NCBI GenBank assembly: GCA_937858655.1 | Contig: CALLZE010000155.1 | Span: 1 to 58,437, forward strand | Length of the DNA stretch: 58,437 nt | Direction of reading: 5' to 3' | Origin: an uncultured Coriobacteriales bacterium | GTDB taxonomy: Bacteria; Actinomycetota; Coriobacteriia; WRKU01; JAENWW01 | Shown here: one piece after another, positions 1 through 58,437 of the stretch | Position numbering within the stretch: the stretch's first letter is position 1 | Layout of the letters: the number at the start of each line of letters is the position of its first letter | Translations under genes and position numbers: made by a program | The notes under the pieces: model-generated | The model's input: the letters and a program-made list of their open reading frames with translations, nothing else | What the model was told of the DNA's origin: nothing | Databases searched by the model: none

Positions 1-1
1 C

Positions 2-520
2 ATAGGGCTATTCGATATTCTCGCAAGCTTCTTTGAGCCATCCGCCATATATTCTTTTGAGCCCGTTTCCGAGACGTATCACCAGCTGAAAAACACGCTA
101 TCACATAACCGTCTGTGCAAAAACGCTCATCCCGTCAAAGCCGCGCTATCGAATCACACCAGCACAGCCGAAATATCAATCGATTCTAAAGAGCTCGGAA
201 CTTCAGGTTTAGCGACAAGGAAAAAGCAGAGAACTGAAACCGTGATAACTTATGCGCTCGATGAATGGGTTGAGCGCAACAATATTCAAAAAGTCGACTT
301 TATCAAAGCTAATATTGAAGGCGCCGAACAGCTTTTGCTTGATGGCGCGCAAAAAGTGCTCAAAGAATTCGCGCCAAAACTGGCGCTGTCCACCTATCAT
401 CTTGATGGCAACAGAGAAGCGCTTGAACAACTTATTCGCGAGGCAAACAGTGATTATCGTGTTGAACACTATGCGGGAAAGACGTTTGCCTATGCAAAAA
501 ATAAACAAACGCTGATATGA
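2..520 (+). CDS. FkbM-type SAM-dependent methyltransferase, C-terminal part (5' end lies outside the window)
   Basis: Frame 2 is open from position 2 (IGLFDILASFFEPSAIYSFEPVSETYHQL...) and runs into the listed 242..520 ORF. The overall pattern (..DFIKANIEGAE..LL.GA...) looks like FkbM-family methyltransferases. Confidence 0.6.
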   Translation: MGLFDILASFFEPSAIYSFEPVSETYHQLKNTLSHNRLCKNAHPVKAALSNHTSTAEISIDSKELGTSGLATRKKQRTETVITYALDEWVERNNIQKVDFIKANIEGAEQLLLDGAQKVLKEFAPKLALSTYHLDGNREALEQLIREANSDYRVEHYAGKTFAYAKNKQTLI

Positions 521-531
521 TTTTCTAGATG

Positions 532-1290
532 TTAAGCCCTGCGCCAGCGGGTTAGCCGCGCCTCAAGCATATTCACAAATTCGTAGAGAACAACTCCCAT
601 AAGCGCCATAGCAATAATGCCGCCAAACATCGAGGGGTAATCGATCATGCCCCATGCGTTCACGATGTAATAACCAAGGCCACTTGTCCCCGCAATCGAT
701 TCAGCCAAAAACAGGATGGCGATAGCGGTGCCCGTGTTAATCCTCAGAGCAGTAAACACATCAGGCAACGAAGCCGGGAGCACAACATCAAAAGCAATAT
801 CGCGTCGACTAGCTCCGAGCGAACGGACGCTCATAATGCTTGCCTCAGGAATCGACTGAGCACTATCGCGCGCGGTCATCATGGTTTGGAAGAAAATCAC
901 CACAGCGATAAGCACAATCTTGGGAGCATTACCAAGACCAAGCAAAACCATCAAAACGGGCAAAAATACCACTTTAGGTATGGGATAAAGCAGGTATAAA
1001 AGCGGAGCACAAATGGTGTCGGCTTTTTTCGAACGCCCGATTATGAGGCCTAACGGAAGACCCAACAATGTACCAATCAACATCGCGGCCACTACGCGAA
1101 GGAGTGATATGCCTGCCTGAGGCAGGAGCTCGGGGAGTTGATTCAGAAACTGCTTTGCCGCAGACCCTGGCATAGGCAGCGCGGGTGAGCCGATTACTTT
1201 TGAGAGCAAAGCCCACAGCGCAACAAGAGCGATGGTCGCGACTACATATCCGCCAATGCGCTTGGCAGCATGTGAAATGCGTTTATCCAC
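532..1290 (-). CDS. ABC transporter permease, NitT/TauT (SsuC/TauC-like) family
   Basis: 252 aa with multiple hydrophobic helices and an EAA-like loop (SVRSLGASRRDIAFDVVLPASLP). It overlaps the upstream ATPase gene by 8 nt. Confidence 0.85.
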   Translation of the reverse strand: MDKRISHAAKRIGGYVVATIALVALWALLSKVIGSPALPMPGSAAKQFLNQLPELLPQAGISLLRVVAAMLIGTLLGLPLGLIIGRSKKADTICAPLLYLLYPIPKVVFLPVLMVLLGLGNAPKIVLIAVVIFFQTMMTARDSAQSIPEASIMSVRSLGASRRDIAFDVVLPASLPDVFTALRINTGTAIAILFLAESIAGTSGLGYYIVNAWGMIDYPSMFGGIIAMALMGVVLYEFVNMLEARLTRWRRA

Positions 1291-2044
1291 GGGTCACCTC
1301 CGCCTGCAACAATGCGCGCACGCGCGTACAGATATCAAAATACTCCTGCGTGGTGCGATATGACTCAGAGCCCATACCGGGATTTTCGATGACCTCTTTT
1401 ATGCATCCGGGCTTCCCACCCATCAGCACAATGCGGCGCCCCAAAAAGGCCGCCTCTTCAATCGAATGAGTGACCAAAATCTGCGTGTAGGCGCGTTTTT
1501 CCCACAAGTGAAGAAGTACGTTTTGCAACTCTTCACGCGTCAAAGCATCAAGAGCGCTTAAAGGCTCGTCCATGAGCAAAATATCACACTCAAGCGAAAG
1601 GGAGCGGGCCAATGCAAGGCGTTGTTTCATGCCGCCTGAAAGTTGTGCGGGGTAACTCTTCTCAACGTCAGCGAGACCGACAACTTCAAGCGCCTCATGA
1701 GCCTTCGCGCGTGCCGTTGCACGCTTTACGCCAGCAATCTTGAGCCCGAGTGCCGCATTCCCTATGACCGTTTTCCATGGGAGCAACCCATAATCCTGCA
1801 AAATGAGTGCTGTTTCTTTGCGCGGCTTTTCGACTACTTGGTCATTTATTTTTAGCTCTCCAGCGCTTGGCTTTATAAGTCCCGCTATCAATTTCAATAT
1901 GGTCGACTTGCCACAGCCCGATGGGCCGATTATCGCAATAGGTTCGCCCGCCTCAACAGAGAAAGACACCCCCTTGAGAGCGTGAATGTCCTCCCCGACC
2001 GAAGAATATGTGAGCGCTATGTTTTGTGCGTCGATTTTAGCCAT
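1283..2044 (-). CDS. ABC transporter ATP-binding protein (NitT/TauT family)
   Basis: Walker A GPSGCGKST, signature LSGGMKQRLALARS, Walker B ILLMDEPLSALD. I prefer the start at MAKIDAQNI (2044) over the ORF-track start at 2092. Confidence 0.9.
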   Translation of the reverse strand: MAKIDAQNIALTYSSVGEDIHALKGVSFSVEAGEPIAIIGPSGCGKSTILKLIAGLIKPSAGELKINDQVVEKPRKETALILQDYGLLPWKTVIGNAALGLKIAGVKRATARAKAHEALEVVGLADVEKSYPAQLSGGMKQRLALARSLSLECDILLMDEPLSALDALTREELQNVLLHLWEKRAYTQILVTHSIEEAAFLGRRIVLMGGKPGCIKEVIENPGMGSESYRTTQEYFDICTRVRALLQAEVTRG

Positions 2045-2062
2045 ACCTGTATTATAACGAAA

Positions 2063-2089
2063 GTTGCTTGCGCTATAATGAACAGCAAC
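2063..2089. promoter_or_regulatory. Candidate TetR operator / divergent promoter: inverted repeat GTTGCT-N15-AGCAAC enclosing a TATAAT hexamer (2074..2079)
   Basis: The repeat was read directly from the sequence. It lies in the 69-bp gap between the divergent ABC ATPase and TetR genes. Confidence 0.35.
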
Positions 2090-2113
2090 CACCCTGTCTT
2101 CAAAAGGACTTTC

Positions 2114-2719
2114 ATGGCATCCGAAAAACCCAAAAAGAAAAGCAAAAAAGAACTTCTCTTTTCCGCCGCGATGAGCATCATTGGCGAGCGTGGGTACGCG
2201 GGCGCATCAGTAGATGAAATCGCAGCCAAGGCAGGAGTAGCCAAGGGCGTTGTCTATTACTATTTTGATTCAAAAGCCGCTTTGGCTGAACAGCTCATAA
2301 AATCTGGTCTCGAATTTTTGGCGGTACGACTTGAGCGCGCTGTCGAACCAGACATGACGCCGGAGGAAGCCATTACCGCGCTTGCCCACGAGCAGATGCG
2401 CCAGATTGAAAAGCGACGAGATTTCGCAAAATTCCTGCTTTCAGAAATGTGGCGTGAAGACCGCGAGTGGCGCGAAACGCTCAACGCAAGCATTGAAATC
2501 ATCACTGCCCTCTTTGTGCGGGAAATTGAACGTGGCCAAGCAGATGGCCATTTTCGTCAAGATTTGAACGTCCACTTCACCGCTCAGACCATTTGGGCGA
2601 CTTTTTTAGCAGGTGCCCTAAACTGGACTGTTGTTCACCCCGAACTCGACTATCATAAACTTGCTGATGACCTTGCATCTTTTGCGCTAGCCGGTCTCTA
2701 TTCTCAGGAGGAGAAATGA
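2114..2719 (+). CDS. TetR/AcrR family transcriptional regulator
   Basis: N-terminal HTH LLFSAAMSIIGERGYAGASVDEIAAKAGVAKGVVYYYFDSK. The ATG at 2114 is preferred because the upstream part of the ORF overlaps the divergent gene. Confidence 0.85.
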   Translation: MASEKPKKKSKKELLFSAAMSIIGERGYAGASVDEIAAKAGVAKGVVYYYFDSKAALAEQLIKSGLEFLAVRLERAVEPDMTPEEAITALAHEQMRQIEKRRDFAKFLLSEMWREDREWRETLNASIEIITALFVREIERGQADGHFRQDLNVHFTAQTIWATFLAGALNWTVVHPELDYHKLADDLASFALAGLYSQEEK

Positions 2720-3603
2720 CGCGCTTTCTTAAAGACTCACCAGAACTTCTCGAAAAGCTCGCCCAAGTTGATATTGTCTACACTGACCTTGACGGTACTC
2801 TGCTTGGTCGCGGCGGCACCCTTCTTATTGACGGCGAGGGGAACCCCGATTTTAATACCGCGGCAACCGTTGTCGCGGCAAATAAAGCCGGTCTGCCCAT
2901 TGTTCCTGTCACGGGACGTTCATGTGCACAACTTACAGAAATTACGCGCATGTGCGGGTGGACCGATTACATCGCGGAAGCTGGCGCAATTCGCTCATAT
3001 TTTGATGGTAAAGAGCGCACCTTCATGTTCGATATCCCTGAGTGGAACTCTGAACTTAAACGTCAGCTCATAACAAAAACGCCTATTGAAATTATTCGCG
3101 AACACGGCGTTGTTGAGAGACTTATGGAAGCATTCCCTGGTTGCATCGAATATCACACGCCGTGGGACGTCCACCGCGACGCTACCGAGGTACTGCGCGG
3201 CTTCCTCAATCGCCAAGCAGCCCTTGAGCTTCTCGACGAGATTGATCTTCCTCTCTCGCTGATTGATAACGGTGTCATCCATCCCCGCCTGCACACACTC
3301 AAAGCAAGCGATGAGCCTATTCGCGCCTATCATCTCACCCCAGCCGGCGTGTCAAAACGCAGGGCTATTGCGCTTGACCTCGAATATCGCGGCATTGATC
3401 CCTCACGCGCCATCATGATTGGCGATGCGCCCAGCGACATGCTCTGTGCCGAAGTGGTGAGCGTCAGCATTCTCGTTGAGAATGCCCTTCGTTCGCCGGG
3501 GATCGATAAGCGCATCGATAACATTGAAAATACTGCCATAGTCGAAGGTTTTGCCGGCGATGGCTGGAGTCGCGTCATTAACGAAGTACTCTCAAATTTT
3601 TAA
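2716..3603 (+). CDS. HAD-superfamily hydrolase (Cof/HAD-IIB-like)
   Basis: Motif I YTDLDGTLLG and C-terminal GDAPSDM motif. ATGA start/stop overlap with the TetR gene. Confidence 0.8.
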   Translation: MTRFLKDSPELLEKLAQVDIVYTDLDGTLLGRGGTLLIDGEGNPDFNTAATVVAANKAGLPIVPVTGRSCAQLTEITRMCGWTDYIAEAGAIRSYFDGKERTFMFDIPEWNSELKRQLITKTPIEIIREHGVVERLMEAFPGCIEYHTPWDVHRDATEVLRGFLNRQAALELLDEIDLPLSLIDNGVIHPRLHTLKASDEPIRAYHLTPAGVSKRRAIALDLEYRGIDPSRAIMIGDAPSDMLCAEVVSVSILVENALRSPGIDKRIDNIENTAIVEGFAGDGWSRVINEVLSNF

Positions 3604-3674
3604 AGCAAATAAACGCAATTCTGTCCGTCTCACTACGCGAAGACTGGCACCTTGCTGCGCATTTTGTGTATACT

Positions 3675-3852
3675 AGACACCTGTGCTGTGCCGATTTTTT
3701 GCTCAGCCGTACCTATAACCGAGAGAAAAGGACTTCTGTGAAACCTCACAGTACCCAGCCTCGGTAGGTGTTCCCTTGTAGCGCATATGCGCATTTGACT
3801 CTGTTATGCGAGGAGCACTCATCGAGGCCACTTAACATAACGGAGGAATCCC
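3675..3852 (+). promoter_or_regulatory. Structured 5' leader (candidate riboswitch/attenuator) of the MgtE-like/NRMT operon
   Basis: There is a TATACT -10-like hexamer at 3669..3674. Hairpin CTGTGA-AACC-TCACAG at 3736..3751. Palindrome GCGCATATGCGC at 3781..3792. Helix GCCTCG (3758..3763) pairs with CGAGGC (3823..3828). A 10-bp helix, CTCTGTTATG (3799..3808) with CATAACGGAG (3836..3845), covers most of the GGAGG SD at 3842..3846. Confidence 0.5.
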
Positions 3853-5751
3853 GTGATTTATCTTTCCCAACTGCTCGGAAAGCCGGTCGTAGATGCCGCT
3901 GACGAGCAAATCGGAACAATTAGCGATATAGCCATCGCAACTGGCGAGGTCTTCCCTCGTGTAACTGCGCTTGCCTTTAAAGGACCCGATAAGACGCCCT
4001 TTATGTTGTCGTGGCGCAAATATGTCAAAGAGTTTGAGGGCGATAAGGTCGAGCTCAACACGTCATCCGACGAGCTGCGCTTTAGTTACTTGCAGTCTGA
4101 TGAGATTTTGCTTTCTCGTGACCTTCTCAACAAACAAATTGTCGACACTCAAGGCATGAAAGTCGTTCGCGTAAACGACCTCAAACTATCCGATTCGAGC
4201 AACACACTTCGTCTGCTTGGAGCAGAAGTCGGTATGCGCGGGCTTTTACGCGCCATCTCCCCTGGCTTTGAAAAAACTGTAGGCCGTTTTCTCTCAATTT
4301 TTAATCAGAGCATTCCTGAAAATCTTATTGCGTGGAACTATATGGACTTGCTTGAGCATGACTTAAGCCAAGTAAAGCTCTCGGTAACACACAAACGTCT
4401 TCATGAGTTACACCCAGCAGACGTCGCAGACATTTTGGAGCAACTCGCGCCAAACCAACGCGCAGCGGTATTTGCCCACCTCGACAACACACAAGCTGCT
4501 GAGACAATTTCAGAACTCGAAGAGGAGTACCAAGCCGACGTCATTGAAGACCTCTCCGAGCGACGCGCTTCTGACTTGCTGGCTGAAATGGATCCTGACG
4601 ATGCTGCCGACGTCATCGGCGACCTTGATTACGGCAAAGCAGAACGCCTCCTGCGCCTTATGGGCGTCGAAGACTCTGATGCCATCCGTAAACTGCTCGG
4701 TTATCGCGAAAAAACCGCGGGCGGTATCATGACTCCTGAAGTCACCACTGGGCGTGAGTCTATGACGGTTGAAGAGACCATCGAGCACATCCGTGATGTG
4801 GCAGAACAACGCGAAAGCATTCATTACGTGTACGTCATTGATTCAGAAAACGAGCTCAAGGGCGTCGTTTCATTACGCCAACTACTTCTTGAACCTGTTG
4901 AGAAGACATTGGGCGAAATCATGGAACGCAATCTTTTTGTGGCCAATCCTGATGATGACCAAGAAGAGGTAGCGGAAACTATCTCGAAATATGACTTGCT
5001 CTCTGTTCCGGTCGTTGATGATAAGCATAAACTCCTTGGTATCGTTACCATCGATGATGCGCTCGACGTTCTCGAGGAAGAAGCGGAAGAAGACCTCGTG
5101 CGGGCAACTGGTCGCAGCGAGCACAAAGAGGGTGCCAACCCCCTCGCATGGCTCATGCCTCGTCGAAGCGGCTGGATTGTCTTGTGGCTGATTGCCCTGT
5201 TTGGCATGTCGCTTGCTTCATCAACACTGAACAGTAAATATATGGCGAGTTCTGCCCAAATGAGTTCAAAAACTTTCGGCATCTTAGTATTGCTTGCTGG
5301 CGCCGCTCAGATTGCCACTCTTGGCGCAACCATTTTGCCGCTCATTCTCATTTCACTTGAAGAAAGCGCGATTCGTGGCATCGAACTGCTCACAGATGCC
5401 AAAAAAGATGAACGCCCCTCGCTCGCCAAGCGCTTCTTATTTGGAGGAGGCGTCGCCTCTGCGAGTGGTTTATTCTCAGGCATTATCGTTCTTGCACTAA
5501 CCGATTTGCTCACAGGCTCAATTGGACTTTCGAGCGCGTACGGGTTGTGCGTTTTTGCAGCAGCACTTGTCAGCGGGCTTTTGCTTACCGCTCTCGTCAA
5601 TATGACAGTGCGTCGCGACGACAAAGGAAAGCCAACTTCACCAGCGGGCATTTCTCTTATCGCCATGCTCGTATGCACACTGATTGTATTAGGCAGCGCT
5701 TTTCTGCTACTCGTTTACGTTCCAGCCTTTTCAGCGAGCATTTTGGGATAA
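3853..5751 (+). CDS. PRC-barrel / MgtE_N / CBS-pair membrane protein (MgtE-related, atypical C-terminal membrane domain)
   Basis: GTG start after GGAGG. PRC-like segments LLGKPVVDAADEQIGTISDIAI and LLNKQIVDTQGMKVVRVNDLKL. MgtE_N-like LHELHPADVADILEQL...DPDDAADVIGDL. CBS pair GGIMTPEV...VPVVDDKHKLLGIVTIDDALDVLEEE. The C-terminal ~190 aa is hydrophobic, but I could not see MgtE pore signatures. Confidence 0.8.
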   Translation: MIYLSQLLGKPVVDAADEQIGTISDIAIATGEVFPRVTALAFKGPDKTPFMLSWRKYVKEFEGDKVELNTSSDELRFSYLQSDEILLSRDLLNKQIVDTQGMKVVRVNDLKLSDSSNTLRLLGAEVGMRGLLRAISPGFEKTVGRFLSIFNQSIPENLIAWNYMDLLEHDLSQVKLSVTHKRLHELHPADVADILEQLAPNQRAAVFAHLDNTQAAETISELEEEYQADVIEDLSERRASDLLAEMDPDDAADVIGDLDYGKAERLLRLMGVEDSDAIRKLLGYREKTAGGIMTPEVTTGRESMTVEETIEHIRDVAEQRESIHYVYVIDSENELKGVVSLRQLLLEPVEKTLGEIMERNLFVANPDDDQEEVAETISKYDLLSVPVVDDKHKLLGIVTIDDALDVLEEEAEEDLVRATGRSEHKEGANPLAWLMPRRSGWIVLWLIALFGMSLASSTLNSKYMASSAQMSSKTFGILVLLAGAAQIATLGATILPLILISLEESAIRGIELLTDAKKDERPSLAKRFLFGGGVASASGLFSGIIVLALTDLLTGSIGLSSAYGLCVFAAALVSGLLLTALVNMTVRRDDKGKPTSPAGISLIAMLVCTLIVLGSAFLLLVYVPAFSASILG

Positions 5752-5760
5752 CACGCACAT

Positions 5761-7047
5761 ATGACACCGCAAAATGACATAGAAACTCAACCAGCTGCAC
5801 AGCGTACGCCATGGTATAAACGTCTTGGCCTCGTAATAACCGCAATGGGCCCCGGCATTATTGCCGCAAGCGCGGGCAACGATGCGGGTGGTATTTCCAC
5901 GTATTCTACAGACGGAGCCACTTTTGGATACAAAACGCTCTGGATGATTTTCCTCATGACGTTTTCGCTCATCGTTGTCCAAGAAATGGCTGCCCGCATG
6001 GGAGCGGTCACTGGCAAGGGCTTCGCGGCGCTCATTCGTGAAAAGTTTGGCGTCAAGTCTACAATTTTTGCGATGACCACGCTTCTCGCCAGCAACGCGG
6101 CAACGAGTGTCGCGGAATTCGCTGGTATTGCTGCCGCATTCGAACTCTTTGGCGTAAGCCGTTATATTTCGGTACCCATTGCCGCGATTACCGTATGGCT
6201 TCTCGTCACTCGCAGTTCTTTTAAATATGTTGAAAAAGTATTTTTGGTGCTTTCAAGTGTCTTTGTGACCTATATCATCGCTGCCTTTATGGCAAAGCCA
6301 AATTGGGGCGAAGTCATTCATGCAACGGTCGTTCCGCAATTTGAACCAAACGTAAATTTTGTTCTACTTGTGGTTGCAACGGTCGGTACAACAATTGCAC
6401 CTTGGATGCAGTTTTTCGTGCAGTCAAACATTGTTGACAAAGGTACGTCAGTAAAAAATCTCTTCTATCAGCGTGTTGATGTTATTACGGGAGCCATAAG
6501 CGCCAATATTGTTGCTTGGTTCATCATCGTCGCAACAGGTGCGACCCTCTATAAAAATGGCATCTTGGTAAGTTCGGCTGAAGCGGCAGCAAAAGCCCTG
6601 ACACCTGTCGCCGGTAAATACGCGACCATCCTCTTTGCGGTTGGTCTCGCGGGCGCGTCTCTTTTGGCTGCCTGCGTATTGCCGCTAACTGCTGCGTATG
6701 CCGTCACGGAAGCATTTGGCTGGGAGCGCGGGCTTGATCATTCATTCAGCGAGGCTCCCGCGTTCAATATCATTTTTACTTTCGTCATTCTGTTTGGAGC
6801 CGCCCTTGTGCTTGTCCCCAAGGCTCCCCTTATTACCATCATGGTTATGTCCCAAGCAATAAATGGAGTCTTGCTCCCTATTTTGATGATTTTCCAGATA
6901 CTAATCATCAACGATAAGCGTATTATGGGAAAGTACACCAACAAAAAGCTCACCAATATTCTTGCTTGGATTACTGCCTTAGTTGTTATCGCGCTTACTA
7001 TTGTTCTTTTGGTAGGAAGTGTTCTGCAAAAAATGGGTATTTTGTAG
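5761..7047 (+). CDS. NRAMP-family transporter with NRMT-type (Mg2+-transporter-like) metal-site substitutions
   Basis: 428 aa, about 11 TM helices. TM1 reads GPGIIAASAGNDAGGISTYS where canonical NRAMPs have DPGN. TM6 reads VGTTIAPWMQFFVQS where canonical NRAMPs have A..MPH. It starts 9 nt after the MgtE-like gene. Confidence 0.8.
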   Translation: MTPQNDIETQPAAQRTPWYKRLGLVITAMGPGIIAASAGNDAGGISTYSTDGATFGYKTLWMIFLMTFSLIVVQEMAARMGAVTGKGFAALIREKFGVKSTIFAMTTLLASNAATSVAEFAGIAAAFELFGVSRYISVPIAAITVWLLVTRSSFKYVEKVFLVLSSVFVTYIIAAFMAKPNWGEVIHATVVPQFEPNVNFVLLVVATVGTTIAPWMQFFVQSNIVDKGTSVKNLFYQRVDVITGAISANIVAWFIIVATGATLYKNGILVSSAEAAAKALTPVAGKYATILFAVGLAGASLLAACVLPLTAAYAVTEAFGWERGLDHSFSEAPAFNIIFTFVILFGAALVLVPKAPLITIMVMSQAINGVLLPILMIFQILIINDKRIMGKYTNKKLTNILAWITALVVIALTIVLLVGSVLQKMGIL

Positions 7048-7062
7048 CACGAGGAGAAACTT

Positions 7063-7674
7063 ATGGTTCAGCATCGCAAACATGAACTCAGAAAAAAGGC
7101 GCTTGAGCGTCGTGCTGGATTTTCTGGGAGGGATCGAGCGCGTGCCGCTGAAGAGTTGGCTGACCAACTTTTGTCTTTACCATCACTCAAACAAGCAAAA
7201 ACAATTTCTGCCTATGTGCCCTTTGGTGGCGAGATAAACATCTTGCCAGCCCTCGGAGCGCTTTTTGATTCAGAGGAATGCGCGCTTGAACGTGTCGTTA
7301 TGCCTCGTGTTGTTACTGGCGAGGACCGCCTCTCGCTCCATCTATGCAGCCCGAAGCTCTTTACTGAAGTCCTAGGGGGAGAAACGTTTGTCGAGGGCTA
7401 CGGAGGGATATTAGAGCCTCCTGCGACGTGGCCCGAAGTCCCTTTCGATGAAGTCGACGTTATTATTGTGCCCGGAGTCGCTTTTGACCGCGATTGCATG
7501 CGCATCGGCTACGGCAAGGGCTTCTATGACAGGATGCTTGGACAACGCAGAGAAGACTCAACGGCCATCGGCGTCATTTTCGATGAATTACTCTACGATG
7601 TGCTTCCTCTTGAAGAGCACGACGTCGCCATGGATATGGTCGTATCACCCCATGAGGTCTTAATTCGCTCATAA
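7063..7674 (+). CDS. 5-formyltetrahydrofolate cyclo-ligase
   Basis: Motifs SAYVPFGGEINILP and VIIVPGVAFDRDCMRIGYGKGFYDRML. GAGGAG RBS upstream. Confidence 0.85.
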   Translation: MVQHRKHELRKKALERRAGFSGRDRARAAEELADQLLSLPSLKQAKTISAYVPFGGEINILPALGALFDSEECALERVVMPRVVTGEDRLSLHLCSPKLFTEVLGGETFVEGYGGILEPPATWPEVPFDEVDVIIVPGVAFDRDCMRIGYGKGFYDRMLGQRREDSTAIGVIFDELLYDVLPLEEHDVAMDMVVSPHEVLIRS

Positions 7675-7691
7675 ATGTATCTTAAAAAAGT

Positions 7692-8864
7692 CTATCGCTT
7701 TCCTAAACACTGAGCATATTCATCCAGTGTAACAAAATGATAGCCGGCTCTTTTATAGGCTTTGATAATCGCGGGAAGCGCATCAACTGTTTGTTGACGA
7801 TTGCCTCCCCCATCGTGCATCAAAATCACCGCACCTGGATACGCATATTTTTTTGCCACCCGAATAATATGTTTTACGCCAGGACGAGACCAATCGCGTG
7901 TATCGATACTCCAAAGCCCAATGCCGAGACCATTCGCGTGAAGCGCGTCAAAGACCGATCCATCAACTGAGCCATAAGGCGGACGCATAAAAGTTGGATA
8001 AGAACCCGTCACGCTCTTGATGGTCTCTTTGCCTTGAGAAACCTCTTTATTTATCTTTTTGATTGATGCGTGAGCCAATCGAACATGATGTTCTGAGTGC
8101 AGAGCGACTTGGTTGCCCGAAGCCGCAACCGCTTTGGTAATCTCAGGATACTTTTTGATTTGCGTGCCTAATTCGAAAAAGGTTGCTTTGACCTGATATT
8201 TTTTTAAGACAGCGAGGACTTTTTGCGTGTAGCGGGGGCTTGGTCCATCGTCAAACGTAAGCGCTACAATTTTGTACTTATTGTTGGCATAGGTGTTGTA
8301 CTGAACAAAAGGCTTAACGCCCTTTTGAGTGACAGTGCGACTCACAACTGCGCCGCTTTTTTCTCCCTTAATAATTGTCGTAACAGGATTTTTGCCTACC
8401 GATTCAACGGTAAGTACTGGTCCCTGGCCTTGATGGTTGAAGCCAATATGCCCTTCGACCTCTTTTTTTACTTTTTTCTCGACAGTATTTTGCCCACTTG
8501 TCGCGGTAATAACGTCGCCGTTTTTCAACAGTGTACTTCCGGGAGCAACCTTTCCGTTGACGCCCAAAACTATAGGCGCGCCCGTGCCCGTTTCGATTAC
8601 CGAGCCTGTTAAGCTAACGAGATTGCCTGGCGCAACTGAACCGTCATTAATCTTTGAAAAGACTGCTTCAAGCGTTGCATTACTTGTAGTCTGGTAGGTA
8701 TCTTTGCCGTATTTCACGTAAATATCATGCACCGCGAAGGTAGGATAGACAGCAAAAAATATTGTCACAAAAATTATGACAATAATTCCAAGCGCCAGCG
8801 CTCCATACTTTTTAAAGTGAGAAGGTCTCTGAATTTTGTGATTTTTTACTTTTAGTTCACTCAC
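7692..8864 (-). CDS. Membrane-anchored polysaccharide deacetylase (NodB homology domain)
   Basis: N-terminal TM helix, a beta-rich linker, then ALTFDDGPSPRYT...ATFFELG and LHSEHHV NodB motifs. Confidence 0.85.
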   Translation of the reverse strand: MSELKVKNHKIQRPSHFKKYGALALGIIVIIFVTIFFAVYPTFAVHDIYVKYGKDTYQTTSNATLEAVFSKINDGSVAPGNLVSLTGSVIETGTGAPIVLGVNGKVAPGSTLLKNGDVITATSGQNTVEKKVKKEVEGHIGFNHQGQGPVLTVESVGKNPVTTIIKGEKSGAVVSRTVTQKGVKPFVQYNTYANNKYKIVALTFDDGPSPRYTQKVLAVLKKYQVKATFFELGTQIKKYPEITKAVAASGNQVALHSEHHVRLAHASIKKINKEVSQGKETIKSVTGSYPTFMRPPYGSVDGSVFDALHANGLGIGLWSIDTRDWSRPGVKHIIRVAKKYAYPGAVILMHDGGGNRQQTVDALPAIIKAYKRAGYHFVTLDEYAQCLGKR

Positions 8865-8870
8865 GTACCG

Positions 8871-9653
8871 TCACTCTTCATCATCCATCGCGTCTTTTAT
8901 ATCCTGAACAAAGGAGTTGAGCCATTTCTTCGTCTTCTTGCCGGCCTTCGTCTGCGAGGCCTGCTTTAAAGCACGCTCACTATACACGGCCGCTTTTGCC
9001 GCGCCCTTAATTGTTGCTTCACCGATTTTCTTGCCCGCGTCGGCTGCAACCACAGCAGCCTTGCCTGCCTGTTTAGCCGCGCCGCCATCAAGTTCAATGT
9101 CTGCCGCAGAATTCTCGCACATAACACCAAAGGTTTCGGAATTAAAACCTTTGATAAGCGCCCCCGGTATGCTTCGTTTTCCAAGCAAAGCGTCTGAGCC
9201 CGTTCCAGCGGTGACCTGTAAAACTGATACCGCGCCAGTGCTCAAGTCAAACCGAGCGTCACTAACTTTCCCTAGAGGTTCTCCCCCAAGCGTGAAAACA
9301 TTTTGGCCGTAATAGATAACGCTCTCATCCCACGAGAATCCCAAAATCTTTTCTGCGCGAACATTCCACGCAGAGCGAGCAGCCTTTTGCTCTTTTTCTG
9401 TTTGGGGCTCTTTACCCTGAAATGTCACGACAAGTTGGCCATTGTCATTCAGCGAAGTGTTCTCAAAAAGAAGATAGCGCATAGGAAGAGCAATAATGCC
9501 ACCTACTCGGTAGGGCTTTATCGAAAAGCCAACAGCCTTTGGCAGTGTGGGATGAAAAAGTACATCATCAACCGTCCCCACAAGCTCTTGCTTTTGGTTT
9601 AATACTTGGCAACGATAAATTTGCCTCAGCGAAATTGTCACATGCTCTACCAT
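8871..9653 (-). CDS. PRC-barrel domain protein (two PRC-like repeats, Lys/Ala-rich tail)
   Basis: VLNQKQELVGTVDDVLFHP and VFTLGGEPLGKVSDARFDLSTGAVSVLQV resemble PRC barrels. The C-terminus is AKQAGKAAVVAADAGKKIGE..KKTKKW. Confidence 0.55.
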   Translation of the reverse strand: MVEHVTISLRQIYRCQVLNQKQELVGTVDDVLFHPTLPKAVGFSIKPYRVGGIIALPMRYLLFENTSLNDNGQLVVTFQGKEPQTEKEQKAARSAWNVRAEKILGFSWDESVIYYGQNVFTLGGEPLGKVSDARFDLSTGAVSVLQVTAGTGSDALLGKRSIPGALIKGFNSETFGVMCENSAADIELDGGAAKQAGKAAVVAADAGKKIGEATIKGAAKAAVYSERALKQASQTKAGKKTKKWLNSFVQDIKDAMDDEE

Positions 9654-9740
9654 ACTTACTCCTTTGACCTTTTTAGTATAAATCGGCCCCGTGAAAACGA
9701 GACCGATTTATCCTGAATTGTTACTAATTTACTAGGAGTT

Positions 9741-10175
9741 TTACTCGGCAGGCACTGAAGTTACAGCTGGCTCGGGAGCAGGAGCCTGCTCTTGTGCGGC
9801 TTCAGCCTGCACTTCGGCTGGCGCAGGACTTGGAGCGGGCGCCTCCTCGACAGGAGTGTTCGCCTTATTTACTGCGTCATACAAGCGCTCACGCGCATCC
9901 TCAATCTTATCGCGCACTGTATCGCTCATTTCTGTTGCGCGCTCACGACCGGTATAGTAAGCCTCTGCGGCCATATCGCGACTTGTGTAATAGGCATCAG
10001 CAGCAATTTCACGACCCGTCTCATAGACATCATCAGCCTGATCCCAATACTCTAATGCTCTATCTGAAAGGAACTCACGTGTCTCGCGACCGGTGCGAGG
10101 TGCAAAGAGGAGCCCTATTCCTGCTCCGATAAGTCCTCCCAAAATAAACGAGCTAATGCCATTTCCTTTTGCCAT
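9741..10175 (-). CDS. YtxH domain-containing protein
   Basis: N-terminal GGLIGAGIGLLFAPRTGRETREFL followed by charged helical repeats and a Pro/Ala-rich tail. Confidence 0.7.
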   Translation of the reverse strand: MAKGNGISSFILGGLIGAGIGLLFAPRTGRETREFLSDRALEYWDQADDVYETGREIAADAYYTSRDMAAEAYYTGRERATEMSDTVRDKIEDARERLYDAVNKANTPVEEAPAPSPAPAEVQAEAAQEQAPAPEPAVTSVPAE

Positions 10176-10258
10176 GACTCAACACCTCCGGTATCAAAAA
10201 ATTGTGTACGTCGTGGTTCTCAGTTTGTTATAAATTATCATACCCCCAAAGGGCATTT

Positions 10259-10711
10259 TTATCGTGATAAATCTTGGAAAACGATACACGCTTGTTGACT
10301 GATTTTGCGCGCTTGCTCCTCTGATGAAAATCCCTTAATCCGAATTCGATAGACTCCTTGTCCATCCTTCGAAAAATTCCACGCCGTTTGCCCCTTAATA
10401 TCCAATCGTAACGCATCGCTTTCTTGAGCGAGAAGCTCAATCATGATGTGCTCAAAAGCATGAGCAATCTCAGTTTTCGCGAGTTCCGCAGGAAATGATT
10501 TGTAGTTGCCATTATCACAAGCATGAATACGCAAGTGTGGATATGTTTCGAGCAACCGCTTCGCAAGGTCTGGATACGAATCTACTGTCTGCGGCTCAAG
10601 AGGACTGAGAGTAACGCGAAAGTGAGCCCAGGTTTCTGCAAGATTTTTTGAACGCTGATAACTTTCGCTAAGTTCAAAACCACGAAGAGTTGCGGAAATT
10701 TGCATCGTCAT
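10259..10711 (-). CDS. Hypothetical protein, reminiscent of the cyanophycin-synthetase N-terminal domain fold family
   Basis: The pattern LLETYPHLRIHACDNG..FPAELAKTEIAHAFEHIMIELL...IKGQT resembles the CphA N-domain signature. This is a weak by-eye call. Confidence 0.4.
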   Translation of the reverse strand: MTMQISATLRGFELSESYQRSKNLAETWAHFRVTLSPLEPQTVDSYPDLAKRLLETYPHLRIHACDNGNYKSFPAELAKTEIAHAFEHIMIELLAQESDALRLDIKGQTAWNFSKDGQGVYRIRIKGFSSEEQARKISQQACIVFQDLSR

Positions 10712-10723
10712 CGAGTTCGATTC

Positions 10724-11497
10724 TTATTCAACTATGCGGTAATACACATAGTGGACACCGCTGAACCCGAGCGCTTTTGCAATGCCTGGCCCTAAGTCGA
10801 ATTCACGACCTGGGATAAAGGGGCCTCTATCTTTCACGATGCCAACGGCCGTCTTGCCGTTGTAGCGCATCTCAATCTTCGTGCCAAAGGGCAACGTCTT
10901 GTGCGCGAAGATCATACTGTCGGTGCGCAAGATTTCGCCATTGGCCATATGGTTGCCGTAAAATCCTGGCCCATACCATGAAACGAATACGCGCTTCCAT
11001 CCAGACAATGCCGTTAAGGCAGTAATTACGCTCCCCGAACCGCTTGTCACTGCCGTGGCATCGGCCGCATTCGTGGTAGCACCCGCCGCCTCATCCTGCG
11101 TTCCATATTCAAACCCTGCCGCAGTTTCGGGATTATAGAGAGCAGAGGGAGCCTGTTTCGATACTTCAGCCGTAGTGCGAAGCGACTGGCCGATGTTTGT
11201 TTCTTCGGGCTGCGCAGTTTGTGTTGTATTGAGCGATGTGCGCAGGTCAATGTCTTTGCCATCATACGTTTTACCTACCGAAGTTTTTGATAACAAATCG
11301 AGACTGTAATCGCTCTCTTGCAAAGGGCCCGCATTGAAACGCTCATGTAAAGACACTTCTTGATAGAAAAAGGATTGGTCATCTTTTGACATACCAAAAG
11401 ACATAATGCCTTTTGCGGAACTGGCTTGCGCCACAGCGCCGTGCATTGTCGCCAAAAAGACAACCGAAAGGCAGGCGGCAAAAAGCACCTGCGCCAT
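10724..11497 (-). CDS. RlpA-like double-psi beta-barrel (lytic transglycosylase-like) secreted protein
   Basis: Signal-like N-terminus MAQVLFAACLSVVFLATMHGAVAQA. The C-terminal SWYGPGFYGNHMANGEILRTDSMIFAHKTLPFGTKIEM..GIVKDRGPF is a DPBB motif. Confidence 0.75.
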   Translation of the reverse strand: MAQVLFAACLSVVFLATMHGAVAQASSAKGIMSFGMSKDDQSFFYQEVSLHERFNAGPLQESDYSLDLLSKTSVGKTYDGKDIDLRTSLNTTQTAQPEETNIGQSLRTTAEVSKQAPSALYNPETAAGFEYGTQDEAAGATTNAADATAVTSGSGSVITALTALSGWKRVFVSWYGPGFYGNHMANGEILRTDSMIFAHKTLPFGTKIEMRYNGKTAVGIVKDRGPFIPGREFDLGPGIAKALGFSGVHYVYYRIVE

Positions 11498-11535
11498 CTT
11501 CGTACTATGTCGTTCACAAAGTATCAAATACGTCC

Positions 11536-14376
11536 CTACTTAGCCATTTGGTTCAAAATTTTTCCGAGTGCCTCAATTTTATCGCCATAGGTGGCCCAAT
11601 CACCAGATTTTTGCGCACTCAGTGCCTCTTCGTATAATTTGCTTGCCTGCGCAGGAAGCGAACCGCTCGATGAACTGCTTGTATCCGCTGTTCCAGCCGA
11701 ATCACTAGAAATTGAAGTGTCGGGGTTCGTTGTCGTGCCTGTCGCATCGGTTGAACTTCCCGTCTCAGAAGTTGAACTCTCAGATGAAGAACTACCAAAC
11801 ACCTTCTTAAGGGCTGTCTTGAAGTCACGATCCATAACCATCTTATCGCCATAAGCAACAACAACAGATGCGAGTTCTGGTATCGCGGTTTGCTCTGCCT
11901 GCAAGAAAACTGGCTGAACATACACAATTGAGTTATGTATGGGGACAACGACCATATTGCCAAAGATTACTTGGCTGCCCCGCTGATCCCACAATGAAAA
12001 TTGCGGAGAAATCACAGGATCTTGGTTTATGCGTGCTGAAATCTGTTCAGGCCCAAGAATGACGCGCTCTTTCGGGAAAAGATACACGGTCCGCTCGCCA
12101 TATGAGTCGGGATCACACGACACCGCCATCCAGCCAATCATGTTGCTCCGATTGCGTGGAGTATAGGGCTGCATCATATAGAACTGCTCTTTTTTGGCTC
12201 CTGGCAATTTGAGAAGCACAAAGAAAGGCTCCATCTCTTTACCACTTTTCGCGCCAGCAATTTCCCATTGGTCTTCTTTGTTATAAAAAACAGTGGAATC
12301 TGTCATATGGTAGGTGCGATAAATCTCAGCCTGCGCTTGGAAAAGCTCTTTGGGGTAACGCAAATGATTGAGCACTGCGGTCGGTATTTCTTTCCCACTT
12401 TTAAACAACGAGGGAAATATTGTACGCCATGCCTTGAGAATTGGATCCTTTTCATCGAACGCATAAAAGGTCGTTTTTCCCGTATAGGCATCAACAGTAA
12501 TCTTTACCGAATTACGAATATAGTTCGTGTCAGAATCTTCAAGTCGTTCTGAATAGGGGTACATCGAACTCGTTGTATAGCCATCGGCAATCCACACGGT
12601 ACGACCATCAACAATAGCTGTATATATATCATCATCCACAGTAAGCCATGGAGCAAGTTCATTGATACGCGCTTTTACGTTACGGTTCATCAGCACTTGA
12701 CTGTCAGGCGTGATATAGCTTGAAAGCATCATTTGCAATGACTTAAAACGCAGTGACCACGCCGCACGCCTAAAAAATGACCCGACTTTTATGCCTGATT
12801 GCGCCTTATATGTTGTTGTAGCGTTTTTCGCTCCTTGCGGATAATCAAACTCTTTCATCTTGGTGTTTACTACCACGTATTGACTTTCCTCTTCGCCAAA
12901 ATAGATACGTGGTTCCGTTATCTTTAAGTCTTCTGACTGGCCAGCGCTTGAAGACACCTTTGGAGGGACATCCCCCACGATGAAGTCAGGCAATCCACGA
13001 GAATCGTAAACACTCGCGGCATTCATAACACTACCGTATCCATGCGTATACACTAAGTGCTGATTCACCCATGTTTGTGCAGTTGAAGCCAGTTGGCTAA
13101 TATTCATCTCGCGTGGAGAAACAAGCACTTGGCGCAACTGACCATTAACTTTATAGCGATCAACGTCTACATCATTGAAATTATAGTAAGGACGAATTGC
13201 CTGAAGTTGCACATAGCTTTGCTTGGCGACCGACGGGTCCCACAGTCGAATGTTATCGATTGTATCCTTGTCGTCCTCAACGTTTTGCTCAGTTAAATCA
13301 TTAGTCGCGGCAAAAGTTTTTTCCTCGACGTCAGTCAAGCCATATGCCGTCCGTGTTGATTTTATATTACGGCGAATATAGGGCGCCTCAAGCGAAACCT
13401 CGTTTGGCTGCACGATAAAACGCTGAATAATTTCGGGAAAAATGCCTGTCAAAATTATGCTCGCACCTGCCCAGACCGCAATGCCCACAATAGGGAGCTT
13501 CCACCCTTTATGCGAAATATTAAACAAAAGCAAGACTGCGATGAGAATGCAAATACCCGCCATTATCAAAAACGCGGGAATTTGTGCATGCGCGTCAGTA
13601 TAAGAAACGCCCAACACCTGGCCACGTGTTGAATAGTTGAGCTCAAGCATGCGTACAAGCGTATTGGCACATTCCAAGATCATGAAGAGAGCGAGCAGTA
13701 CCGAAAGATGCGCCTTTGCATGAGGGACAACTTTCTCACTCTTAGACCAGGGACGAATACCTCCGGCAAAAAGATACACCAGACCTGTTAAGAGAATTGA
13801 GAGCACGATAAGGTTGCCGGCCTCATTAAGAACGATTTTGACAGCAGGTAATTGAAAGACATAAAAGCCCACATCAATGCCAAATTGGGGGTCGCTCGTG
13901 CCAAAAGCAACCTTCGAAAGCGCAAGCCTCATTGTTTCCCAATGCTGCGAAAGGGTCCCGGCAAACATAAAGGCGATAACAAGCGCGGCAATACAAATCA
14001 CGACACGCAAAATTGGCGAAATCTTATCGCCTATTACATCCAAGAAGGCGCGCGGATCTTGAACCGTCTTCGGCCCTTGGGGTGTATCAACGACACGAGC
14101 TCGTGACTGGCCGCTCGTATGACGCCGCCAGCCTGGCGCTAGACGCAACGCCGCAAGCATCGTAAGCAGCAATACTGCTGCGACTATTGAAAATGTTGTC
14201 GAAGAAACCGTCGCGACTGAACTAAAGCGCGTCCAAAAAACCGCTGTTTGTCCAACGCTTTGATACCAGAGATAGTCGGTCCACACTTTTGCGCATCCAA
14301 CAAAAAGCGTGCCACACACAACAACAAGAAGAATAATGACGCTGATAAAATTCTTGCCGCTCGATTTTGTTTTCAT
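11536..14376 (-). CDS. UPF0182 family large membrane protein
   Basis: 946 aa. N-terminal multi-TM region with WTDYLWYQSVGQTAVFW, a large soluble domain and a Ser/Thr-rich tail, as is typical of actinobacterial UPF0182. Confidence 0.8.
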   Translation of the reverse strand: MKTKSSGKNFISVIILLVVVCGTLFVGCAKVWTDYLWYQSVGQTAVFWTRFSSVATVSSTTFSIVAAVLLLTMLAALRLAPGWRRHTSGQSRARVVDTPQGPKTVQDPRAFLDVIGDKISPILRVVICIAALVIAFMFAGTLSQHWETMRLALSKVAFGTSDPQFGIDVGFYVFQLPAVKIVLNEAGNLIVLSILLTGLVYLFAGGIRPWSKSEKVVPHAKAHLSVLLALFMILECANTLVRMLELNYSTRGQVLGVSYTDAHAQIPAFLIMAGICILIAVLLLFNISHKGWKLPIVGIAVWAGASIILTGIFPEIIQRFIVQPNEVSLEAPYIRRNIKSTRTAYGLTDVEEKTFAATNDLTEQNVEDDKDTIDNIRLWDPSVAKQSYVQLQAIRPYYNFNDVDVDRYKVNGQLRQVLVSPREMNISQLASTAQTWVNQHLVYTHGYGSVMNAASVYDSRGLPDFIVGDVPPKVSSSAGQSEDLKITEPRIYFGEEESQYVVVNTKMKEFDYPQGAKNATTTYKAQSGIKVGSFFRRAAWSLRFKSLQMMLSSYITPDSQVLMNRNVKARINELAPWLTVDDDIYTAIVDGRTVWIADGYTTSSMYPYSERLEDSDTNYIRNSVKITVDAYTGKTTFYAFDEKDPILKAWRTIFPSLFKSGKEIPTAVLNHLRYPKELFQAQAEIYRTYHMTDSTVFYNKEDQWEIAGAKSGKEMEPFFVLLKLPGAKKEQFYMMQPYTPRNRSNMIGWMAVSCDPDSYGERTVYLFPKERVILGPEQISARINQDPVISPQFSLWDQRGSQVIFGNMVVVPIHNSIVYVQPVFLQAEQTAIPELASVVVAYGDKMVMDRDFKTALKKVFGSSSSESSTSETGSSTDATGTTTNPDTSISSDSAGTADTSSSSSGSLPAQASKLYEEALSAQKSGDWATYGDKIEALGKILNQMAK

Positions 14377-15738
14377 TTATGAATTCTTTTCTTCTTCGGA
14401 AGAGTGACGATTGAAAAGATGACGCTCTTCGCTCGCCTCTTCATCCTTTAATGGCAAAGACAGAGCCTCGATCCTAATGCGCGCAACACGACGACGACGC
14501 ATACCTAGCACGGTGTACACGTAGCCTTCACGACTCACCGACTCCCCAACGTGAGGGATATGCCCCAGCTCATCAAGCATCCAGCCTGCTATGGTGTCAT
14601 ACTCATCAGACTCCTCAAGAGGAAATCCCATCTCGATGGCGTCTTCAACAGGCAAGGTGCCGTTTACTACCCACTCTGATGAACTAACCTTATTGACCGC
14701 AATCTTATCACGATCAAATTCATCCGCAATTTCGCCCACAACTTCTTCGACAATGTCTTCGAGCGTAACGAGACCAGCCGTTCCGCCGTATTCATCCACA
14801 ACGATAGCCATTTGGTTACGCGAAGTTTGCATATCGTTAAGCATCGGCAAAATGCCTTTTGTCTCAGGTACGAACACGGGAGTTCGCATATATGCCGCAA
14901 CAGGCTTGTCTCCATGACCCTCATCAAGAGGTACAAACAAATCCTTGAACATGATAATTCCTACCACGCGATCGTGATCGTCATGGTACACCGGCACACG
15001 TGAGTATCCTCTTTTGAGCATTGTACGCGTAGCCTCAGACACAGAGAGTGTATCTTCGATAAATGTCATATCGACACGAGGAACCATAATCTCACGCACG
15101 ACCGTATCGCCAAGGCTAAAAATCTCATTAATCATGCGCTTTTCTTCATCGAGAAGCGAGCCTTGTTCGGTCACAAGCAGTTTAATCTCCTCTTCGGTCG
15201 CCTCGTCATCTTGTTCATCTTTAATGCCAAGCAATTTGGACACCAAATCAGTCGAGCGCGTAAGCAACCACACAACGGGAGCGGCGATTGTTGCCAAAAA
15301 TGAAACGGGCCGCGCGACCGAAGCGGCAACTGCATCGGCTTTCTGGAGACCAAGGCGCTTGGGAACAAGCTCGCCGAGCACTAAAGAAAAATAGCTGATA
15401 ATGAGCGTTACGACGAAAACCGAAAGCCCAGGAGCAATCGACGAAAGTGTTTGCATCCCAAGGGATTCAAGCCATTTTTGAAGAGGCGCGGCAAGCGAAA
15501 CCGCAGCTGTCGCTGACGCGAGCATTCCCATAAGTGTAATGGCTACCTGAATGGTCGCGAGCAGGCGCGTGGGGTCCTCGGTCATTCGCAGAGCGGTCTG
15601 CGCGCCTTTTGAGCCCTCATCTGCTCTCTGCATAAGGGCGGACTTGCGCGCGCTGATGAGCGCGATTTCGGCAGCAGCAAAATACCCGTTTACAAGAATG
15701 AGTACGAGTACGAAAAATATTTCTGAAGCATTATTCAT
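14377..15738 (-). CDS. CNNM/HlyC/CorC-family transporter (DUF21 + CBS pair + CorC_HlyC)
   Basis: DUF21 N-terminus LVNGYFAAAEIALISARKS, a CBS pair (VREIMVPRVDM...), and a C-terminal transporter-associated domain (VNGTLPVEDAIEMGFPLEE..YDTIAGW). It abuts the UPF0182 start codon. Confidence 0.85.
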   Translation of the reverse strand: MNNASEIFFVLVLILVNGYFAAAEIALISARKSALMQRADEGSKGAQTALRMTEDPTRLLATIQVAITLMGMLASATAAVSLAAPLQKWLESLGMQTLSSIAPGLSVFVVTLIISYFSLVLGELVPKRLGLQKADAVAASVARPVSFLATIAAPVVWLLTRSTDLVSKLLGIKDEQDDEATEEEIKLLVTEQGSLLDEEKRMINEIFSLGDTVVREIMVPRVDMTFIEDTLSVSEATRTMLKRGYSRVPVYHDDHDRVVGIIMFKDLFVPLDEGHGDKPVAAYMRTPVFVPETKGILPMLNDMQTSRNQMAIVVDEYGGTAGLVTLEDIVEEVVGEIADEFDRDKIAVNKVSSSEWVVNGTLPVEDAIEMGFPLEESDEYDTIAGWMLDELGHIPHVGESVSREGYVYTVLGMRRRRVARIRIEALSLPLKDEEASEERHLFNRHSSEEEKNS

Positions 15739-15910
15739 TTACGTGTCCTGATTTTCTATGGTAGCCAGCTGTCACTGAAAACATACCGTCATATCCCTAT
15801 TGTCAAACTTTGTATACGCATACTATAGCAACAAAACTGTTCTCTTAGGCATAAAAGGGCCTGTACACGCCATACCCAAGGCCGGCTCAGTCTTGACGGG
15901 CTGAGTTTTG

Positions 15911-16864
15911 TTATTTCTCTAGAGCGAGATTGACTAATTTCATGCAAAGCTGAGGGAAGGTGTACCCCGCTGCCCTCGCCGCGTCGGGAACCAGTGAGAC
16001 TTCTGTCATGCCAGGGAGCGTGTTGGTTTCCAAAATCCACGGGCTCCCTGAGGCATCAATGATAAAGTCCGTGCGCGAAATCCCTCGGCAGCCCAAAACC
16101 TGATGAGCAAGAATCCCCAAATCTTGGCACTTCAAATTTATTTCTTCACCTAAACGAGCAGGAATAAAATGATGCGACTGCCCCGCTTGATATTTAGATT
16201 CATAGTCATAAAAAGCTCCCTCGGCTGTAATTTCGATGGGAGGCAGCGGCACGAGTTGATCATTGCCAATAATAGCAACGGTGAGCTCATCACCAGCAAT
16301 ATATTTTTCAACCAACACGTTCTTATCACAAGAAAATGCCAATTCCAGAGCCCCGGCGAGCTCGTCTTTACTCGTGATGATGCTCATGCCTATTGATGAG
16401 CCTTCGGTTGCAGGCTTAATAACCACGTGCTCGCCCAGCAGCTCAACTGTTTGCTCGATAAAAGCTGATTGGTCAAAGTCAGGGCTTTGGCGGGCAACAA
16501 GGTAGGGAGCGGTGGGGAGTCCCGCCTGCTCGTAAAAACGCTTGCTCATAACCTTATCAACGGCAAGTGAACTTGCAAGCACGCCACTACCAACATACGG
16601 AATACCTAAAATTTCGAGAAGTCCTTGCATAGTGCCATCTTCGCCACCACGCCCGTGAAGAGCGATGTAAACGACATCGGGCTTGTCGGCGACAAGTTTG
16701 TCGATAAATGAAGTATCCTTGGTGTCGAACTCTTCAACTTCGCAGCCGCTTACGCGCAGAGCGCTCGCGACCTGCTCACCGGAACGGAGTGATACCTCGC
16801 GTTCTGCCGATGTTCCACCTTTAAGTACTGCTACACGGAGCACCTCAGGAGCGTTTTGCTGCAT
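15911..16864 (-). CDS. ddl: D-alanine--D-alanine ligase
   Basis: VAVLKGGTSAEREVSLRSG, ALHGRGGEDGTMQGLLE and ATP-grasp motifs through to ILETNTLPGMT. Confidence 0.92.
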   Translation of the reverse strand: MQQNAPEVLRVAVLKGGTSAEREVSLRSGEQVASALRVSGCEVEEFDTKDTSFIDKLVADKPDVVYIALHGRGGEDGTMQGLLEILGIPYVGSGVLASSLAVDKVMSKRFYEQAGLPTAPYLVARQSPDFDQSAFIEQTVELLGEHVVIKPATEGSSIGMSIITSKDELAGALELAFSCDKNVLVEKYIAGDELTVAIIGNDQLVPLPPIEITAEGAFYDYESKYQAGQSHHFIPARLGEEINLKCQDLGILAHQVLGCRGISRTDFIIDASGSPWILETNTLPGMTEVSLVPDAARAAGYTFPQLCMKLVNLALEK

Positions 16865-16924
16865 GTGTTGAACTCACCACTTTCTTGTAAGGGCACAACC
16901 GCATGCTTACACGCGTTTGCCCCG

Positions 16925-18412
16925 TTAGTTACGTTTATCTTGACGCGTTTTAATGATAACAAGAACAACGATAACGGTCACTAATATGATAGCGCTTACT
17001 ACCATAGCCGAGATTACGCCGCCATTTTCGTCATTAGTTGACTGCTTCGACTTATCTATGTTCGCTGATGACTGAGACTTACCCTGCTTAGCCGCTGCGC
17101 TCTTTGCTGCCTCTGAGGCATACAATGCTGTTGAAGATGCGGCCATAACGGTTGTGGGATTTTTCACGCCACTTGGTGCGATAACCTCATCTTTTGCTGA
17201 CTGATATTTGAGTTCAGCAACGAGCGTCTGCTCTTGTGCTGAAGTAGGCATCTTAATCTTTACTTCTTGCTCGAAAGTTTCTCCCGGTTTAATACGAACA
17301 TCGCTCTTCTTCTTGGCACCAAGCCAGAACTGTGCGCCAACATCCTTGCCCTTTGCGTTGGTAAGCTTTGTGCCAAATTCCGTACGGCCCACCTCAGTTT
17401 TTGAACCATTCTCATCTATTGTCGAGATTGAGAGCCACATGTTCCTCACCTCAGTGAGACCCGTAGGAATACTATGGCCAGCACCAGTGTTAGTCACCTT
17501 GACGGTGATTGCTCCTTCTTTACCAGCGGGCACGATGTCAGTTTTTGCGTCAATTTTGACTTCGGCAGCCTTCTTAAGAAGCGCCGTTGCGAGCTGTTTG
17601 TCGCTTTGTGCAACGTTTGCTCCAATGAACGTCATCGCATAAATGTTCTTGCGCGTTGGGCCGCCCATCGCTGCCTGATCTTCAGTGGGAGCACTCAGTG
17701 CGGTTGTTGCTGCCATGTGACACTTTTGGCACGTAACGCCCTGCTTTGCATAGTCTGATTTTTTCCACTCGCTATACGTTGTTTCGAGCTTAAGTCCATT
17801 GGCTGGATGAGTTACATCATGGCATGCTCCACAATACTCTGATGTGTCGTAAAGCTTATTACCTGAAGCCTGATGCGCTGCCTTTGGGTCCATGATTTGG
17901 GCGTGTAAAACGCCGTCTGGCCCACCCTTGGGATAAGCAAGAGAGGCATTCCCTGGATTTTTGGCGTGTTGAGCGGTTACCTGATGACAAACTGTACAAG
18001 TGATTCCATTAAGCGCATCATTCTTCTCGGCAGTTTTTACGCCACCCGCCATAACCGCTGCGGGTGCATGGCACGTGTCGCAAAATTCTACGACATCTTT
18101 TCCGGCCGTCTGCTCAACCTGTTTTGTCTGAAGTTTATAAAATGGGTCTTTGAGCGACTGAGCGTGCATCGAGCTTGCCCACTGGTTTTGTAGTGTCGAG
18201 TGGCACGAACAGCCCTGATAACTAGCGAATTGTGCTGAGGAAACTTTCCCTCCCATAAAGGGCTCTAGATTTTTTGTCGATGCAAAAGCGTTTGTTGTTC
18301 CCGCACTCAAAGAAATGAGCAGCATGACAATGGCAAAAATCACCCCTAGCACGAACCGCGAATGTTGATGGTCACGTGAAAATGACGTTACGCTGGCTGA
18401 TGCTGAGTTCAT
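16925..18412 (-). CDS. Membrane-anchored multihaem c-type cytochrome
   Basis: N-terminal signal/TM segment. Four CxxCH motifs (CDTCH, CTVCH, CGACH, CQKCH) plus an odd GCSCH. A beta-rich domain contains TGAGHSIPTG. The C-terminal hydrophobic helix ISAMVVSAIILVTVIVVLVII is followed by KTRQDKRN. Confidence 0.8.
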   Translation of the reverse strand: MNSASASVTSFSRDHQHSRFVLGVIFAIVMLLISLSAGTTNAFASTKNLEPFMGGKVSSAQFASYQGCSCHSTLQNQWASSMHAQSLKDPFYKLQTKQVEQTAGKDVVEFCDTCHAPAAVMAGGVKTAEKNDALNGITCTVCHQVTAQHAKNPGNASLAYPKGGPDGVLHAQIMDPKAAHQASGNKLYDTSEYCGACHDVTHPANGLKLETTYSEWKKSDYAKQGVTCQKCHMAATTALSAPTEDQAAMGGPTRKNIYAMTFIGANVAQSDKQLATALLKKAAEVKIDAKTDIVPAGKEGAITVKVTNTGAGHSIPTGLTEVRNMWLSISTIDENGSKTEVGRTEFGTKLTNAKGKDVGAQFWLGAKKKSDVRIKPGETFEQEVKIKMPTSAQEQTLVAELKYQSAKDEVIAPSGVKNPTTVMAASSTALYASEAAKSAAAKQGKSQSSANIDKSKQSTNDENGGVISAMVVSAIILVTVIVVLVIIKTRQDKRN

Positions 18413-18526
18413 AGTAGTCTCCTCGCAGTTTTTCGTGATACGCTACCTACAGGTAAAACGGGTAGCAACGCTAAAATGATATTAAATCAGTGCCATTTTT
18501 ATAGCAAGTAGAAACATAGGTTTTTC

Positions 18527-19570
18527 GTGACGCACATAACAACATATAACCAACCAATCCTTAATTTATCACTTCAGCAGATTGATGAGTTAGTAATTTC
18601 TCTTGGAGAAAAACCATTTCGCGCGCAACAAATCGCTGATTGGATATATGCACGTCATGCTGCTTCTTATGATGAAATGACCAACGTCAGCAAAACCCTT
18701 CGTGAAAAACTCGCCGCGCAGGCTCCACTGACTCGCGCACAGATTGTTGAAAAGCAAGTCTCTGAGGATGGCACCCGAAAATATCTTATGGAATACAGCG
18801 ATGGCGTATGCGTTGAAGCTGTTGGCCTCCCCACCGAGGATCGACTCACCGTCTGCATGTCGTCTCAGGCAGGATGCGCCATGGGATGTGTCTTTTGCGC
18901 AACAGGACAAGCAGGTTTCACGCGCAACCTCTTCCCAGGTGAGATGACTGAGCAAGTTCGTCTCATAGCACAAGACTTTGACCGGCGCGTCACAAATGTT
19001 GTCGTCATGGGTCAAGGGGAAGCTTTCCTCAACTACGATGCTGTTATCAATGCTTTACACGTTATTAATAACCCTCGCTACTTCAATATCGGAGCGCGCC
19101 ACATAACCATTTCAACATGCGGCATCATTTCTGGCATTGACCGCCTCGCGCAAGAACCAGAACAGTTCACCTTGGCCGTATCACTTCATTCAGCAGTTCA
19201 GGCCACTCGCGACAATCTCATGCCAGGAGTAGCACAACAGACCTTGCCCCAATTACGCCAGGCGCTGATTGCATACTTCGAAAAAACAGGCAGACGGCCA
19301 AGCCTTGAGTACACACTCATTGAAGGCAAACAGACCTCACAAAAAGAAATTGACGCTCTAACCAAATTTGCGTCTGGCCTCAATTTACACGTGAATTTAA
19401 TACCAGTAAATCCTGCGGGCAACAGCTCAATCATGCCACCTTCACCACAAGAAATATCTGCGCTCAAATTGCGGCTAGATCATGCGCATATCAACGCAAC
19501 AGTTCGTACAGAGCGCGGTGCCGACATCGCGGCGGCGTGTGGACAACTTGCGCAACAGCGCAAGCAATAA
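18527..19570 (+). CDS. rlmN: 23S rRNA/tRNA adenine-C2 methyltransferase RlmN (radical SAM)
   Basis: GTG start. Radical SAM cluster motif CAMGCVFCATG, plus GEAFLNYD, and C-terminal DIAAACGQL. Confidence 0.92.
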   Translation: MTHITTYNQPILNLSLQQIDELVISLGEKPFRAQQIADWIYARHAASYDEMTNVSKTLREKLAAQAPLTRAQIVEKQVSEDGTRKYLMEYSDGVCVEAVGLPTEDRLTVCMSSQAGCAMGCVFCATGQAGFTRNLFPGEMTEQVRLIAQDFDRRVTNVVVMGQGEAFLNYDAVINALHVINNPRYFNIGARHITISTCGIISGIDRLAQEPEQFTLAVSLHSAVQATRDNLMPGVAQQTLPQLRQALIAYFEKTGRRPSLEYTLIEGKQTSQKEIDALTKFASGLNLHVNLIPVNPAGNSSIMPPSPQEISALKLRLDHAHINATVRTERGADIAAACGQLAQQRKQ

Positions 19571-19639
19571 TGCATCAACGGACAAACTCACTTAAATTTC
19601 TGCAAGAGTAATAAGCCGGTCCTTTGAGTAACCAACTCA

Positions 19640-22600
19640 CTACATCTTAGAAACACCTACACACAACGGGCCACGATATGAGCACATTAAACACGTCTTG
19701 TTATCAACCCGCTGCTTTAGTTCATTGTTATCAATTAAGCTGGCACGCTCCATTTCGCCACGAGCGCATACTAAAAATTTTTCAATCTGAGACACATTCG
19801 ATGGCTCATACAAGAACGAGAAGGATTCGCACTGCTCGCCGTTCTCTTGAGCCACCACTTCAGGACGAACAAAGACAACCTCTACACTTTGCGCTCCATT
19901 GCGTAGAAGCGTTAATGCATAGCACTTTGCCTGAATCTCATATTTATCGCGAGAGGCTTCCCGATTTCCCGATTTATAATCGAGCACCAGCCAAGATCCA
20001 TCTGATCTCTGACCGCAAATATCAATATAGCCATGTAGGTAGAAACTATCAGACTCAGAATTGCTTCCAGAATCAGCGCCGCACTCAAGCTTTTCGTAAA
20101 ACTGCGCTTCGGTCTGCACATTTGTACACGACAAAATACCATCCCAAAAAATTGACGCTATTACAGACCGAACCGCTTTTAACACTAATCCCGTATCAGA
20201 TTCGTTCAACTCATAGAGGTTTTGAATTTTTTGAGGGAGCACCTCTTCGAGCATGCGTTCTTTATCTTCTGGAGAAGATTTTCCGCTTAAAATCATATTC
20301 GCCATCTGTTCAAGGCTCGTGTGCATTGCTGTTCCTCTATGCATAGCGGCATTCGTTTGAGAAAGCAACCCAATACGCATAAGCGCGCTATAGTTGAACT
20401 GGCGAGGGCAAGCATAATACTGTTCGATGCCTGAGGCAGTTATCTCTTTAAGCGATGTCTTTTTCTTTTGACCACTTGCGTCGCTCATGGGCCACGTTGC
20501 GAAATCGTGTGGCGACGTCTCTAGCACCAGTTCTGGAACTCGTTTTCCGGTTAACATTTCTTCCACTTGTTGGCGCCTTTTCTGCGCTGCAAGGTCGGAG
20601 CCCTCCCCATCAGTTAGTTGCTCTTCGGTGTTCTCTTTTACTATTACTTCCAATTCATCAGGCTCAATGCTCAAAGCGATACTGTCGACAGACGTACTTG
20701 GCCCATCCTTTGGTTCATCTGAGCGATACACAAATATGAGGCGTTCTTTTGCTCGCGTCATCGCAACATAAAACTTGCGTGCGCCCTCCTCAATTTCTTT
20801 CAGTTTCATATCCCCTTTAATAGCTTCTGCGGGCTTAGGCTTAAAATCCTTGCCTGAAATGCCAAGGGCCTTTTTTGTTACGACTTTCCTCTTCGAAAGA
20901 TCCGAAACAATCATGTCTTCTTCATTTGTGAGCTTGTATTTCGTGAGGCACACTTTTAAAGAACGCTCCCTATCAAAAGGGTTTTCTTCTACCATAGAGA
21001 CACACCCACTACGTTCTGACCGGTAGTGCTCATATCCATAAACCGCAACAACAGGAAACTCGAGCCCTTTCGACGCATGGATGGTCATAAGCCGAACTGC
21101 TTCATCGTCTTTACGATCAGGATCAAAGCTTTCGGGGATAACTCCAAAATCAAGTTTTGTCTCATTTTCGATATCTTGCTTGCAGGAAAGCAAGCATGTC
21201 CTATTCGAAACCCCCGATTCTTGACGGCTCTCAAGTATGCTTATAAATTCAAGCACGTTTGCGTACCACTCTTCAGAATCAAAATTGCCCGAAGTTGCCC
21301 GTTTTTCCTGCAAATAATAGGCCGCCCCTGACGCCGAGAACACATAACGCGCGATATCTGCAAGCGGTTTGATAGCAATCATGCTTGCCGCAGTCTGTAT
21401 CATCTGTACAAAATAATGTATTGTGCTGTGCTCTTTCTCATCCGCACAAAGCAAGAATCCTTCCCAAAGCGAAAGATTATCTAAATCATCTGACTTTCGG
21501 GAGGCACGAACGAACTGTGCTGATCGCGCCAAATCAGAATCTGCAACATTACCCAACAAACTCACTGATGCCTTGAGCAGCGCTTCATCGTCATAAGGAT
21601 TGTCCACAGCACATAACACATCAAAAAGACCCTGCACATACGGGTCGGAAAGAAGACGATCTCCGCCAATTACGCGCGTATTAAACCCTTGCGCCCTCAG
21701 TTCGTCAGAACAAGCTATCAGGTTTTCTTTTTTCGGAGCAAGCACAACAAAATCATTCGGGGAATACCCCTCTTCGACAATAAGCCTCTTAAACTCACTG
21801 GCAATGCGCGCCGATGCATTGGGCTCAATCTTCTGGCCACTCCCCTCATGAGAATAAGCAAAGAAGCGCACGCGTTTATCATCTTCTGCCTGCAACTTAT
21901 GCGCCTCATCAAAATCAGGATTACCAAGAAGCGGGACGTAAGCTTCACCGAAAAGTTCTCCTGATGAGAATACTTCATTCACCCTATCGAGCACTTCTTT
22001 ATGAGAGCGATAGTTGCGCTGAAGTTTTACCTCACTGAACGTACCTTTTTTAACGTGCTCAAGCACTCCATCAAATACAGTGACGTCTGCGCCTTGAAAT
22101 GCATAGATGGATTGCCTCTTATCGCCCACCACTAAGAGGTTGTCTGTTGCTATGCTTTTGAACACTTCATATTGAAGCGCGTTGGTGTCTTGAAATTCGT
22201 CAATGAGCAGAATTCCAAATTTATTCTTATACTTTGTATTTATTTGAGGATGCTCGATAAATAATTTATGTGCATAGAGAATTTGGTCAGCGAAATCAAG
22301 AACTCCTTGAGCAATTTTCGCTTTTTGATATCTCCTCAAATATTCTTTTGTCAACTTGACTATTTGCTGGTTGGCACCGTTAACCTTATCTTCAAAACTT
22401 AAGCCCATTACCGACACAAGTTCTGCCTTGATGTTCTCTACGGGCACACCATGCGTTTGTACCTTGGAAGCAATATCCGTAATGGCGCTCGTCACTTTGT
22501 CCTGGCTTAGTATGCTAAAGAGCAGTTTATTCGCCTTCTCGCCCTCTTCTTTTTCACTATCGATGAAAGCTTCTTCCACAATTGAGAATGCCACATCGTG

Positions 22601-23047
22601 CTGTAACTCTTTTTCTTCGGCCCCTTGGATTGTGCGAAAATTCGTATCGATGCCAAACTCTCGCGCAACAAATAACTGTTCATTTTTCAAAATCTTGCTG
22701 CAAAAAGCATGAATGGTCATAATCCAAGCATTGCCCATTAGCTCAGCAACATCTTCTCTTCCCAGAGCCACAAGACCTGCCACAATACGCGAGCGAAGCT
22801 CTTCTGCCGCCGCCTTGGTATATGTGATAGCGACAATATTGTCGGGCGAAATTGGTTCGCCATTTTCAAACGTCATGTTTATCAATGCATCAATATAGGC
22901 TGCCGTCAGTGTCTTAGTCTTGCCAGTTCCGGCACCAGCATTAATAACGCAATTGCTGCCCATGTGAGCAATAACCTCAGCCTGTTGCCCGTTAAGGCCA
23001 AAAAACCCTGCAACATCTACTTTTTCTTGTCGAGTTAGTTTTGCCAT
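19640..23047 (-). CDS. addA: AddA-like UvrD-family helicase fused to a PD-(D/E)XK nuclease
   Basis: Walker A GAGTGKTKTL, DEFQDT, and other UvrD motifs. The C-terminal nuclease reads GYIDICGQRSDGSWLVLDYKSG. Cys pattern ACPRQF ... CLMCSYRGPLC. Confidence 0.85.
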   Translation of the reverse strand: MAKLTRQEKVDVAGFFGLNGQQAEVIAHMGSNCVINAGAGTGKTKTLTAAYIDALINMTFENGEPISPDNIVAITYTKAAAEELRSRIVAGLVALGREDVAELMGNAWIMTIHAFCSKILKNEQLFVAREFGIDTNFRTIQGAEEKELQHDVAFSIVEEAFIDSEKEEGEKANKLLFSILSQDKVTSAITDIASKVQTHGVPVENIKAELVSVMGLSFEDKVNGANQQIVKLTKEYLRRYQKAKIAQGVLDFADQILYAHKLFIEHPQINTKYKNKFGILLIDEFQDTNALQYEVFKSIATDNLLVVGDKRQSIYAFQGADVTVFDGVLEHVKKGTFSEVKLQRNYRSHKEVLDRVNEVFSSGELFGEAYVPLLGNPDFDEAHKLQAEDDKRVRFFAYSHEGSGQKIEPNASARIASEFKRLIVEEGYSPNDFVVLAPKKENLIACSDELRAQGFNTRVIGGDRLLSDPYVQGLFDVLCAVDNPYDDEALLKASVSLLGNVADSDLARSAQFVRASRKSDDLDNLSLWEGFLLCADEKEHSTIHYFVQMIQTAASMIAIKPLADIARYVFSASGAAYYLQEKRATSGNFDSEEWYANVLEFISILESRQESGVSNRTCLLSCKQDIENETKLDFGVIPESFDPDRKDDEAVRLMTIHASKGLEFPVVAVYGYEHYRSERSGCVSMVEENPFDRERSLKVCLTKYKLTNEEDMIVSDLSKRKVVTKKALGISGKDFKPKPAEAIKGDMKLKEIEEGARKFYVAMTRAKERLIFVYRSDEPKDGPSTSVDSIALSIEPDELEVIVKENTEEQLTDGEGSDLAAQKRRQQVEEMLTGKRVPELVLETSPHDFATWPMSDASGQKKKTSLKEITASGIEQYYACPRQFNYSALMRIGLLSQTNAAMHRGTAMHTSLEQMANMILSGKSSPEDKERMLEEVLPQKIQNLYELNESDTGLVLKAVRSVIASIFWDGILSCTNVQTEAQFYEKLECGADSGSNSESDSFYLHGYIDICGQRSDGSWLVLDYKSGNREASRDKYEIQAKCYALTLLRNGAQSVEVVFVRPEVVAQENGEQCESFSFLYEPSNVSQIEKFLVCARGEMERASLIDNNELKQRVDNKTCLMCSYRGPLCVGVSKM

Positions 23048-23052
23048 AGTGC

Positions 23053-26000
23053 CTATTCCTCTTTTTCAGGCTTGCTTATTAATGCAGGGCAATTTTTATA
23101 CACGCAATACTTGCATCCCTTTTTTTCTGCTTCAAGCACAAACCCATTCACCGAAATGCCCTGAGCGATTTTTACGTTGCCGCCATGCATAAGTTCAGCA
23201 CTCCGCTCTGCTATGACAGCAATTTCATCAAGAATCGAACGAGTATCGCACTCGTGTGCTCCCTCTTTACCAATTCTTATAAGGTCTTCGCTTATTAAGC
23301 TGTTGTCGAGCAGCCATCTTCTTTGGTTTGTTTTATAGGAAATATATGCAGAACCTGAAGCGGTATTTCCCGTAGCATTTTCATACGCAAGCCAATAGAG
23401 GCCTGCCTGAAGGCTACATTTTTCAACCCAGTTATCACCATGCGGATAATTAGTTAGACCCCCTTTATAGTCAACAATAAAGTACTTGCCTTCGGAATTC
23501 CTATCAACACGGTCGATTGAGCCTGCAATTTTTACTTTTCCTACACGCGCATCTAAACCAGGCTTTTTATTCTCATCGCCAACGACGCCACTTCCAATTT
23601 TTACCTCAAAATCTGTTGGGAAATACACATCATCTTCGCTAATGAGGAGCATCTGGTCATTTTCTATGCGGCTCCATGCGTTTGCAACTGCGCTATTAAG
23701 ACTTTCTTTAATCTTAATATCTTCAGATTTAAGGACTTCTTTCATATGGCCCTCAACAACCTCAGCCTGTACTTTTTCAAAAACCTCTTTCGCGTCATCA
23801 AGGTTTCCCCCACAAATTCGCTCTAAATCATGGCCCTGATTCCATGCCTTATAAAACTCTTCAAGCAATTTATGGACAAGCGTTCCTGTTTCGGTGGGCG
23901 TGAACTGCACATCAAGCGGCCGATTAGGCACGTATCTGCTTAAGAACCATCGATACGGGCAGTGAGCATACGTCTCCAAGGCACTAGGGCTGAATTCATG
24001 ACTTTCAAATGATTCGCCATCATACAAATCAAGCTTTGTTTCACCACGCTCAAGTTCAAATTGTTGTGTACATAATTCTTCCAAACCATATACCGCACAG
24101 GTACCCCCTGCAGTTAAGGACGCCTTTACAGCATGCGAATCAAGTGCATCTATAATTGTGACACCCGATTTTTTTAATTTATTCAAATGAGCACGAAAGT
24201 CATCTTGAGACTCAATTGAATCGAGCGATTCGATTTCCTCGTCAAGAGAGGCCGTAATCATCTCTAAAAACGGCGTAAGAGCCTTTTGAGTATTGTCTTC
24301 AGCAGCGCACTGCCCTACAAGCACAAGACGATTCTGAGCAGATGCAAGTAAGTCATTGATAAGAAGGTTGTCCCTGTCCGAAGCAGTCACCAAAACGGAT
24401 TTCTCTAAAGCATCCGAAGACAACCTCTCGGCAAGATCTTGCGTGAGCGAGCTCTTGTCCACTGATTTAAAATCATCATTAGCGAGCCCCCCAAGTATCA
24501 GAGTAGGCACAAAGAGGCCGCGCATACGATGCGCATCAGTGAGGAGAACGTGTTCTCTGCCCTGAGACTGAGTAAATTGGAGATTTGCTGACATTACGGA
24601 CTGCACAAGATAGGCTAAATTGACCGTCTTTTTGCCATTGTCCTGTTCACGCGTACATGAAGAAACGATCGACAGCAGTTCATGGTGAGCCAACGACACC
24701 GCACGGATGTCGTAGTCTGACAAATCTGTGTGCGCAAGCGTTTCAGCTAGGCACAAATCGAATAGTAGTTTCCACTTTAAAGGGTCAAGGGTGCTTACCG
24801 CCAATTGAAGAGCGCTGTATATCGATATAGTTACCTGATTTTCCTTTTTGAGAAGTCTATCTGCATCAGAAAGTGAAGCGCTCGCATCCTCAACCTTCTT
24901 GCGTAATGTCGCATCTCGTTGCCAAAAACTATTAATATCGCTACCAGCGAGCATCGTTTGGAATAGTGCGTGCGTTTTAACGGACGGTCGTAATTCAAAC
25001 TTTGACTCTGGCATCAGAATCGACCAAAGTATTTTGTTTGTTCTAAACAACTCTATGATAGAAGCGCCAAAATAGGTTTCCACCAAAGGTATTACCAAAT
25101 CAAAATCAAGTTGAATATCGTGGGAAGAAAGATACCTTTGTAAGCTTGCCGCATATCTCTTGGCATTTCTCAGAGCTACAACCACCTCGCCAGGTTTGAA
25201 AGATTCCAAGGCCTTGATAACCTCATCACCTATTGCCGCTATCTCAGCATTCCTGCCAGCAACTAGTGCAATAGACAAAACGCCTTGCTCGATGGCGGTC
25301 CTGTGGTTTTCGCCATTATTATTATGCAAGTGAGAGATCCACTCCGAGACACCTGGCCCCGTAGTCTCCCCTTCCCTTGTGGGGGTAAATTGAATAATTT
25401 CTACTTCATTTTTATTTTGTATATATGAAATAAGTGTACTAAGAGGTTGTGCCAAGAGATTATTTTTATCATAGTTTAGGCTCAAAATAATCTGATTAAG
25501 ATCGCCCATTCCTACAATTAAATCTAGTTGAGCTTGAGAAAAATTGTTAAACCCCTCAAAGACGATTGTTGAATCCAGACGGATACCCTTTTGAGCAATG
25601 TATTTCATTGCGTCTGCAGATTCAACAAAGTGCATCTTCTCAGCTCTGTCGAAATAACTACTCACGAGGTCATAAATACCTGGCCCCAATTGATCGAGAA
25701 CAATATCTTGATATTTTGAATTCAATAACTGTTTGCCAAATGTTTCGACAACGTCTATCAATATCCTCTGCACGCCAGGCAAAGTAATATAGTTCTTTGA
25801 ATCAATTACGTTGCCTTTAACATCACTTGCCCATGCTAATGAAACCTCCTGAAGCACAAGCTCTCGTTGCTCAGAGGTTATGAGTGCAGCTGGAGTCCCA
25901 TATTGCTCCCAGACCTTTTCAAACCACCTATTGAACGAATAACTCGCATCAACAAAACGTATGCCCGATATATAGTCATGTGCAAATCTTTTCGCAATTG

Positions 26001-26130
26001 AAACTTGCGGAAATAGGTATGTGACTGGCATATTCATTGCAGAAGCAGCCTCTGAGTTGTTAGATACGTAGCCAACTACAAATCGCTGCTTTTGAATACT
26101 TGATAAACCAGTAATTATTTTGATACTCAT
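23053..26130 (-). CDS. addB: AddB-like PD-(D/E)XK nuclease subunit
   Basis: It lies directly upstream of addA. Nuclease motif GSIDRVDRNSEGKYFIVDYKGG. Fe-S-type cysteines HCPYRW ... CKYCVYKNC. No intact P-loop is visible at the N-terminus. Confidence 0.8.
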   Translation of the reverse strand: MSIKIITGLSSIQKQRFVVGYVSNNSEAASAMNMPVTYLFPQVSIAKRFAHDYISGIRFVDASYSFNRWFEKVWEQYGTPAALITSEQRELVLQEVSLAWASDVKGNVIDSKNYITLPGVQRILIDVVETFGKQLLNSKYQDIVLDQLGPGIYDLVSSYFDRAEKMHFVESADAMKYIAQKGIRLDSTIVFEGFNNFSQAQLDLIVGMGDLNQIILSLNYDKNNLLAQPLSTLISYIQNKNEVEIIQFTPTREGETTGPGVSEWISHLHNNNGENHRTAIEQGVLSIALVAGRNAEIAAIGDEVIKALESFKPGEVVVALRNAKRYAASLQRYLSSHDIQLDFDLVIPLVETYFGASIIELFRTNKILWSILMPESKFELRPSVKTHALFQTMLAGSDINSFWQRDATLRKKVEDASASLSDADRLLKKENQVTISIYSALQLAVSTLDPLKWKLLFDLCLAETLAHTDLSDYDIRAVSLAHHELLSIVSSCTREQDNGKKTVNLAYLVQSVMSANLQFTQSQGREHVLLTDAHRMRGLFVPTLILGGLANDDFKSVDKSSLTQDLAERLSSDALEKSVLVTASDRDNLLINDLLASAQNRLVLVGQCAAEDNTQKALTPFLEMITASLDEEIESLDSIESQDDFRAHLNKLKKSGVTIIDALDSHAVKASLTAGGTCAVYGLEELCTQQFELERGETKLDLYDGESFESHEFSPSALETYAHCPYRWFLSRYVPNRPLDVQFTPTETGTLVHKLLEEFYKAWNQGHDLERICGGNLDDAKEVFEKVQAEVVEGHMKEVLKSEDIKIKESLNSAVANAWSRIENDQMLLISEDDVYFPTDFEVKIGSGVVGDENKKPGLDARVGKVKIAGSIDRVDRNSEGKYFIVDYKGGLTNYPHGDNWVEKCSLQAGLYWLAYENATGNTASGSAYISYKTNQRRWLLDNSLISEDLIRIGKEGAHECDTRSILDEIAVIAERSAELMHGGNVKIAQGISVNGFVLEAEKKGCKYCVYKNCPALISKPEKEE

Positions 26131-26163
26131 AAGACCTCCCTGGACTTATAAGTAGTTTATTAC

Positions 26164-26199
26164 AGGGGTCGGACACAAAAGTCCAGACCCCTATTTTTG
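26164..26199. terminator. Hairpin in the parB-addB spacer (AGGGGTCGGAC-ACAAAA-GTCCAGACCCCT), T-run only on the plus strand
   Basis: The stem has one bulge and was read directly. TATTTTTG follows on the plus strand, whereas the flanking genes are on the minus strand. Confidence 0.4.
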
Positions 26200-26222
26200 A
26201 ATAAACATGGATTTATTTAGAA

Positions 26223-27098
26223 CTAGTTAAGTTCTTCATACTCTTTTGAGACACCAGATAGAATATTGAAGATACGCATGAGATCATCTTCATCTTCAAA
26301 CTCAATTTCAATTTTGCTTTTATCTTTCGTCTGCTTTACGCGAACTTTTGATTCAAGCATTTTGCGCAATTTACGAGCGACAGTCTTATATGACTTGGGA
26401 GCAATAGGCCGAGCAGACTTTGGGAGAGCTCCCCCTTCGAACAATCGCGCAAGTCCTTCAGCTTCTCTAACTGAAAGATTGCCTTCAACAATTTTATGAG
26501 CGAGTTTAACACGAGCTTCATCGTCAGCCAGAGATAATACTGCTCGCGCATGGCCAGCAGTCAGCTTTCCAGCATAAAGAAGCTCCTGAACCTCTTCTGG
26601 CAAGTCCAAAAGGCGAATAGTGTTAGTAATTGCAGAACGAGACTTAGAAACGCGTTCCGCTAATTCTGCTTGCGTCATATCATGCTGGTCAAGAAGCCGT
26701 TTGTAGCCATAAGCTGCTTCTATAGCGTTAAGGTCTTCTCGTTGTAGGTTTTCGATAAGAGCAATCTCTAAAGTCTCGGTATCGCCTGTACTTCTAATTA
26801 TTACTGGCACTTTCTCTAATCCAGCTAAACGCGCAGCGCGCCAACGACGTTCACCAGCAATTATCTGATACTTATCACCAACTGGGCGTACCATTATTGG
26901 TTGCAAGACTCCATGAAGCGCAACAGATGCGCTCAACTCGGCAATGCGCTCTTCATCAATATCCGTACGTGGCTGATCAGGATTAGGTTCAATTTGATTA
27001 ATATTTAATTCATTTACCCCAGTTTCCATCTTTGATTCTTGCGATGCATCCGAAAATAGAGCCCCAAGCCCTTTTCCAAGTCCACCTTTATTAGCCAC
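26223..27098 (-). CDS. parB: Chromosome partitioning protein ParB/Spo0J
   Basis: ParB box IIAGERRWRAARLAG and HTH region MTQAELAERVSKSRSAITNTIRLL. It overlaps parA by 8 nt. Confidence 0.93.
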   Translation of the reverse strand: MANKGGLGKGLGALFSDASQESKMETGVNELNINQIEPNPDQPRTDIDEERIAELSASVALHGVLQPIMVRPVGDKYQIIAGERRWRAARLAGLEKVPVIIRSTGDTETLEIALIENLQREDLNAIEAAYGYKRLLDQHDMTQAELAERVSKSRSAITNTIRLLDLPEEVQELLYAGKLTAGHARAVLSLADDEARVKLAHKIVEGNLSVREAEGLARLFEGGALPKSARPIAPKSYKTVARKLRKMLESKVRVKQTKDKSKIEIEFEDEDDLMRIFNILSGVSKEYEELN

Positions 27099-27867
27099 GA
27101 GAGACCACTTCCTTTGCTAATTCACGATAAGCGATTGCGCCTTTGCCTGTATTATCATATTCCGTTATTGGCATGCCAAAACTTGGAGCCTCAGAAATTC
27201 TCACTGTGCGGGGGATAAGAGTATTGAATACCTTATCACCAAAATGCTCTTTAACTTCCTCAACCACTTGGTTTGCAAGTTTATTGCGAGCATACATCGT
27301 CATGACGACGCCGAACACTGATAGATTTGCGTTCAGGTGAGTGTTAACAAGCCGAACGCTGTCAAGAAGCTTCGATAATCCCTCGAGAGCATAAAACTCA
27401 CACTGAATAGGAATGAGTAAGCCGTCGGCAGCCGTGAGAGCATTAATGGTTAAAAGTCCAAGAGAAGGAGCGCAGTCAATAATTATGTAATCAAATTCGT
27501 TTTTGATTGGATCTATGAGATTGCGAAGTCTTGTTTCTCTGCTCATGGCTGTTACGAGTTCTACTTCAGCACCCGCAAGCTGTATGGTAGCGGGCACAAC
27601 CGTGACCCCTTGTTGTTCAGCCTCTTCAGCAATTGAAAGCAAATCTGTCTCGCCCAATAACGCATTATAGACACAGTATTCTCTATGGTTTTTCGATAAA
27701 CCAAACCCAGAGGTTGCATTTCCTTGGGGGTCTAGATCAATCACCAAGACCTTTTTGCCAAGTTCCCCCAATGCAGCAGAAAGATTGACCGCAGTAGTGC
27801 TTTTACCAACACCACCTTTTTGATTGACCACCGCGAATACCCGGCCGGTCTTTTCCTGACTACTCAT
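27091..27867 (-). CDS. parA: Chromosome partitioning ATPase ParA/Soj
   Basis: Deviant Walker A NQKGGVGKSTT, plus LVIDLDPQGNAT and IIIDCAPSLG. Confidence 0.93.
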   Translation of the reverse strand: MSSQEKTGRVFAVVNQKGGVGKSTTAVNLSAALGELGKKVLVIDLDPQGNATSGFGLSKNHREYCVYNALLGETDLLSIAEEAEQQGVTVVPATIQLAGAEVELVTAMSRETRLRNLIDPIKNEFDYIIIDCAPSLGLLTINALTAADGLLIPIQCEFYALEGLSKLLDSVRLVNTHLNANLSVFGVVMTMYARNKLANQVVEEVKEHFGDKVFNTLIPRTVRISEAPSFGMPITEYDNTGKGAIAYRELAKEVVSRG

Positions 27868-27886
27868 CTACTTGAACTCCTCTCGA

Positions 27887-28588
27887 TTACGCCAACGGCT
27901 GTTTTTGCGCAAGTCCCACTCTACGGGGCAACTTTCGTTTAGATTTTTTGACCTTCTTATATACAACGATTGTTCTTTTGTCATGTGTATCAGGTAATTC
28001 AAACCTGCGCAAAGAAACTCTCTTTAATCCAACTAAGGCCGCGGCGATATCCCCTCTACTTAACTCTTCATCAGATAAATTGCCTTTAAGAGCAATCAGA
28101 GAACCACCAAGCATAAGAAGGGGAGAGGCTAATTCAATTACGGAAGGTAATGACGACAATGCTCGAGCAGTAATTACTGCATATTTTTCTGCCTCGATAC
28201 CCGCTAGCTCTTCTGCGCGCACTGGCTTCAAGCTAATATTTGAGTATGCCACATCAGAAGATAATAGTTCTTCTAGTTGAGCCAACTTCTTTTTGACTGA
28301 ATCGAGTAGAGAAACCTTACGCCCCGTAACTATTGCCAAAGGTATTCCTGGAAAACCTCCTCCGGTACCCATATCAAGCAACGGGCCCTCCAGAGATTTA
28401 TTAACTTCAGAAAGACATGTGAGAGAATCAAGAATGTGCAGTCTTTTGCCCTCTTCAAGATCTTTTATCGTCGTCAATTGCACACGCTCATTGGCTTCGA
28501 TTACAAATGCAAGATGCTTCTCAAGAGCATCGCATGCCTCCTGAGAGGCGTTAATCCCATTTTCTTTTAAGTATGATTTGAGTTCCAT
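27887..28588 (-). CDS. rsmG: 16S rRNA (guanine527-N7)-methyltransferase RsmG/GidB
   Basis: SAM motif LLDMGTGGGFPGIPLAI. I prefer the start at MELKSYL (28588), because the longer ORF start (28615, MFHVKH) is simply the parS palindrome read as codons. Confidence 0.85.
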   Translation of the reverse strand: MELKSYLKENGINASQEACDALEKHLAFVIEANERVQLTTIKDLEEGKRLHILDSLTCLSEVNKSLEGPLLDMGTGGGFPGIPLAIVTGRKVSLLDSVKKKLAQLEELLSSDVAYSNISLKPVRAEELAGIEAEKYAVITARALSSLPSVIELASPLLMLGGSLIALKGNLSDEELSRGDIAAALVGLKRVSLRRFELPDTHDKRTIVVYKKVKKSKRKLPRRVGLAQKQPLA

Positions 28589-28598
28589 GAAGCTCCAA

Positions 28599-28614
28599 TG
28601 TTTCACGTGAAACA
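28599..28614. promoter_or_regulatory. parS site 1 (TGTTTCACGTGAAACA, perfect palindrome)
   Basis: Exact match to the Firmicute/Actinobacterial-type parS consensus. It is extended to the 18-bp palindrome ATGTTTCACGTGAAACAT. Confidence 0.88.
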
Positions 28615-28635
28615 TTTCGAAATTGATGCCAATGA

Positions 28636-28651
28636 TGTTTCACGTGAAACA
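28636..28651. promoter_or_regulatory. parS site 2 (TGTTTCACGTGAAACA, perfect palindrome)
   Basis: An identical second copy 37 bp from site 1, also with the 18-bp extension. Confidence 0.88.
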
Positions 28652-28742
28652 TCAGCAATATATGAATAGTACTGGAGGGGCCGTATACAAGTCAATACAA
28701 AATACCGAGTCATTGCCAAATCTTGATGCTTCAACCAACTTT

Positions 28743-28771
28743 GGCAAAAGAAAAGGGCCCGAAGGCCCTTT
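28743..28771 (-). terminator. Rho-independent terminator after jag/khpB
   Basis: On the minus strand the stem AAAGGGCC-TTCG-GGCCCTTT is followed by TTTTCTTTTG. Confidence 0.8.
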
Positions 28772-28791
28772 ATAAAGCAATGTGGTCAGTT

Positions 28792-29538
28792 CTAAGCGTT
28801 TGGAATAATAACTACGTGGCGATTGTCGCCTGATCCTTCACTTGAGCTTGTAACGCCCTGTACTTCGCGTATGGCAATATGAACCATGCGACGCTCCTGG
28901 GGAGACATAGGGCGAAGTGAGACGGGACGCCCACTTCTCTCTGCGCGCTCAACGGCCTTCATCGCAATCTCGATTACTTTTTGCTTCCTGCGATGGCGAT
29001 ATCCTTCAACATCAACAACAATAGGGAAGCGAACCCCCATACGTTTCGTAACGATTGCTGAAGTGACCGTCTGAAGAGCTTCGATAGTTCTCCCATGACG
29101 CCCAATCAAAAAGGCCAAGTCATCTCCTACAATATCAAGAATAACCTCACCTTCATCGCCCTCATACTCTTCAATCTCAATATTTTTAGCTCCACAATAC
29201 TCAGCGATAATCTTTACTGTGGCAATAGCCTCATCGGCGATTGTATCAATCTGCTCATCTGTAAGATCAGCTTCTTCAAGACTATTAAAGTTTTCCTGGG
29301 ACGGCTCGTTCGTGTCTGCAATGATTTCATCAACAATAGTTGAAGCTGTCTCTGACACATTGGTTGTCTCGAAAACCCTTACCTTTGCAGGTTTCGCATT
29401 CCCAAAGCCAAAATGCTTCTTTGCTGGCTCCTCTATAACCTCAAAATCTACTTCTTCGCGAGAAAGGCCTAATTGATTAATCCCCTCTGCAAGTGCCTCT
29501 TCGACAGAAGCGGCTTCAGCAATAATTTCCTTTGGCAT
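28792..29538 (-). CDS. khpB: Jag/KhpB RNA-binding protein (Jag_N, KH, R3H)
   Basis: Its position after yidC is typical. The R3H region is PMSPQERRMVHIAI and the KH-like region is IGRHGRTIEALQ. Confidence 0.88.
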   Translation of the reverse strand: MPKEIIAEAASVEEALAEGINQLGLSREEVDFEVIEEPAKKHFGFGNAKPAKVRVFETTNVSETASTIVDEIIADTNEPSQENFNSLEEADLTDEQIDTIADEAIATVKIIAEYCGAKNIEIEEYEGDEGEVILDIVGDDLAFLIGRHGRTIEALQTVTSAIVTKRMGVRFPIVVDVEGYRHRRKQKVIEIAMKAVERAERSGRPVSLRPMSPQERRMVHIAIREVQGVTSSSEGSGDNRHVVIIPNA

Positions 29539-29550
29539 AGCTCTCTCCTT

Positions 29551-30360
29551 TTATTTCTTCTTCTTTGATGATTTCTTTTTTGGGGATTGCTCATCAGCTT
29601 CTTCGATGGCTTCCTCAACCAGTTCTTCGTTAGCACCAAGAGCTCGCTTGACTGCATTTTGAGTAAGCTGCTGCTGGCCAATACCAAGGATAGAAGAAAT
29701 ATCCCAATAGAGAAGAACACCAGCAGGGGCGCTCCATCCAACAAAGAGCATAAACACAGCCATATACAAGCCGATCATCTTTTGGCTTTTCTCGCCAGGC
29801 ATCATTGCCTGAGGAAGCCAAATTGAAAGGCCAAATATAATAACGAGAATGACATAAGGAATGAGCTCTAAATAATTGCCTGTCTTAAAGACTGCTGCAG
29901 GCGAGTGAGAGATATCTGGAATTATTCCAAAGAATGAACCCGTGCTGTTATGGAGTGACAAATACGCGCTTAGGTTGATCTTGGCAAGCGCTGTTTCACT
30001 CATTGCTTTTGCGGTTTTTGCACTTACGGGACCGAGAACCTGATACAATGCCATAAAAATTGGCATCTGTAGAATCATTGGCAAACAAGATGAAAAGGGA
30101 TTAACCTTGTGCTCAGAATAGAATTTCATGAGTTCTTCTTGCTGCTTCTCTTTATCGTCAGCATATTTATCTTGAATCTTTTTTATCTCTGGAGTAACTT
30201 TTTGCAACTCATAGGTTGCTTTAACTTGCTTCGCCGTAAGCGGCCAAAGCAACATTCTAATTAGAACAGTCAAAACAATGATGGCCATTCCCCAGTCGCC
30301 AACATAGCTTTGAATCCATAAGAGAATTTGAAAAATTCCCTCTCTAAAGGCATTCCACAC
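29551..30360 (-). CDS. yidC: Membrane protein insertase YidC
   Basis: LIRMLLWPLTAKQ, NPFSSCLPMILQMPIFMALY and a basic C-terminal tail KKKSSKKKK. Confidence 0.92.
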   Translation of the reverse strand: MWNAFREGIFQILLWIQSYVGDWGMAIIVLTVLIRMLLWPLTAKQVKATYELQKVTPEIKKIQDKYADDKEKQQEELMKFYSEHKVNPFSSCLPMILQMPIFMALYQVLGPVSAKTAKAMSETALAKINLSAYLSLHNSTGSFFGIIPDISHSPAAVFKTGNYLELIPYVILVIIFGLSIWLPQAMMPGEKSQKMIGLYMAVFMLFVGWSAPAGVLLYWDISSILGIGQQQLTQNAVKRALGANEELVEEAIEEADEQSPKKKSSKKKK

Positions 30361-30381
30361 AGCTTGCTCCTTATAACACGG

Positions 30382-30642
30382 CTAAGGCACAGGATCATAC
30401 CCGCCAGGGTTCCATGGATTACATCTTAATATTCGCCATATTGCGAGTAATCCACCTTTAAATAAACCATAACGCTGCAAAGCTGTAATCGCATATGCGG
30501 AACAGCTTGGTGCAAATCTGCAGGTGGAAGGGAAGAGGGGAGAGATGACCTGCTGATATCCCCGTATCAATAAGACGCACAAGCGTCGAGGTAACGTAAT
30601 TATAAACGCCATAACCTGATTTGTATTTAATTTCTTATACAT
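30382..30642 (-). CDS. yidD: Membrane protein insertion efficiency factor YidD
   Basis: [27 protein letters not shown]...RILRCNPW. The start is uncertain (30642 or 30612). Confidence 0.85.
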
Positions 30643-30965
30643 TTTGTGAGTAATCTCACAATCTCTTTAGAAACTTCTAGTGAACCGGCCTCTTGTGTAG
30701 ACTTCTTTGCCATCAAAATTATGTCGTACCCAGAGTAGTCAACATATGAGGTTCTTAAAGCTGCGCGCAACACACGCTTAGATCTATTTCGCCACACGGC
30801 GTTTCCGAGTCTTTTTGCCGCAATAAAAGCAACGCGACCACTGGGGTCGCGATGCTCAGGTGTCTCACGAATAAACAGTGTTAACAAAGGGCTGTGTAAC
30901 TTTTTACCCTTTTTTAATACGTCACTAATCTCTTCAGAAGACTTTATTATGTTTTTAGCACTCAT
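30627..30965 (-). CDS. rnpA: Ribonuclease P protein component
   Basis: Basic 112-aa protein with [23 protein letters not shown] (RNR motif). It lies between rpmH and yidD. Confidence 0.9.
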
Positions 30966-30988
30966 AATAAGCGCTCAGACCGATCACA

Positions 30989-31126
30989 CTAAGCGCAAAG
31001 GCTGCTACGGCCCTTACGACGACGAGCGGCTAAAACAGCACGCCCACCACGAGTTGCCATACGTGCTCGGAAGCCGTGGGTCTTTGCACGCTTCCTGTTA
31101 TTTGGCTGATAAGTTCTCTTGCTCAC
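30989..31126 (-). CDS. rpmH: 50S ribosomal protein L34 (not in the ORF track, 45 aa)
   Basis: Hand translation from the GTG at 31126 gives (M)[44 protein letters not shown], ending at the TAG at 30989..30991. There is an AAGGAGG RBS at 31132..31138 (complement). Confidence 0.93.
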
Positions 31127-31327
31127 AATTCCTCCTTAAAATGTGTCTACAAAACGCATGCAGACGCAAGGTAAAAATTATAAACAAGCCCGATACCAAA
31201 GTCAACAGGATAAATTGGTAGGATAAGTTATTCATTTATCCCAACAAATAATTATTAGGCAATACGAAATATCTTAAAACCGCAGGTCAGAGTATAAATT
31301 TTAAGAAATACAAATTACTTAAAAATC

Positions 31328-31345
31328 TGTGGATAATGTGGATAA
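31328..31345 (-). promoter_or_regulatory. Two abutting perfect DnaA boxes (TGTGGATAATGTGGATAA)
   Basis: 31328..31336 and 31337..31345 are each the exact complement of TTATCCACA. Confidence 0.85.
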
Positions 31346-31381
31346 GTTTTTGATTCAACAGGTTTTAAACGTAAATAATAC

Positions 31382-31390
31382 TGTGGATAA
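31382..31390 (-). promoter_or_regulatory. Perfect DnaA box (TGTGGATAA)
   Basis: Exact 9-mer, in the same orientation as the others. Confidence 0.8.
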
Positions 31391-31668
31391 CTCACTCTAG
31401 AAAGAATCATGCAACAAATATTATTGTTATGATATTTCACCCATGCAGTTACTCAAAACTCATTTCACACCCAGACTGCAACAAATCATAACTTTGAAAA
31501 CAAAATAAGAGCCCAGGAGAAGTAATGATATGAGCTTCTTTTTCTCTTTCTCTTTGTTTGATCATATACGTAGGAAAATTATAGGAAACACGACACACCA
31601 TAATTTACCTGCAAACTTGAGGGTTTGAAATAAAGAATAAATCATGTTTCCCACAGTTTTCACCGTCC

Positions 31669-31677
31669 TGTGGATAA
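31669..31677 (-). promoter_or_regulatory. Perfect DnaA box (TGTGGATAA)
   Basis: Exact 9-mer. It lies 14 bp from the oppositely oriented near-box TTTCCCACA. Confidence 0.8.
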
Positions 31678-31813
31678 CTTAGAAACATACAGGTAAAAGA
31701 ATACGAACCTATGTTCGTTTTTGGAAAAGTGCAGGTCAGAGCAATAGAAATGAAATATTTTGATTGTGTTTGAAATTTGAGTTTAGGCGAATAGCATAAG
31801 ATTTTTTTAGGAA

Positions 31814-32704
31814 TTGTGGAAAGACTTAATGAATGCTCCTTACGAAATAAATTCTCTCCAAGCTGAGCCGCTACCAAGTCAATCCGCCTCATTGTTGTCT
31901 TTCCCAAAGGGCAACACACACAATTCACCCCAATCAGAAAATCGTACAACTACTATTGCTGTATTTTCTTCCTCTGAAATATCTTCCTTACAAACTGTAC
32001 CTTTTCAAAATGATATTACAGCTCTCAATAAATCTATTTGTTCTAATATATATAAGATCTTTTCAGACCTAAAATCACCTTTTCCACAGGCTGTGATTAA
32101 AGAGTTGGTAGAAAACTTCATCCATGCGGATTATCTTTTCCCATCAATCATTATTTCTGATGAAGGTTATACGGTAATCTTTTCAGATCATGGTCCAGGA
32201 ATTATTGAACCCCATAAGGCTCTTAGACAAGGATTTTCAGCGATAACACCTTTTAAGAAAAAATATATTCGTGGTATGGGTCTTGGCTTTCCGTTGATAA
32301 AATCTCTTTTAGGACAATACCACGGAACAATCTCTATTGAGGATAATATCGACTCAGGTTGTGTAATAACTTTAAAAATTCCTAAGCCGCTCATTAATTC
32401 TCACGAAATTACAAAAAAACAAACCAATAATGAAGAGAAAAACAACGATAATAGTATTTCCTGTAATCATTATTTATCTCATCGTCAGCGAGAGGTATTA
32501 ATGGTTGTTGCTGATAATAAAGGGGCTGGGCCAAGTGCGGTTTCAAAAATGCTTGGTACAGCGCTTTCAACTGCCTACAGAGATTTAATTTATCTCGAGG
32601 AATGCAACTTTATTTATTCAAGCTCAGGTAAACGATTATTAACATCTGAAGGAATTTCATATTTAACGCGATTTAAGAAAGGGGACAAACTTGATAGAAA
32701 CTAA
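31814..32704 (+). CDS. GHKL (histidine-kinase-like) ATPase domain fused to a C-terminal winged-HTH; function unknown
   Basis: The 296-codon ORF is open in very AT-rich DNA. N-box AVIKELVENFIHA, G1 SDHGPGI, G2 IRGMGLGFPL, then LSHRQREVLMVVADNKGAGPSAVSKMLGTALSTAYRDLIYLEE. The start is TTG 31814 or ATG 31829. The stop overlaps the dnaA TTG start by 14 nt. Confidence 0.6.
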   Translation: MWKDLMNAPYEINSLQAEPLPSQSASLLSFPKGNTHNSPQSENRTTTIAVFSSSEISSLQTVPFQNDITALNKSICSNIYKIFSDLKSPFPQAVIKELVENFIHADYLFPSIIISDEGYTVIFSDHGPGIIEPHKALRQGFSAITPFKKKYIRGMGLGFPLIKSLLGQYHGTISIEDNIDSGCVITLKIPKPLINSHEITKKQTNNEEKNNDNSISCNHYLSHRQREVLMVVADNKGAGPSAVSKMLGTALSTAYRDLIYLEECNFIYSSSGKRLLTSEGISYLTRFKKGDKLDRN

Positions 32705-34082
32705 TCTCGACAAAGATGAATTTTGGGCTAATGTCTTAAATTCTCTTGAAAGTCAGACGAAATCACCACAATTCAATAGTCGATATGGGCGAATCATACC
32801 TGTATCACTTACAGATTCAACTATCACCCTTGCGGCACCAAATCACTTTTCAAGAGATTGGTTTTTAAAAGGTATTGAGATTGTTCAAAATACAATAGAT
32901 AACATAGCGGGTCATGCACTCGATATTGAAGTTGTTGTTGACGAGAATATCATCAGCAACCAAATTGAAACAAAAGTTCCTACGGTTAGCCAGATTATTA
33001 ATGAGGATATCAAAAAAGAGGAAATCATTCCGCGCGGTACCCTTGATGATAAATATACCTTTGATACTTTTATCTCAGGAGACTCAAATAACTTTGCGCG
33101 TAGTATTGCCATGAATGTTGCGGAACATCCGGGTCAAAAATACAATCCGCTTTTTATTTCCGGAGGTCCGGGGCTCGGAAAAACACATCTCCTCCAAGCG
33201 ATTGGAAACTATATTTCTGAAGTCTACCCGAATAAAAAAGTTGTCTACGCTACTGCGGAAGAATTCTTCAATGAATTTATTAATGCCTTAAGTAAAGACA
33301 ATTCAAATTCATCAATAAAAAACATGGGAGCTTTTCACCAGATTTATCGAGAAGCTGATGTTTTATTAATGGATGACATTCAATTCCTTGAAAAGAAGGA
33401 TCAGGGAATTAAGCAATTTTTCCATACATTTGAAGCTCTCTATAGTAAGAAAGCACAGATTGTCGTTGCTTCAGATAGGGCTGCCGCAGAAATTAATATG
33501 GATGAGCGCATGATTACCCGTTTTCAAATGGGAGTCGAGGCTGACGTTCTACCTCCAAGCTATGAATTACGTTATGCAATTATTAAGACTCTCTTTAATA
33601 AACAACCTATTCCTGTTGATAAGAAAGTATACGAATACCTTGCTGATAAAAGTGTAAGAAGTGTACGTGAGATTGAAGGGGCAGTTAATATTATTATTGC
33701 CTTCACTGAACTCAGTAGACTTAATTACATCGATCTTGAGGTTACCCAAAAAACAACCTCAGGGCTTTTTAAAAATCAAACAAATAAGATTATTAAAGTT
33801 GCAACCATTCAATCAGAGGTATGCAAATACTTCGGAATCAACAAAAATGATCTTCTTGGTAGCAAAAGAACACAGTCTATAGTGTTCCCACGTCATATCG
33901 CTATGTATTTAACACAAGAGTTAACTGATTACTCGTACCCTCGCATAGGTAAAGATTTTGGGGATAGAGATCACACAACCGTAATGCATGCTGTCGACAA
34001 AATTAAAAAAATGATTAAAGCAGACCCGCAAGTTTTTCAACAGGTTGAAATATTAACCGAACAAATTAAACGCCAGCAGTGA
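32691..34082 (+). CDS. dnaA: Chromosomal replication initiator protein DnaA
   Basis: TTG start with AAAGGGGA upstream. Walker A GGPGLGKTHLLQAIG, Walker B LLMDDIQFL, and DNA-binding HTH KRTQSIVFPRHIAMYLTQELT..SYPRIGKDFGDRDHTTVMHA. Confidence 0.95.
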   Translation: MIETNLDKDEFWANVLNSLESQTKSPQFNSRYGRIIPVSLTDSTITLAAPNHFSRDWFLKGIEIVQNTIDNIAGHALDIEVVVDENIISNQIETKVPTVSQIINEDIKKEEIIPRGTLDDKYTFDTFISGDSNNFARSIAMNVAEHPGQKYNPLFISGGPGLGKTHLLQAIGNYISEVYPNKKVVYATAEEFFNEFINALSKDNSNSSIKNMGAFHQIYREADVLLMDDIQFLEKKDQGIKQFFHTFEALYSKKAQIVVASDRAAAEINMDERMITRFQMGVEADVLPPSYELRYAIIKTLFNKQPIPVDKKVYEYLADKSVRSVREIEGAVNIIIAFTELSRLNYIDLEVTQKTTSGLFKNQTNKIIKVATIQSEVCKYFGINKNDLLGSKRTQSIVFPRHIAMYLTQELTDYSYPRIGKDFGDRDHTTVMHAVDKIKKMIKADPQVFQQVEILTEQIKRQQ

Positions 34083-34418
34083 TTTTTAAACCCTTAAGTT
34101 GCTTGCTTGAGGGTTAATTTTTCTTGAGTTTTGGGTTACGGGTACTAAACACTATTGAATTAAGAGGTTGATTATTAATTCAAGAATGAATAACTTAGGG
34201 ATAACTTGTAAAATACTCAGGAAAAAATGTGTGTAAGTAAGTAGTTTTAAAATTATGGACATTTTAAGTGGGAAAGCGTTGATAATTTAAGGGAGTCATA
34301 AACAGTTTTTTCCTAAGGGGGACACACCTGTTTATCTGCGGAAATACAAGTTTTACAAAGTTTCCACACCCCTTATTATTAGTATTATTGTTTTTTCATA
34401 ATTTATTAAGGAATAATA
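34083..34418. other. Candidate oriC part 2 / unwinding region (dnaA-dnaN spacer)
   Basis: 336-bp AT-rich spacer with degenerate DnaA boxes (TAGGGATAA, TTATGGACA, CGTTGATAA, GTTTCCACA) and an AT-rich run just before dnaN. Confidence 0.6.
34360..34390 (+). promoter_or_regulatory. DnaA-box-like GTTTCCACA + CCCC + six nTA/nTG triplets (DnaA-trio-like unwinding element)
   Basis: 34360..34368 is GTTTCCACA. 34369..34372 is CCCC. 34373..34390 is TTA TTA TTA GTA TTA TTG. Confidence 0.45.
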
Positions 34419-35519
34419 ATGAAAATTACCATCTCAAAATCTGAACTTGTTACTGCCCTCGATACCGTTATCAAAGCAACAGCATCTCGAGCAACAGTTC
34501 CTTCACTAGCAGGAATTTTAATTTCTACTGAACAAGATAAGATTTCTTTTTTCGCGACCGACCTTGAAACCTCAATTAAAACGTCAGTTTCTGGTCTTAT
34601 CGATGAAAGTGGAGTATTGGCTGTACCTGGAAAGATTTTTACCAATATTATTAAAAGTCTTCCTGAAGCAGCAGTAATTATTGAGACACAAGGTGATATT
34701 GCTCGTATTTCATGTAATCAATCACATTTCACCGTTAATACACTTAATGCAGCGGACTTTACACGCTTTCCTGATATTTCTGGAATTGAGTCAATTAAAC
34801 TTCCCTCGAATATTCTCGATGAAATGGTAAAGAAAGTTGCTAAAGCGGTAAGCAATGATGAAACTCGAGCAATTCTTACTGGCATCCTCCTTACTGTTGA
34901 TAAAGAAATTGTAAAAATGGTTGCTACTGATAGCTATCGTTTAGCGCTCGTTGAAAAATTCCTTGATGAACCACTTGTTGATAGTTTTGAAGTTTTAATT
35001 CCTGGAAAAGCTTTCGAAGAAGTTGTAAAGATGAATACAGGAACCAAAGAAATAAATATTGTGCTCACCTCAAACCAAATTCTCTTTACTTTTGGAGATA
35101 CCTCTTTTGTAACACGCCGCCTAGATGGAAATTTCCCCAACTACAATCAATTAATTCCAAAAGAGTGGAAAGCAAAAACTACCATTAGTCTTTCTGAATT
35201 AAGTGAGTCTGTGAAACGTGTTTCTTTAATGGCTCTCAATAATACGGCCATAAAAATTGTTTGCTCTGTGGAAGATCAACAAATCTCACTTTCTTCCAAA
35301 GCCCAAGATGTTGGTAATGCTGAAGAGAAAGTTCTCGCAAAAATTGAAGGGGAGACCCAAGAAATTTCTTTTAATTACAATTTTGTTCAGGATGGACTTT
35401 CGGTAATAAAAAATGAATTTGTTTCTTTAGAGATACAAGATGGCATGAAACCAGGATTGATTCGTTGTCCTGAAGAAGGATTTACTTATCTTATGATGCC
35501 TGTTCGTTCAAATCATTAA
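34419..35519 (+). CDS. dnaN: DNA polymerase III beta sliding clamp
   Basis: 366 aa with typical three-domain clamp sequence (MKITISKSEL...ATDSYRLA...MMPVR). Confidence 0.95.
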   Translation: MKITISKSELVTALDTVIKATASRATVPSLAGILISTEQDKISFFATDLETSIKTSVSGLIDESGVLAVPGKIFTNIIKSLPEAAVIIETQGDIARISCNQSHFTVNTLNAADFTRFPDISGIESIKLPSNILDEMVKKVAKAVSNDETRAILTGILLTVDKEIVKMVATDSYRLALVEKFLDEPLVDSFEVLIPGKAFEEVVKMNTGTKEINIVLTSNQILFTFGDTSFVTRRLDGNFPNYNQLIPKEWKAKTTISLSELSESVKRVSLMALNNTAIKIVCSVEDQQISLSSKAQDVGNAEEKVLAKIEGETQEISFNYNFVQDGLSVIKNEFVSLEIQDGMKPGLIRCPEEGFTYLMMPVRSNH

Positions 35520-35520
35520 C

Positions 35521-36657
35521 GTGACATTTAGAATTGAAAAAATAAAACTTCATAACTTCCGTTCATATAAAGACGTGTTGATTGAACTTGATTCACATCT
35601 GACAATTTTGTATGGCCCTAATGCAATCGGGAAAACTAACTTTATTGAAGCTCTTCAATTAGTGACCGAAGGCACATCGTTTAGAAATCCCTCGTGGGCT
35701 GATGTGGTAAATAAGGAAGATGACTCAACTTCTGCGCGAATTGTAATGTCAGCAAGTGATGAGCAGCGTGTGCGAGATGTCATTTTTGAAGTAAAAAGTA
35801 ACACTCGAACTCTAGTAGTGAATGATAAAAGAGTGCGGAGCCTCTCGGTATTTATGGGAGTAATACCGAGTGTGCTGTTTACTCCTGATGATCTTTTAAT
35901 TGTTTCTGGTTCATCGGAGGCAAGGAGAGTTGAGCTGGATAGTCTCGGTTCGAAATTATCAAAAAAATATTTTCAGCTTAAGCAAGAATATAAAAAAATT
36001 GTCGCCCAAAGAAACAAGCTCTTTAAAGATGAGGAAATAAATTTTCTTTTACTTGAAGTGCTGAATGAGCAACTCATTGAATATGGATCAGCTTTAATTT
36101 TTCAGCGAATTAAGCTGTTAAAGAGAATTAATTTGGAGATACAAGAAGCCTATTCTCAGATTAATAATCGGGAAAGTTTGAATATTTTATATTTTTCAAA
36201 TATTTTTTCTCAATCTCAAGAGGGTTTAAACATTGATGATGAAATATTTCAAACATCACTTATAGAAATTAAAGAACTATTTAAGAAGAAACTTGAACAA
36301 CGCAAGAACGATGAGTTTATTCGTCGCATATCTCTTGTTGGGCCTCATCGTGATGACATAATTTTTAATTTGGATAATTCAAACGCGCGGACCTTTGCTT
36401 CCCAAGGACAAAAGCGGTCCATTACTCTTGCGTGGAAAATGGCCGAGGTTAAGGTTATTGAAAAAATATCGGGGAGCAAACCCCTGTTGCTCTTAGATGA
36501 TGTGATGAGTGAGCTAGACGGTGAGCGTCGAAACTCACTTACTCATTTAGTGAGCGAGGTTGCCCAAACGGTAATTACAACAGCCAATATTGGATATTTC
36601 ACGCAGGATTTACTCGATCAAGCAAAAGTTATTAATGTAGAGGAGTTGATTTCATAA
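35521..36657 (+). CDS. recF: DNA replication/repair protein RecF
   Basis: GTG start. Walker A GPNAIGKTNFIEAL, signature ASQGQKRSITLAWK, Walker B LLLLDDVMSELD. Confidence 0.93.
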   Translation: MTFRIEKIKLHNFRSYKDVLIELDSHLTILYGPNAIGKTNFIEALQLVTEGTSFRNPSWADVVNKEDDSTSARIVMSASDEQRVRDVIFEVKSNTRTLVVNDKRVRSLSVFMGVIPSVLFTPDDLLIVSGSSEARRVELDSLGSKLSKKYFQLKQEYKKIVAQRNKLFKDEEINFLLLEVLNEQLIEYGSALIFQRIKLLKRINLEIQEAYSQINNRESLNILYFSNIFSQSQEGLNIDDEIFQTSLIEIKELFKKKLEQRKNDEFIRRISLVGPHRDDIIFNLDNSNARTFASQGQKRSITLAWKMAEVKVIEKISGSKPLLLLDDVMSELDGERRNSLTHLVSEVAQTVITTANIGYFTQDLLDQAKVINVEELIS

Positions 36658-37007
36658 TGGATGAATTTTTAAGTGACAATCGTTACGATAAAATGACTGA
36701 AATTACTCCCATACAAAAAGCGCTCGACAGTTTTCTGCATGAAATCGATCCTACGGGGGAGCACACGCAGGTCCAAACATCCCTCAATCGTGCGTGGGCA
36801 GATATTACAGGACCAAGCACAGTCGAGCATACTATTTCGCTGTTTCGTAGAGGCAAAATGATTATTGTGTGGGTCGATAATGCAGCGTGGGCAAATAATA
36901 TTCGAATGCTTGAATCGATGTATGTAGAAAAATTAAAAGAGGCGCTTAATGATTCCTCAATTTCTACGGTGCGCGTTGAGGTAAAAAGAAGAAAAAAATT
37001 GAGCTAA
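36657..37007 (+). CDS. dciA: DUF721 / DciA-family protein
   Basis: 116 aa in the actinobacterial recF-DUF721-gyrB position. LNRAWADITGPSTVEHTISLFRRGKMIIVWVDNAAWANNIRM matches the DUF721 pattern. Confidence 0.8.
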   Translation: MDEFLSDNRYDKMTEITPIQKALDSFLHEIDPTGEHTQVQTSLNRAWADITGPSTVEHTISLFRRGKMIIVWVDNAAWANNIRMLESMYVEKLKEALNDSSISTVRVEVKRRKKLS

Positions 37008-37142
37008 ATCTCAATGTGAGCGAAATTGGGCACTACTTTTAAGGAAAACTATAAGTTTTCATATAAATTCTTTTAAAACACGCTGAGATTTGATTACATG
37101 GCTTAATTAGCCAATAAAATATCTATTTATGGTAAAATTAAA

Positions 37143-37165
37143 TACGGTTTTATAACCGTTTTTTA
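37143..37165 (+). terminator. Rho-independent terminator after dciA
   Basis: ACGGTT-TTAT-AACCGT followed by TTTTT. Confidence 0.6.
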
Positions 37166-37207
37166 GTATCTTTTGCTCATTTGTCGTGTCTGAGGGCTGG
37201 CATATAG

Positions 37208-39166
<1,959 letters not shown>

Positions 39167-39176
39167 GGAGTAAAAC

Positions 39177-41792
39177 GTGTCAGACGAAAATCTCAGCATA
39201 GATACAAGTGGCACACGTACTGTTCCTATTGAGCTTCATAAGGAAATGCGTAGTTCTTTCCTTGAGTACTCGATGTCGGTTATTGTAGCGCGTGCGCTTC
39301 CAGACGTGCGCGACGGCCTCAAGCCAGTTCATCGCCGCGTACTTTACGCAATGAATGAATCGGGCTTGACTCCAACGCGTCCTTACAAAAAGTCCGCTTG
39401 GACCGTCGGTGAAGTAATCGGTAAGTACCATCCTCATGGTGATACCGCGGTATACGACACGATGGTTCGTATGGCTCAAGACTTTTCAATGCGCACGCCA
39501 CTCGTTGATGGCCATGGAAACTTTGGTTCAATCGATGGTGACTCAGCGGCGGCTATGCGTTATACCGAGTCTCGCTTACAGAAAGTTGCGATGGAGTTGC
39601 TCCGCGACCTTGATAAAGAGACCGTAGACTTTGGGCCAAACTACGATGAGTCGTTGCAGGAACCTCTAGTTTTACCTGCACGTTTTCCAAACTTATTGGT
39701 AAACGGTTCACAGGGTATTGCGGTTGGTATGGCTACTAATATTCCGCCTCATAATCTCGGCGAGGTTATTGATGGTGTCGATGCGCTGATTGATAATCCA
39801 GATATTACGACCGAAGAGCTGATGCAGTTTATTCCTGGTCCAGACTTCCCTACGGGCGGAATGATTATGGGTTATCAGGGCATTCGTGATGCTTATGAAA
39901 CGGGTCGTGGTTCCATCACAATCCGCGGAAAAGCTCATATCGAAAACACGAGCACGGGTCGTTCGCGCATTGTTGTAACCGAGATTCCTTACATGGTCAA
40001 TAAATCTCGCTTGGTTGCGAAGATTGCGGAGCTTGTCCATGAGAAAAAACTTACAGAAATCAGCGACTTGCGCGATGAGTCGGACCGTAAGGGAATGCGC
40101 GTTGTTATTGAATTAAAAACCAACGCAATTCCACAGGTTGTTTTAAATAAGTTATTTAAACACACGCAACTTCAAACGGGCTTTGGTGTCATCACGCTTG
40201 CGCTTGTTGATGGCGTGCCTCATGTCTTGAGCTTAAAAGAAGTGCTCTATCACTACGTCGAGCATCAGAAAGATGTTATTACGCGCCGTACAAAATATGA
40301 ACTTCGCAAAGCAAAAGAGCGTGCTCATATTTTGGAAGGCCTCGTAATTGCGCTTGATAATATCGATGAAGTAATCAAAATCATTCGTGGTAGCCAGACA
40401 GATCAAGAAGCTAAAGAGCGCTTGATCGAGCGCTTCGGCTTAACCGAAGTTCAAACGGATGCAATTCTCGAAATGCGTCTGCGTCGTTTGACTGGACTTG
40501 AGCGTGGAAAAATTATTGAAGAACTGACCGCTCTAAAAGAAAAGATTGAGTGGTACGAAAAAGTTCTTGGAGATGTCCAACTTGTTCTTGGCATTATCAA
40601 AGAAGAACTTCAAGAAGTTCGTGAGAAGTTTGGCGATAAGCGCCGTACGGAAATCACTGGTGCAGCAAAAGATCTTGATGTTGAAGATCTTATCGCTGAG
40701 GAGGACATGGTTGTTACCATCACGAAGGCTGGTTATGTAAAGCGTCTTCCTGTGGCGACCTATCGTCAGCAAAAGCGTGGCGGTAAGGGAGTCGCAGGCG
40801 TCAATCTCAAAGATAATGACTTTGTTGAGCATCTCTTCATTGCTTCAACGCATGATTATGTGCTCTTCTTCTCAACCAAGGGCAAAGTGTATCGCTTGAA
40901 GGTTCATGAGTTGCCTGTCGGATCGCGCCATGCGCGAGGAACTGCGGTAGTAAATCTTCTTCCATTTGAGCAAGATGAGCAGATTGCTGCAGTAATTAAC
41001 ACCAAGACATTCCCCGATGATGAGTTTTTGTTATTCGCGACCACCAAGGGAATGGTGAAGAAGACAGCCATTCAAGCATACGACCGTTCACGTCGCGACG
41101 GATTGATTGCAATTCACTTGAGCAGTGACGATGAGCTCATTTCTGTTCGCCGAGTCAAGACGGGCGAAAACGTTATTATGGTTTCCGCTTCAGGCAAGGC
41201 TATTATGTGGGACGAGGCTGAGGCTCGACCGATGGGTCGCGATACGCGTGGCGTTAAGGGCATGAATATCAAGGATGGCGATCGCGTGCTTGGTATGGAA
41301 ATCGCGCCTGAAGGCAGTGAACTCTTTGTTGTTACGGAACGCGGCTATGGCAAACGTACGCCAATAAGTGAGTATCCGATTCATCATCGTGGCGGACAAG
41401 GAGTTAAGACAATTCTTGTAACCGACAAGAAGGGCCCACTAAGTGGCATGAAGATTGTTGGCCCAACGCATGAACTCATGCTCATTTCTGAGGAAGGCGT
41501 TGTCATACGTGTAAAGGCAACAGATATTTCGTCATTGGGTCGTTCTACTCAAGGCGTAAAGGTCATGAATGTTGCTGGAAGCGATCGTGTTACCGCAATA
41601 GCGCGTGTGGCTGGTCAGAAAAAGAAGAAGTCAAAGGCACCAGCAGATCCAAACCAGGGATCACTTCTTGAAATGCTCGATGAGGGCGAGGAGAAGAGTG
41701 GTCCAATGCAAGGCGAGGATGCTTCAAACTTCATTGAGGACGAGGCAGAAGAACTACTTGGTGAAGATTTCGACGATGAAGATGCGGAGTAA
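39177..41792 (+). CDS. gyrA: DNA gyrase subunit A
   Basis: GTG start after [29 protein letters not shown] (catalytic Tyr), a QRRGGKG-type GyrA box ([11 protein letters not shown]) and an acidic tail. Confidence 0.97.
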
Positions 41793-41796
41793 TTTT

Positions 41797-41827
41797 GAGG
41801 AGCTCCCCTTGGGGGGCTCCTCTTTTG
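41797..41827 (+). terminator. Hairpin plus T-run immediately after gyrA
   Basis: GAGGAGCTCCCC-TT-GGGGGGCTCCTC followed by TTTTG. Confidence 0.65.
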
Positions 41828-42552
41828 TGCAAGGGCGAGAAGCGAGTATTCAAGCGGTTATTTTTGACCTCGATGGTACTTTGGTTAACACGGGGCCGCT
41901 CATTACTGAATCGTTTCGTCACACCATCGGCGAGGTGTTTCATGAGGATTTGCCGCTAGAAGAATTGACGGCGCTTGTTGGTATTCCTCTCTCACAGCAA
42001 ATGAATCATTTTGCGCAGAAATATTTTGGCGAACGTAAGGAAACTTATTGCGCCGTTTCTTCGGTTGATCATTTGACTGAGATTTTGTTGAGTACCTATC
42101 GTGTTTATTGTGCCGAGATTAGGGATGAGTATATTCGCCCATTTGACGGTATCGAGTCATTTGTCTGTGAACTGTCTGAGCGTAAAATTCCGCTTGGCGT
42201 CGCAACATCAAAGCGTCGCGAATCGGCAATTTCAGACCTCAGTTATTTTGACTTGTATCGGTATTTTGATACGCTCATCGGCTCTGATGATGTGAAGGAA
42301 CCGAAGCCGAAACCAGAACCGCTACTGAAAGTGATGGATATTCTGAGCTCAAAGCATCAAAAGAAGCTCCGCCCCATTGATTGCCTGTATATTGGCGACT
42401 CTCCCTATGATATTCGAGCCAGCCATGCAGCGGGGATGTTGAGCGTTGCAGTGGAGTACGGAATGTTTGAACCAGACATACTCAAAGCAGAAGAGCCATC
42501 ATATATTGTGTCCACGCCGGAAGAACTTAATACATTGTTAAACTTTCTTTAG
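41827..42552 (+). CDS. HAD-superfamily phosphatase (phosphoglycolate phosphatase/PpaX-like)
   Basis: Motif I VIFDLDGTLVNT, motif II VATSK, motif IV YIGDSPYDI. The start is uncertain: GTG 41827, or ATG 41776/41782 overlapping the gyrA end. The long 41605 ORF extension is out of frame inside gyrA. Confidence 0.75.
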   Translation: MQGREASIQAVIFDLDGTLVNTGPLITESFRHTIGEVFHEDLPLEELTALVGIPLSQQMNHFAQKYFGERKETYCAVSSVDHLTEILLSTYRVYCAEIRDEYIRPFDGIESFVCELSERKIPLGVATSKRRESAISDLSYFDLYRYFDTLIGSDDVKEPKPKPEPLLKVMDILSSKHQKKLRPIDCLYIGDSPYDIRASHAAGMLSVAVEYGMFEPDILKAEEPSYIVSTPEELNTLLNFL

Positions 42553-42636
42553 GTATACTAGTTAAAGTTTGTGCGGGGGATCATTTGTGAAAAAGCGCTT
42601 CATGGGAAGCGCTAAAGATAGAAATTGGAGGGTTGT

Positions 42637-44007
42637 ATGAGCGGCGCAGTCGATACGCCACCAAAAACGAACTATGCGAAACATAAGTTAACGGGCAAAG
42701 ACTACCTTTTAAGTCTTCAGCACTTGTTTGCTATGTTTGGCGCAACGGTTTTGGTTCCACTGCTAACAGGCCTAAATGCCTCAACAGCACTAGTAACCGC
42801 GGGTATTGGAACTTTGATGTTCCATGCCAGCACAAAATTCAAGGTTCCCGTTTTCCTTGGGTCGAGTTTTGCTTTCATCCCTGCTATTGCGGCAATCACC
42901 ATGAAGAGTGGGCACGTGAATCCATCACAGGTCCCCATTGCTCAAGGCGGAATTTTTGTTGCAGGTTTTGTGTACCTGTTGTTCGCGCTTTTGGTGTATG
43001 CGATTGGTCCGAATCGCGTAAAGCGTTTGTTCCCACCTGTTGTAACCGGCCCCGTCATCATTATTATTGGTATCAATCTTGCGTCAACCGCAATAAATGA
43101 TGCGTCGGGATGGGCAGATTTTTCTGCTCCACTATCTTCAGCAACCTATATGAATATCTTCATAGCGCTCTTCACGCTTGCGGTAGTCATTTTATGCAAC
43201 TACATACAAAAAGGGTTCTTTAAGCTTGTTCCTATTTTGATTGGAATTGCCGCAGGCTATATTCTGTGCATCATTTTAAATGCGCTTGGCCTCTATTCAC
43301 TAGACTTGAGTTCAATTGGTCAGGCAGCATGGATTAACATTCCTTTTGTTACTAAAGACGCTAATGGTGTTGGGTTCTTTACACTTCCTCAGTTCCACTG
43401 GGGCGCCATTCTCTCTATTGCTCCAATCGCAATCGTAACCTTCATGGAGCATATCGGCGATATCACCACCAACGGCGCGGTAGTTGGTCAAGACTTCATC
43501 AAAGATCCTGGCTTGCATCGCACGCTCGCCGGCGATGGTCTCGCGACAATTTTTGCAGGCTTTGTTGGCGGACCTCCCGAGACAACTTATGCTGAGAACA
43601 CCGGTGTTCTTGCTACGACGAAAAACTACAATCCTCAGTTGTTGAGAATTGCAGCAATCTTTGCTCTTGTTCTTGGTTTTGTCGGAAAATTTGGCGCAAT
43701 CTTGCAAACAATTCCTGGTCCTGTTAAGGGCGGCGTTGAAATTATGCTCTTCGGTATGATTGCTGCTATTGGTATTCGTACTCTCGCAGAAGCAAACCTT
43801 GATTTCACCCATTCACGCAATCTCACGATTGTTGGAATAATTTTGGTTATTGGTTTGGGCGTTGGCGCTCTTGGCGGCATCATGATTCCGATTGGCAGCG
43901 GCATGCACCTGACAATGTCAGGTCTCTTCCTTGCAGTTGTTTTTGGCGTTTTGGTCAATGCAATCTTGCCTCATGATGAAGAAGCTAGCCTTCCGAAAAG
44001 TGAATAG
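42637..44007 (+). CDS. NCS2-family uracil/xanthine permease
   Basis: ATG at 42637 after GGAGGG. It is polytopic, with LSLQHLFAMFGATVLVPLLTG and ENTGVLATTK motifs, and lies adjacent to upp. Confidence 0.85.
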   Translation: MSGAVDTPPKTNYAKHKLTGKDYLLSLQHLFAMFGATVLVPLLTGLNASTALVTAGIGTLMFHASTKFKVPVFLGSSFAFIPAIAAITMKSGHVNPSQVPIAQGGIFVAGFVYLLFALLVYAIGPNRVKRLFPPVVTGPVIIIIGINLASTAINDASGWADFSAPLSSATYMNIFIALFTLAVVILCNYIQKGFFKLVPILIGIAAGYILCIILNALGLYSLDLSSIGQAAWINIPFVTKDANGVGFFTLPQFHWGAILSIAPIAIVTFMEHIGDITTNGAVVGQDFIKDPGLHRTLAGDGLATIFAGFVGGPPETTYAENTGVLATTKNYNPQLLRIAAIFALVLGFVGKFGAILQTIPGPVKGGVEIMLFGMIAAIGIRTLAEANLDFTHSRNLTIVGIILVIGLGVGALGGIMIPIGSGMHLTMSGLFLAVVFGVLVNAILPHDEEASLPKSE

Positions 44008-44041
44008 AGTGGATAATAAAGCGAAGAAAAGATAGTATAGA

Positions 44042-44068
44042 AAGCGCCTCATATCAGGGGCGCTTTTT
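44042..44068 (+). terminator. Rho-independent terminator after the permease
   Basis: AGCGCCTC-ATATCA-GGGGCGCT followed by TTTTT. Confidence 0.75.
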
Positions 44069-44091
44069 CTAAACATAAGGAGATAAGCACC

Positions 44092-44751
44092 ATGTGTGAA
44101 TCAACCAACAAAAACTACGGATTCGAGCATCTAACCGTTGTCGAGCATCCTTTAGTTCAGGCCAAAATGGCGATTTTGCGTGATGAAAAAACGACGACCA
44201 AACAGTTCCGCGAGCTTGTTACCGAACTTACCATGCTTGTTGGTTATGAGGCGACGCGCAGCTTGCCCTTACGCCCCGTTGATGTTAAGACTCCTGTTGC
44301 TGTGGCACGTTGCCAAGAACTTGCAAATCCAGAGCCAGTTATCATCCCTATTTTGCGTGCTGGTCTTGGTATGGTTGAGGGCTTTATGCAACTAATGCCT
44401 GACTGCAAAGTGGGCCATTTGGGAATGTATCGAGATGAAGAGACGTTCTTGCCTGTTCCTTACTATTCAAATTATCCTAAGGATATCTCTGAGCGCGACA
44501 CGGTTTTGCTCGATCCTATGCTCGCTACGGGCGGATCTGCCGAAGCGGCTGTTGAGTTCGTGAAGGATAAGGGTGCGAAGAATATTAAACTCATGTGCAT
44601 TGTCGCTGCTCGCCAAGGTGTGGCACGCTTGCTCGAAAATCATCCTGATATCGAAATCTTTGCGGCTTCATTTGATGAAGAACTTACTCCAAAGGCCTAC
44701 ATCAATCCTGGACTGGGCGACGCTGGCGATCGATTATTTGGTACGCTCTAA
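44092..44751 (+). CDS. upp: Uracil phosphoribosyltransferase
   Basis: HPLVQAKMAILRD, ILRAGLGM, LLDPMLATGGSA (PRPP motif) and INPGLGDAGDRLFGT. Confidence 0.93.
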   Translation: MCESTNKNYGFEHLTVVEHPLVQAKMAILRDEKTTTKQFRELVTELTMLVGYEATRSLPLRPVDVKTPVAVARCQELANPEPVIIPILRAGLGMVEGFMQLMPDCKVGHLGMYRDEETFLPVPYYSNYPKDISERDTVLLDPMLATGGSAEAAVEFVKDKGAKNIKLMCIVAARQGVARLLENHPDIEIFAASFDEELTPKAYINPGLGDAGDRLFGTL

Positions 44752-44764
44752 AGATGGGTATTTT

Positions 44765-44788
44765 CCTTTTGAAGTGAAATTCAAAAGG
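44765..44788 (+). terminator. Hairpin after upp (CCTTTTGAA-GTGAAA-TTCAAAAGG), no clear T-run
   Basis: 9-bp perfect stem read directly. Confidence 0.4.
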
Positions 44789-44845
44789 ATTGCAATTAAG
44801 TTTTAAGCGGAGTTTGTGAGCACTTCCCGTTATAGTGGAGGCATC

Positions 44846-46183
44846 GTGTCTAAAAAAGCAAAAATAATTACTGGAGTTATTATCGGCCTTGTCGTTGTTA
44901 TTGCTCTTGTGGGCTTTTTCATGGCAAAGAATGCCGGCACGAAAGTTGAAACTGCACAAGTACGCACTGAGTCACTTGCCGTAACGGTGCTCGGCTCGGG
45001 CAAGGTGACTGCGGGAACAAAGGTAGATGTCTATCCTGAGAGTTCAGGACTCATTGACAAAGTGTATGTCAAAGATGGAGCTCAGGTTGAAAAAGGCGAC
45101 AAGATATTAAAGTTGCAGACCGATGCGCTTGACGCGCAACTTGCTTCCGCACAGTCCGCCCTTGCTCAGGCGCAATCTGGCCTTGAGCAGGCAAACTTTT
45201 CAGCAACCACAAAAATTCAAAGTGTGAAGGCAGCAAAGGCGGGAGTAAGCGCGGCGCAAGAAGCCTATGATGCGGCCAAATCTGCAGAGTCCGCGGCAAA
45301 AGCTGCCTATAACGCCGCGAAAACTAATCCAACGGCAAAGTCTGCCTACACCTCTGCGAAAGTTGCAAGCGCTCAAGCTAAGTCTGCGCTCGCGCAAGCA
45401 AAATTGGGCTATGCCCAGGCAAAAGCAACGCCAACGAGCGGTGCGCAAAAATCTGCTCGAAAGGGTGTCTCTGCGGCTCAGAAATCAGTTGATTTGGCAC
45501 AAAAGGCACTTGATAAGGCGACGTTAACCGCACCCGCGAGCGGTACATTAATGTACCCGACTGCTGGTTCGGCATCGGCCTTGGCTGCCGCAACTGCCTC
45601 AACAAGCGCGACGGCAAAGAGTAATGACAACTCGCCTTCCAAAGGGTCTGCTCTTGCACAAGGCTCTCCAGCATTTTCGATTGTGGACGACAAAGAGCTC
45701 AGCTTTACCGTTGAAGTTGACGAAGCCGATATCGAGAAAGTAAAAGTAGGTCAAAACGTCGAAGTAACGCTTGATGCTTTTTATGGAAAAACGTTTAAAG
45801 GCCAAGTTTTGAGCATTGGTGATGTCGCTCAAACAACGACTACCGGTGGTACGGTGTTCCTTGTTGAGATGTCTCTTGATCAAGGTGAGTCAGCGTTGAA
45901 ACTCGGCATGAAGGGTGACAGCACCATTGAGGTCGAGAATGTTGCTTCAGCAGTCACCGTTCCCATTGAGGCTTTGTTCTCAGAGGGTGGCAAGGACTAC
46001 GTTTATGTCGTCAAGAGCGATAAGTTGGTCAAGACCACGGTTACTGCAGGGACGACCACTGACACTTCAGTTGAAATTTTAGATGGGGTCAAAGAAGGCG
46101 ACAGTGTTGCCCTTGCGGGTAGCACGCCCCTGAGTGATGGACTTTCGGTAAAGGTTTCTTCTTCAAAATCTAATTCTAAGTAG
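44846..46183 (+). CDS. Efflux transporter periplasmic adaptor (HlyD/MacA family)
   Basis: GTG at 44846 after GGAGG. N-terminal TM helix, an Ala-rich coiled coil, and beta-barrel motifs (ATLTAPASGTL, VEVDEADIEKVKVGQ). Confidence 0.8.
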   Translation: MSKKAKIITGVIIGLVVVIALVGFFMAKNAGTKVETAQVRTESLAVTVLGSGKVTAGTKVDVYPESSGLIDKVYVKDGAQVEKGDKILKLQTDALDAQLASAQSALAQAQSGLEQANFSATTKIQSVKAAKAGVSAAQEAYDAAKSAESAAKAAYNAAKTNPTAKSAYTSAKVASAQAKSALAQAKLGYAQAKATPTSGAQKSARKGVSAAQKSVDLAQKALDKATLTAPASGTLMYPTAGSASALAAATASTSATAKSNDNSPSKGSALAQGSPAFSIVDDKELSFTVEVDEADIEKVKVGQNVEVTLDAFYGKTFKGQVLSIGDVAQTTTTGGTVFLVEMSLDQGESALKLGMKGDSTIEVENVASAVTVPIEALFSEGGKDYVYVVKSDKLVKTTVTAGTTTDTSVEILDGVKEGDSVALAGSTPLSDGLSVKVSSSKSNSK

Positions 46184-46189
46184 GCGCTT

Positions 46190-47023
46190 ATGGCAGAGTC
46201 TGCTGTATCTCAATATGCCGCGGTGGATGCCGTGGAACGTGAACGTGCCGGCGATGTTGTGCTTGAAGTGCGCGACGTTCAAAAAACCTATCAGGTGGGC
46301 GACGATATTGTCGTCCACGCGCTTGATGGTGTTTCGCTACAAATTCGCAAAGGCGATTTTATAGCGATTATTGGTCCCTCGGGCTCAGGAAAATCTACAC
46401 TCATGCATTCGATTGGTCTTCTTGACCATCCGACGAGTGGCGAAGTTCTTGTTGGGGGTACTGACGTAACAAAGATGGCCGAAAACGAACTTGCCCGAGT
46501 GCGCAATAAAGAGATTGGCTTTGTTTTTCAGGCATTCAATTTGCTTGCGCGTACGACAGCAATTGAAAACGTTGAACTTCCCCTGATTTATGCAGGAGTA
46601 TCAGCAACGGAACGCAAAGAGCGAGCAATCGAGGCCCTCAAGCGCGTTGGCCTTGGGGAGCGCCTCGATCATATGCCCAATCAACTTTCGGGAGGTCAAC
46701 AGCAGCGCGTCGCCATTGCGCGAGCGCTTGTAACTGAACCTTCCATCATTCTGGCGGATGAGCCAACCGGAAATCTTGACTCCAAATCAGGCATCGAAGT
46801 CATGGCCTTCTTGCAGGAACTTCATAAGTCAGGAGTCACCATTGTTTTGGTTACGCATGACGCGCATGTGGCATTGCATGCCGCGCGTGTTGTGCGTATT
46901 GCGGATGGAAAAATCACTCAAGATTACTTCAACAAAGATGGCGAGCGCATTGATGCTGTGGCGGAGTTGCGCAAGATGCAGTTAACTCAGGATGCTGAGG
47001 CGGTGAGCGAAAATGAATCTTAA
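46190..47023 (+). CDS. ABC transporter ATP-binding protein (MacB/LolD-like)
   Basis: Walker A GPSGSGKSTL, LSGGQQQRVAIARAL, ILADEPTGNLD. Confidence 0.9.
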   Translation: MAESAVSQYAAVDAVERERAGDVVLEVRDVQKTYQVGDDIVVHALDGVSLQIRKGDFIAIIGPSGSGKSTLMHSIGLLDHPTSGEVLVGGTDVTKMAENELARVRNKEIGFVFQAFNLLARTTAIENVELPLIYAGVSATERKERAIEALKRVGLGERLDHMPNQLSGGQQQRVAIARALVTEPSIILADEPTGNLDSKSGIEVMAFLQELHKSGVTIVLVTHDAHVALHAARVVRIADGKITQDYFNKDGERIDAVAELRKMQLTQDAEAVSENES

Positions 47024-48227
47024 AGAATCCTTTAAGATTGCTTTGCGAGCGCTGAACGCAAACAAGGCACGCGCCATTCTCACTATGCTCGGTGTCATTA
47101 TTGGTGTTTCAAGTGTGATATTGCTCGTATCAATTGGAACGGGAGTTCGTGACGACGTTTTGGGCCAGTTCAACTCGCTTGGTTCGAATCTGATATACGT
47201 TATGCCTGGCAACTATGAGCAAATGATGAGCGGCTCCGGCCAAATGACGGCTTCATCATCTCCCATGGGTGTGGGAAGCACAAAGTTCACGTATCAAGAT
47301 GTTGAGCTCCTCAACTCGAAACTTACACGAGCCATAGCGATACCATTTGTTGAAGGTGGCGTGACGCTCACCAATGGGCACGAAACTGCTCAAGCATCGT
47401 TCATGGCGTCAGACGCAAATATTTCGAGCGTGATGAAAACAGATTTAAGCGCCGGTCGCATGTACAACCGTGCTGAAGTAACGGGCGCAAGTCGTGTCAT
47501 TGTGCTGGGTCACAGCCTTGCAACGAAACTCTTTCCCACAGGCAACGCGCTTGGGCGCTTGGTTCGTGTTGATGGCCAAAATTTCCGCGTCATCGGTGTG
47601 GCGGCGGAGACAGGAGGCGGAGCAACGGGCTCCTCAACGGATTCTGCCGTTCAGATTCCTTATACAACGGGCGAGCGTCTCGTGAGTTCGAAGGATTTAT
47701 CGATGATTGGGGTATCAGCACAATCAGCCGAAGATATTACCCTGACGCAGACACAAATTAAATTGGCGATGCGTCCAAAATACGGATCAGAGTTTTCGAG
47801 CATGACGCAAGATCAAATACTTGGTATGGTTGATATTCTTGTGAACACTATGACCTACATGCTTGCAGGAATTGCTTCAATTTCGCTGCTCGTCGGCGGC
47901 ATTGGCATTATGAATATCATGCTCGTTTCTGTTTCTGAGCGTACGCGAGAAATCGGCATCCGCAAAGCGGTGGGTGCGCGCACCTACGACATTTTGCTTC
48001 AGTTTGTCATCGAGGCCTTGGTACTTTCAATTTTGGGAGGCGGCCTTGGTATAGCTTTTGGCGCGCTTGGCGCGTGGCTTATAAGTTTTGTACTAGCAAC
48101 TAAAGTTACCTTGTGGTCTGTTCTTGTTGCGTTTTTCTTTAGCGCAGGAATTGGTGTATTCTTTGGAGTATATCCAGCCTATAAGGCTTCAAAACTCGAT
48201 CCAATTGAGGCATTGCGTTACGAATAG
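47013..48227 (+). CDS. ABC transporter permease, FtsX/MacB type
   Basis: MacB_PCD-like periplasmic domain between TM1 and TM2. C-terminal FtsX domain with ERTREIGIRKAVGAR. Confidence 0.88.
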   Translation: MNLKESFKIALRALNANKARAILTMLGVIIGVSSVILLVSIGTGVRDDVLGQFNSLGSNLIYVMPGNYEQMMSGSGQMTASSSPMGVGSTKFTYQDVELLNSKLTRAIAIPFVEGGVTLTNGHETAQASFMASDANISSVMKTDLSAGRMYNRAEVTGASRVIVLGHSLATKLFPTGNALGRLVRVDGQNFRVIGVAAETGGGATGSSTDSAVQIPYTTGERLVSSKDLSMIGVSAQSAEDITLTQTQIKLAMRPKYGSEFSSMTQDQILGMVDILVNTMTYMLAGIASISLLVGGIGIMNIMLVSVSERTREIGIRKAVGARTYDILLQFVIEALVLSILGGGLGIAFGALGAWLISFVLATKVTLWSVLVAFFFSAGIGVFFGVYPAYKASKLDPIEALRYE

Positions 48228-48275
48228 AGGCGTATGCGTGATGGGGGAAGCACAATATAATCTTGAAGCATATGA

Positions 48276-48301
48276 GCGCAAGGGAAACCTTGCGCTTTTT
48301 T
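48276..48301 (+). terminator. Rho-independent terminator after the MacAB-like operon
   Basis: GCGCAAGG-GAAA-CCTTGCGC followed by TTTTTT. Confidence 0.85.
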
Positions 48302-48382
48302 GTTTGCACAGTATGCTTGGGCAACGTCTTTGCTTGCTTCTAAGAACCATAAAAAATTATGTTGCATATTATTGCCAGAAGA

Positions 48383-48425
48383 GTATCATAATGAGCGATT
48401 GAATATGATACTTATTTAGTATCAT
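48383..48425. promoter_or_regulatory. Repeated GTATCAT(A) motif upstream of cydA (two direct copies, one inverted)
   Basis: GTATCATA at 48383..48390. TATGATAC at 48404..48411, an exact inverted repeat of the first with a 13-nt spacer. GTATCAT at 48419..48425. Confidence 0.35.
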
Positions 48426-48512
48426 TAAAAGAGATATTTCTATTGGTAAGAACTTCGCTTTAGCGCTAAGAAAATGAGCGGAGTGCAAACAAGAAAGGAA
48501 AGGTGGAACCGT

Positions 48513-49898
48513 ATGGACGCAACTCTTCTTGCGCGCATCCAGTTTGCGGTTACGATTATCTACCACTTTCTCTTCGTACCTTTGTCAATTGGCATTGGCG
48601 CGATATTGGTTATGGCAGAGCGTCGTTATCGCAAGACAAACGATCCCGAAGATCGGGCAGCTTCAGATTTTTGGATAAAGATCTTTACCGCAACCTTTGC
48701 GGTTGGTGTTGCGACAGGCATTACGATGGAGTTTGCTTTCGGCACCAACTGGGCATCGTTTAGCCGCTTCGTCGGTGATATTTTTGGTGCCCCTCTTGCC
48801 GCGGAGGCGCTATTTAGTTTCTTTCTCGAGTCAACCTTTTTGGCCGTTCTCATCTTCGGACGCAAGCGTGTGAGCAAGCGCTTCTTTTATATTTCGACGT
48901 GGCTAGTGTGGTTGGGTTCACTCCTCAGTGCGTTCTGGATTATTATCGCGGACTCGTGGATGCAGTCGCCTGCTGGCTACAAAGTAATTAAGACCGCAAC
49001 GGGAGAAAAAGCCGTGCTCACGGACTTTTTTGCGGCTGCGTTTAACCACACGACCATTCCACGCTACCTTCATACGGTCGATGCCATTCTCATTATGGGC
49101 GGTTTTATGGCCGTAGGCATTGCTGCTTATTATCTCTATCATGATCGCCATACGAAGTTCGCGAAGCGGACCATGGCTGTGGGAGCAAGTCTCGCGCTCA
49201 TTGCCTCGATCGCTATGGCGCCCCTCGGTCACTTGCAAGCGGTGTCAACTTTGCGCACTCAACCAGCGAAAATTGCAGCTCTTGAAGGGCAGTGGGAATC
49301 AGGGCCCATCAATCTTGGCATTATTGGTTGGATCGACACCAAAAACGAAAAGTCCTATGTGCTCGCTATCCCCAATGGCATTAGTTATATGGCCGATTTC
49401 AACACGAAGACGGTATACCCCGGCATCAAAGAAATTCGCGCAAAGGCGGCAAAGGCCGGTATTCCAGATGGCGGGCTTCCGCCTCTCCAACTTACGTTTC
49501 AAATTTATCGGGGCATGATACTGCTCTTTCCTGTTATGCTCATTGCCGCGTTTTTTGCATGGATGTGGAATCGTAAAGATGATCTTGGACACCGCAAGAA
49601 GTTTTTAAAATTTTTGATGTGGACGCCGCTGGTGCCTATGTTAGCCATTCAATTCGGTTGGTCGGCTGCGGAAATTGGACGTCAACCGTGGACTGTCTAT
49701 AATCTTTTGCTCACGCGCGATGCGGTTTCGGTGACAGTGCCCGCATCTCAAATTCTGATAACACTGATAGGGTTTACTGCTCTCTATACACTCATTTATG
49801 TTGCATGGGCTCGCGTGGTTTCAAAAATGATAAAGAAGGGGCCGCAGCTTGCCCTCGAAGCAACGGAGGAAACCTCGACGCAAGGTGAGGTGGCATAA
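48513..49898 (+). CDS. cydA: Cytochrome bd ubiquinol/menaquinol oxidase subunit I
   Basis: MDATLLARIQFAVTIIYHFLFVPLSIG is a typical CydA N-terminus. It has a Q-loop and GWSAAEIGRQPW. The start at 48513 is preferred over 48474. Confidence 0.93.
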   Translation: MDATLLARIQFAVTIIYHFLFVPLSIGIGAILVMAERRYRKTNDPEDRAASDFWIKIFTATFAVGVATGITMEFAFGTNWASFSRFVGDIFGAPLAAEALFSFFLESTFLAVLIFGRKRVSKRFFYISTWLVWLGSLLSAFWIIIADSWMQSPAGYKVIKTATGEKAVLTDFFAAAFNHTTIPRYLHTVDAILIMGGFMAVGIAAYYLYHDRHTKFAKRTMAVGASLALIASIAMAPLGHLQAVSTLRTQPAKIAALEGQWESGPINLGIIGWIDTKNEKSYVLAIPNGISYMADFNTKTVYPGIKEIRAKAAKAGIPDGGLPPLQLTFQIYRGMILLFPVMLIAAFFAWMWNRKDDLGHRKKFLKFLMWTPLVPMLAIQFGWSAAEIGRQPWTVYNLLLTRDAVSVTVPASQILITLIGFTALYTLIYVAWARVVSKMIKKGPQLALEATEETSTQGEVA

Positions 49899-50956
49899 TG
49901 TTGGCATATATTTGGTTTGCACTCATCGCGGTTTTGATTATTGGCTATATTGTCATGGATGGTTTTGATTTGGGAACGGGCATTCTCTACCCGTTCTTGG
50001 CAAAGACCGAAGAAGATAAGAGGGTTTTACTTCGTTCAATCGGCCCTGTGTGGGATGGCAATGAGGTATGGTTGCTCACGGCCGGCGGCGCTCTCTTCGC
50101 GGCATTCCCTGCGGTATATGCAACAGTATTTTCTGGCTTCTATCTTGCGCTCATGCTGGTTTTGTTTTGCTTGATACTGCGCGCGGCAGCTCTGGAGTTT
50201 CGCTCGATAGACCCCGCTTGGTCTCGTTTTTGGGATGGTTCGTTTTTCGCAGCTTCAGCCATCGCGTCTTTGCTCGTGGGGGTAGCTGCCGGTAATGTTA
50301 TTCGTGGCGTTCCCCTCGATAGTGCTGGTGAGTACGCGGGCACTTTCTTTACGCTGCTCAATCCTTTCGCTCTTCTCGTGGGAGTAACGGGATTTTGCTG
50401 GATCGTTTGGCACGGTGCTTCATGGCTCTCACTTAAGACCGTCGGCCCTCTGCACAAGCGCGTAATGAACGTTCGCAAACGTGCGACGCTTGCGCTCGTA
50501 ATCTCATTTGTGATTACGACAGTGCTCGCTCCTATGCTCGCTTCGCATGCGTTTGAAACGGGCAGCAAGTCACCTCTTGCGCTTGCCGGAGCTTTAGTTG
50601 CAGTTTTGGGCATCGTCATCTCTATGGTCTATGGAGCTAAAAGTTCAAAGGCATCTGAGCCCTGCACAAAATGCGATTTTTTTACCCTTCTCGGTTCGGC
50701 GTTCGCAGGCATAGGTGCGGTTTTGGTTTGGGCAGGCTCGATCTTCCCCAACATGTTGCCTGCACTCAACAACGGAGCGTATGACGCAACAAAAAGTCTC
50801 TCAGTTGTCGGGAGTTCTTCGAGCAATCTAACACTTCTTGTGATGCTCATCATTGCGGCTATTGGCGTTCCGCTGGTTCTCTTTTATACTGCGCTCATTT
50901 ATAAAACGTATGCAGGGCGTATTGAACCAAACCAAGAGAGTGATGGTCACTATTAG
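49898..50956 (+). CDS. cydB: Cytochrome bd oxidase subunit II
   Basis: Start overlaps the cydA stop. IWFALIAVLIIGYIVMDGFDLGTGIL and IGPVWDGNEVWL. Confidence 0.93.
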   Translation: MLAYIWFALIAVLIIGYIVMDGFDLGTGILYPFLAKTEEDKRVLLRSIGPVWDGNEVWLLTAGGALFAAFPAVYATVFSGFYLALMLVLFCLILRAAALEFRSIDPAWSRFWDGSFFAASAIASLLVGVAAGNVIRGVPLDSAGEYAGTFFTLLNPFALLVGVTGFCWIVWHGASWLSLKTVGPLHKRVMNVRKRATLALVISFVITTVLAPMLASHAFETGSKSPLALAGALVAVLGIVISMVYGAKSSKASEPCTKCDFFTLLGSAFAGIGAVLVWAGSIFPNMLPALNNGAYDATKSLSVVGSSSSNLTLLVMLIIAAIGVPLVLFYTALIYKTYAGRIEPNQESDGHY

Positions 50957-50987
50957 GCAACAAACAACCGTCTAAATTCCGATAGTA

Positions 50988-51014
50988 AATGCCCCTCTTA
51001 GGAGGGGCATTTTG
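50988..51014 (+). terminator. Rho-independent terminator after cydB
   Basis: AATGCCCCTC-TTAG-GAGGGGCATT followed by TTGG. Confidence 0.7.
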
Positions 51015-51202
51015 GTGGCTTTTAATAATGAAACAAGCAAGACAAGGAAAAGAGTTCAGCGAACGAGTGTTCGTTCTGCTCAAAAAGCCATGTCTAACGT
51101 ACCAACTACACTGTTTCTCGAGGTAAGAAAAGTCGAGGTGAAAGTACTGGGGGAGGTCTTTCGAGGGGGCTTTTCTTGAGGGGGGGACTCCACTTCTGTG
51201 GA

Positions 51203-51240
51203 GAAAAAGGAAAGCCCGAGGCATGCGCTTCGGGCTTTCC
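51203..51240 (-). terminator. Rho-independent terminator after hcp
   Basis: On the minus strand, GGAAAGCCCGAAGC-GCATGC-CTCGGGCTTTCC is followed by TTTTTCTCC. Confidence 0.8.
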
Positions 51241-51274
51241 TGCATTGATTTGCGTAAGTGAAGATGATTGCTTA

Positions 51275-52852
51275 CTAGCCAATCAAGGTCTTGAGATCCT
51301 CTTCGGGGGTAGTAATGGGCGCAAGCTTGAACTTCTCGACAAGCAAATCGAGAACAGCGGGTGAAATGAATGCGGGCAGTGTTGGTCCCACGCGAATGTC
51401 AGTAATGCCGAGCGCAAGCAAGGTGAGAAGAACCGATACGGCTTTTTGCTCGTACCAAGAAAGTACAATCGAGAGCGGCAGCTCATTTACGCCACACTCA
51501 AAAGCGTCAGCCAATGCGAGAGCAATTTTGATGGCGCTATAAGCATCGTTGCACTGGCCGATATCCATGATGCGAGGGAGTCCCGCAATCTCACCAATAT
51601 TGAGGTCGTTGAACCGGAACTTTCCGCAGGCAAGGGTGAGAACAATGGTGCCCTCGGGAGCATCTTTAACAATTTCGGTGTAGTAGTTGCGTCCGGGCTT
51701 TGCTCCATCGCAACCGCCGACGAGCAAGAAGTGCTTAATGGCGCCAGACTTAACTCCCTCAATAATGGTTCCGGCGTGAGAGAGAACGGCATCATGGCCG
51801 AATCCCGTCATGACACTTGTTCCTCCATTGATGCCGGTGAACTGTTGGGGTTCACTGTATCCGCCAAGTTCGAGAGCGCGTTCAATGACGGGAGCAAAGT
51901 CTTTGTCTTCGCCGATGTGAACCGTTCCGGGGTAATTTACTACACCTGTAGTAAAGACGCGGTCTGCATAGGTGTCCTTAACGGGCATGATGCAGTTGGT
52001 GGTAAAGAGAAACGCTCCAGGGACACCCGCAAACTCTTTTTGCTGGTTTTGCCATGCGGTTCCGAAGTGACCCTTAAAGTTGGGATATGAAGCAAACAGT
52101 GGATAGCCATGGGCAGGGAGCATCTCGCCATGCGTATAAATATCAACGCCTTTGTCACGTGTTTGTTCAAGCAAAAGTTCAAGATCGTGAAGGTCGTGGC
52201 CCGAAATTACGATGAAGGGTCCAGGCTGCACTTCGAGAGATACTTCAATAGGACGAGGCTTGCCGTAATGGTCAATATGAGCCACATTGAGATCTTCCAT
52301 GGCTTTGAGATTAATCATGCCCGTTTCAAATACCATATTCGTTAGTTCTTCTGCGTCGGTGCTGCGGGCAAGGGCGCGCAAAGCATCGAAAAGGAAGGTA
52401 ATAACCTCAGTATTTGTTGAGCCGAGGATACGAGCGTGATACTCATATGCGGCAATACCACGAATGCCAAACAGAATGAGAGATTTGAGCGAGCGCAGGT
52501 CTTCTGGCGCTTCCCAAATGTTCTTGGTACAGGTAAATTGAGCTGCTTTACACTCAGGCTTGAGTTCGCCGCCTGAGGCTACTGCAGCATCAATCTTGTC
52601 AAGAAAGTCCTGAAGGCTCACATCATCGAAATCAACGTTTGTGATGGTGGCGAAAAGGCCATCCAAAAGAAGATCGATTTCATTTTCGTTTGCCTTGCGG
52701 TCTTTTACGCAGCAGGAAAGGCGTACAAGCGCCTCGGTAATGTGATCTTGCAAGTGCGCGCTCATTGCTGATTTGCCGCATACTCCACGGGTCGTGCAGC
52801 CGTGCCCGCCCGCGGTTTGCTCACACTGAAAACAAAACATTTCGTCTGACAT
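51275..52852 (-). CDS. hcp: Hybrid-cluster protein (hydroxylamine reductase/NO-stress protein)
   Basis: N-terminal CFQCEQTAGGHGCTTRGVCGK cysteine cluster and hybrid-cluster ligand regions. I prefer the start at MSDEMFCF (52852, GGGAG RBS) over 52876. Confidence 0.92.
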   Translation of the reverse strand: MSDEMFCFQCEQTAGGHGCTTRGVCGKSAMSAHLQDHITEALVRLSCCVKDRKANENEIDLLLDGLFATITNVDFDDVSLQDFLDKIDAAVASGGELKPECKAAQFTCTKNIWEAPEDLRSLKSLILFGIRGIAAYEYHARILGSTNTEVITFLFDALRALARSTDAEELTNMVFETGMINLKAMEDLNVAHIDHYGKPRPIEVSLEVQPGPFIVISGHDLHDLELLLEQTRDKGVDIYTHGEMLPAHGYPLFASYPNFKGHFGTAWQNQQKEFAGVPGAFLFTTNCIMPVKDTYADRVFTTGVVNYPGTVHIGEDKDFAPVIERALELGGYSEPQQFTGINGGTSVMTGFGHDAVLSHAGTIIEGVKSGAIKHFLLVGGCDGAKPGRNYYTEIVKDAPEGTIVLTLACGKFRFNDLNIGEIAGLPRIMDIGQCNDAYSAIKIALALADAFECGVNELPLSIVLSWYEQKAVSVLLTLLALGITDIRVGPTLPAFISPAVLDLLVEKFKLAPITTPEEDLKTLIG

Positions 52853-52924
52853 GATAACTCCCATCATCAAGGCCATTAGGCTAGAGGTTAGATGAGGAAA
52901 CTATATACCCAGTATCTATGTTAG

Positions 52925-52944
52925 AATGTTGCCTGTGCAACATT
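52925..52944. promoter_or_regulatory. Perfect palindrome AATGTTGC-CTGT-GCAACATT between hcp and the divergent Crp/Fnr gene (candidate HcpR-type operator)
   Basis: Perfect 8-bp arms with an N4 spacer. It lies 73 nt upstream of the hcp start and 27 nt upstream of the regulator ATG. Confidence 0.5.
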
Positions 52945-52970
52945 TTGGAAATAATTTTAAGGAAATTTTA

Positions 52971-53678
52971 ATGGAAATCATAACTGCTAAAGAGCGAACG
53001 CTTCACGCCCTCACCGATGAATATTTGGGGTTGTTGGTGGATACGGAACTGTTCTCTGGCATTTCTATTCAAGAGATACGTGCGATGCTGGCATGTCTTG
53101 GGGCGCAGGTCAAAACATTTGAAAAAGGCAATTTGCTGGTTAGCCCTGGCCAGCCACTTGATTCTTTGGTGATTATGCTTGAGGGCCAGTCGCATATTGT
53201 TCAGTATGATCTCGATGGCAATCGTTTTATTCGAGGTGATCTGGCTATCGGTGATTGCTTTGGCGACACGACCGTATGCGCGCGTCAAAAAACGAGCGAT
53301 CTTGGACTCGAGGCTCGCACGGATACTAAGGTGCTTGTCGTGAAATATCAGCGTGTTGTAACGACGTGTTCGAGTGCTTGTCAATTTCATGCGAGGCTCA
53401 TTCAAAACTTGCTGAAAGTTGTGGCAACCCACAATAATCACCAGGCTCAGCAACTCGAGGTTCTGACGCAAAAAACGCTGCGAGATAAACTCTGGTATTT
53501 CTTGCGCAGCATTTCACATGACGAGCGCGACAGTGAGTTTGAGATTCCCTTTGCCCGTGAAGAGCTGGCCGCATATTTACGCTGCGACCGGAGCGCTCTT
53601 TCGCGAGAAATTTCGAATATGGTTGCGGAAGGCCTTATCAAAACGCCCCGTCGTCAGACGTTTATTTTGTGCTCATAA
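52971..53678 (+). CDS. Crp/Fnr-family transcriptional regulator (HcpR-like by context)
   Basis: cNMP-binding-like N-terminus (FSGISIQEIRAML...LLVSPGQPLDSLVIMLEG) and C-terminal HTH (FAREELAAYLRCDRSALSREISNMVAEGLI). ATG at 52971 after AAGGA. Confidence 0.85.
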   Translation: MEIITAKERTLHALTDEYLGLLVDTELFSGISIQEIRAMLACLGAQVKTFEKGNLLVSPGQPLDSLVIMLEGQSHIVQYDLDGNRFIRGDLAIGDCFGDTTVCARQKTSDLGLEARTDTKVLVVKYQRVVTTCSSACQFHARLIQNLLKVVATHNNHQAQQLEVLTQKTLRDKLWYFLRSISHDERDSEFEIPFAREELAAYLRCDRSALSREISNMVAEGLIKTPRRQTFILCS

Positions 53679-53679
53679 A

Positions 53680-54573
53680 TTAATGGGTACGCTTATCGCC
53701 CTCGAAGAAGAGTGCGACAGTTCCTGGGCCCGTGTGCGCGCCAACAACGGTGCCGACCGTATTGATGAGAATTGGCTTGCGAATATCAGGGAATGTTTTC
53801 TCAATTAAATCTGCGACAGCACGCGCGTCATCATAACAATTTGAATTCGAAATATAGCACAGCCCATCATAGGCACTGCCGTTCTTTGCATGTTCTGCCA
53901 TACGCTCTACGATGGCGGTAATGGCTTTCTTCTTTGAGCGTATTTTTGATTGGGGAATTAGTTTTCCTTCACTGTTCATATTCAGCAGAGGACAAATATT
54001 GAGCATCGTCCCAACAAAAGCTGAAGCGTGTGAAATGCGGCCCCCACGAAGGTAACTCGAAAGGTCGGTTGAAAAGAACCAATGATGTACGTCGAGACGA
54101 TTGTCCTCGACCCATTGGGCAAGTTGTTCGAGCGTGTAGCCTTGGTCTCGCAATTCTGCCGCACGCGACACTAGTAAGCCGTAGCCTGATGAGGCGCCCA
54201 GTGAATCGATGACGACAATTTTCTGGTCAGGATACTTTTCCTTCAGCATGATGCCTGTCTCAACAGCGGTTTCATATGACGACGAGAGACCTGATGAGAA
54301 TGAAATGTGCAAAATATCTTTGCCATCCTCTAGTGCCGGAGTCCAAGCTTCAATATATTCGCCCGCGTTTACCGCAGAGGTAGAAGGCATCGCCCCTTCT
54401 TCAATGCGACGATAAAACTCCTTAAAAGGCATGGTCTTCCCAAGGTCATCGGGGTACAACTCGCCATCAAGGAGATAGTGAAAGCACACATAGCGCACGT
54501 CGTGGTCCTTAAAAAAGGACTCGGGCATATCTGCAGTTGATTCGCAGTATATGGAGTAGTTAGGTGTGGTCAT
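53680..54573 (-). CDS. DegV-family fatty-acid-binding protein
   Basis: YCESTADMP..., PSTSAVNAGEY, ILHISFSSGLSSSY, and GPGTVALFF at the C-terminus. Confidence 0.88.
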   Translation of the reverse strand: MTTPNYSIYCESTADMPESFFKDHDVRYVCFHYLLDGELYPDDLGKTMPFKEFYRRIEEGAMPSTSAVNAGEYIEAWTPALEDGKDILHISFSSGLSSSYETAVETGIMLKEKYPDQKIVVIDSLGASSGYGLLVSRAAELRDQGYTLEQLAQWVEDNRLDVHHWFFSTDLSSYLRGGRISHASAFVGTMLNICPLLNMNSEGKLIPQSKIRSKKKAITAIVERMAEHAKNGSAYDGLCYISNSNCYDDARAVADLIEKTFPDIRKPILINTVGTVVGAHTGPGTVALFFEGDKRTH

Positions 54574-54585
54574 GGTGGTCTCCTG

Positions 54586-55710
54586 TTATTCTTCTATATT
54601 CCATTGCACTTTGTATGATTCAAGTATATCGAAGCCCATTGACTCAAGCTCCGCCTGTATATATTTTACTGACTCGCCGCTCCAGCCGTAAGACCCGAAG
54701 GCGAGACCTGAGTGGTTGTGAGGACGCAGGCCCTTCGCGTAGGTTAAAAATGCGGCAACGCTTGGCAACATCTGGTTGTTGAGCGTTGGCGAGCCTACTG
54801 CCACAAAGCGCGCTTCGAGTAGACGAGTCAAGGCATACGAGTAGTGCTTGTCTGAAAGATTAATAATTTCAGCCGATATCCCTTCGCTTTCCCACTTTTC
54901 CGCAATTTGTTGCGCAAGTTTTGCGGTGGTGCCCCACATCGTATCGTAAATGATTATTCCCCGTTGGTCATCAGTGGTACCAGCCGCCCACTTTTTATAT
55001 GCGGCTATCATTTCAGTAATTCGGGACTCGAGGATTACACCGTGTGAAGGGCAAATTCGTTCGATGTTGAGCCCAGCGGTTGCATCTAAAAGTTTGTCTA
55101 CTTGCATGCCGTAGGGAAGCACGATATTAGCATAGTAGTCGCCGGCGCGTTCCATCAAAAACTCAGTGTCAATATCGCTATCTTTGAAGTCGCCTGTGCC
55201 GATATGCTGGCCAAGCGCGTCATTCGAAAAGAGCGTCTTAATCTCAGATACATAGGTGCTCATCGAATCGGGCCAGTGCACCATCGGCATGGGGATAAAC
55301 GAAAACGTGAAAGTACCGGTATTGAGCGAGTCGCCCGCTGTGACCGTGTGAAACGAATACGTTGCATGAGGGTAGTAAGCTTTAAGTTCGCGTTCGCAGG
55401 CTTTGGTGCCGTACACTTCAGCATGTGGATATGCGGCAGTCACTGCTGGCAATGCGCCACTATGGTCAGGTTCGACGTGGTTACAAATAATATGAGTTAG
55501 GGGCTTATCACCAAGAATTTGCTTGATATTATCGAGCAGTTCCTGAGCAAAAGCGACTTTAACGAAGTCGACGAGGATGGCGTTTTCGCCGTCGATGAGT
55601 AAGTACGAGTTGTAGGTGGTGCCAAACGGAACTTGGTATCCGTGAAATATACGAACATTACTATCAACAACCCCGACCGAGTAGACGGAAGGGCAAATTT
55701 CGTGAATCAT
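54586..55710 (-). CDS. Flavodiiron protein (FprA-type; metallo-beta-lactamase-like + flavodoxin domains)
   Basis: Di-iron motif ICNHVEPDHSGAL and a flavodoxin-like C-terminal half (IIIYDTMWGTT...GSPTLNN). It ends 12 nt upstream of the degV start. Confidence 0.9.
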   Translation of the reverse strand: MIHEICPSVYSVGVVDSNVRIFHGYQVPFGTTYNSYLLIDGENAILVDFVKVAFAQELLDNIKQILGDKPLTHIICNHVEPDHSGALPAVTAAYPHAEVYGTKACERELKAYYPHATYSFHTVTAGDSLNTGTFTFSFIPMPMVHWPDSMSTYVSEIKTLFSNDALGQHIGTGDFKDSDIDTEFLMERAGDYYANIVLPYGMQVDKLLDATAGLNIERICPSHGVILESRITEMIAAYKKWAAGTTDDQRGIIIYDTMWGTTAKLAQQIAEKWESEGISAEIINLSDKHYSYALTRLLEARFVAVGSPTLNNQMLPSVAAFLTYAKGLRPHNHSGLAFGSYGWSGESVKYIQAELESMGFDILESYKVQWNIEE

Positions 55711-55809
55711 GAATCCTCCTTTTAAGCCTTTTCAAGTATCCCACTCTTTCAGCAGTGTGTATCAGTATAGAGGAAAAACTTGTTTATAATAGAGTAGTAA
55801 ATCAATCAA

Positions 55810-55884
<75 letters not shown>

Positions 55885-55951
55885 AAAGGTATGTATTCCA
55901 GACAAGCAGAATCTTGCTACTAACAAGAATTTCAGCGATGAGGTGTACATC

Positions 55952-56518
55952 ATGAAAAATGCAAATGATGAACTATCAAACGACCAGCGCAAGATACTGC
56001 TCGCTACGCTAGAAACGCGCTTTGCGCAAAATCAAACACGTCATAAAGATTTGTCCTGGGAAAATATTGAGACTCGATTGGAATCGAGTCCAGCAAAGGT
56101 GTGGTCTCTCTATAAGATGGAAGAGACTGGCGGCGAGCCCGATGTTGTGGCATTTGATGTCAGCACTGGTGAGTACATTTTTGTTGATTGCTCAGCCGAA
56201 AGCCCAAAAGGTCGGAGAAGCCTTTGCTATGATCGGGCGGCCCTGGAATCCAGAAAAGAGCACAAGCCCGAAAATAGCGCGATTGAAATGGCGGCTCTTC
56301 TTGGCATTGAGTTGCTCAACGAAGAGCACTATCGGGAACTGCAAAAACTGGATGCATTTGATTTGAAGACATCCAGCTGGATTGAGACACCGTCTGCCAT
56401 CAGGGAGCTTGGGGGAGCACTCTTTTGCGAGCGCAGATATGACACCGTTTTCGTTTTTCATAATGGGGCAGAATCCTATTATGCTGCTCGGGGTTTCCGC
56501 GGCCTTTTGAGAGTCTAA
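55952..56518 (+). CDS. DUF4256 domain-containing protein
   Basis: METGGEPDVVAFD..GEYIFVDCSAESPKGRRSLCYDRAALESRKEHKPENSAIEMA...HNGAESYYAARGFRGLLRV matches my recollection of DUF4256. The ATG at 55952 follows GAGGTG. Confidence 0.75.
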   Translation: MKNANDELSNDQRKILLATLETRFAQNQTRHKDLSWENIETRLESSPAKVWSLYKMEETGGEPDVVAFDVSTGEYIFVDCSAESPKGRRSLCYDRAALESRKEHKPENSAIEMAALLGIELLNEEHYRELQKLDAFDLKTSSWIETPSAIRELGGALFCERRYDTVFVFHNGAESYYAARGFRGLLRV

Positions 56519-56624
56519 TTCTGCTCTTTTTGTTTATTTTCTTGGTTCAAAACATCTTCCTACGGTGAAGTTATATCTTATATATGTTCACCCCCTAACT
56601 GTTTCGAAAAAGCCTGGAGGCGAA

Positions 56625-57479
56625 ATGAAGTTAAAAAAAATAAGAAACCTTGTTATTAAATTTGCACTCTTATTGTTAGGTTCGGCCATCGCGGCCGTAG
56701 GTCTCGAAATATTTCTTGTGCCCAATAACATTATTGATGGCGGTATTGTTGGTATTTCGATTATCAGCAGTCATCTCTCCAAACTTCCCCTTGGTTTGTT
56801 CACTTTTGTTTTAAATGTGCCCTTTTTGATTTTGGGATACCGGCACATTGGGAAGACCTTTGTTATCTCGTCGCTGTTTTCTATTTCTGCCTTTTCAATC
56901 TTCATTTCCTTGCTTCATCCCGTCGCTGGTTTAACTGACGATGTCCTTTTGGCCACCGTTTTTGGCGGAATCATTCTCGGTGTGGGCGTCGGATTTATTT
57001 TAAGAAGCGGTGGATCGCTCGATGGCTCAGAGATTGTGGCCATAATTTTGAGTCGGCGCTCATTTCTCTCAGTCGGGCAGATTGTGATGATAATCAACAT
57101 CGTAATTTTTAGCCTTGCCGCTCTCGCGCTCGGTTGGGATAGGGCGCTTTACTCGATGATTGCGTATTTCATTGCGCACAAAGCAATTGACATTATTGTT
57201 GAAGGCTTCGATGAAGCCAAAGCGGTGATGATAATTTCTGAAGAGGCCGATGAAATTACCGAGCTCATAGGATGTCGACTTGGCCGAAGTGTTATGACTT
57301 GGGAAGGCCAGGCAGGGTGTTCAAATGAGGCGCGAAAAATCATTTATGCGGTTGTAACGCGTATTGAAATCTCAAAACTGCGTGTTATTGCCCTCGAACA
57401 AGACCCCCACGCTTTTATCTCTGTTCAAGATGTTGCGGACGTTACGGAAGGTAGCTTTAAGAAACGAGCGATTCACTAA
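56625..57479 (+). CDS. YitT-family membrane protein with C-terminal DUF2179 domain
   Basis: ALLLLGSAIAAVGLEIFLVPNNIIDGGIVGISII, a second repeat with GGSLDGSEIVA, and a soluble C-terminal domain. The ATG at 56625 follows GGAGG. Confidence 0.85.
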   Translation: MKLKKIRNLVIKFALLLLGSAIAAVGLEIFLVPNNIIDGGIVGISIISSHLSKLPLGLFTFVLNVPFLILGYRHIGKTFVISSLFSISAFSIFISLLHPVAGLTDDVLLATVFGGIILGVGVGFILRSGGSLDGSEIVAIILSRRSFLSVGQIVMIINIVIFSLAALALGWDRALYSMIAYFIAHKAIDIIVEGFDEAKAVMIISEEADEITELIGCRLGRSVMTWEGQAGCSNEARKIIYAVVTRIEISKLRVIALEQDPHAFISVQDVADVTEGSFKKRAIH

Positions 57480-57535
57480 AGGGCTGAGATGGGTATGCTC
57501 CCAGTATTCAGCACCCTAAAGGAGATGAGTGCGTC

Positions 57536-58159
57536 ATGTCCACTGATTTTAAAAAAACTGATAGAGAGCTCTACCATCCAAAGACAACCCCTTCAATTAT
57601 CGACGTTCCTGAAATGAAGTTTATTGCTGTGGACGGAGCAGGGGACCCCAATACGAGTGCGGATTTTGACACGGCGGTTCAGCTTCTCTACGGACTTTCA
57701 TATGCTATCAAGATGGGTAACAAGGCAATATTGGAATATGTTGTTGCTCCACTTGAGGGCTATTGGGATGTAGAAGGCCAATTTACGGGAGGCGGCGCGC
57801 CGATCGCTGACAAAAACAAGTTTGTATGGACGCTAGTTATTCGTCAGCCAGACTTTGTGAGTGAAGAGATTTTCCAGTCAGCAAAAGAGGCGCTTGCTCA
57901 GAAAAAGCCAAATCTTGATGTCTCAAGGGCTCGGCTCGAAGAGATTACTGAAGGGCTATGCGTTCAAGCGATGCATATCGGTTCTTACGATAGCGAGCCT
58001 ACTACCGTTGCCGCTCTTGAGAAATTCGCGACCGATAACGGCTATGAAATTGATATGAGTGATACACGCAGGCACCATGAAATTTATATCTCTGACCCAC
58101 AAAGGGTTGCTCCTGAAAAATTGAAAACAGTGCTGCGCCATCCTATACGAAAACGCTAA
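57536..58159 (+). CDS. GyrI-like small-molecule-binding domain protein
   Basis: KKTDRELYHPKTTPSIIDVPEMKFIAVDGAGDPN..., QAMHIGSYDSEPTTVAALEKFA and HHEIYISDPQRVAPEKLKTVLRHPI. Confidence 0.75.
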   Translation: MSTDFKKTDRELYHPKTTPSIIDVPEMKFIAVDGAGDPNTSADFDTAVQLLYGLSYAIKMGNKAILEYVVAPLEGYWDVEGQFTGGGAPIADKNKFVWTLVIRQPDFVSEEIFQSAKEALAQKKPNLDVSRARLEEITEGLCVQAMHIGSYDSEPTTVAALEKFATDNGYEIDMSDTRRHHEIYISDPQRVAPEKLKTVLRHPIRKR

Positions 58160-58260
58160 ATATTAAGTTCTGGAACATAAAGGCATAATCCAAGGATTAG
58201 TGCCAGTCATTTTATTTTGTGCAGTGCAATATTATTCATACTATAAATGGAGGGGTAAAT

Positions 58261-58437
58261 GTGGATGATTATTCGCGGCTCAAAGAAGAGTTATTTTCCT
58301 TAGTTCCATGTGCATTTTTTGTTGAAGTTGTCTGTGCGGAACTGCCAGAAGGCATGGGGAGATTGGTTGATATAAACTTCATTCCAATTTTAGAAACTTA
58401 TTTTTCCAAATTAGAACCTAGAATAAGTTTTGCTTTC
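58261..58437 (+). CDS. Partial ORF of unknown function (3' end outside the window; absent from the ORF track)
   Basis: GTG at 58261 lies 5 nt after GGAGGGG. The frame stays open for 59 codons to the window edge (VDDYSRLKEELFSLVPCAFFVEVVCAELPEGMGRLVDINFIPILETYFSKLEPRISFAF). Confidence 0.4.
   Translation, partial: MDDYSRLKEELFSLVPCAFFVEVVCAELPEGMGRLVDINFIPILETYFSKLEPRISFAF

Follow-up and report, generated by a model that had tools for sequence, protein, structure and literature searches.

A tiny upstream open reading frame as the probable translational switch of a Mg2+-transport operon in Coriobacteriia

Introduction

What kind of device governs a Mg2+-transport operon whose leader is highly structured and matches no known riboswitch? 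Bacteria are known to regulate Mg2+ import through the M-box riboswitch; enterobacteria also use leader peptides, the translation of which registers Mg2+. The leader considered here lies near one end of a 58,437-nucleotide stretch of DNA from an uncultured Coriobacteriales bacterium (the whole stretch is referred to as the window). A sequence-only reading had pointed to a helix that buries the Shine-Dalgarno (SD) sequence of the operon, had judged the leader not to be a canonical M-box, and had proposed a diverged or minimal Mg2+-sensing RNA, or a different ligand class. It overlooked an upstream open reading frame (uORF) that proves to be the key feature. In the account developed below, the leader is probably a leader-peptide translational switch, functionally similar to mgtL, mgtP and mgtQ and unrelated to them in sequence.

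The operon and its relatives

The operon begins with a PRC-barrel, MgtE_N and CBS-pair protein, followed by an NRAMP-family transporter (Table 1). In the latter (5761-7047), DAGG and TTIAPW replace the motifs associated with Mn2+/Fe2+, and a 5-formyl-THF cyclo-ligase gene lies further downstream. Orthologues of the 632-aa protein were found in 58 of 61 related genomes, and additional orthologous loci, all from Coriobacteriia, were drawn from a species-level genome collection and from metagenomes. The comparison set is made up of 165 orthologous leaders from Coriobacteriia genomes and metagenomes, each with 150 nt or more of sequence upstream. The window's own genome is referred to as G000, and G001 (locus L002), in which the first-gene protein is 73% identical, is the only genome of the same family.

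A sigma-70 consensus scan of the leader returned no full promoter under a strict rule, and the TATACT hexamer listed in Table 1 is taken as the probable promoter. A terminator scan proposed a single "terminator" on the leader, which was rejected because it is the 6-bp hairpin taken from the opposite strand.

Table 1. Features of the leader and of the operon, in coordinates of the window (G001, the same-family genome)
Feature	Position	Strand	Remarks
-10-like hexamer TATACT, probable promoter	3669..3674	+	Surrounding block GTGTATACT conserved in G001
Upstream helix, 5' strand (ACCTA, bulge TAA, CCGAG)	3711..3723	+	Partner 3760-3769; part of the predicted SD-closed state; closes around the ribosome-binding site of the uORF
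uORF Shine-Dalgarno AAGGA	3728..3732	+	5 nt before the uORF GTG
6-bp hairpin CTGTGA/TCACAG, uORF start codon in the stem	3736..3751	+	Sequence coincides with uORF codons 1-5; identical in G001
uORF (putative leader peptide), GTG AAA CCT CAC AGT ACC CAG CCT CGG TAG, MKPHSTQPR*, 9 codons	3738..3767	+	Homologous intact mini-ORFs in 152/165 leaders
Long-range helix, 5' strand GCCTCGGT	3758..3765	+	Lies in the final uORF codons plus base 1 of the stop; conserved in G001
Palindrome or small hairpin GCGCATATGCGC	3781..3792	+	Absent from G001, not conserved
Anti-SD strand CTCTGTTATG	3799..3808	+	Conserved island in G001 (TTCTGCTATG)
Long-range helix, 3' strand ATCGAGGC	3821..3828	+	Island CATCGAGGCC conserved in G001
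SD strand CATAACGGAGG, including main Shine-Dalgarno GGAGG 3842-3846	3836..3846	+	Island CATAACGGAGGA conserved in G001
First operon gene, PRC-barrel + MgtE_N + CBS-pair protein, 632 aa	3853..5751	+	Pfam PF05239, PF03448, PF00571; GTG start 3853
Second operon gene, NRAMP-family transporter, NRMT-like	5761..7047	+	PF01566 at 5.6e-94; motifs DAGG, TTIAPW (translation)

The M-box question

The search against Rfam that the sequence-only reading had recommended bears out its view that this is not a canonical M-box. With Rfam 15 no riboswitch was found in the window at the gathering score, and at E<=10 positions 3580-3900 gave nothing but a chance lncRNA match. When the whole genomes G000 and G001 and those of two other lineages were searched with the M-box model (RF00380, membership threshold the 44-bit gathering score), no M-box was found anywhere in them. 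The window thus fails a covariance model that gives 113-139 bits in relatives. Nor does it have room for the ~160-nt multi-helix aptamer, with ~55 nt between the putative transcription start and the uORF and no conserved fold. What it does share with M-boxes is its location, upstream of a Mg2+ transport gene, here encoding MgtE_N/CBS and NRAMP proteins.

The relatives show how the two kinds of element are arranged. Of the first 20 relatives scanned, 13 have a canonical M-box (113-139 bits), followed by an intrinsic terminator, ahead of the operon; two further cases came to light later, making 15 altogether. Between the terminator and the gene these relatives have a second conserved block, homologous to window 3690-3774. 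Because they carry the full M-box as a separate upstream module, the block in the window is not a degenerate M-box; the window's lineage has kept the uORF module alone. The suggestion that the leader is a divergent or pared-down Mg2+ sensor RNA, or belongs to some other ligand class, fares badly on this evidence, since the M-box of the relatives stands apart, the conserved positions are those of the mini-ORF, and no conserved aptamer emerged. The segment GGUAGGUG, which had been likened to the M-box core, is the last codon of the uORF, its stop codon and the bases that follow.

A class-wide mini-ORF

Aligning orthologous leaders, another check that had been recommended, did reveal conservation. 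As judged from these alignments, the only part of the leader conserved throughout the class is the tiny uORF with its own Shine-Dalgarno, which spans 3728-3767 in the window. The frame is intact in 152 of the 165 leaders, in 72 distinct DNA versions encoding 43 peptides, and the conserved positions are the SD, the start codon, CCN, AGT and the stop. Its commonest form is GTG NNN CCN NNN AGT CCN TAG, or M-x-P-x-S-P-stop, as in MKPHSP, MTPSSP, MTPFSP and MRPSSP. An AGGA or GGA core, mostly 4-7 nt 5' of the start, is present in 110 of 111 distinct leader contexts. None of the 165 leaders was seen to carry the motif with a broken frame; by itself, the absence of in-frame stops from frames of 5-14 codons carries little weight.

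More telling is the manner in which the frame varies. Among the 72 versions the start is GTG in 64, TTG in six and ATG in two, so that TG is invariant and the first base is G, A or T, and the stop is TAG in 62, TGA in eight and TAA in two. The conserved proline is encoded by CCT (33), CCA (20), CCC (10) or CCG (9); CCN occurs in all 72 accepted versions, the filter having demanded CCN two codons before AGT, and it is the third-base variation there that counts as an independent observation. Synonymous pairs also occur for His (CAC/CAT), Phe (TTC/TTT) and Thr (ACC/ACT), and the end of the frame reads CGG TAG in the window and CGA TAA in G001. The frame is kept in each of seven length classes (6, 7, 8, 9, 10, 11 and 14 sense codons), insertions of 3 to 24 nt inside the core preserving it in every case; the longer peptides include MKPRPHSR, MKPKPRPHSR, MKSKPRPHSSC, MKVRKSKPHS[KNLM] and MNGNPHSSGHIHKR. 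Where the TAG has been lost (L137:482-569 and L138), a TGA two codons later ends the frame (MKPHSPRP*), again with a Pro codon before the stop.

The serine codon (window 3750-3752; another example lies within L012:1352-1436) is AGT in 72 of 72 versions. In the main genes of the relatives AGT makes up 2% of Ser codons, and because it is invariant despite being rare, it is constrained at the level of nucleotides or decoding, beyond the coding of a peptide. The uORF likewise favors the rare codons CCT, CCA and TCA, a usage suggesting that either slow decoding or some contact made by the nucleotides is under selection.

Thirteen leaders have no convincing uORF. Eleven of these show no trace of the motif (no match at E<=1 to R1, a covariance model of the ~85-nt uORF module, using cmsearch with filters off). 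The other two are L110, which has an intact Pro-less frame of five codons (MYHSR), and L102, in which the motif lies farther upstream. R1 matches 61 of 151 sampled genomes of the class, with one copy in each apart from a weak second match in G000, and the copy adjoins the orthologous gene wherever the lists of R1 matches and orthologues overlap; the families that R1 misses carry longer uORF variants. Run against 140 other Actinomycetota genomes, R1 found nothing outside the class.

The second match in G000 (C59:11566-11648, or L111:767-849; 32 bits) was judged spurious, a chance resemblance between ribosome-binding regions. It consists of a terminator, AAAAGGA and a GTG AAA CCA that opens a long ORF. 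That ORF (778-2439) encodes 553 aa when read from an upstream TTG in the same frame as the GTG, and its N-terminus, MKPVYVFGHRHPDNDS, looks like that of a DHH-family pyrophosphatase.

Some loci of unusual arrangement are also worth recording. At L102:738-1160 the gene order is swapped, with the NRAMP gene first, and the M-box and uORF module still stand at the operon head; because they do so despite the swapped order, the leader belongs to the operon and not to the MgtE-like gene. In family f4 (L025, L026, L028 and L125) an operon with an 11-codon uORF lies directly 3' of a tRNA gene and a terminator-like hairpin, and no recognizable promoter was seen between that hairpin and the operon. In family f7 (L113, L114, L116 and L118), which has no M-box, a TATAGT -10 box is immediately followed by a GC-rich hairpin with a U-tract and then by the uORF module; the hairpin, ~60-100 nt upstream of the uORF, could be a 5' stabilizing stem-loop or a further attenuator.

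RNA structure around the uORF

One helix around the uORF is supported by covariation across the class. In it the SD, spacer and start of the uORF pair with its last codon, its stop and the next four bases (77% of cells paired), with a covariation score of 0.220 against 0.168 for shuffles, a value that none of 500 shuffles reached. One of its pairs is AU in 42 cases, GC in 18 and GU in 16, and between families the strands differ and remain complementary, as in GGACCU:AGGUCC, GGGUCU:AGACCC, GGGCCU:AGGCCC and GGGUCA:UGACCC, the last with UGA as its stop. The equivalent helix of the window is formed by ACCUA/CCGAG (3711-3723) with CUCGG/UAGGU (3760-3769). In the M-box-type relatives, a GCUCCC segment situated 7 nt beyond the stop of the uORF complements GGGAGC, the main SD (95% pairable). 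It pairs with that SD in the minimum free energy (MFE) folds, and it would lie within reach of the footprint of a terminating ribosome. A second upstream copy of GGACCU was considered as a partner of the stop region and set aside: it is complementary in 74% of cells and shows no covariation beyond shuffles.

A new aptamer that binds a ligand or Mg2+ would have to be reconciled with these data. The apparent mini-ORF would then merely reflect conserved aptamer nucleotides, with the alternative helices serving as the expression platform. Such a reading would suit an element that is conserved, single-copy and upstream of a transporter operon, in which AGT and UAG are kept beyond coding needs and one helix covaries, and tandem riboswitch arrangements do exist in general. 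It is nonetheless very improbable. Even at E<=10 Rfam offers no matching family, and RNAalifold places 0 consensus pairs on an alignment of 88 leaders, so that no conserved multi-helix aptamer was found there and a single covarying helix takes the place of the several that a generic riboswitch fold would possess, the second candidate strand lacking covariation. The in-frame insertions of 3 to 24 nt within the core, the restriction of the first base of the start to G, A or T, the exchange of TAG, TGA and TAA and the free third base of CCN all look like coding, and the spacer from the module to the main start ranges from 51 to 167 nt.

Enterobacterial small proteins that regulate Mg2+ transporters, MgtR and MgtS, offer another precedent, and they can be counted in favor of a functional micropeptide whose action is in trans, perhaps upon the transporter, with the helices as ordinary mRNA structure. 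The motif (K/R)-P-[HYSF]-S is indeed conserved at the amino-acid level. The peptide, however, has 5-14 hydrophilic residues, too short for a membrane helix, and the start and stop regions are locked into a covarying helix, with an anti-SD strand that a ribosome at the stop could reach, an arrangement that belongs to a device acting in cis. A role in trans is thus scarcely credible.

Competing helices in the window

The leader of the window folds to an MFE of -59.1 kcal/mol, against -47.5 +/- 4.3 for dinucleotide shuffles (z -2.72; 3 of 200 shuffles are as stable), and its structural islands are kept in G001. To that extent the sequence-only reading of a structured, conserved leader with two competing helices holds well: its TATACT box, its 6-bp hairpin and both helices were all recovered, and the palindrome at 3781-3792 is present in the window and is not conserved in G001. 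The long-range helix described as GCCTCG (3758-3763) with CGAGGC (3823-3828) is in fact 8 bp long (3758-3765 paired to 3821-3828, one of the pairs being G.U). The SD-sequestering helix, CTCTGTTATG with CATAACGGAG (3836-3845), has 10 bp with one G.U and covers four of the five bases of GGAGG. In nested folds the two are mutually exclusive and nearly isoenergetic: the state with the long-range helix and an open SD lies at -58.8 kcal/mol and the state with the upstream and anti-SD helices and a closed SD at about -56, a gap of ~3 kcal/mol.

Aligned with G001, the 3' half of the leader has diverged except for three islands, TTCTG.TATGC (anti-SD strand), CATCGAGGCC (3' strand of the long-range helix) and CATAACGGAGGA (SD strand), which in this pairwise alignment are exactly the strands of the putative switch. 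The long-range helix differs by a single change, CGG to CGA, that turns the G.U into A-U; the SD-sequestering helix remains pairable at nine of 10 positions; and the upstream helix has changed on both sides, from CCGAG:CUCGG to UCGAG:CUCGA. The MFE of the G001 leader is the long-range state (z -3.7). When metagenomes were scanned for nearer relatives of this family, one 73%-identical contig turned up; it lacks the upstream region, and for that reason the helices particular to the window depend on a two-sequence comparison. A single same-family genome, offering one compensatory change and one G.U that became A-U, is thin evidence.

In the predicted folds of the window and G001, GAGAGA (3721-3726), just 5' of the uORF SD, also pairs with UCUUUC (3862-3867), which forms codons 4-5 of the main gene, closing the whole leader into one domain. 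Outside the window's family, relatives have other codons at these positions.

A model for the switch

The folding models identify the 3' end of the reading frame as the strand that would toggle in the window. This segment (GCCUCGGUAGGU) could pair backwards with 3711-3723, closing over the uORF's own ribosome-binding site, or forwards with 3821-3828 in the long-range helix. Were the forward helix absent, 3799-3808 would pair with 3836-3845 and the SD of the operon would be buried. Because ribosomes must melt whichever helix holds the 3' end of the uORF, translation of the uORF, which we infer to occur, would be coupled to the state of the main SD. Ribosomes that initiate, pause or finish on the mini-gene would decide which helices form, and the choice of helix would set the translation of an operon for Mg2+ transport that encodes an MgtE-sensor-like protein and an NRMT-like NRAMP. 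The predicted elements are those of a leader-peptide attenuator, namely a short open frame with its own SD and start, a conserved Pro codon (L110 is Pro-less), and mutually exclusive stem-loops that overlap the frame and appear to gate the downstream gene.

The sign of the response may differ between lineages. In the M-box-type relatives, the ribosome-free fold would close both ribosome-binding sites and a ribosome at the stop would cover the anti-SD, a geometry that suggests activation. The stop is often preceded by a Pro codon, a slow termination context. In the window and G001 the effect would be of opposite sign, as a ribosome at the end of the uORF would block the long-range helix and leave the anti-SD helix to close the SD; a ribosome held near the start would instead exclude the upstream helix and favor the open state. 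When ribosome footprints were imposed on partition-function folds of 94 leaders, complemented by detailed folds, a modeled ribosome at the uORF stop lowered SD accessibility from 0.44 to 0.29 in the window and from 0.47 to 0.21 in G001, and raised it slightly on average, from 0.34 to 0.37, in the relatives. Across the 94 leaders no consistent polarity emerged, the window's family and the M-box-type relatives having opposite signs, and because these crude footprint models disagree no direction of the switch is claimed.

What the proposed switch may sense

Mg2+ is, by analogy, the likeliest signal, because of the function of the operon, the M-box in relatives, the invariant Pro codon and the precedent of mgtL; the module is linked to Mg2+ because relatives place a true M-box directly before the same mini-gene. 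As in the mgtL precedent, the ribosome itself might be the sensor, if low Mg2+ delays either termination or passage over the invariant Pro and rare AGU codons. Tentatively, the M-x-P-x-S-P-stop frame, six codons rich in rare ones on which a ribosome would pause, may be regarded as a ribosome-based Mg2+ sensor of Coriobacteriia, a second, translational checkpoint after the M-box and, where M-boxes have been lost as in the window's lineage, the sole cis control by Mg2+ of the NRMT importer operon. We consider this extension possible but rather doubtful.

The mini-ORF could also be translated and sense nothing. It would then serve in constitutive unfolding of the leader (translational coupling or standby) or as a shield from Rho or RNases, and control by Mg2+ would fall to the M-box, where present, and to the MgtE_N/CBS sensor protein. 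A structured leader does hide the SD, the M-box lineages already own a Mg2+ sensor, the operon encodes cytosolic Mg2+-sensor domains of its own, and the Mycobacterium tuberculosis Mbox works through uORF translation and Rho (PMC12810186). On the other hand, a strict class-wide P-x-S, rare codons and the context of the stop codon exceed the needs of an ORF that merely unfolds RNA, and lineages whose genomes are without any M-box retain the element. A purely passive frame therefore seems unlikely, and a leader-peptide switch remains the preferred reading.

Implications

If the leader-peptide switch is real, it would add to the known systems an unrelated and extremely small leader peptide with mgtL-like logic in Actinomycetota, as well as a natural series of riboswitch (transcription) and uORF (translation) before one operon in many relatives. 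Lineages with the uORF alone would make it easier to tell whether Mg2+ is sensed by the ribosome, by the RNA or by both, and a device this short, single-copy and conserved should be easy to test with reporters. For annotators it carries a warning that conserved, structured transporter leaders with no Rfam match may be coding attenuators and not new riboswitches. Should the sensor reading also be true, then together with mgtL/mgtQ and the mycobacterial Mbox-uORF, mini-ORFs with Pro codons would represent a convergent and widespread gauge of cytosolic Mg2+.

Comparison with known systems

Searches of the literature found analogues and no description of this uORF. The closest in logic are mgtL, which belongs to the leader of mgtA in Salmonella and E. 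coli, and mgtP, in the mgtCBR leader; both are short ORFs with conserved Pro codons, located ahead of Mg2+ transporter genes (PMC6460261, PMC3641672). Slow translation of the Pro codons of mgtL switches mgtA on (PMC6460261; Gall et al. 2016 cited therein). In both leaders the progress of the ribosome on the ORF picks between alternative stem-loops (PMC6460261, PMC3641672), as is proposed here. Their output, however, is Rho-dependent or attenuator-controlled transcription, whereas here it is apparently sequestration of the SD and thus translation. With Rfam 15 at E<=10 no homology to mgtL or the Mg_sensor RNA was detected, and as a result the likeness is one of functional analogy only. Unlike mgtL, with its 17-aa peptide, the uORF encodes 5-14 aa, shows no sequence similarity to it, belongs to a host in the Actinomycetota (Coriobacteriia) and, in relatives, stands in series with an M-box.

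In size the nearest counterpart is mgtQ, an 8-codon ORF in the mgtC-mgtB intergenic region of Salmonella; its translation controls the ribosome-binding site of the Mg2+ transporter gene that lies downstream (PMC8092293). It too is a very short ORF that overlaps alternative stem-loops, and it resembles the arrangement in the relatives, where the anti-SD lies just 3' of the uORF stop. It reportedly depends on acidic, ribosome-destabilizing residues, its Pro codon being dispensable (PMC8092293), whereas the present peptide is marked by basic residues, an invariant Pro and a Ser encoded by AGU. The two sequences are unrelated, and the polarity modeled in the window's own lineage is the opposite.

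Like the uORF module, the M-box (ykoK, RF00380) lies upstream of Mg2+ transporter genes, including those it controls for NRAMP-related Mg2+ transporters (PMC4072509), and it precedes the orthologous operon in many relatives. Compared with it, the conserved element of the window is a different and additional module.

Both elements come together in the pe20 Mbox of Mycobacterium tuberculosis, which is followed by a small conserved uORF2 (rv1805A) with an invariant proline and uses a translational expression platform (PMC12810186). There the M-box gates the ribosome-binding site of the uORF and acts through Rho termination (PMC12810186), whereas in the relatives considered here the M-box has an intrinsic terminator and the uORF is a separate unit. 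The uORF2 peptide is specific to mycobacteria according to its authors (PMC12810186), and the window is without any M-box. Even so, the order of M-box, uORF and operon in the relatives parallels the Mbox-uORF order at pe20 (PMC12810186), and both occur within the Actinomycetota.

Follow-up and report, generated by a model that had tools for sequence, protein, structure and literature searches.

The window, i.e. the whole stretch of 58,437 nucleotides from an uncultured Coriobacteriales bacterium that was analysed here, contains a gene for an MgtE-like protein, hereafter called the partner, directly followed by a gene for an NRAMP transporter of the NRMT type. The features of this locus are collected in Table 1. 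The Shine-Dalgarno-like GGAGG ahead of the partner gene is conserved in its close relatives, and the two genes are presumably co-transcribed.

Table 1. Features of the partner/NRMT locus, in window coordinates
Feature	Position	Strand	Remarks
Leader motif	3708..3778	+	candidate cis-regulatory element of the operon
GGAGG, Shine-Dalgarno-like	3842..3846	+	6 nt ahead of the GTG start; read from the sequence
Partner open reading frame	3853..5751	+	GTG start, 632 aa; confirmed in the sequence
Two tandem PRC barrels	3853..4347	+	residues 1-80 and 81-165; Pfam, AF2, Foldseek
MgtE_N helical domain	4408..4710	+	residues 186-286; Pfam, aligned to 2YVX
CBS pair	4711..5097	+	residues 287-415; Pfam, aligned to 2YVX
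Connector, equivalent of the MgtE plug helix	5098..5169	+	residues 416-439; poorly conserved
Vestigial five-helix MgtE membrane domain	5170..5748	+	residues 440-632; AF2, Foldseek, hhalign
NRMT-type NRAMP transporter gene	5761..7047	+	9-nt spacer after the stop ending at 5751
Second PRC protein	8871..9653
CNNM/CorC-type protein	14377..15738

Pfam analysis of the partner revealed PRC barrels (PF05239, 44.8 bits over two stretches), an MgtE_N domain (PF03448, 96.7 bits, residues 186-286) and a CBS pair (73.9 bits over two stretches), and the motif DPDDAADVIGDLD is present in the protein; these results bear out the first-pass annotation, which had described the two regulatory modules of MgtE with their acidic stretches, preceded by two PRC-barrel-like repeats. 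The N-terminus was modelled by AlphaFold2 as two beta barrels (pLDDT 92.1), for which the best Foldseek match is the tandem PRC barrels of CdpB1/CdpB2 (8QZO), followed by the reaction-centre H subunit and RimM, all with a probability of 1.0. Tandem PRC barrels are found universally in the partner family. No nucleic-acid-binding domain was detected in the window protein by Pfam. The NCBIfam model TIGR00400 (mgtE) scores 228.5 bits, just below its cut-off of 232.75, and aligns only over model positions 15-307 of 450, corresponding to the cytosolic part and the start of TM1.

Among the Mg2+ importers of bacteria, NRMTs form the fourth class. The downstream open reading frame matches PF01566 (Nramp) with 315 bits and EleNRMT (PDB 7QIA) with 490 bits, confirming the claim that the partner gene ends just ahead of an NRMT-type NRAMP. 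Its motifs are DxxG (GNDAGG) and TxxA (TTIAPW), both of the NRMT type, which is defined in passages of PMC8806188 by DxxG in TM1 and TxxA/T in TM6 in place of DPGN and AxxM. By its sequence, the product is a genuine orthologue of EleNRMT, which is not coupled to H+.

The cytosolic part of the partner aligns to Thermus thermophilus MgtE (2YVX) with 165 bits. In the MgtE_N domain, E217, D249 and D253 correspond to MgtE residues E59, D91 and D95, and thus to sites Mg7, Mg4 and Mg6, respectively; all homologues have D249 and D253, and E217 is the majority residue. The CBS pair carries D369, E371, D381, D402, D405, E410, E413 and D414, of which D381, D402, D405, E413 and D414 are equivalent to D226, D247, D250, E258 and D259 of MgtE, belonging to sites Mg2 to Mg5 (site assignments from PMC5882242). 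The acidic ligands of all six cytosolic sites, Mg2-Mg7, are therefore retained in the window protein, and most of them are invariant among its homologues. Site Mg1 (Asp432), required in MgtE for the global Mg2+-induced transition (PMC5882242), is missing, so the sensor of the window protein may behave differently from that of MgtE.

The leader motif, whose core GTGAAACCTCACAGT lies within a putative hairpin closed by GGnCC/GGnCC, is invariant across four close relatives. A covariance model (R1) scores 75.2 bits at the window leader and retrieved 58 copies from 86 sources, each of them on the plus strand and just upstream of the homologous gene; among the loci searched, the motif is limited to Coriobacteriia. 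It has no match in Rfam, RNAalifold on a MAFFT alignment returned no structure, and pair counting in a fixed register performed no better than shuffles, while a cross-duplex test gave weak support for a structure; the motif may act as a DNA operator (TGTGA-N4-TCACA) instead of an RNA element. An M-box (RF00380) was found in the window neither at the Rfam gathering threshold nor by nhmmer --max with a profile built from the relatives, and Rfam at E<=10 revealed none in 3500-3950; conversely, 26 of 80 related loci have an M-box upstream of the gene pair.

The second PRC protein and the CNNM/CorC-type protein are present as the first-pass annotation described them. The former is also found near the partner in 23/80 loci and the latter within 6 kb in only 7/80; a functional link of either gene to the pair was considered and set aside, local synteny being all that is seen.

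A membrane domain derived from the MgtE pore

PF01769, the MgtE membrane domain, does not match the window protein even at E<=1, which agrees with the outcome expected by the first-pass annotation for a per-domain Pfam check. The C-terminal 193 residues are predicted by AlphaFold2 to form five long helices (pLDDT 95.7), and Foldseek places the membrane domain of T. thermophilus MgtE (4U9L/4U9N) at ranks 1, 2 and 4 for this model. A profile of the C-terminal region aligned by hhalign to a profile built from bridging membrane domains of PRC-MgtEs with 95.9% probability (E 5e-9); with T. thermophilus MgtE as a lone sequence it reached only 3.6%, though in the expected register, and a search of PDB sequences with the C-terminal profile gave no MgtE match, but only chance hydrophobic ones. 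The domain is thus homologous to the MgtE membrane domain, a relationship detectable only from profile to profile and by fold.

PF01769 is matched by 18 of 33 homologous C-terminal domains, the window protein not being among them, and its scores are graded among the relatives from 115 bits down to none, ranging from 115 to 45 bits in those that bear PRC barrels. In the hhalign alignment the TM2 motif GGNxGxQ is replaced in the window protein by L-E503-E504-S-A-I-R508 (LEESAIR), while Asp432, the TM5 ligand of site Mg1, aligns to M605. Nearly invariant membrane residues in the clade are W441, W445, P496, L499, E503, R508, G535 and M605. Of the features that define the MgtE channel family, the protein has the MgtE_N domain and the CBS pair with Mg2+ ligands, and lacks the PF01769 and TIGR00400 assignments and the pore signature.

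The distribution of conservation along the protein points in the same direction. Among Coriobacteriia homologues, identity to the window protein is 0.28 in the membrane domain and 0.37 in the connector, versus 0.73-0.80 in the PRC barrels and MgtE_N; the PRC barrels share 73-75% identity. PRC-MgtEs with an intact pore display the opposite pattern, with 0.62 for the membrane domain and 0.75 for the connector versus 0.43-0.54. In the window clade, constraint thus appears to be relaxed on the membrane domain and connector and high on the PRC barrels.

The "non-MgtE" membrane domain of the first-pass annotation is therefore correct in part: PF01769 is unmatched and the pore residues are lost, but hhalign, Foldseek and the homologues identify a diverged MgtE domain. 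An unrelated pore is argued against by the PF01769 matches in homologues, the graded relatives, the hhalign probability and the Foldseek hits; an ordinary, extended MgtE is argued against in turn by the absence of PF01769, the lost pore residues and the reversed pattern of conservation.

Linkage to NRMT and forms of the partner family

An NRMT gene lies directly downstream of the partner gene in 77 of 80 genome loci, and the three exceptions are contig ends, giving 77/77 assessable loci; the strongly conserved linkage agrees with what was anticipated for a gene-neighbourhood check. The same arrangement is found in 6/6 contigs of close homologues, in 60 of the 64 assessable short forms from metagenomes, and, as an Nramp gene, in 4/4 short forms from four phyla. 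The linkage is not absolute, since no NRMT follows the partner gene at loci L111, L147, L164 and L171. PRC-MgtEs with an intact or better preserved pore have an NRMT neighbour in 0/5 cases, a contrast with the NRMT-linked forms that relies on few pore-intact loci. A clean rule, by which an intact pore would imply no NRMT and a dead pore its presence, is only roughly true: L110 and L119, which score 37-39 bits with PF01769 and have lost the pore Asp, are not next to an NRMT, and neither is L111 (27.5 bits).

The membrane part of the partner is highly variable. In Eggerthellaceae it is reduced to a single helix; indeed, in Eggerthella sinensis an NRMT 96% identical to EleNRMT is found directly behind such a one-helix form. 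The domain is absent from the partner homologues of most other phyla, and no membrane helix is present in 86 of 150 cluster representatives, the small soluble form being the commonest in the wider family. Short forms of about 420 aa occur in Bacillota, Nitrospirota, Chloroflexota and Bacteroidota, and each of them is followed by an Nramp gene. The membrane domain thus appears to be dispensable in the family, which goes back to PRC-MgtE channels. Relatives with the PRC-barrel motifs that the scan looked for are encoded in at least 596 species genomes. Public records label the partner proteins "magnesium transporter" or "MgtE", a name which is probably wrong for the pore-dead and membrane-less forms.

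Proposed role of the partner and its alternatives

The gene product is proposed to be a membrane-tethered, pore-dead descendant of PRC-MgtE channels that senses cytosolic Mg2+ and regulates the downstream NRMT, a reading to which we assign a probability of roughly 55%. The adjacency of an NRMT gene to a pore-less MgtE relative indicates that the latter is most likely a sensor or regulator of the former, and a regulatory subunit is the best supported role because the protein is not an ordinary MgtE, its linkage to NRMT is strongly conserved and its cytosolic Mg2+ sites are intact. Of the two options in the first-pass annotation, which took the protein not for a channel but for either a regulatory subunit or an unrelated pore, the former is thus retained and the latter abandoned. 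An obligate two-component uptake system can be dismissed, since NRMT is active in transport on its own, as seen both in complementation (Shin et al. 2014, PMC4072509) and in proteoliposomes (Ramanadane et al. 2022, PMC8806188).

As for the mechanism, NRMT would be a proton-uncoupled Mg2+/Mn2+ transporter without a sensor domain of its own, which would need a limiter of influx when cytosolic Mg2+ is sufficient. Binding of Mg2+ would compact the dimeric MgtE_N/CBS module, as in MgtE, and the compaction would be relayed to NRMT instead of closing the protein's own pore. The relay would probably pass through the highly conserved PRC barrels, docking on the cytoplasmic face of NRMT, a role proposed for them only by analogy. 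The vestigial membrane domain would do no more than keep the sensor membrane-bound next to NRMT. Since the movement of the sensor would be passed to NRMT, high Mg2+ would inhibit uptake and low Mg2+ would lift the inhibition. In many relatives the M-box riboswitch would add a transcriptional level of Mg2+ control; in the window, where this layer is absent, control would be left to the sensor protein and to a second, conserved element in the leader. A broader evolutionary scenario can be offered only tentatively: a former channel may have turned into a trans-acting sensor, docked through its PRC barrels and gating the unrelated LeuT-fold NRMT, while its anchor decayed from five helices to one and finally to none.

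Other roles were weighed against this regulatory one. That the partner is a functional cation channel, i.e. an extended MgtE with a variant pore working in parallel to NRMT without regulating it, is very improbable. The prediction of a five-helix fold like that of MgtE is highly confident, hhalign supports its homology to the MgtE membrane domain, a few membrane residues (those listed above) are nearly invariant, and "magnesium transporter" is the database name; however, PF01769 is undetectable, GGNxGxQ and the Mg1 ligand are gone, the membrane domain is the fastest-evolving part of the protein, at 28% identity, while the reverse is true of the pore-intact relatives, and sister lineages with one helix or none have kept the linkage to NRMT. 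A sensor of Mg2+ or nucleotides directed to a target other than NRMT, such as its own leader element or another membrane partner, with co-transcription reflecting only a shared regulon, is somewhat less remote, though still improbable. CBS-domain proteins often bind nucleotides, the leader motif accompanies the operon across Coriobacteriia, its 58 matches all lying just upstream of the gene, and a few family members have no adjacent NRMT. Conversely, the tight adjacency, often with overlap or a spacing of few nucleotides, extends over at least five phyla and is more typical of interacting subunits; moreover, in the loci searched the leader motif occurs in Coriobacteriia only, while the gene pair is spread across the bacteria, and the window protein has no nucleic-acid-binding domain detectable by Pfam.

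The partner may also be a positive or constitutive accessory of NRMT, acting in folding, stability, localisation, metal delivery as a chaperone or Mg2+/Mn2+ selectivity, with no Mg2+-gated brake; this is unlikely, though hardly negligible. Operon linkage is equally compatible with such a function, PRC barrels are generic protein-interaction modules, and passages of Shin et al. 2014 (PMC4072509) raise a metal-chaperone role for the MgtE-like protein and indicate that the A. capsulatum NrmT seems to prefer Mn2+ despite the presence of a partner. On the other hand, NRMT folds and transports without the partner, the strict conservation of the ligands of six regulatory Mg2+ sites is hard to explain without ligand-dependent switching, and co-regulation by the M-box links the pair to Mg2+ status.

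If the partner is indeed the regulator of NRMT, all work on NRMTs so far, that on EleNRMT included, has been done in the absence of the subunit that regulates them physiologically. EleNRMT is not coupled to protons and lacks a built-in sensor; the partner is the obvious candidate for limiting influx and has been left out of structural and functional work. The PRC barrels, the descent from PRC-MgtEs and the vestigial pore domain in Coriobacteriia suggest concrete constructs and mutants to study regulation in trans.

Comparison with known systems

The first-pass annotation regarded the two-component system as undescribed, which does not hold, since both the pairing of an MgtE-like gene with nrmT and the idea of a regulator are already contained in Shin et al. 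2014 (PMC4072509). According to passages of this paper, a gene for an "MgtE-like fragment" adjoins most nrmT genes, and cytoplasmic feedback regulation of NrmT by its product was proposed. When the A. capsulatum pair was co-expressed, the rescue of a Mg2+-transport-deficient B. subtilis was unchanged, in an assay which reads gain of uptake and not inhibition. As in the window, the ancillary protein described there is homologous to the cytosolic domain of MgtE and its gene is co-oriented with, and immediately upstream of, nrmT. However, it is small and consists of the MgtE cytoplasmic domain alone, a description which fits the short relatives of about 420 aa from four phyla, whereas that of the window is 632 aa long and includes two PRC barrels and five predicted membrane helices; a search of the text for "transmembrane" found no passage on the ancillary protein. 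Furthermore, the operon is under M-box control in many relatives, unlike that of the window. What is new here is that the protein carries PRC barrels, that it has a vestigial pore or anchor, and that it descends from PRC-MgtE channels. As for EleNRMT/CabNRMT, the likeness concerns the downstream gene only (490 bits, DxxG, TxxA) and not the partner, and the passages of the corresponding paper (PMC8806188) on MgtE, operon, neighbor and accessory make no mention of an accessory subunit.

T. thermophilus MgtE (2YVX, 2ZY9, 4U9L) shares with the window protein the order MgtE_N, CBS pair, connector and five-helix membrane domain, the ligands of Mg2-Mg7, and a homologous membrane domain of similar fold. 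Differently from MgtE, the window protein has about 170 additional N-terminal residues forming the two PRC barrels, LEESAIR in place of GGNxGxQ, Met605 in place of Asp432 and no detectable PF01769; its membrane domain is the least conserved part, and its gene is nearly always paired with NRMT. The pore-intact PRC-MgtEs of Nitrospirota (P0163, P0423, P0404) have the same PRC-PRC-MgtE_N-CBS-CBS-5TM architecture, with about 600 aa and about 38% identity to the window protein; unlike the latter, they keep the TM5 Asp, show GN[AT]GxQ in TM2 and score 100-115 bits with PF01769. No Nramp neighbour is present in the two contexts examined, and conservation is high in their membrane domain and connector and lowest in their PRC barrels.

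CBS pairs in CNNM/CorC, ClC and OpuA sense cytosolic ligands and control a membrane transport domain, and these modules are usually fused to the transporter or part of an ATPase subunit. In the arrangement proposed here, by contrast, a complete former channel whose pore is dead would control, in trans, a transporter with the unrelated LeuT-type fold.

Domain architecture and origin of the membrane domain

The ORF 5' of the NRMT-type Nramp gene was confirmed to encode a 632-aa product from a GTG start. Pfam searches identified PRC barrels on two stretches (44.8 bits), MgtE_N at residues 186-286 (96.7 bits) and CBS domains on two stretches (73.9 bits); conversely, the MgtE membrane domain PF01769 gave no match even at E<=1, and the full-length mgtE model of NCBIfam, TIGR00400, scored 228.5 bits, below its cut-off of 232.75, with an alignment restricted to model positions 15-307 of 450. 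Residues 1-178, modelled on their own with AlphaFold2, form two beta barrels (pLDDT 92); the PDB structures nearest to this model are those of CdpB1/CdpB2, which have PRC barrels in tandem, followed by RimM, the reaction-centre H subunit and proteins with a single PRC barrel, each at probability 1.0. The product of the next gene has both motifs specific to NRMT, DxxG and TxxA, and matches the structurally solved EleNRMT (7QIA) with 490 bits. All the features described by the first-pass annotation are therefore present (PRC repeats, MgtE_N, CBS pair, hydrophobic C-terminus, NRAMP gene 9 nt on), and the unmatched C-terminal region indicates that this is not a normal-scoring MgtE.

The protein aligns with Thermus thermophilus MgtE (2YVX) at 165 bits, and the positions corresponding to the regulatory sites Mg2-Mg7 assigned by Maruyama et al. 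2018 (PMC5882242) are all acidic: E413 for E258 (Mg2), D414 for D259 (Mg3), D249/D402 for D91/D247 (Mg4), D381/D405 for D226/D250 (Mg5), D253 for D95 (Mg6) and E217 for E59 (Mg7). Most are invariant or nearly so in 44 homologues; judged residue by residue, the Mg2+ sensor is intact.

The first-pass annotation had taken the C-terminal region for a non-MgtE membrane domain, possibly an unrelated pore, which is contradicted by five lines of evidence. Among 33 homologous C-terminal domains scanned alone, 18 match PF01769 (best E 1.7e-7), and in several full-length homologues that share about 60% identity with the window protein the match covers almost all of the model (25-32.5 bits). AlphaFold2 models residues 440-632 as five long helices (pLDDT 95.7, pTM 0.89), for which Foldseek ranks the T. 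thermophilus MgtE membrane domain (4U9L/4U9N) first, second and fourth in the PDB, colinear over the full length, with probability 0.98-0.99 and TM-score 0.46-0.51. Within a library of 50%-identity representatives, PF01769 scores of PRC-bearing relatives are graded: P0218 reaches 115 bits, with the TM5 Asp and a complete GGNTGIQ; P0260 and P0163 reach 104 and 100 bits, both with the Asp, and have AGNAGLQ and SGNTGLQ; seven intermediates descend from 78 to 45 bits, the Coriobacteriia homologues score at most 32 and the window protein is unmatched. Moreover, hhalign aligned the C-terminal profile of the window clade with a profile of T. thermophilus MgtE (sequence identical to PDB 8H5E/2YVX) and the bridging PRC-bearing relatives' membrane domains over 133 columns, from TM2 to TM5 (probability 95.9%, E 5e-9). 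In this register MgtE P321 and S423 correspond to P496 and S596, while the pore motif G327-G-N-T-G-N-Q333 corresponds to L502-E-E-S-A-I-R508 and the Mg2+-coordinating D432 of site Mg1 to M605; E503, R508 and M605 are near-invariant within the clade. Thus, the C-terminal domain is a vestigial MgtE membrane domain, whose pore signature is gone.

Linkage to NRMT and variation of the partner protein

Of the 80 best genome loci, 77 have an NRMT gene directly 3' of the partner gene and co-oriented with it, the other three ending at or near a contig edge; the same order is found in 6/6 contigs of close homologues. An Nramp gene also comes after each of the short forms (~420 aa, without the five-helix domain) from Bacillota, Nitrospirota, Chloroflexota and Bacteroidota, and in an independent metagenome sample NRMT is immediately 3' of 60 of 64 assessable short forms, one of the others having it on the opposite strand and three lacking it. 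Conversely, none of five long forms with a better-kept membrane domain has an NRMT neighbour: P0423, P0404 and L148 are pore-intact, while L110 and L119 have lost the pore Asp (PF01769 37-39 bits). At lower scores, the neighbour is present at L099 (26.5 bits) and absent from its look-alike L111 (27.5 bits). The trend agrees with a sensor that either gates its own pore or pairs with NRMT, although pore-intact loci are few and exceptions exist.

The mean identity of 44 NRMT-linked Coriobacteriia homologues to the window protein was set against that of 49 pore-intact PRC-MgtEs to P0163, the control set being of similar overall divergence. The values, linked set first, are 0.75 and 0.43 for PRC1, 0.73 and 0.54 for PRC2, 0.80 and 0.70 for MgtE_N, 0.64 and 0.65 for the CBS pair, 0.37 and 0.75 for the connector (plug-helix equivalent), and 0.28 and 0.62 for the membrane domain; the linker reaches 0.88 in the linked set. 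In the NRMT-linked clade, constraint has shifted off the pore and the connector that gates it, and towards the PRC barrels.

PRC barrels occupy the N-terminus of each of the 150 best representatives, of which 86 have no membrane helix (~390-470 aa), 10 have one, 36 several, and 18 are fragments or frameshifted products. Among the best 80 genome loci, the Eggerthellaceae partners, including those of Eggerthella, Gordonibacter, Raoultibacter, Paraeggerthella and Ellagibacter, have 445-460 aa and a single C-terminal hydrophobic helix in place of five. By these comparisons, the membrane domain is dispensable. Two MAG loci have aberrant ORFs, probably assembly frameshifts or pseudogenes: one of 802 aa running into the NRMT gene (L008), the other of 531 aa, ending in an Arg/Ser-rich tail that is out of frame (L026). 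Pore-intact MgtEs with N-terminal PRC barrels from Nitrospirota (L091, L092) form a separate family, and the genes after these two encode an IF-2B-family protein and a polyprenyl synthase, with no Nramp; soluble ~420-aa relatives are up to 71% identical to the cytosolic part of such proteins, suggesting recent loss of the membrane domain. Family members, even those without any membrane domain, are widely named 'magnesium transporter', 'Mg2+ transporter MgtE' or 'MgtE integral membrane protein', which is likely an over-annotation.

Leader element and surrounding genes

The M-box riboswitch (RF00380) precedes the partner-NRMT operon in 26/80 loci, all among the closest genome relatives (L001-L028 and L073), ~200-570 nt 5' of the gene; none was found in the window (3604-3852) or in its nearest relatives (L082-L086), where the intergenic region is just ~250 nt. 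A conserved leader element of pattern AAGGnCC...GUGAAACCUCACAGU...GGnCCU is found across Coriobacteriia. Across 86 sources the covariance model R1, built from the window's copy, detected 58 copies, each on the coding strand and a short way 5' of the partner gene (30-330 nt in L001-L086); where an M-box exists the element is 3' of its terminator, and Eggerthellaceae have copies and no M-box. Single sequences mostly form a hairpin closed by GGnCC/GGnCC with a conserved apical GUGAAACCUCACAGU; for this hairpin formal covariation support is weak. No Rfam family matches the element, which is a candidate for a new kind of cis-regulatory element; the TGTGA-N4-TCACA inverted repeat in it might just as well serve as an operator in the DNA.

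The second PRC-barrel protein and the CNNM gene that the first-pass annotation had noticed nearby are present, but no functional tie to the NRMT pair emerged from synteny at the 80 loci: the former recurs in 23 and its YtxH-like neighbour in 13, all environmental Coriobacteriia, and a CNNM gene lies within 6 kb of the pair in seven. The window also spans the chromosomal replication origin region (~29500-39200), where G+C falls to 0.35-0.39 and the sign of the GC skew flips near 33 kb.

Features of the window and of related loci
Feature	Source	Position	Strand	Remarks
Leader element	window	3708-3778	+	71 nt, model R1
Shine-Dalgarno-like GGAGG	window		+	6 nt 5' of GTG start
Partner ORF	window	3853-5751	+	
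NRMT-type Nramp ORF	window	5761-7047	+	9 nt past partner stop codon; PF01566, 315 bits
PRC-barrel protein	window	8871-9653	-	260 aa, Lys/Ala-rich tail; adjoins YtxH-like protein
YtxH-like protein	window	9741-10175	-	
UPF0182 family membrane protein	window	11536-14376	-	946 aa, 947 bits
yidC	window	29551-30360	-	
dnaA	window	32691-34082		
dnaN	window	34419-35519		
recF	window	35521-36657		
gyrB	window	37250-39166		
tRNA gene	window	55810-55881	+	sole Rfam gathering-threshold match in window
M-box	L020	5551-5724		upstream of partner gene
Aberrant partner ORF	L008	6001-8409		
Aberrant partner ORF	L026	6001-7596		
Pore-intact PRC-MgtE	L091	4001-5824		
Pore-intact PRC-MgtE	L092	4001-5884		

Proposed role and relation to the known NrmT-associated protein

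The analysis shows that the domains are homologous, that the sensor has kept its residues, that the pore is dead, that the membrane domain is under relaxed constraint and that the gene is linked to NRMT in an operon; the mechanism inferred as most likely is a Mg2+-responsive brake on NRMT. The dimeric MgtE_N/CBS module would still compact upon binding cytosolic Mg2+, like MgtE, and, no longer closing a pore of its own, would act on NRMT, which, being proton-uncoupled, would otherwise continue to take up Mg2+/Mn2+, driven by the membrane potential. As a docking surface, the PRC barrels are the best candidates, since they are the part most constrained specifically in the NRMT-linked clade and since the reaction-centre H subunit, one of their structural matches, is likewise placed at the cytoplasmic side of the membrane proteins it partners; the vestigial domain, or the single helix, would hold the sensor at the membrane. 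However, the window protein lacks site Mg1, which in MgtE contributes to the global transition (Maruyama et al. 2018, PMC5882242).

A positive or chaperone role is possible as well. Shin et al. 2014 (PMC4072509) speculated that the partner might regulate by cytoplasmic feedback or act as a chaperone. They showed that NrmT restores Mg2+ uptake by complementation with no partner present, and that co-expression of the A. capsulatum pair did not increase rescue. A brake, if real, would be invisible to rescue-of-uptake assays. Ramanadane et al. 2022 (PMC8806188) showed that EleNRMT alone carries Mg2+ and Mn2+ without proton coupling, and the passages of their text that speak of MgtE, operons, neighbours or accessory proteins name no partner; an Eggerthella sinensis NRMT 96% identical to EleNRMT is directly 3' of a one-helix partner.

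Shin et al. 2014 describe most nrmT genes as accompanied by a homolog of the MgtE N-terminal cytoplasmic domain, and both genes as often controlled by an M-box. The two-gene system which the first-pass annotation had not seen described is thus a rediscovery in its core, since the pairing had already been reported and regulation proposed; the linkage to NRMT and the distinction from an ordinary MgtE stand, unlike the unrelated membrane domain and the novelty. As far as could be checked, the partner's anatomy, with PRC barrels and vestigial membrane domain, and its evolutionary derivation are absent from the literature on PRC-barrel and MgtE or NRMT and MgtE. The pairing was known already, and the anatomy described here makes a test of NRMT regulation straightforward. 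The window protein is a version of the NrmT-associated MgtE-like protein that shares its MgtE cytosolic homology and nrmT pairing, and adds a membrane anchor, a dead pore and PRC barrels.
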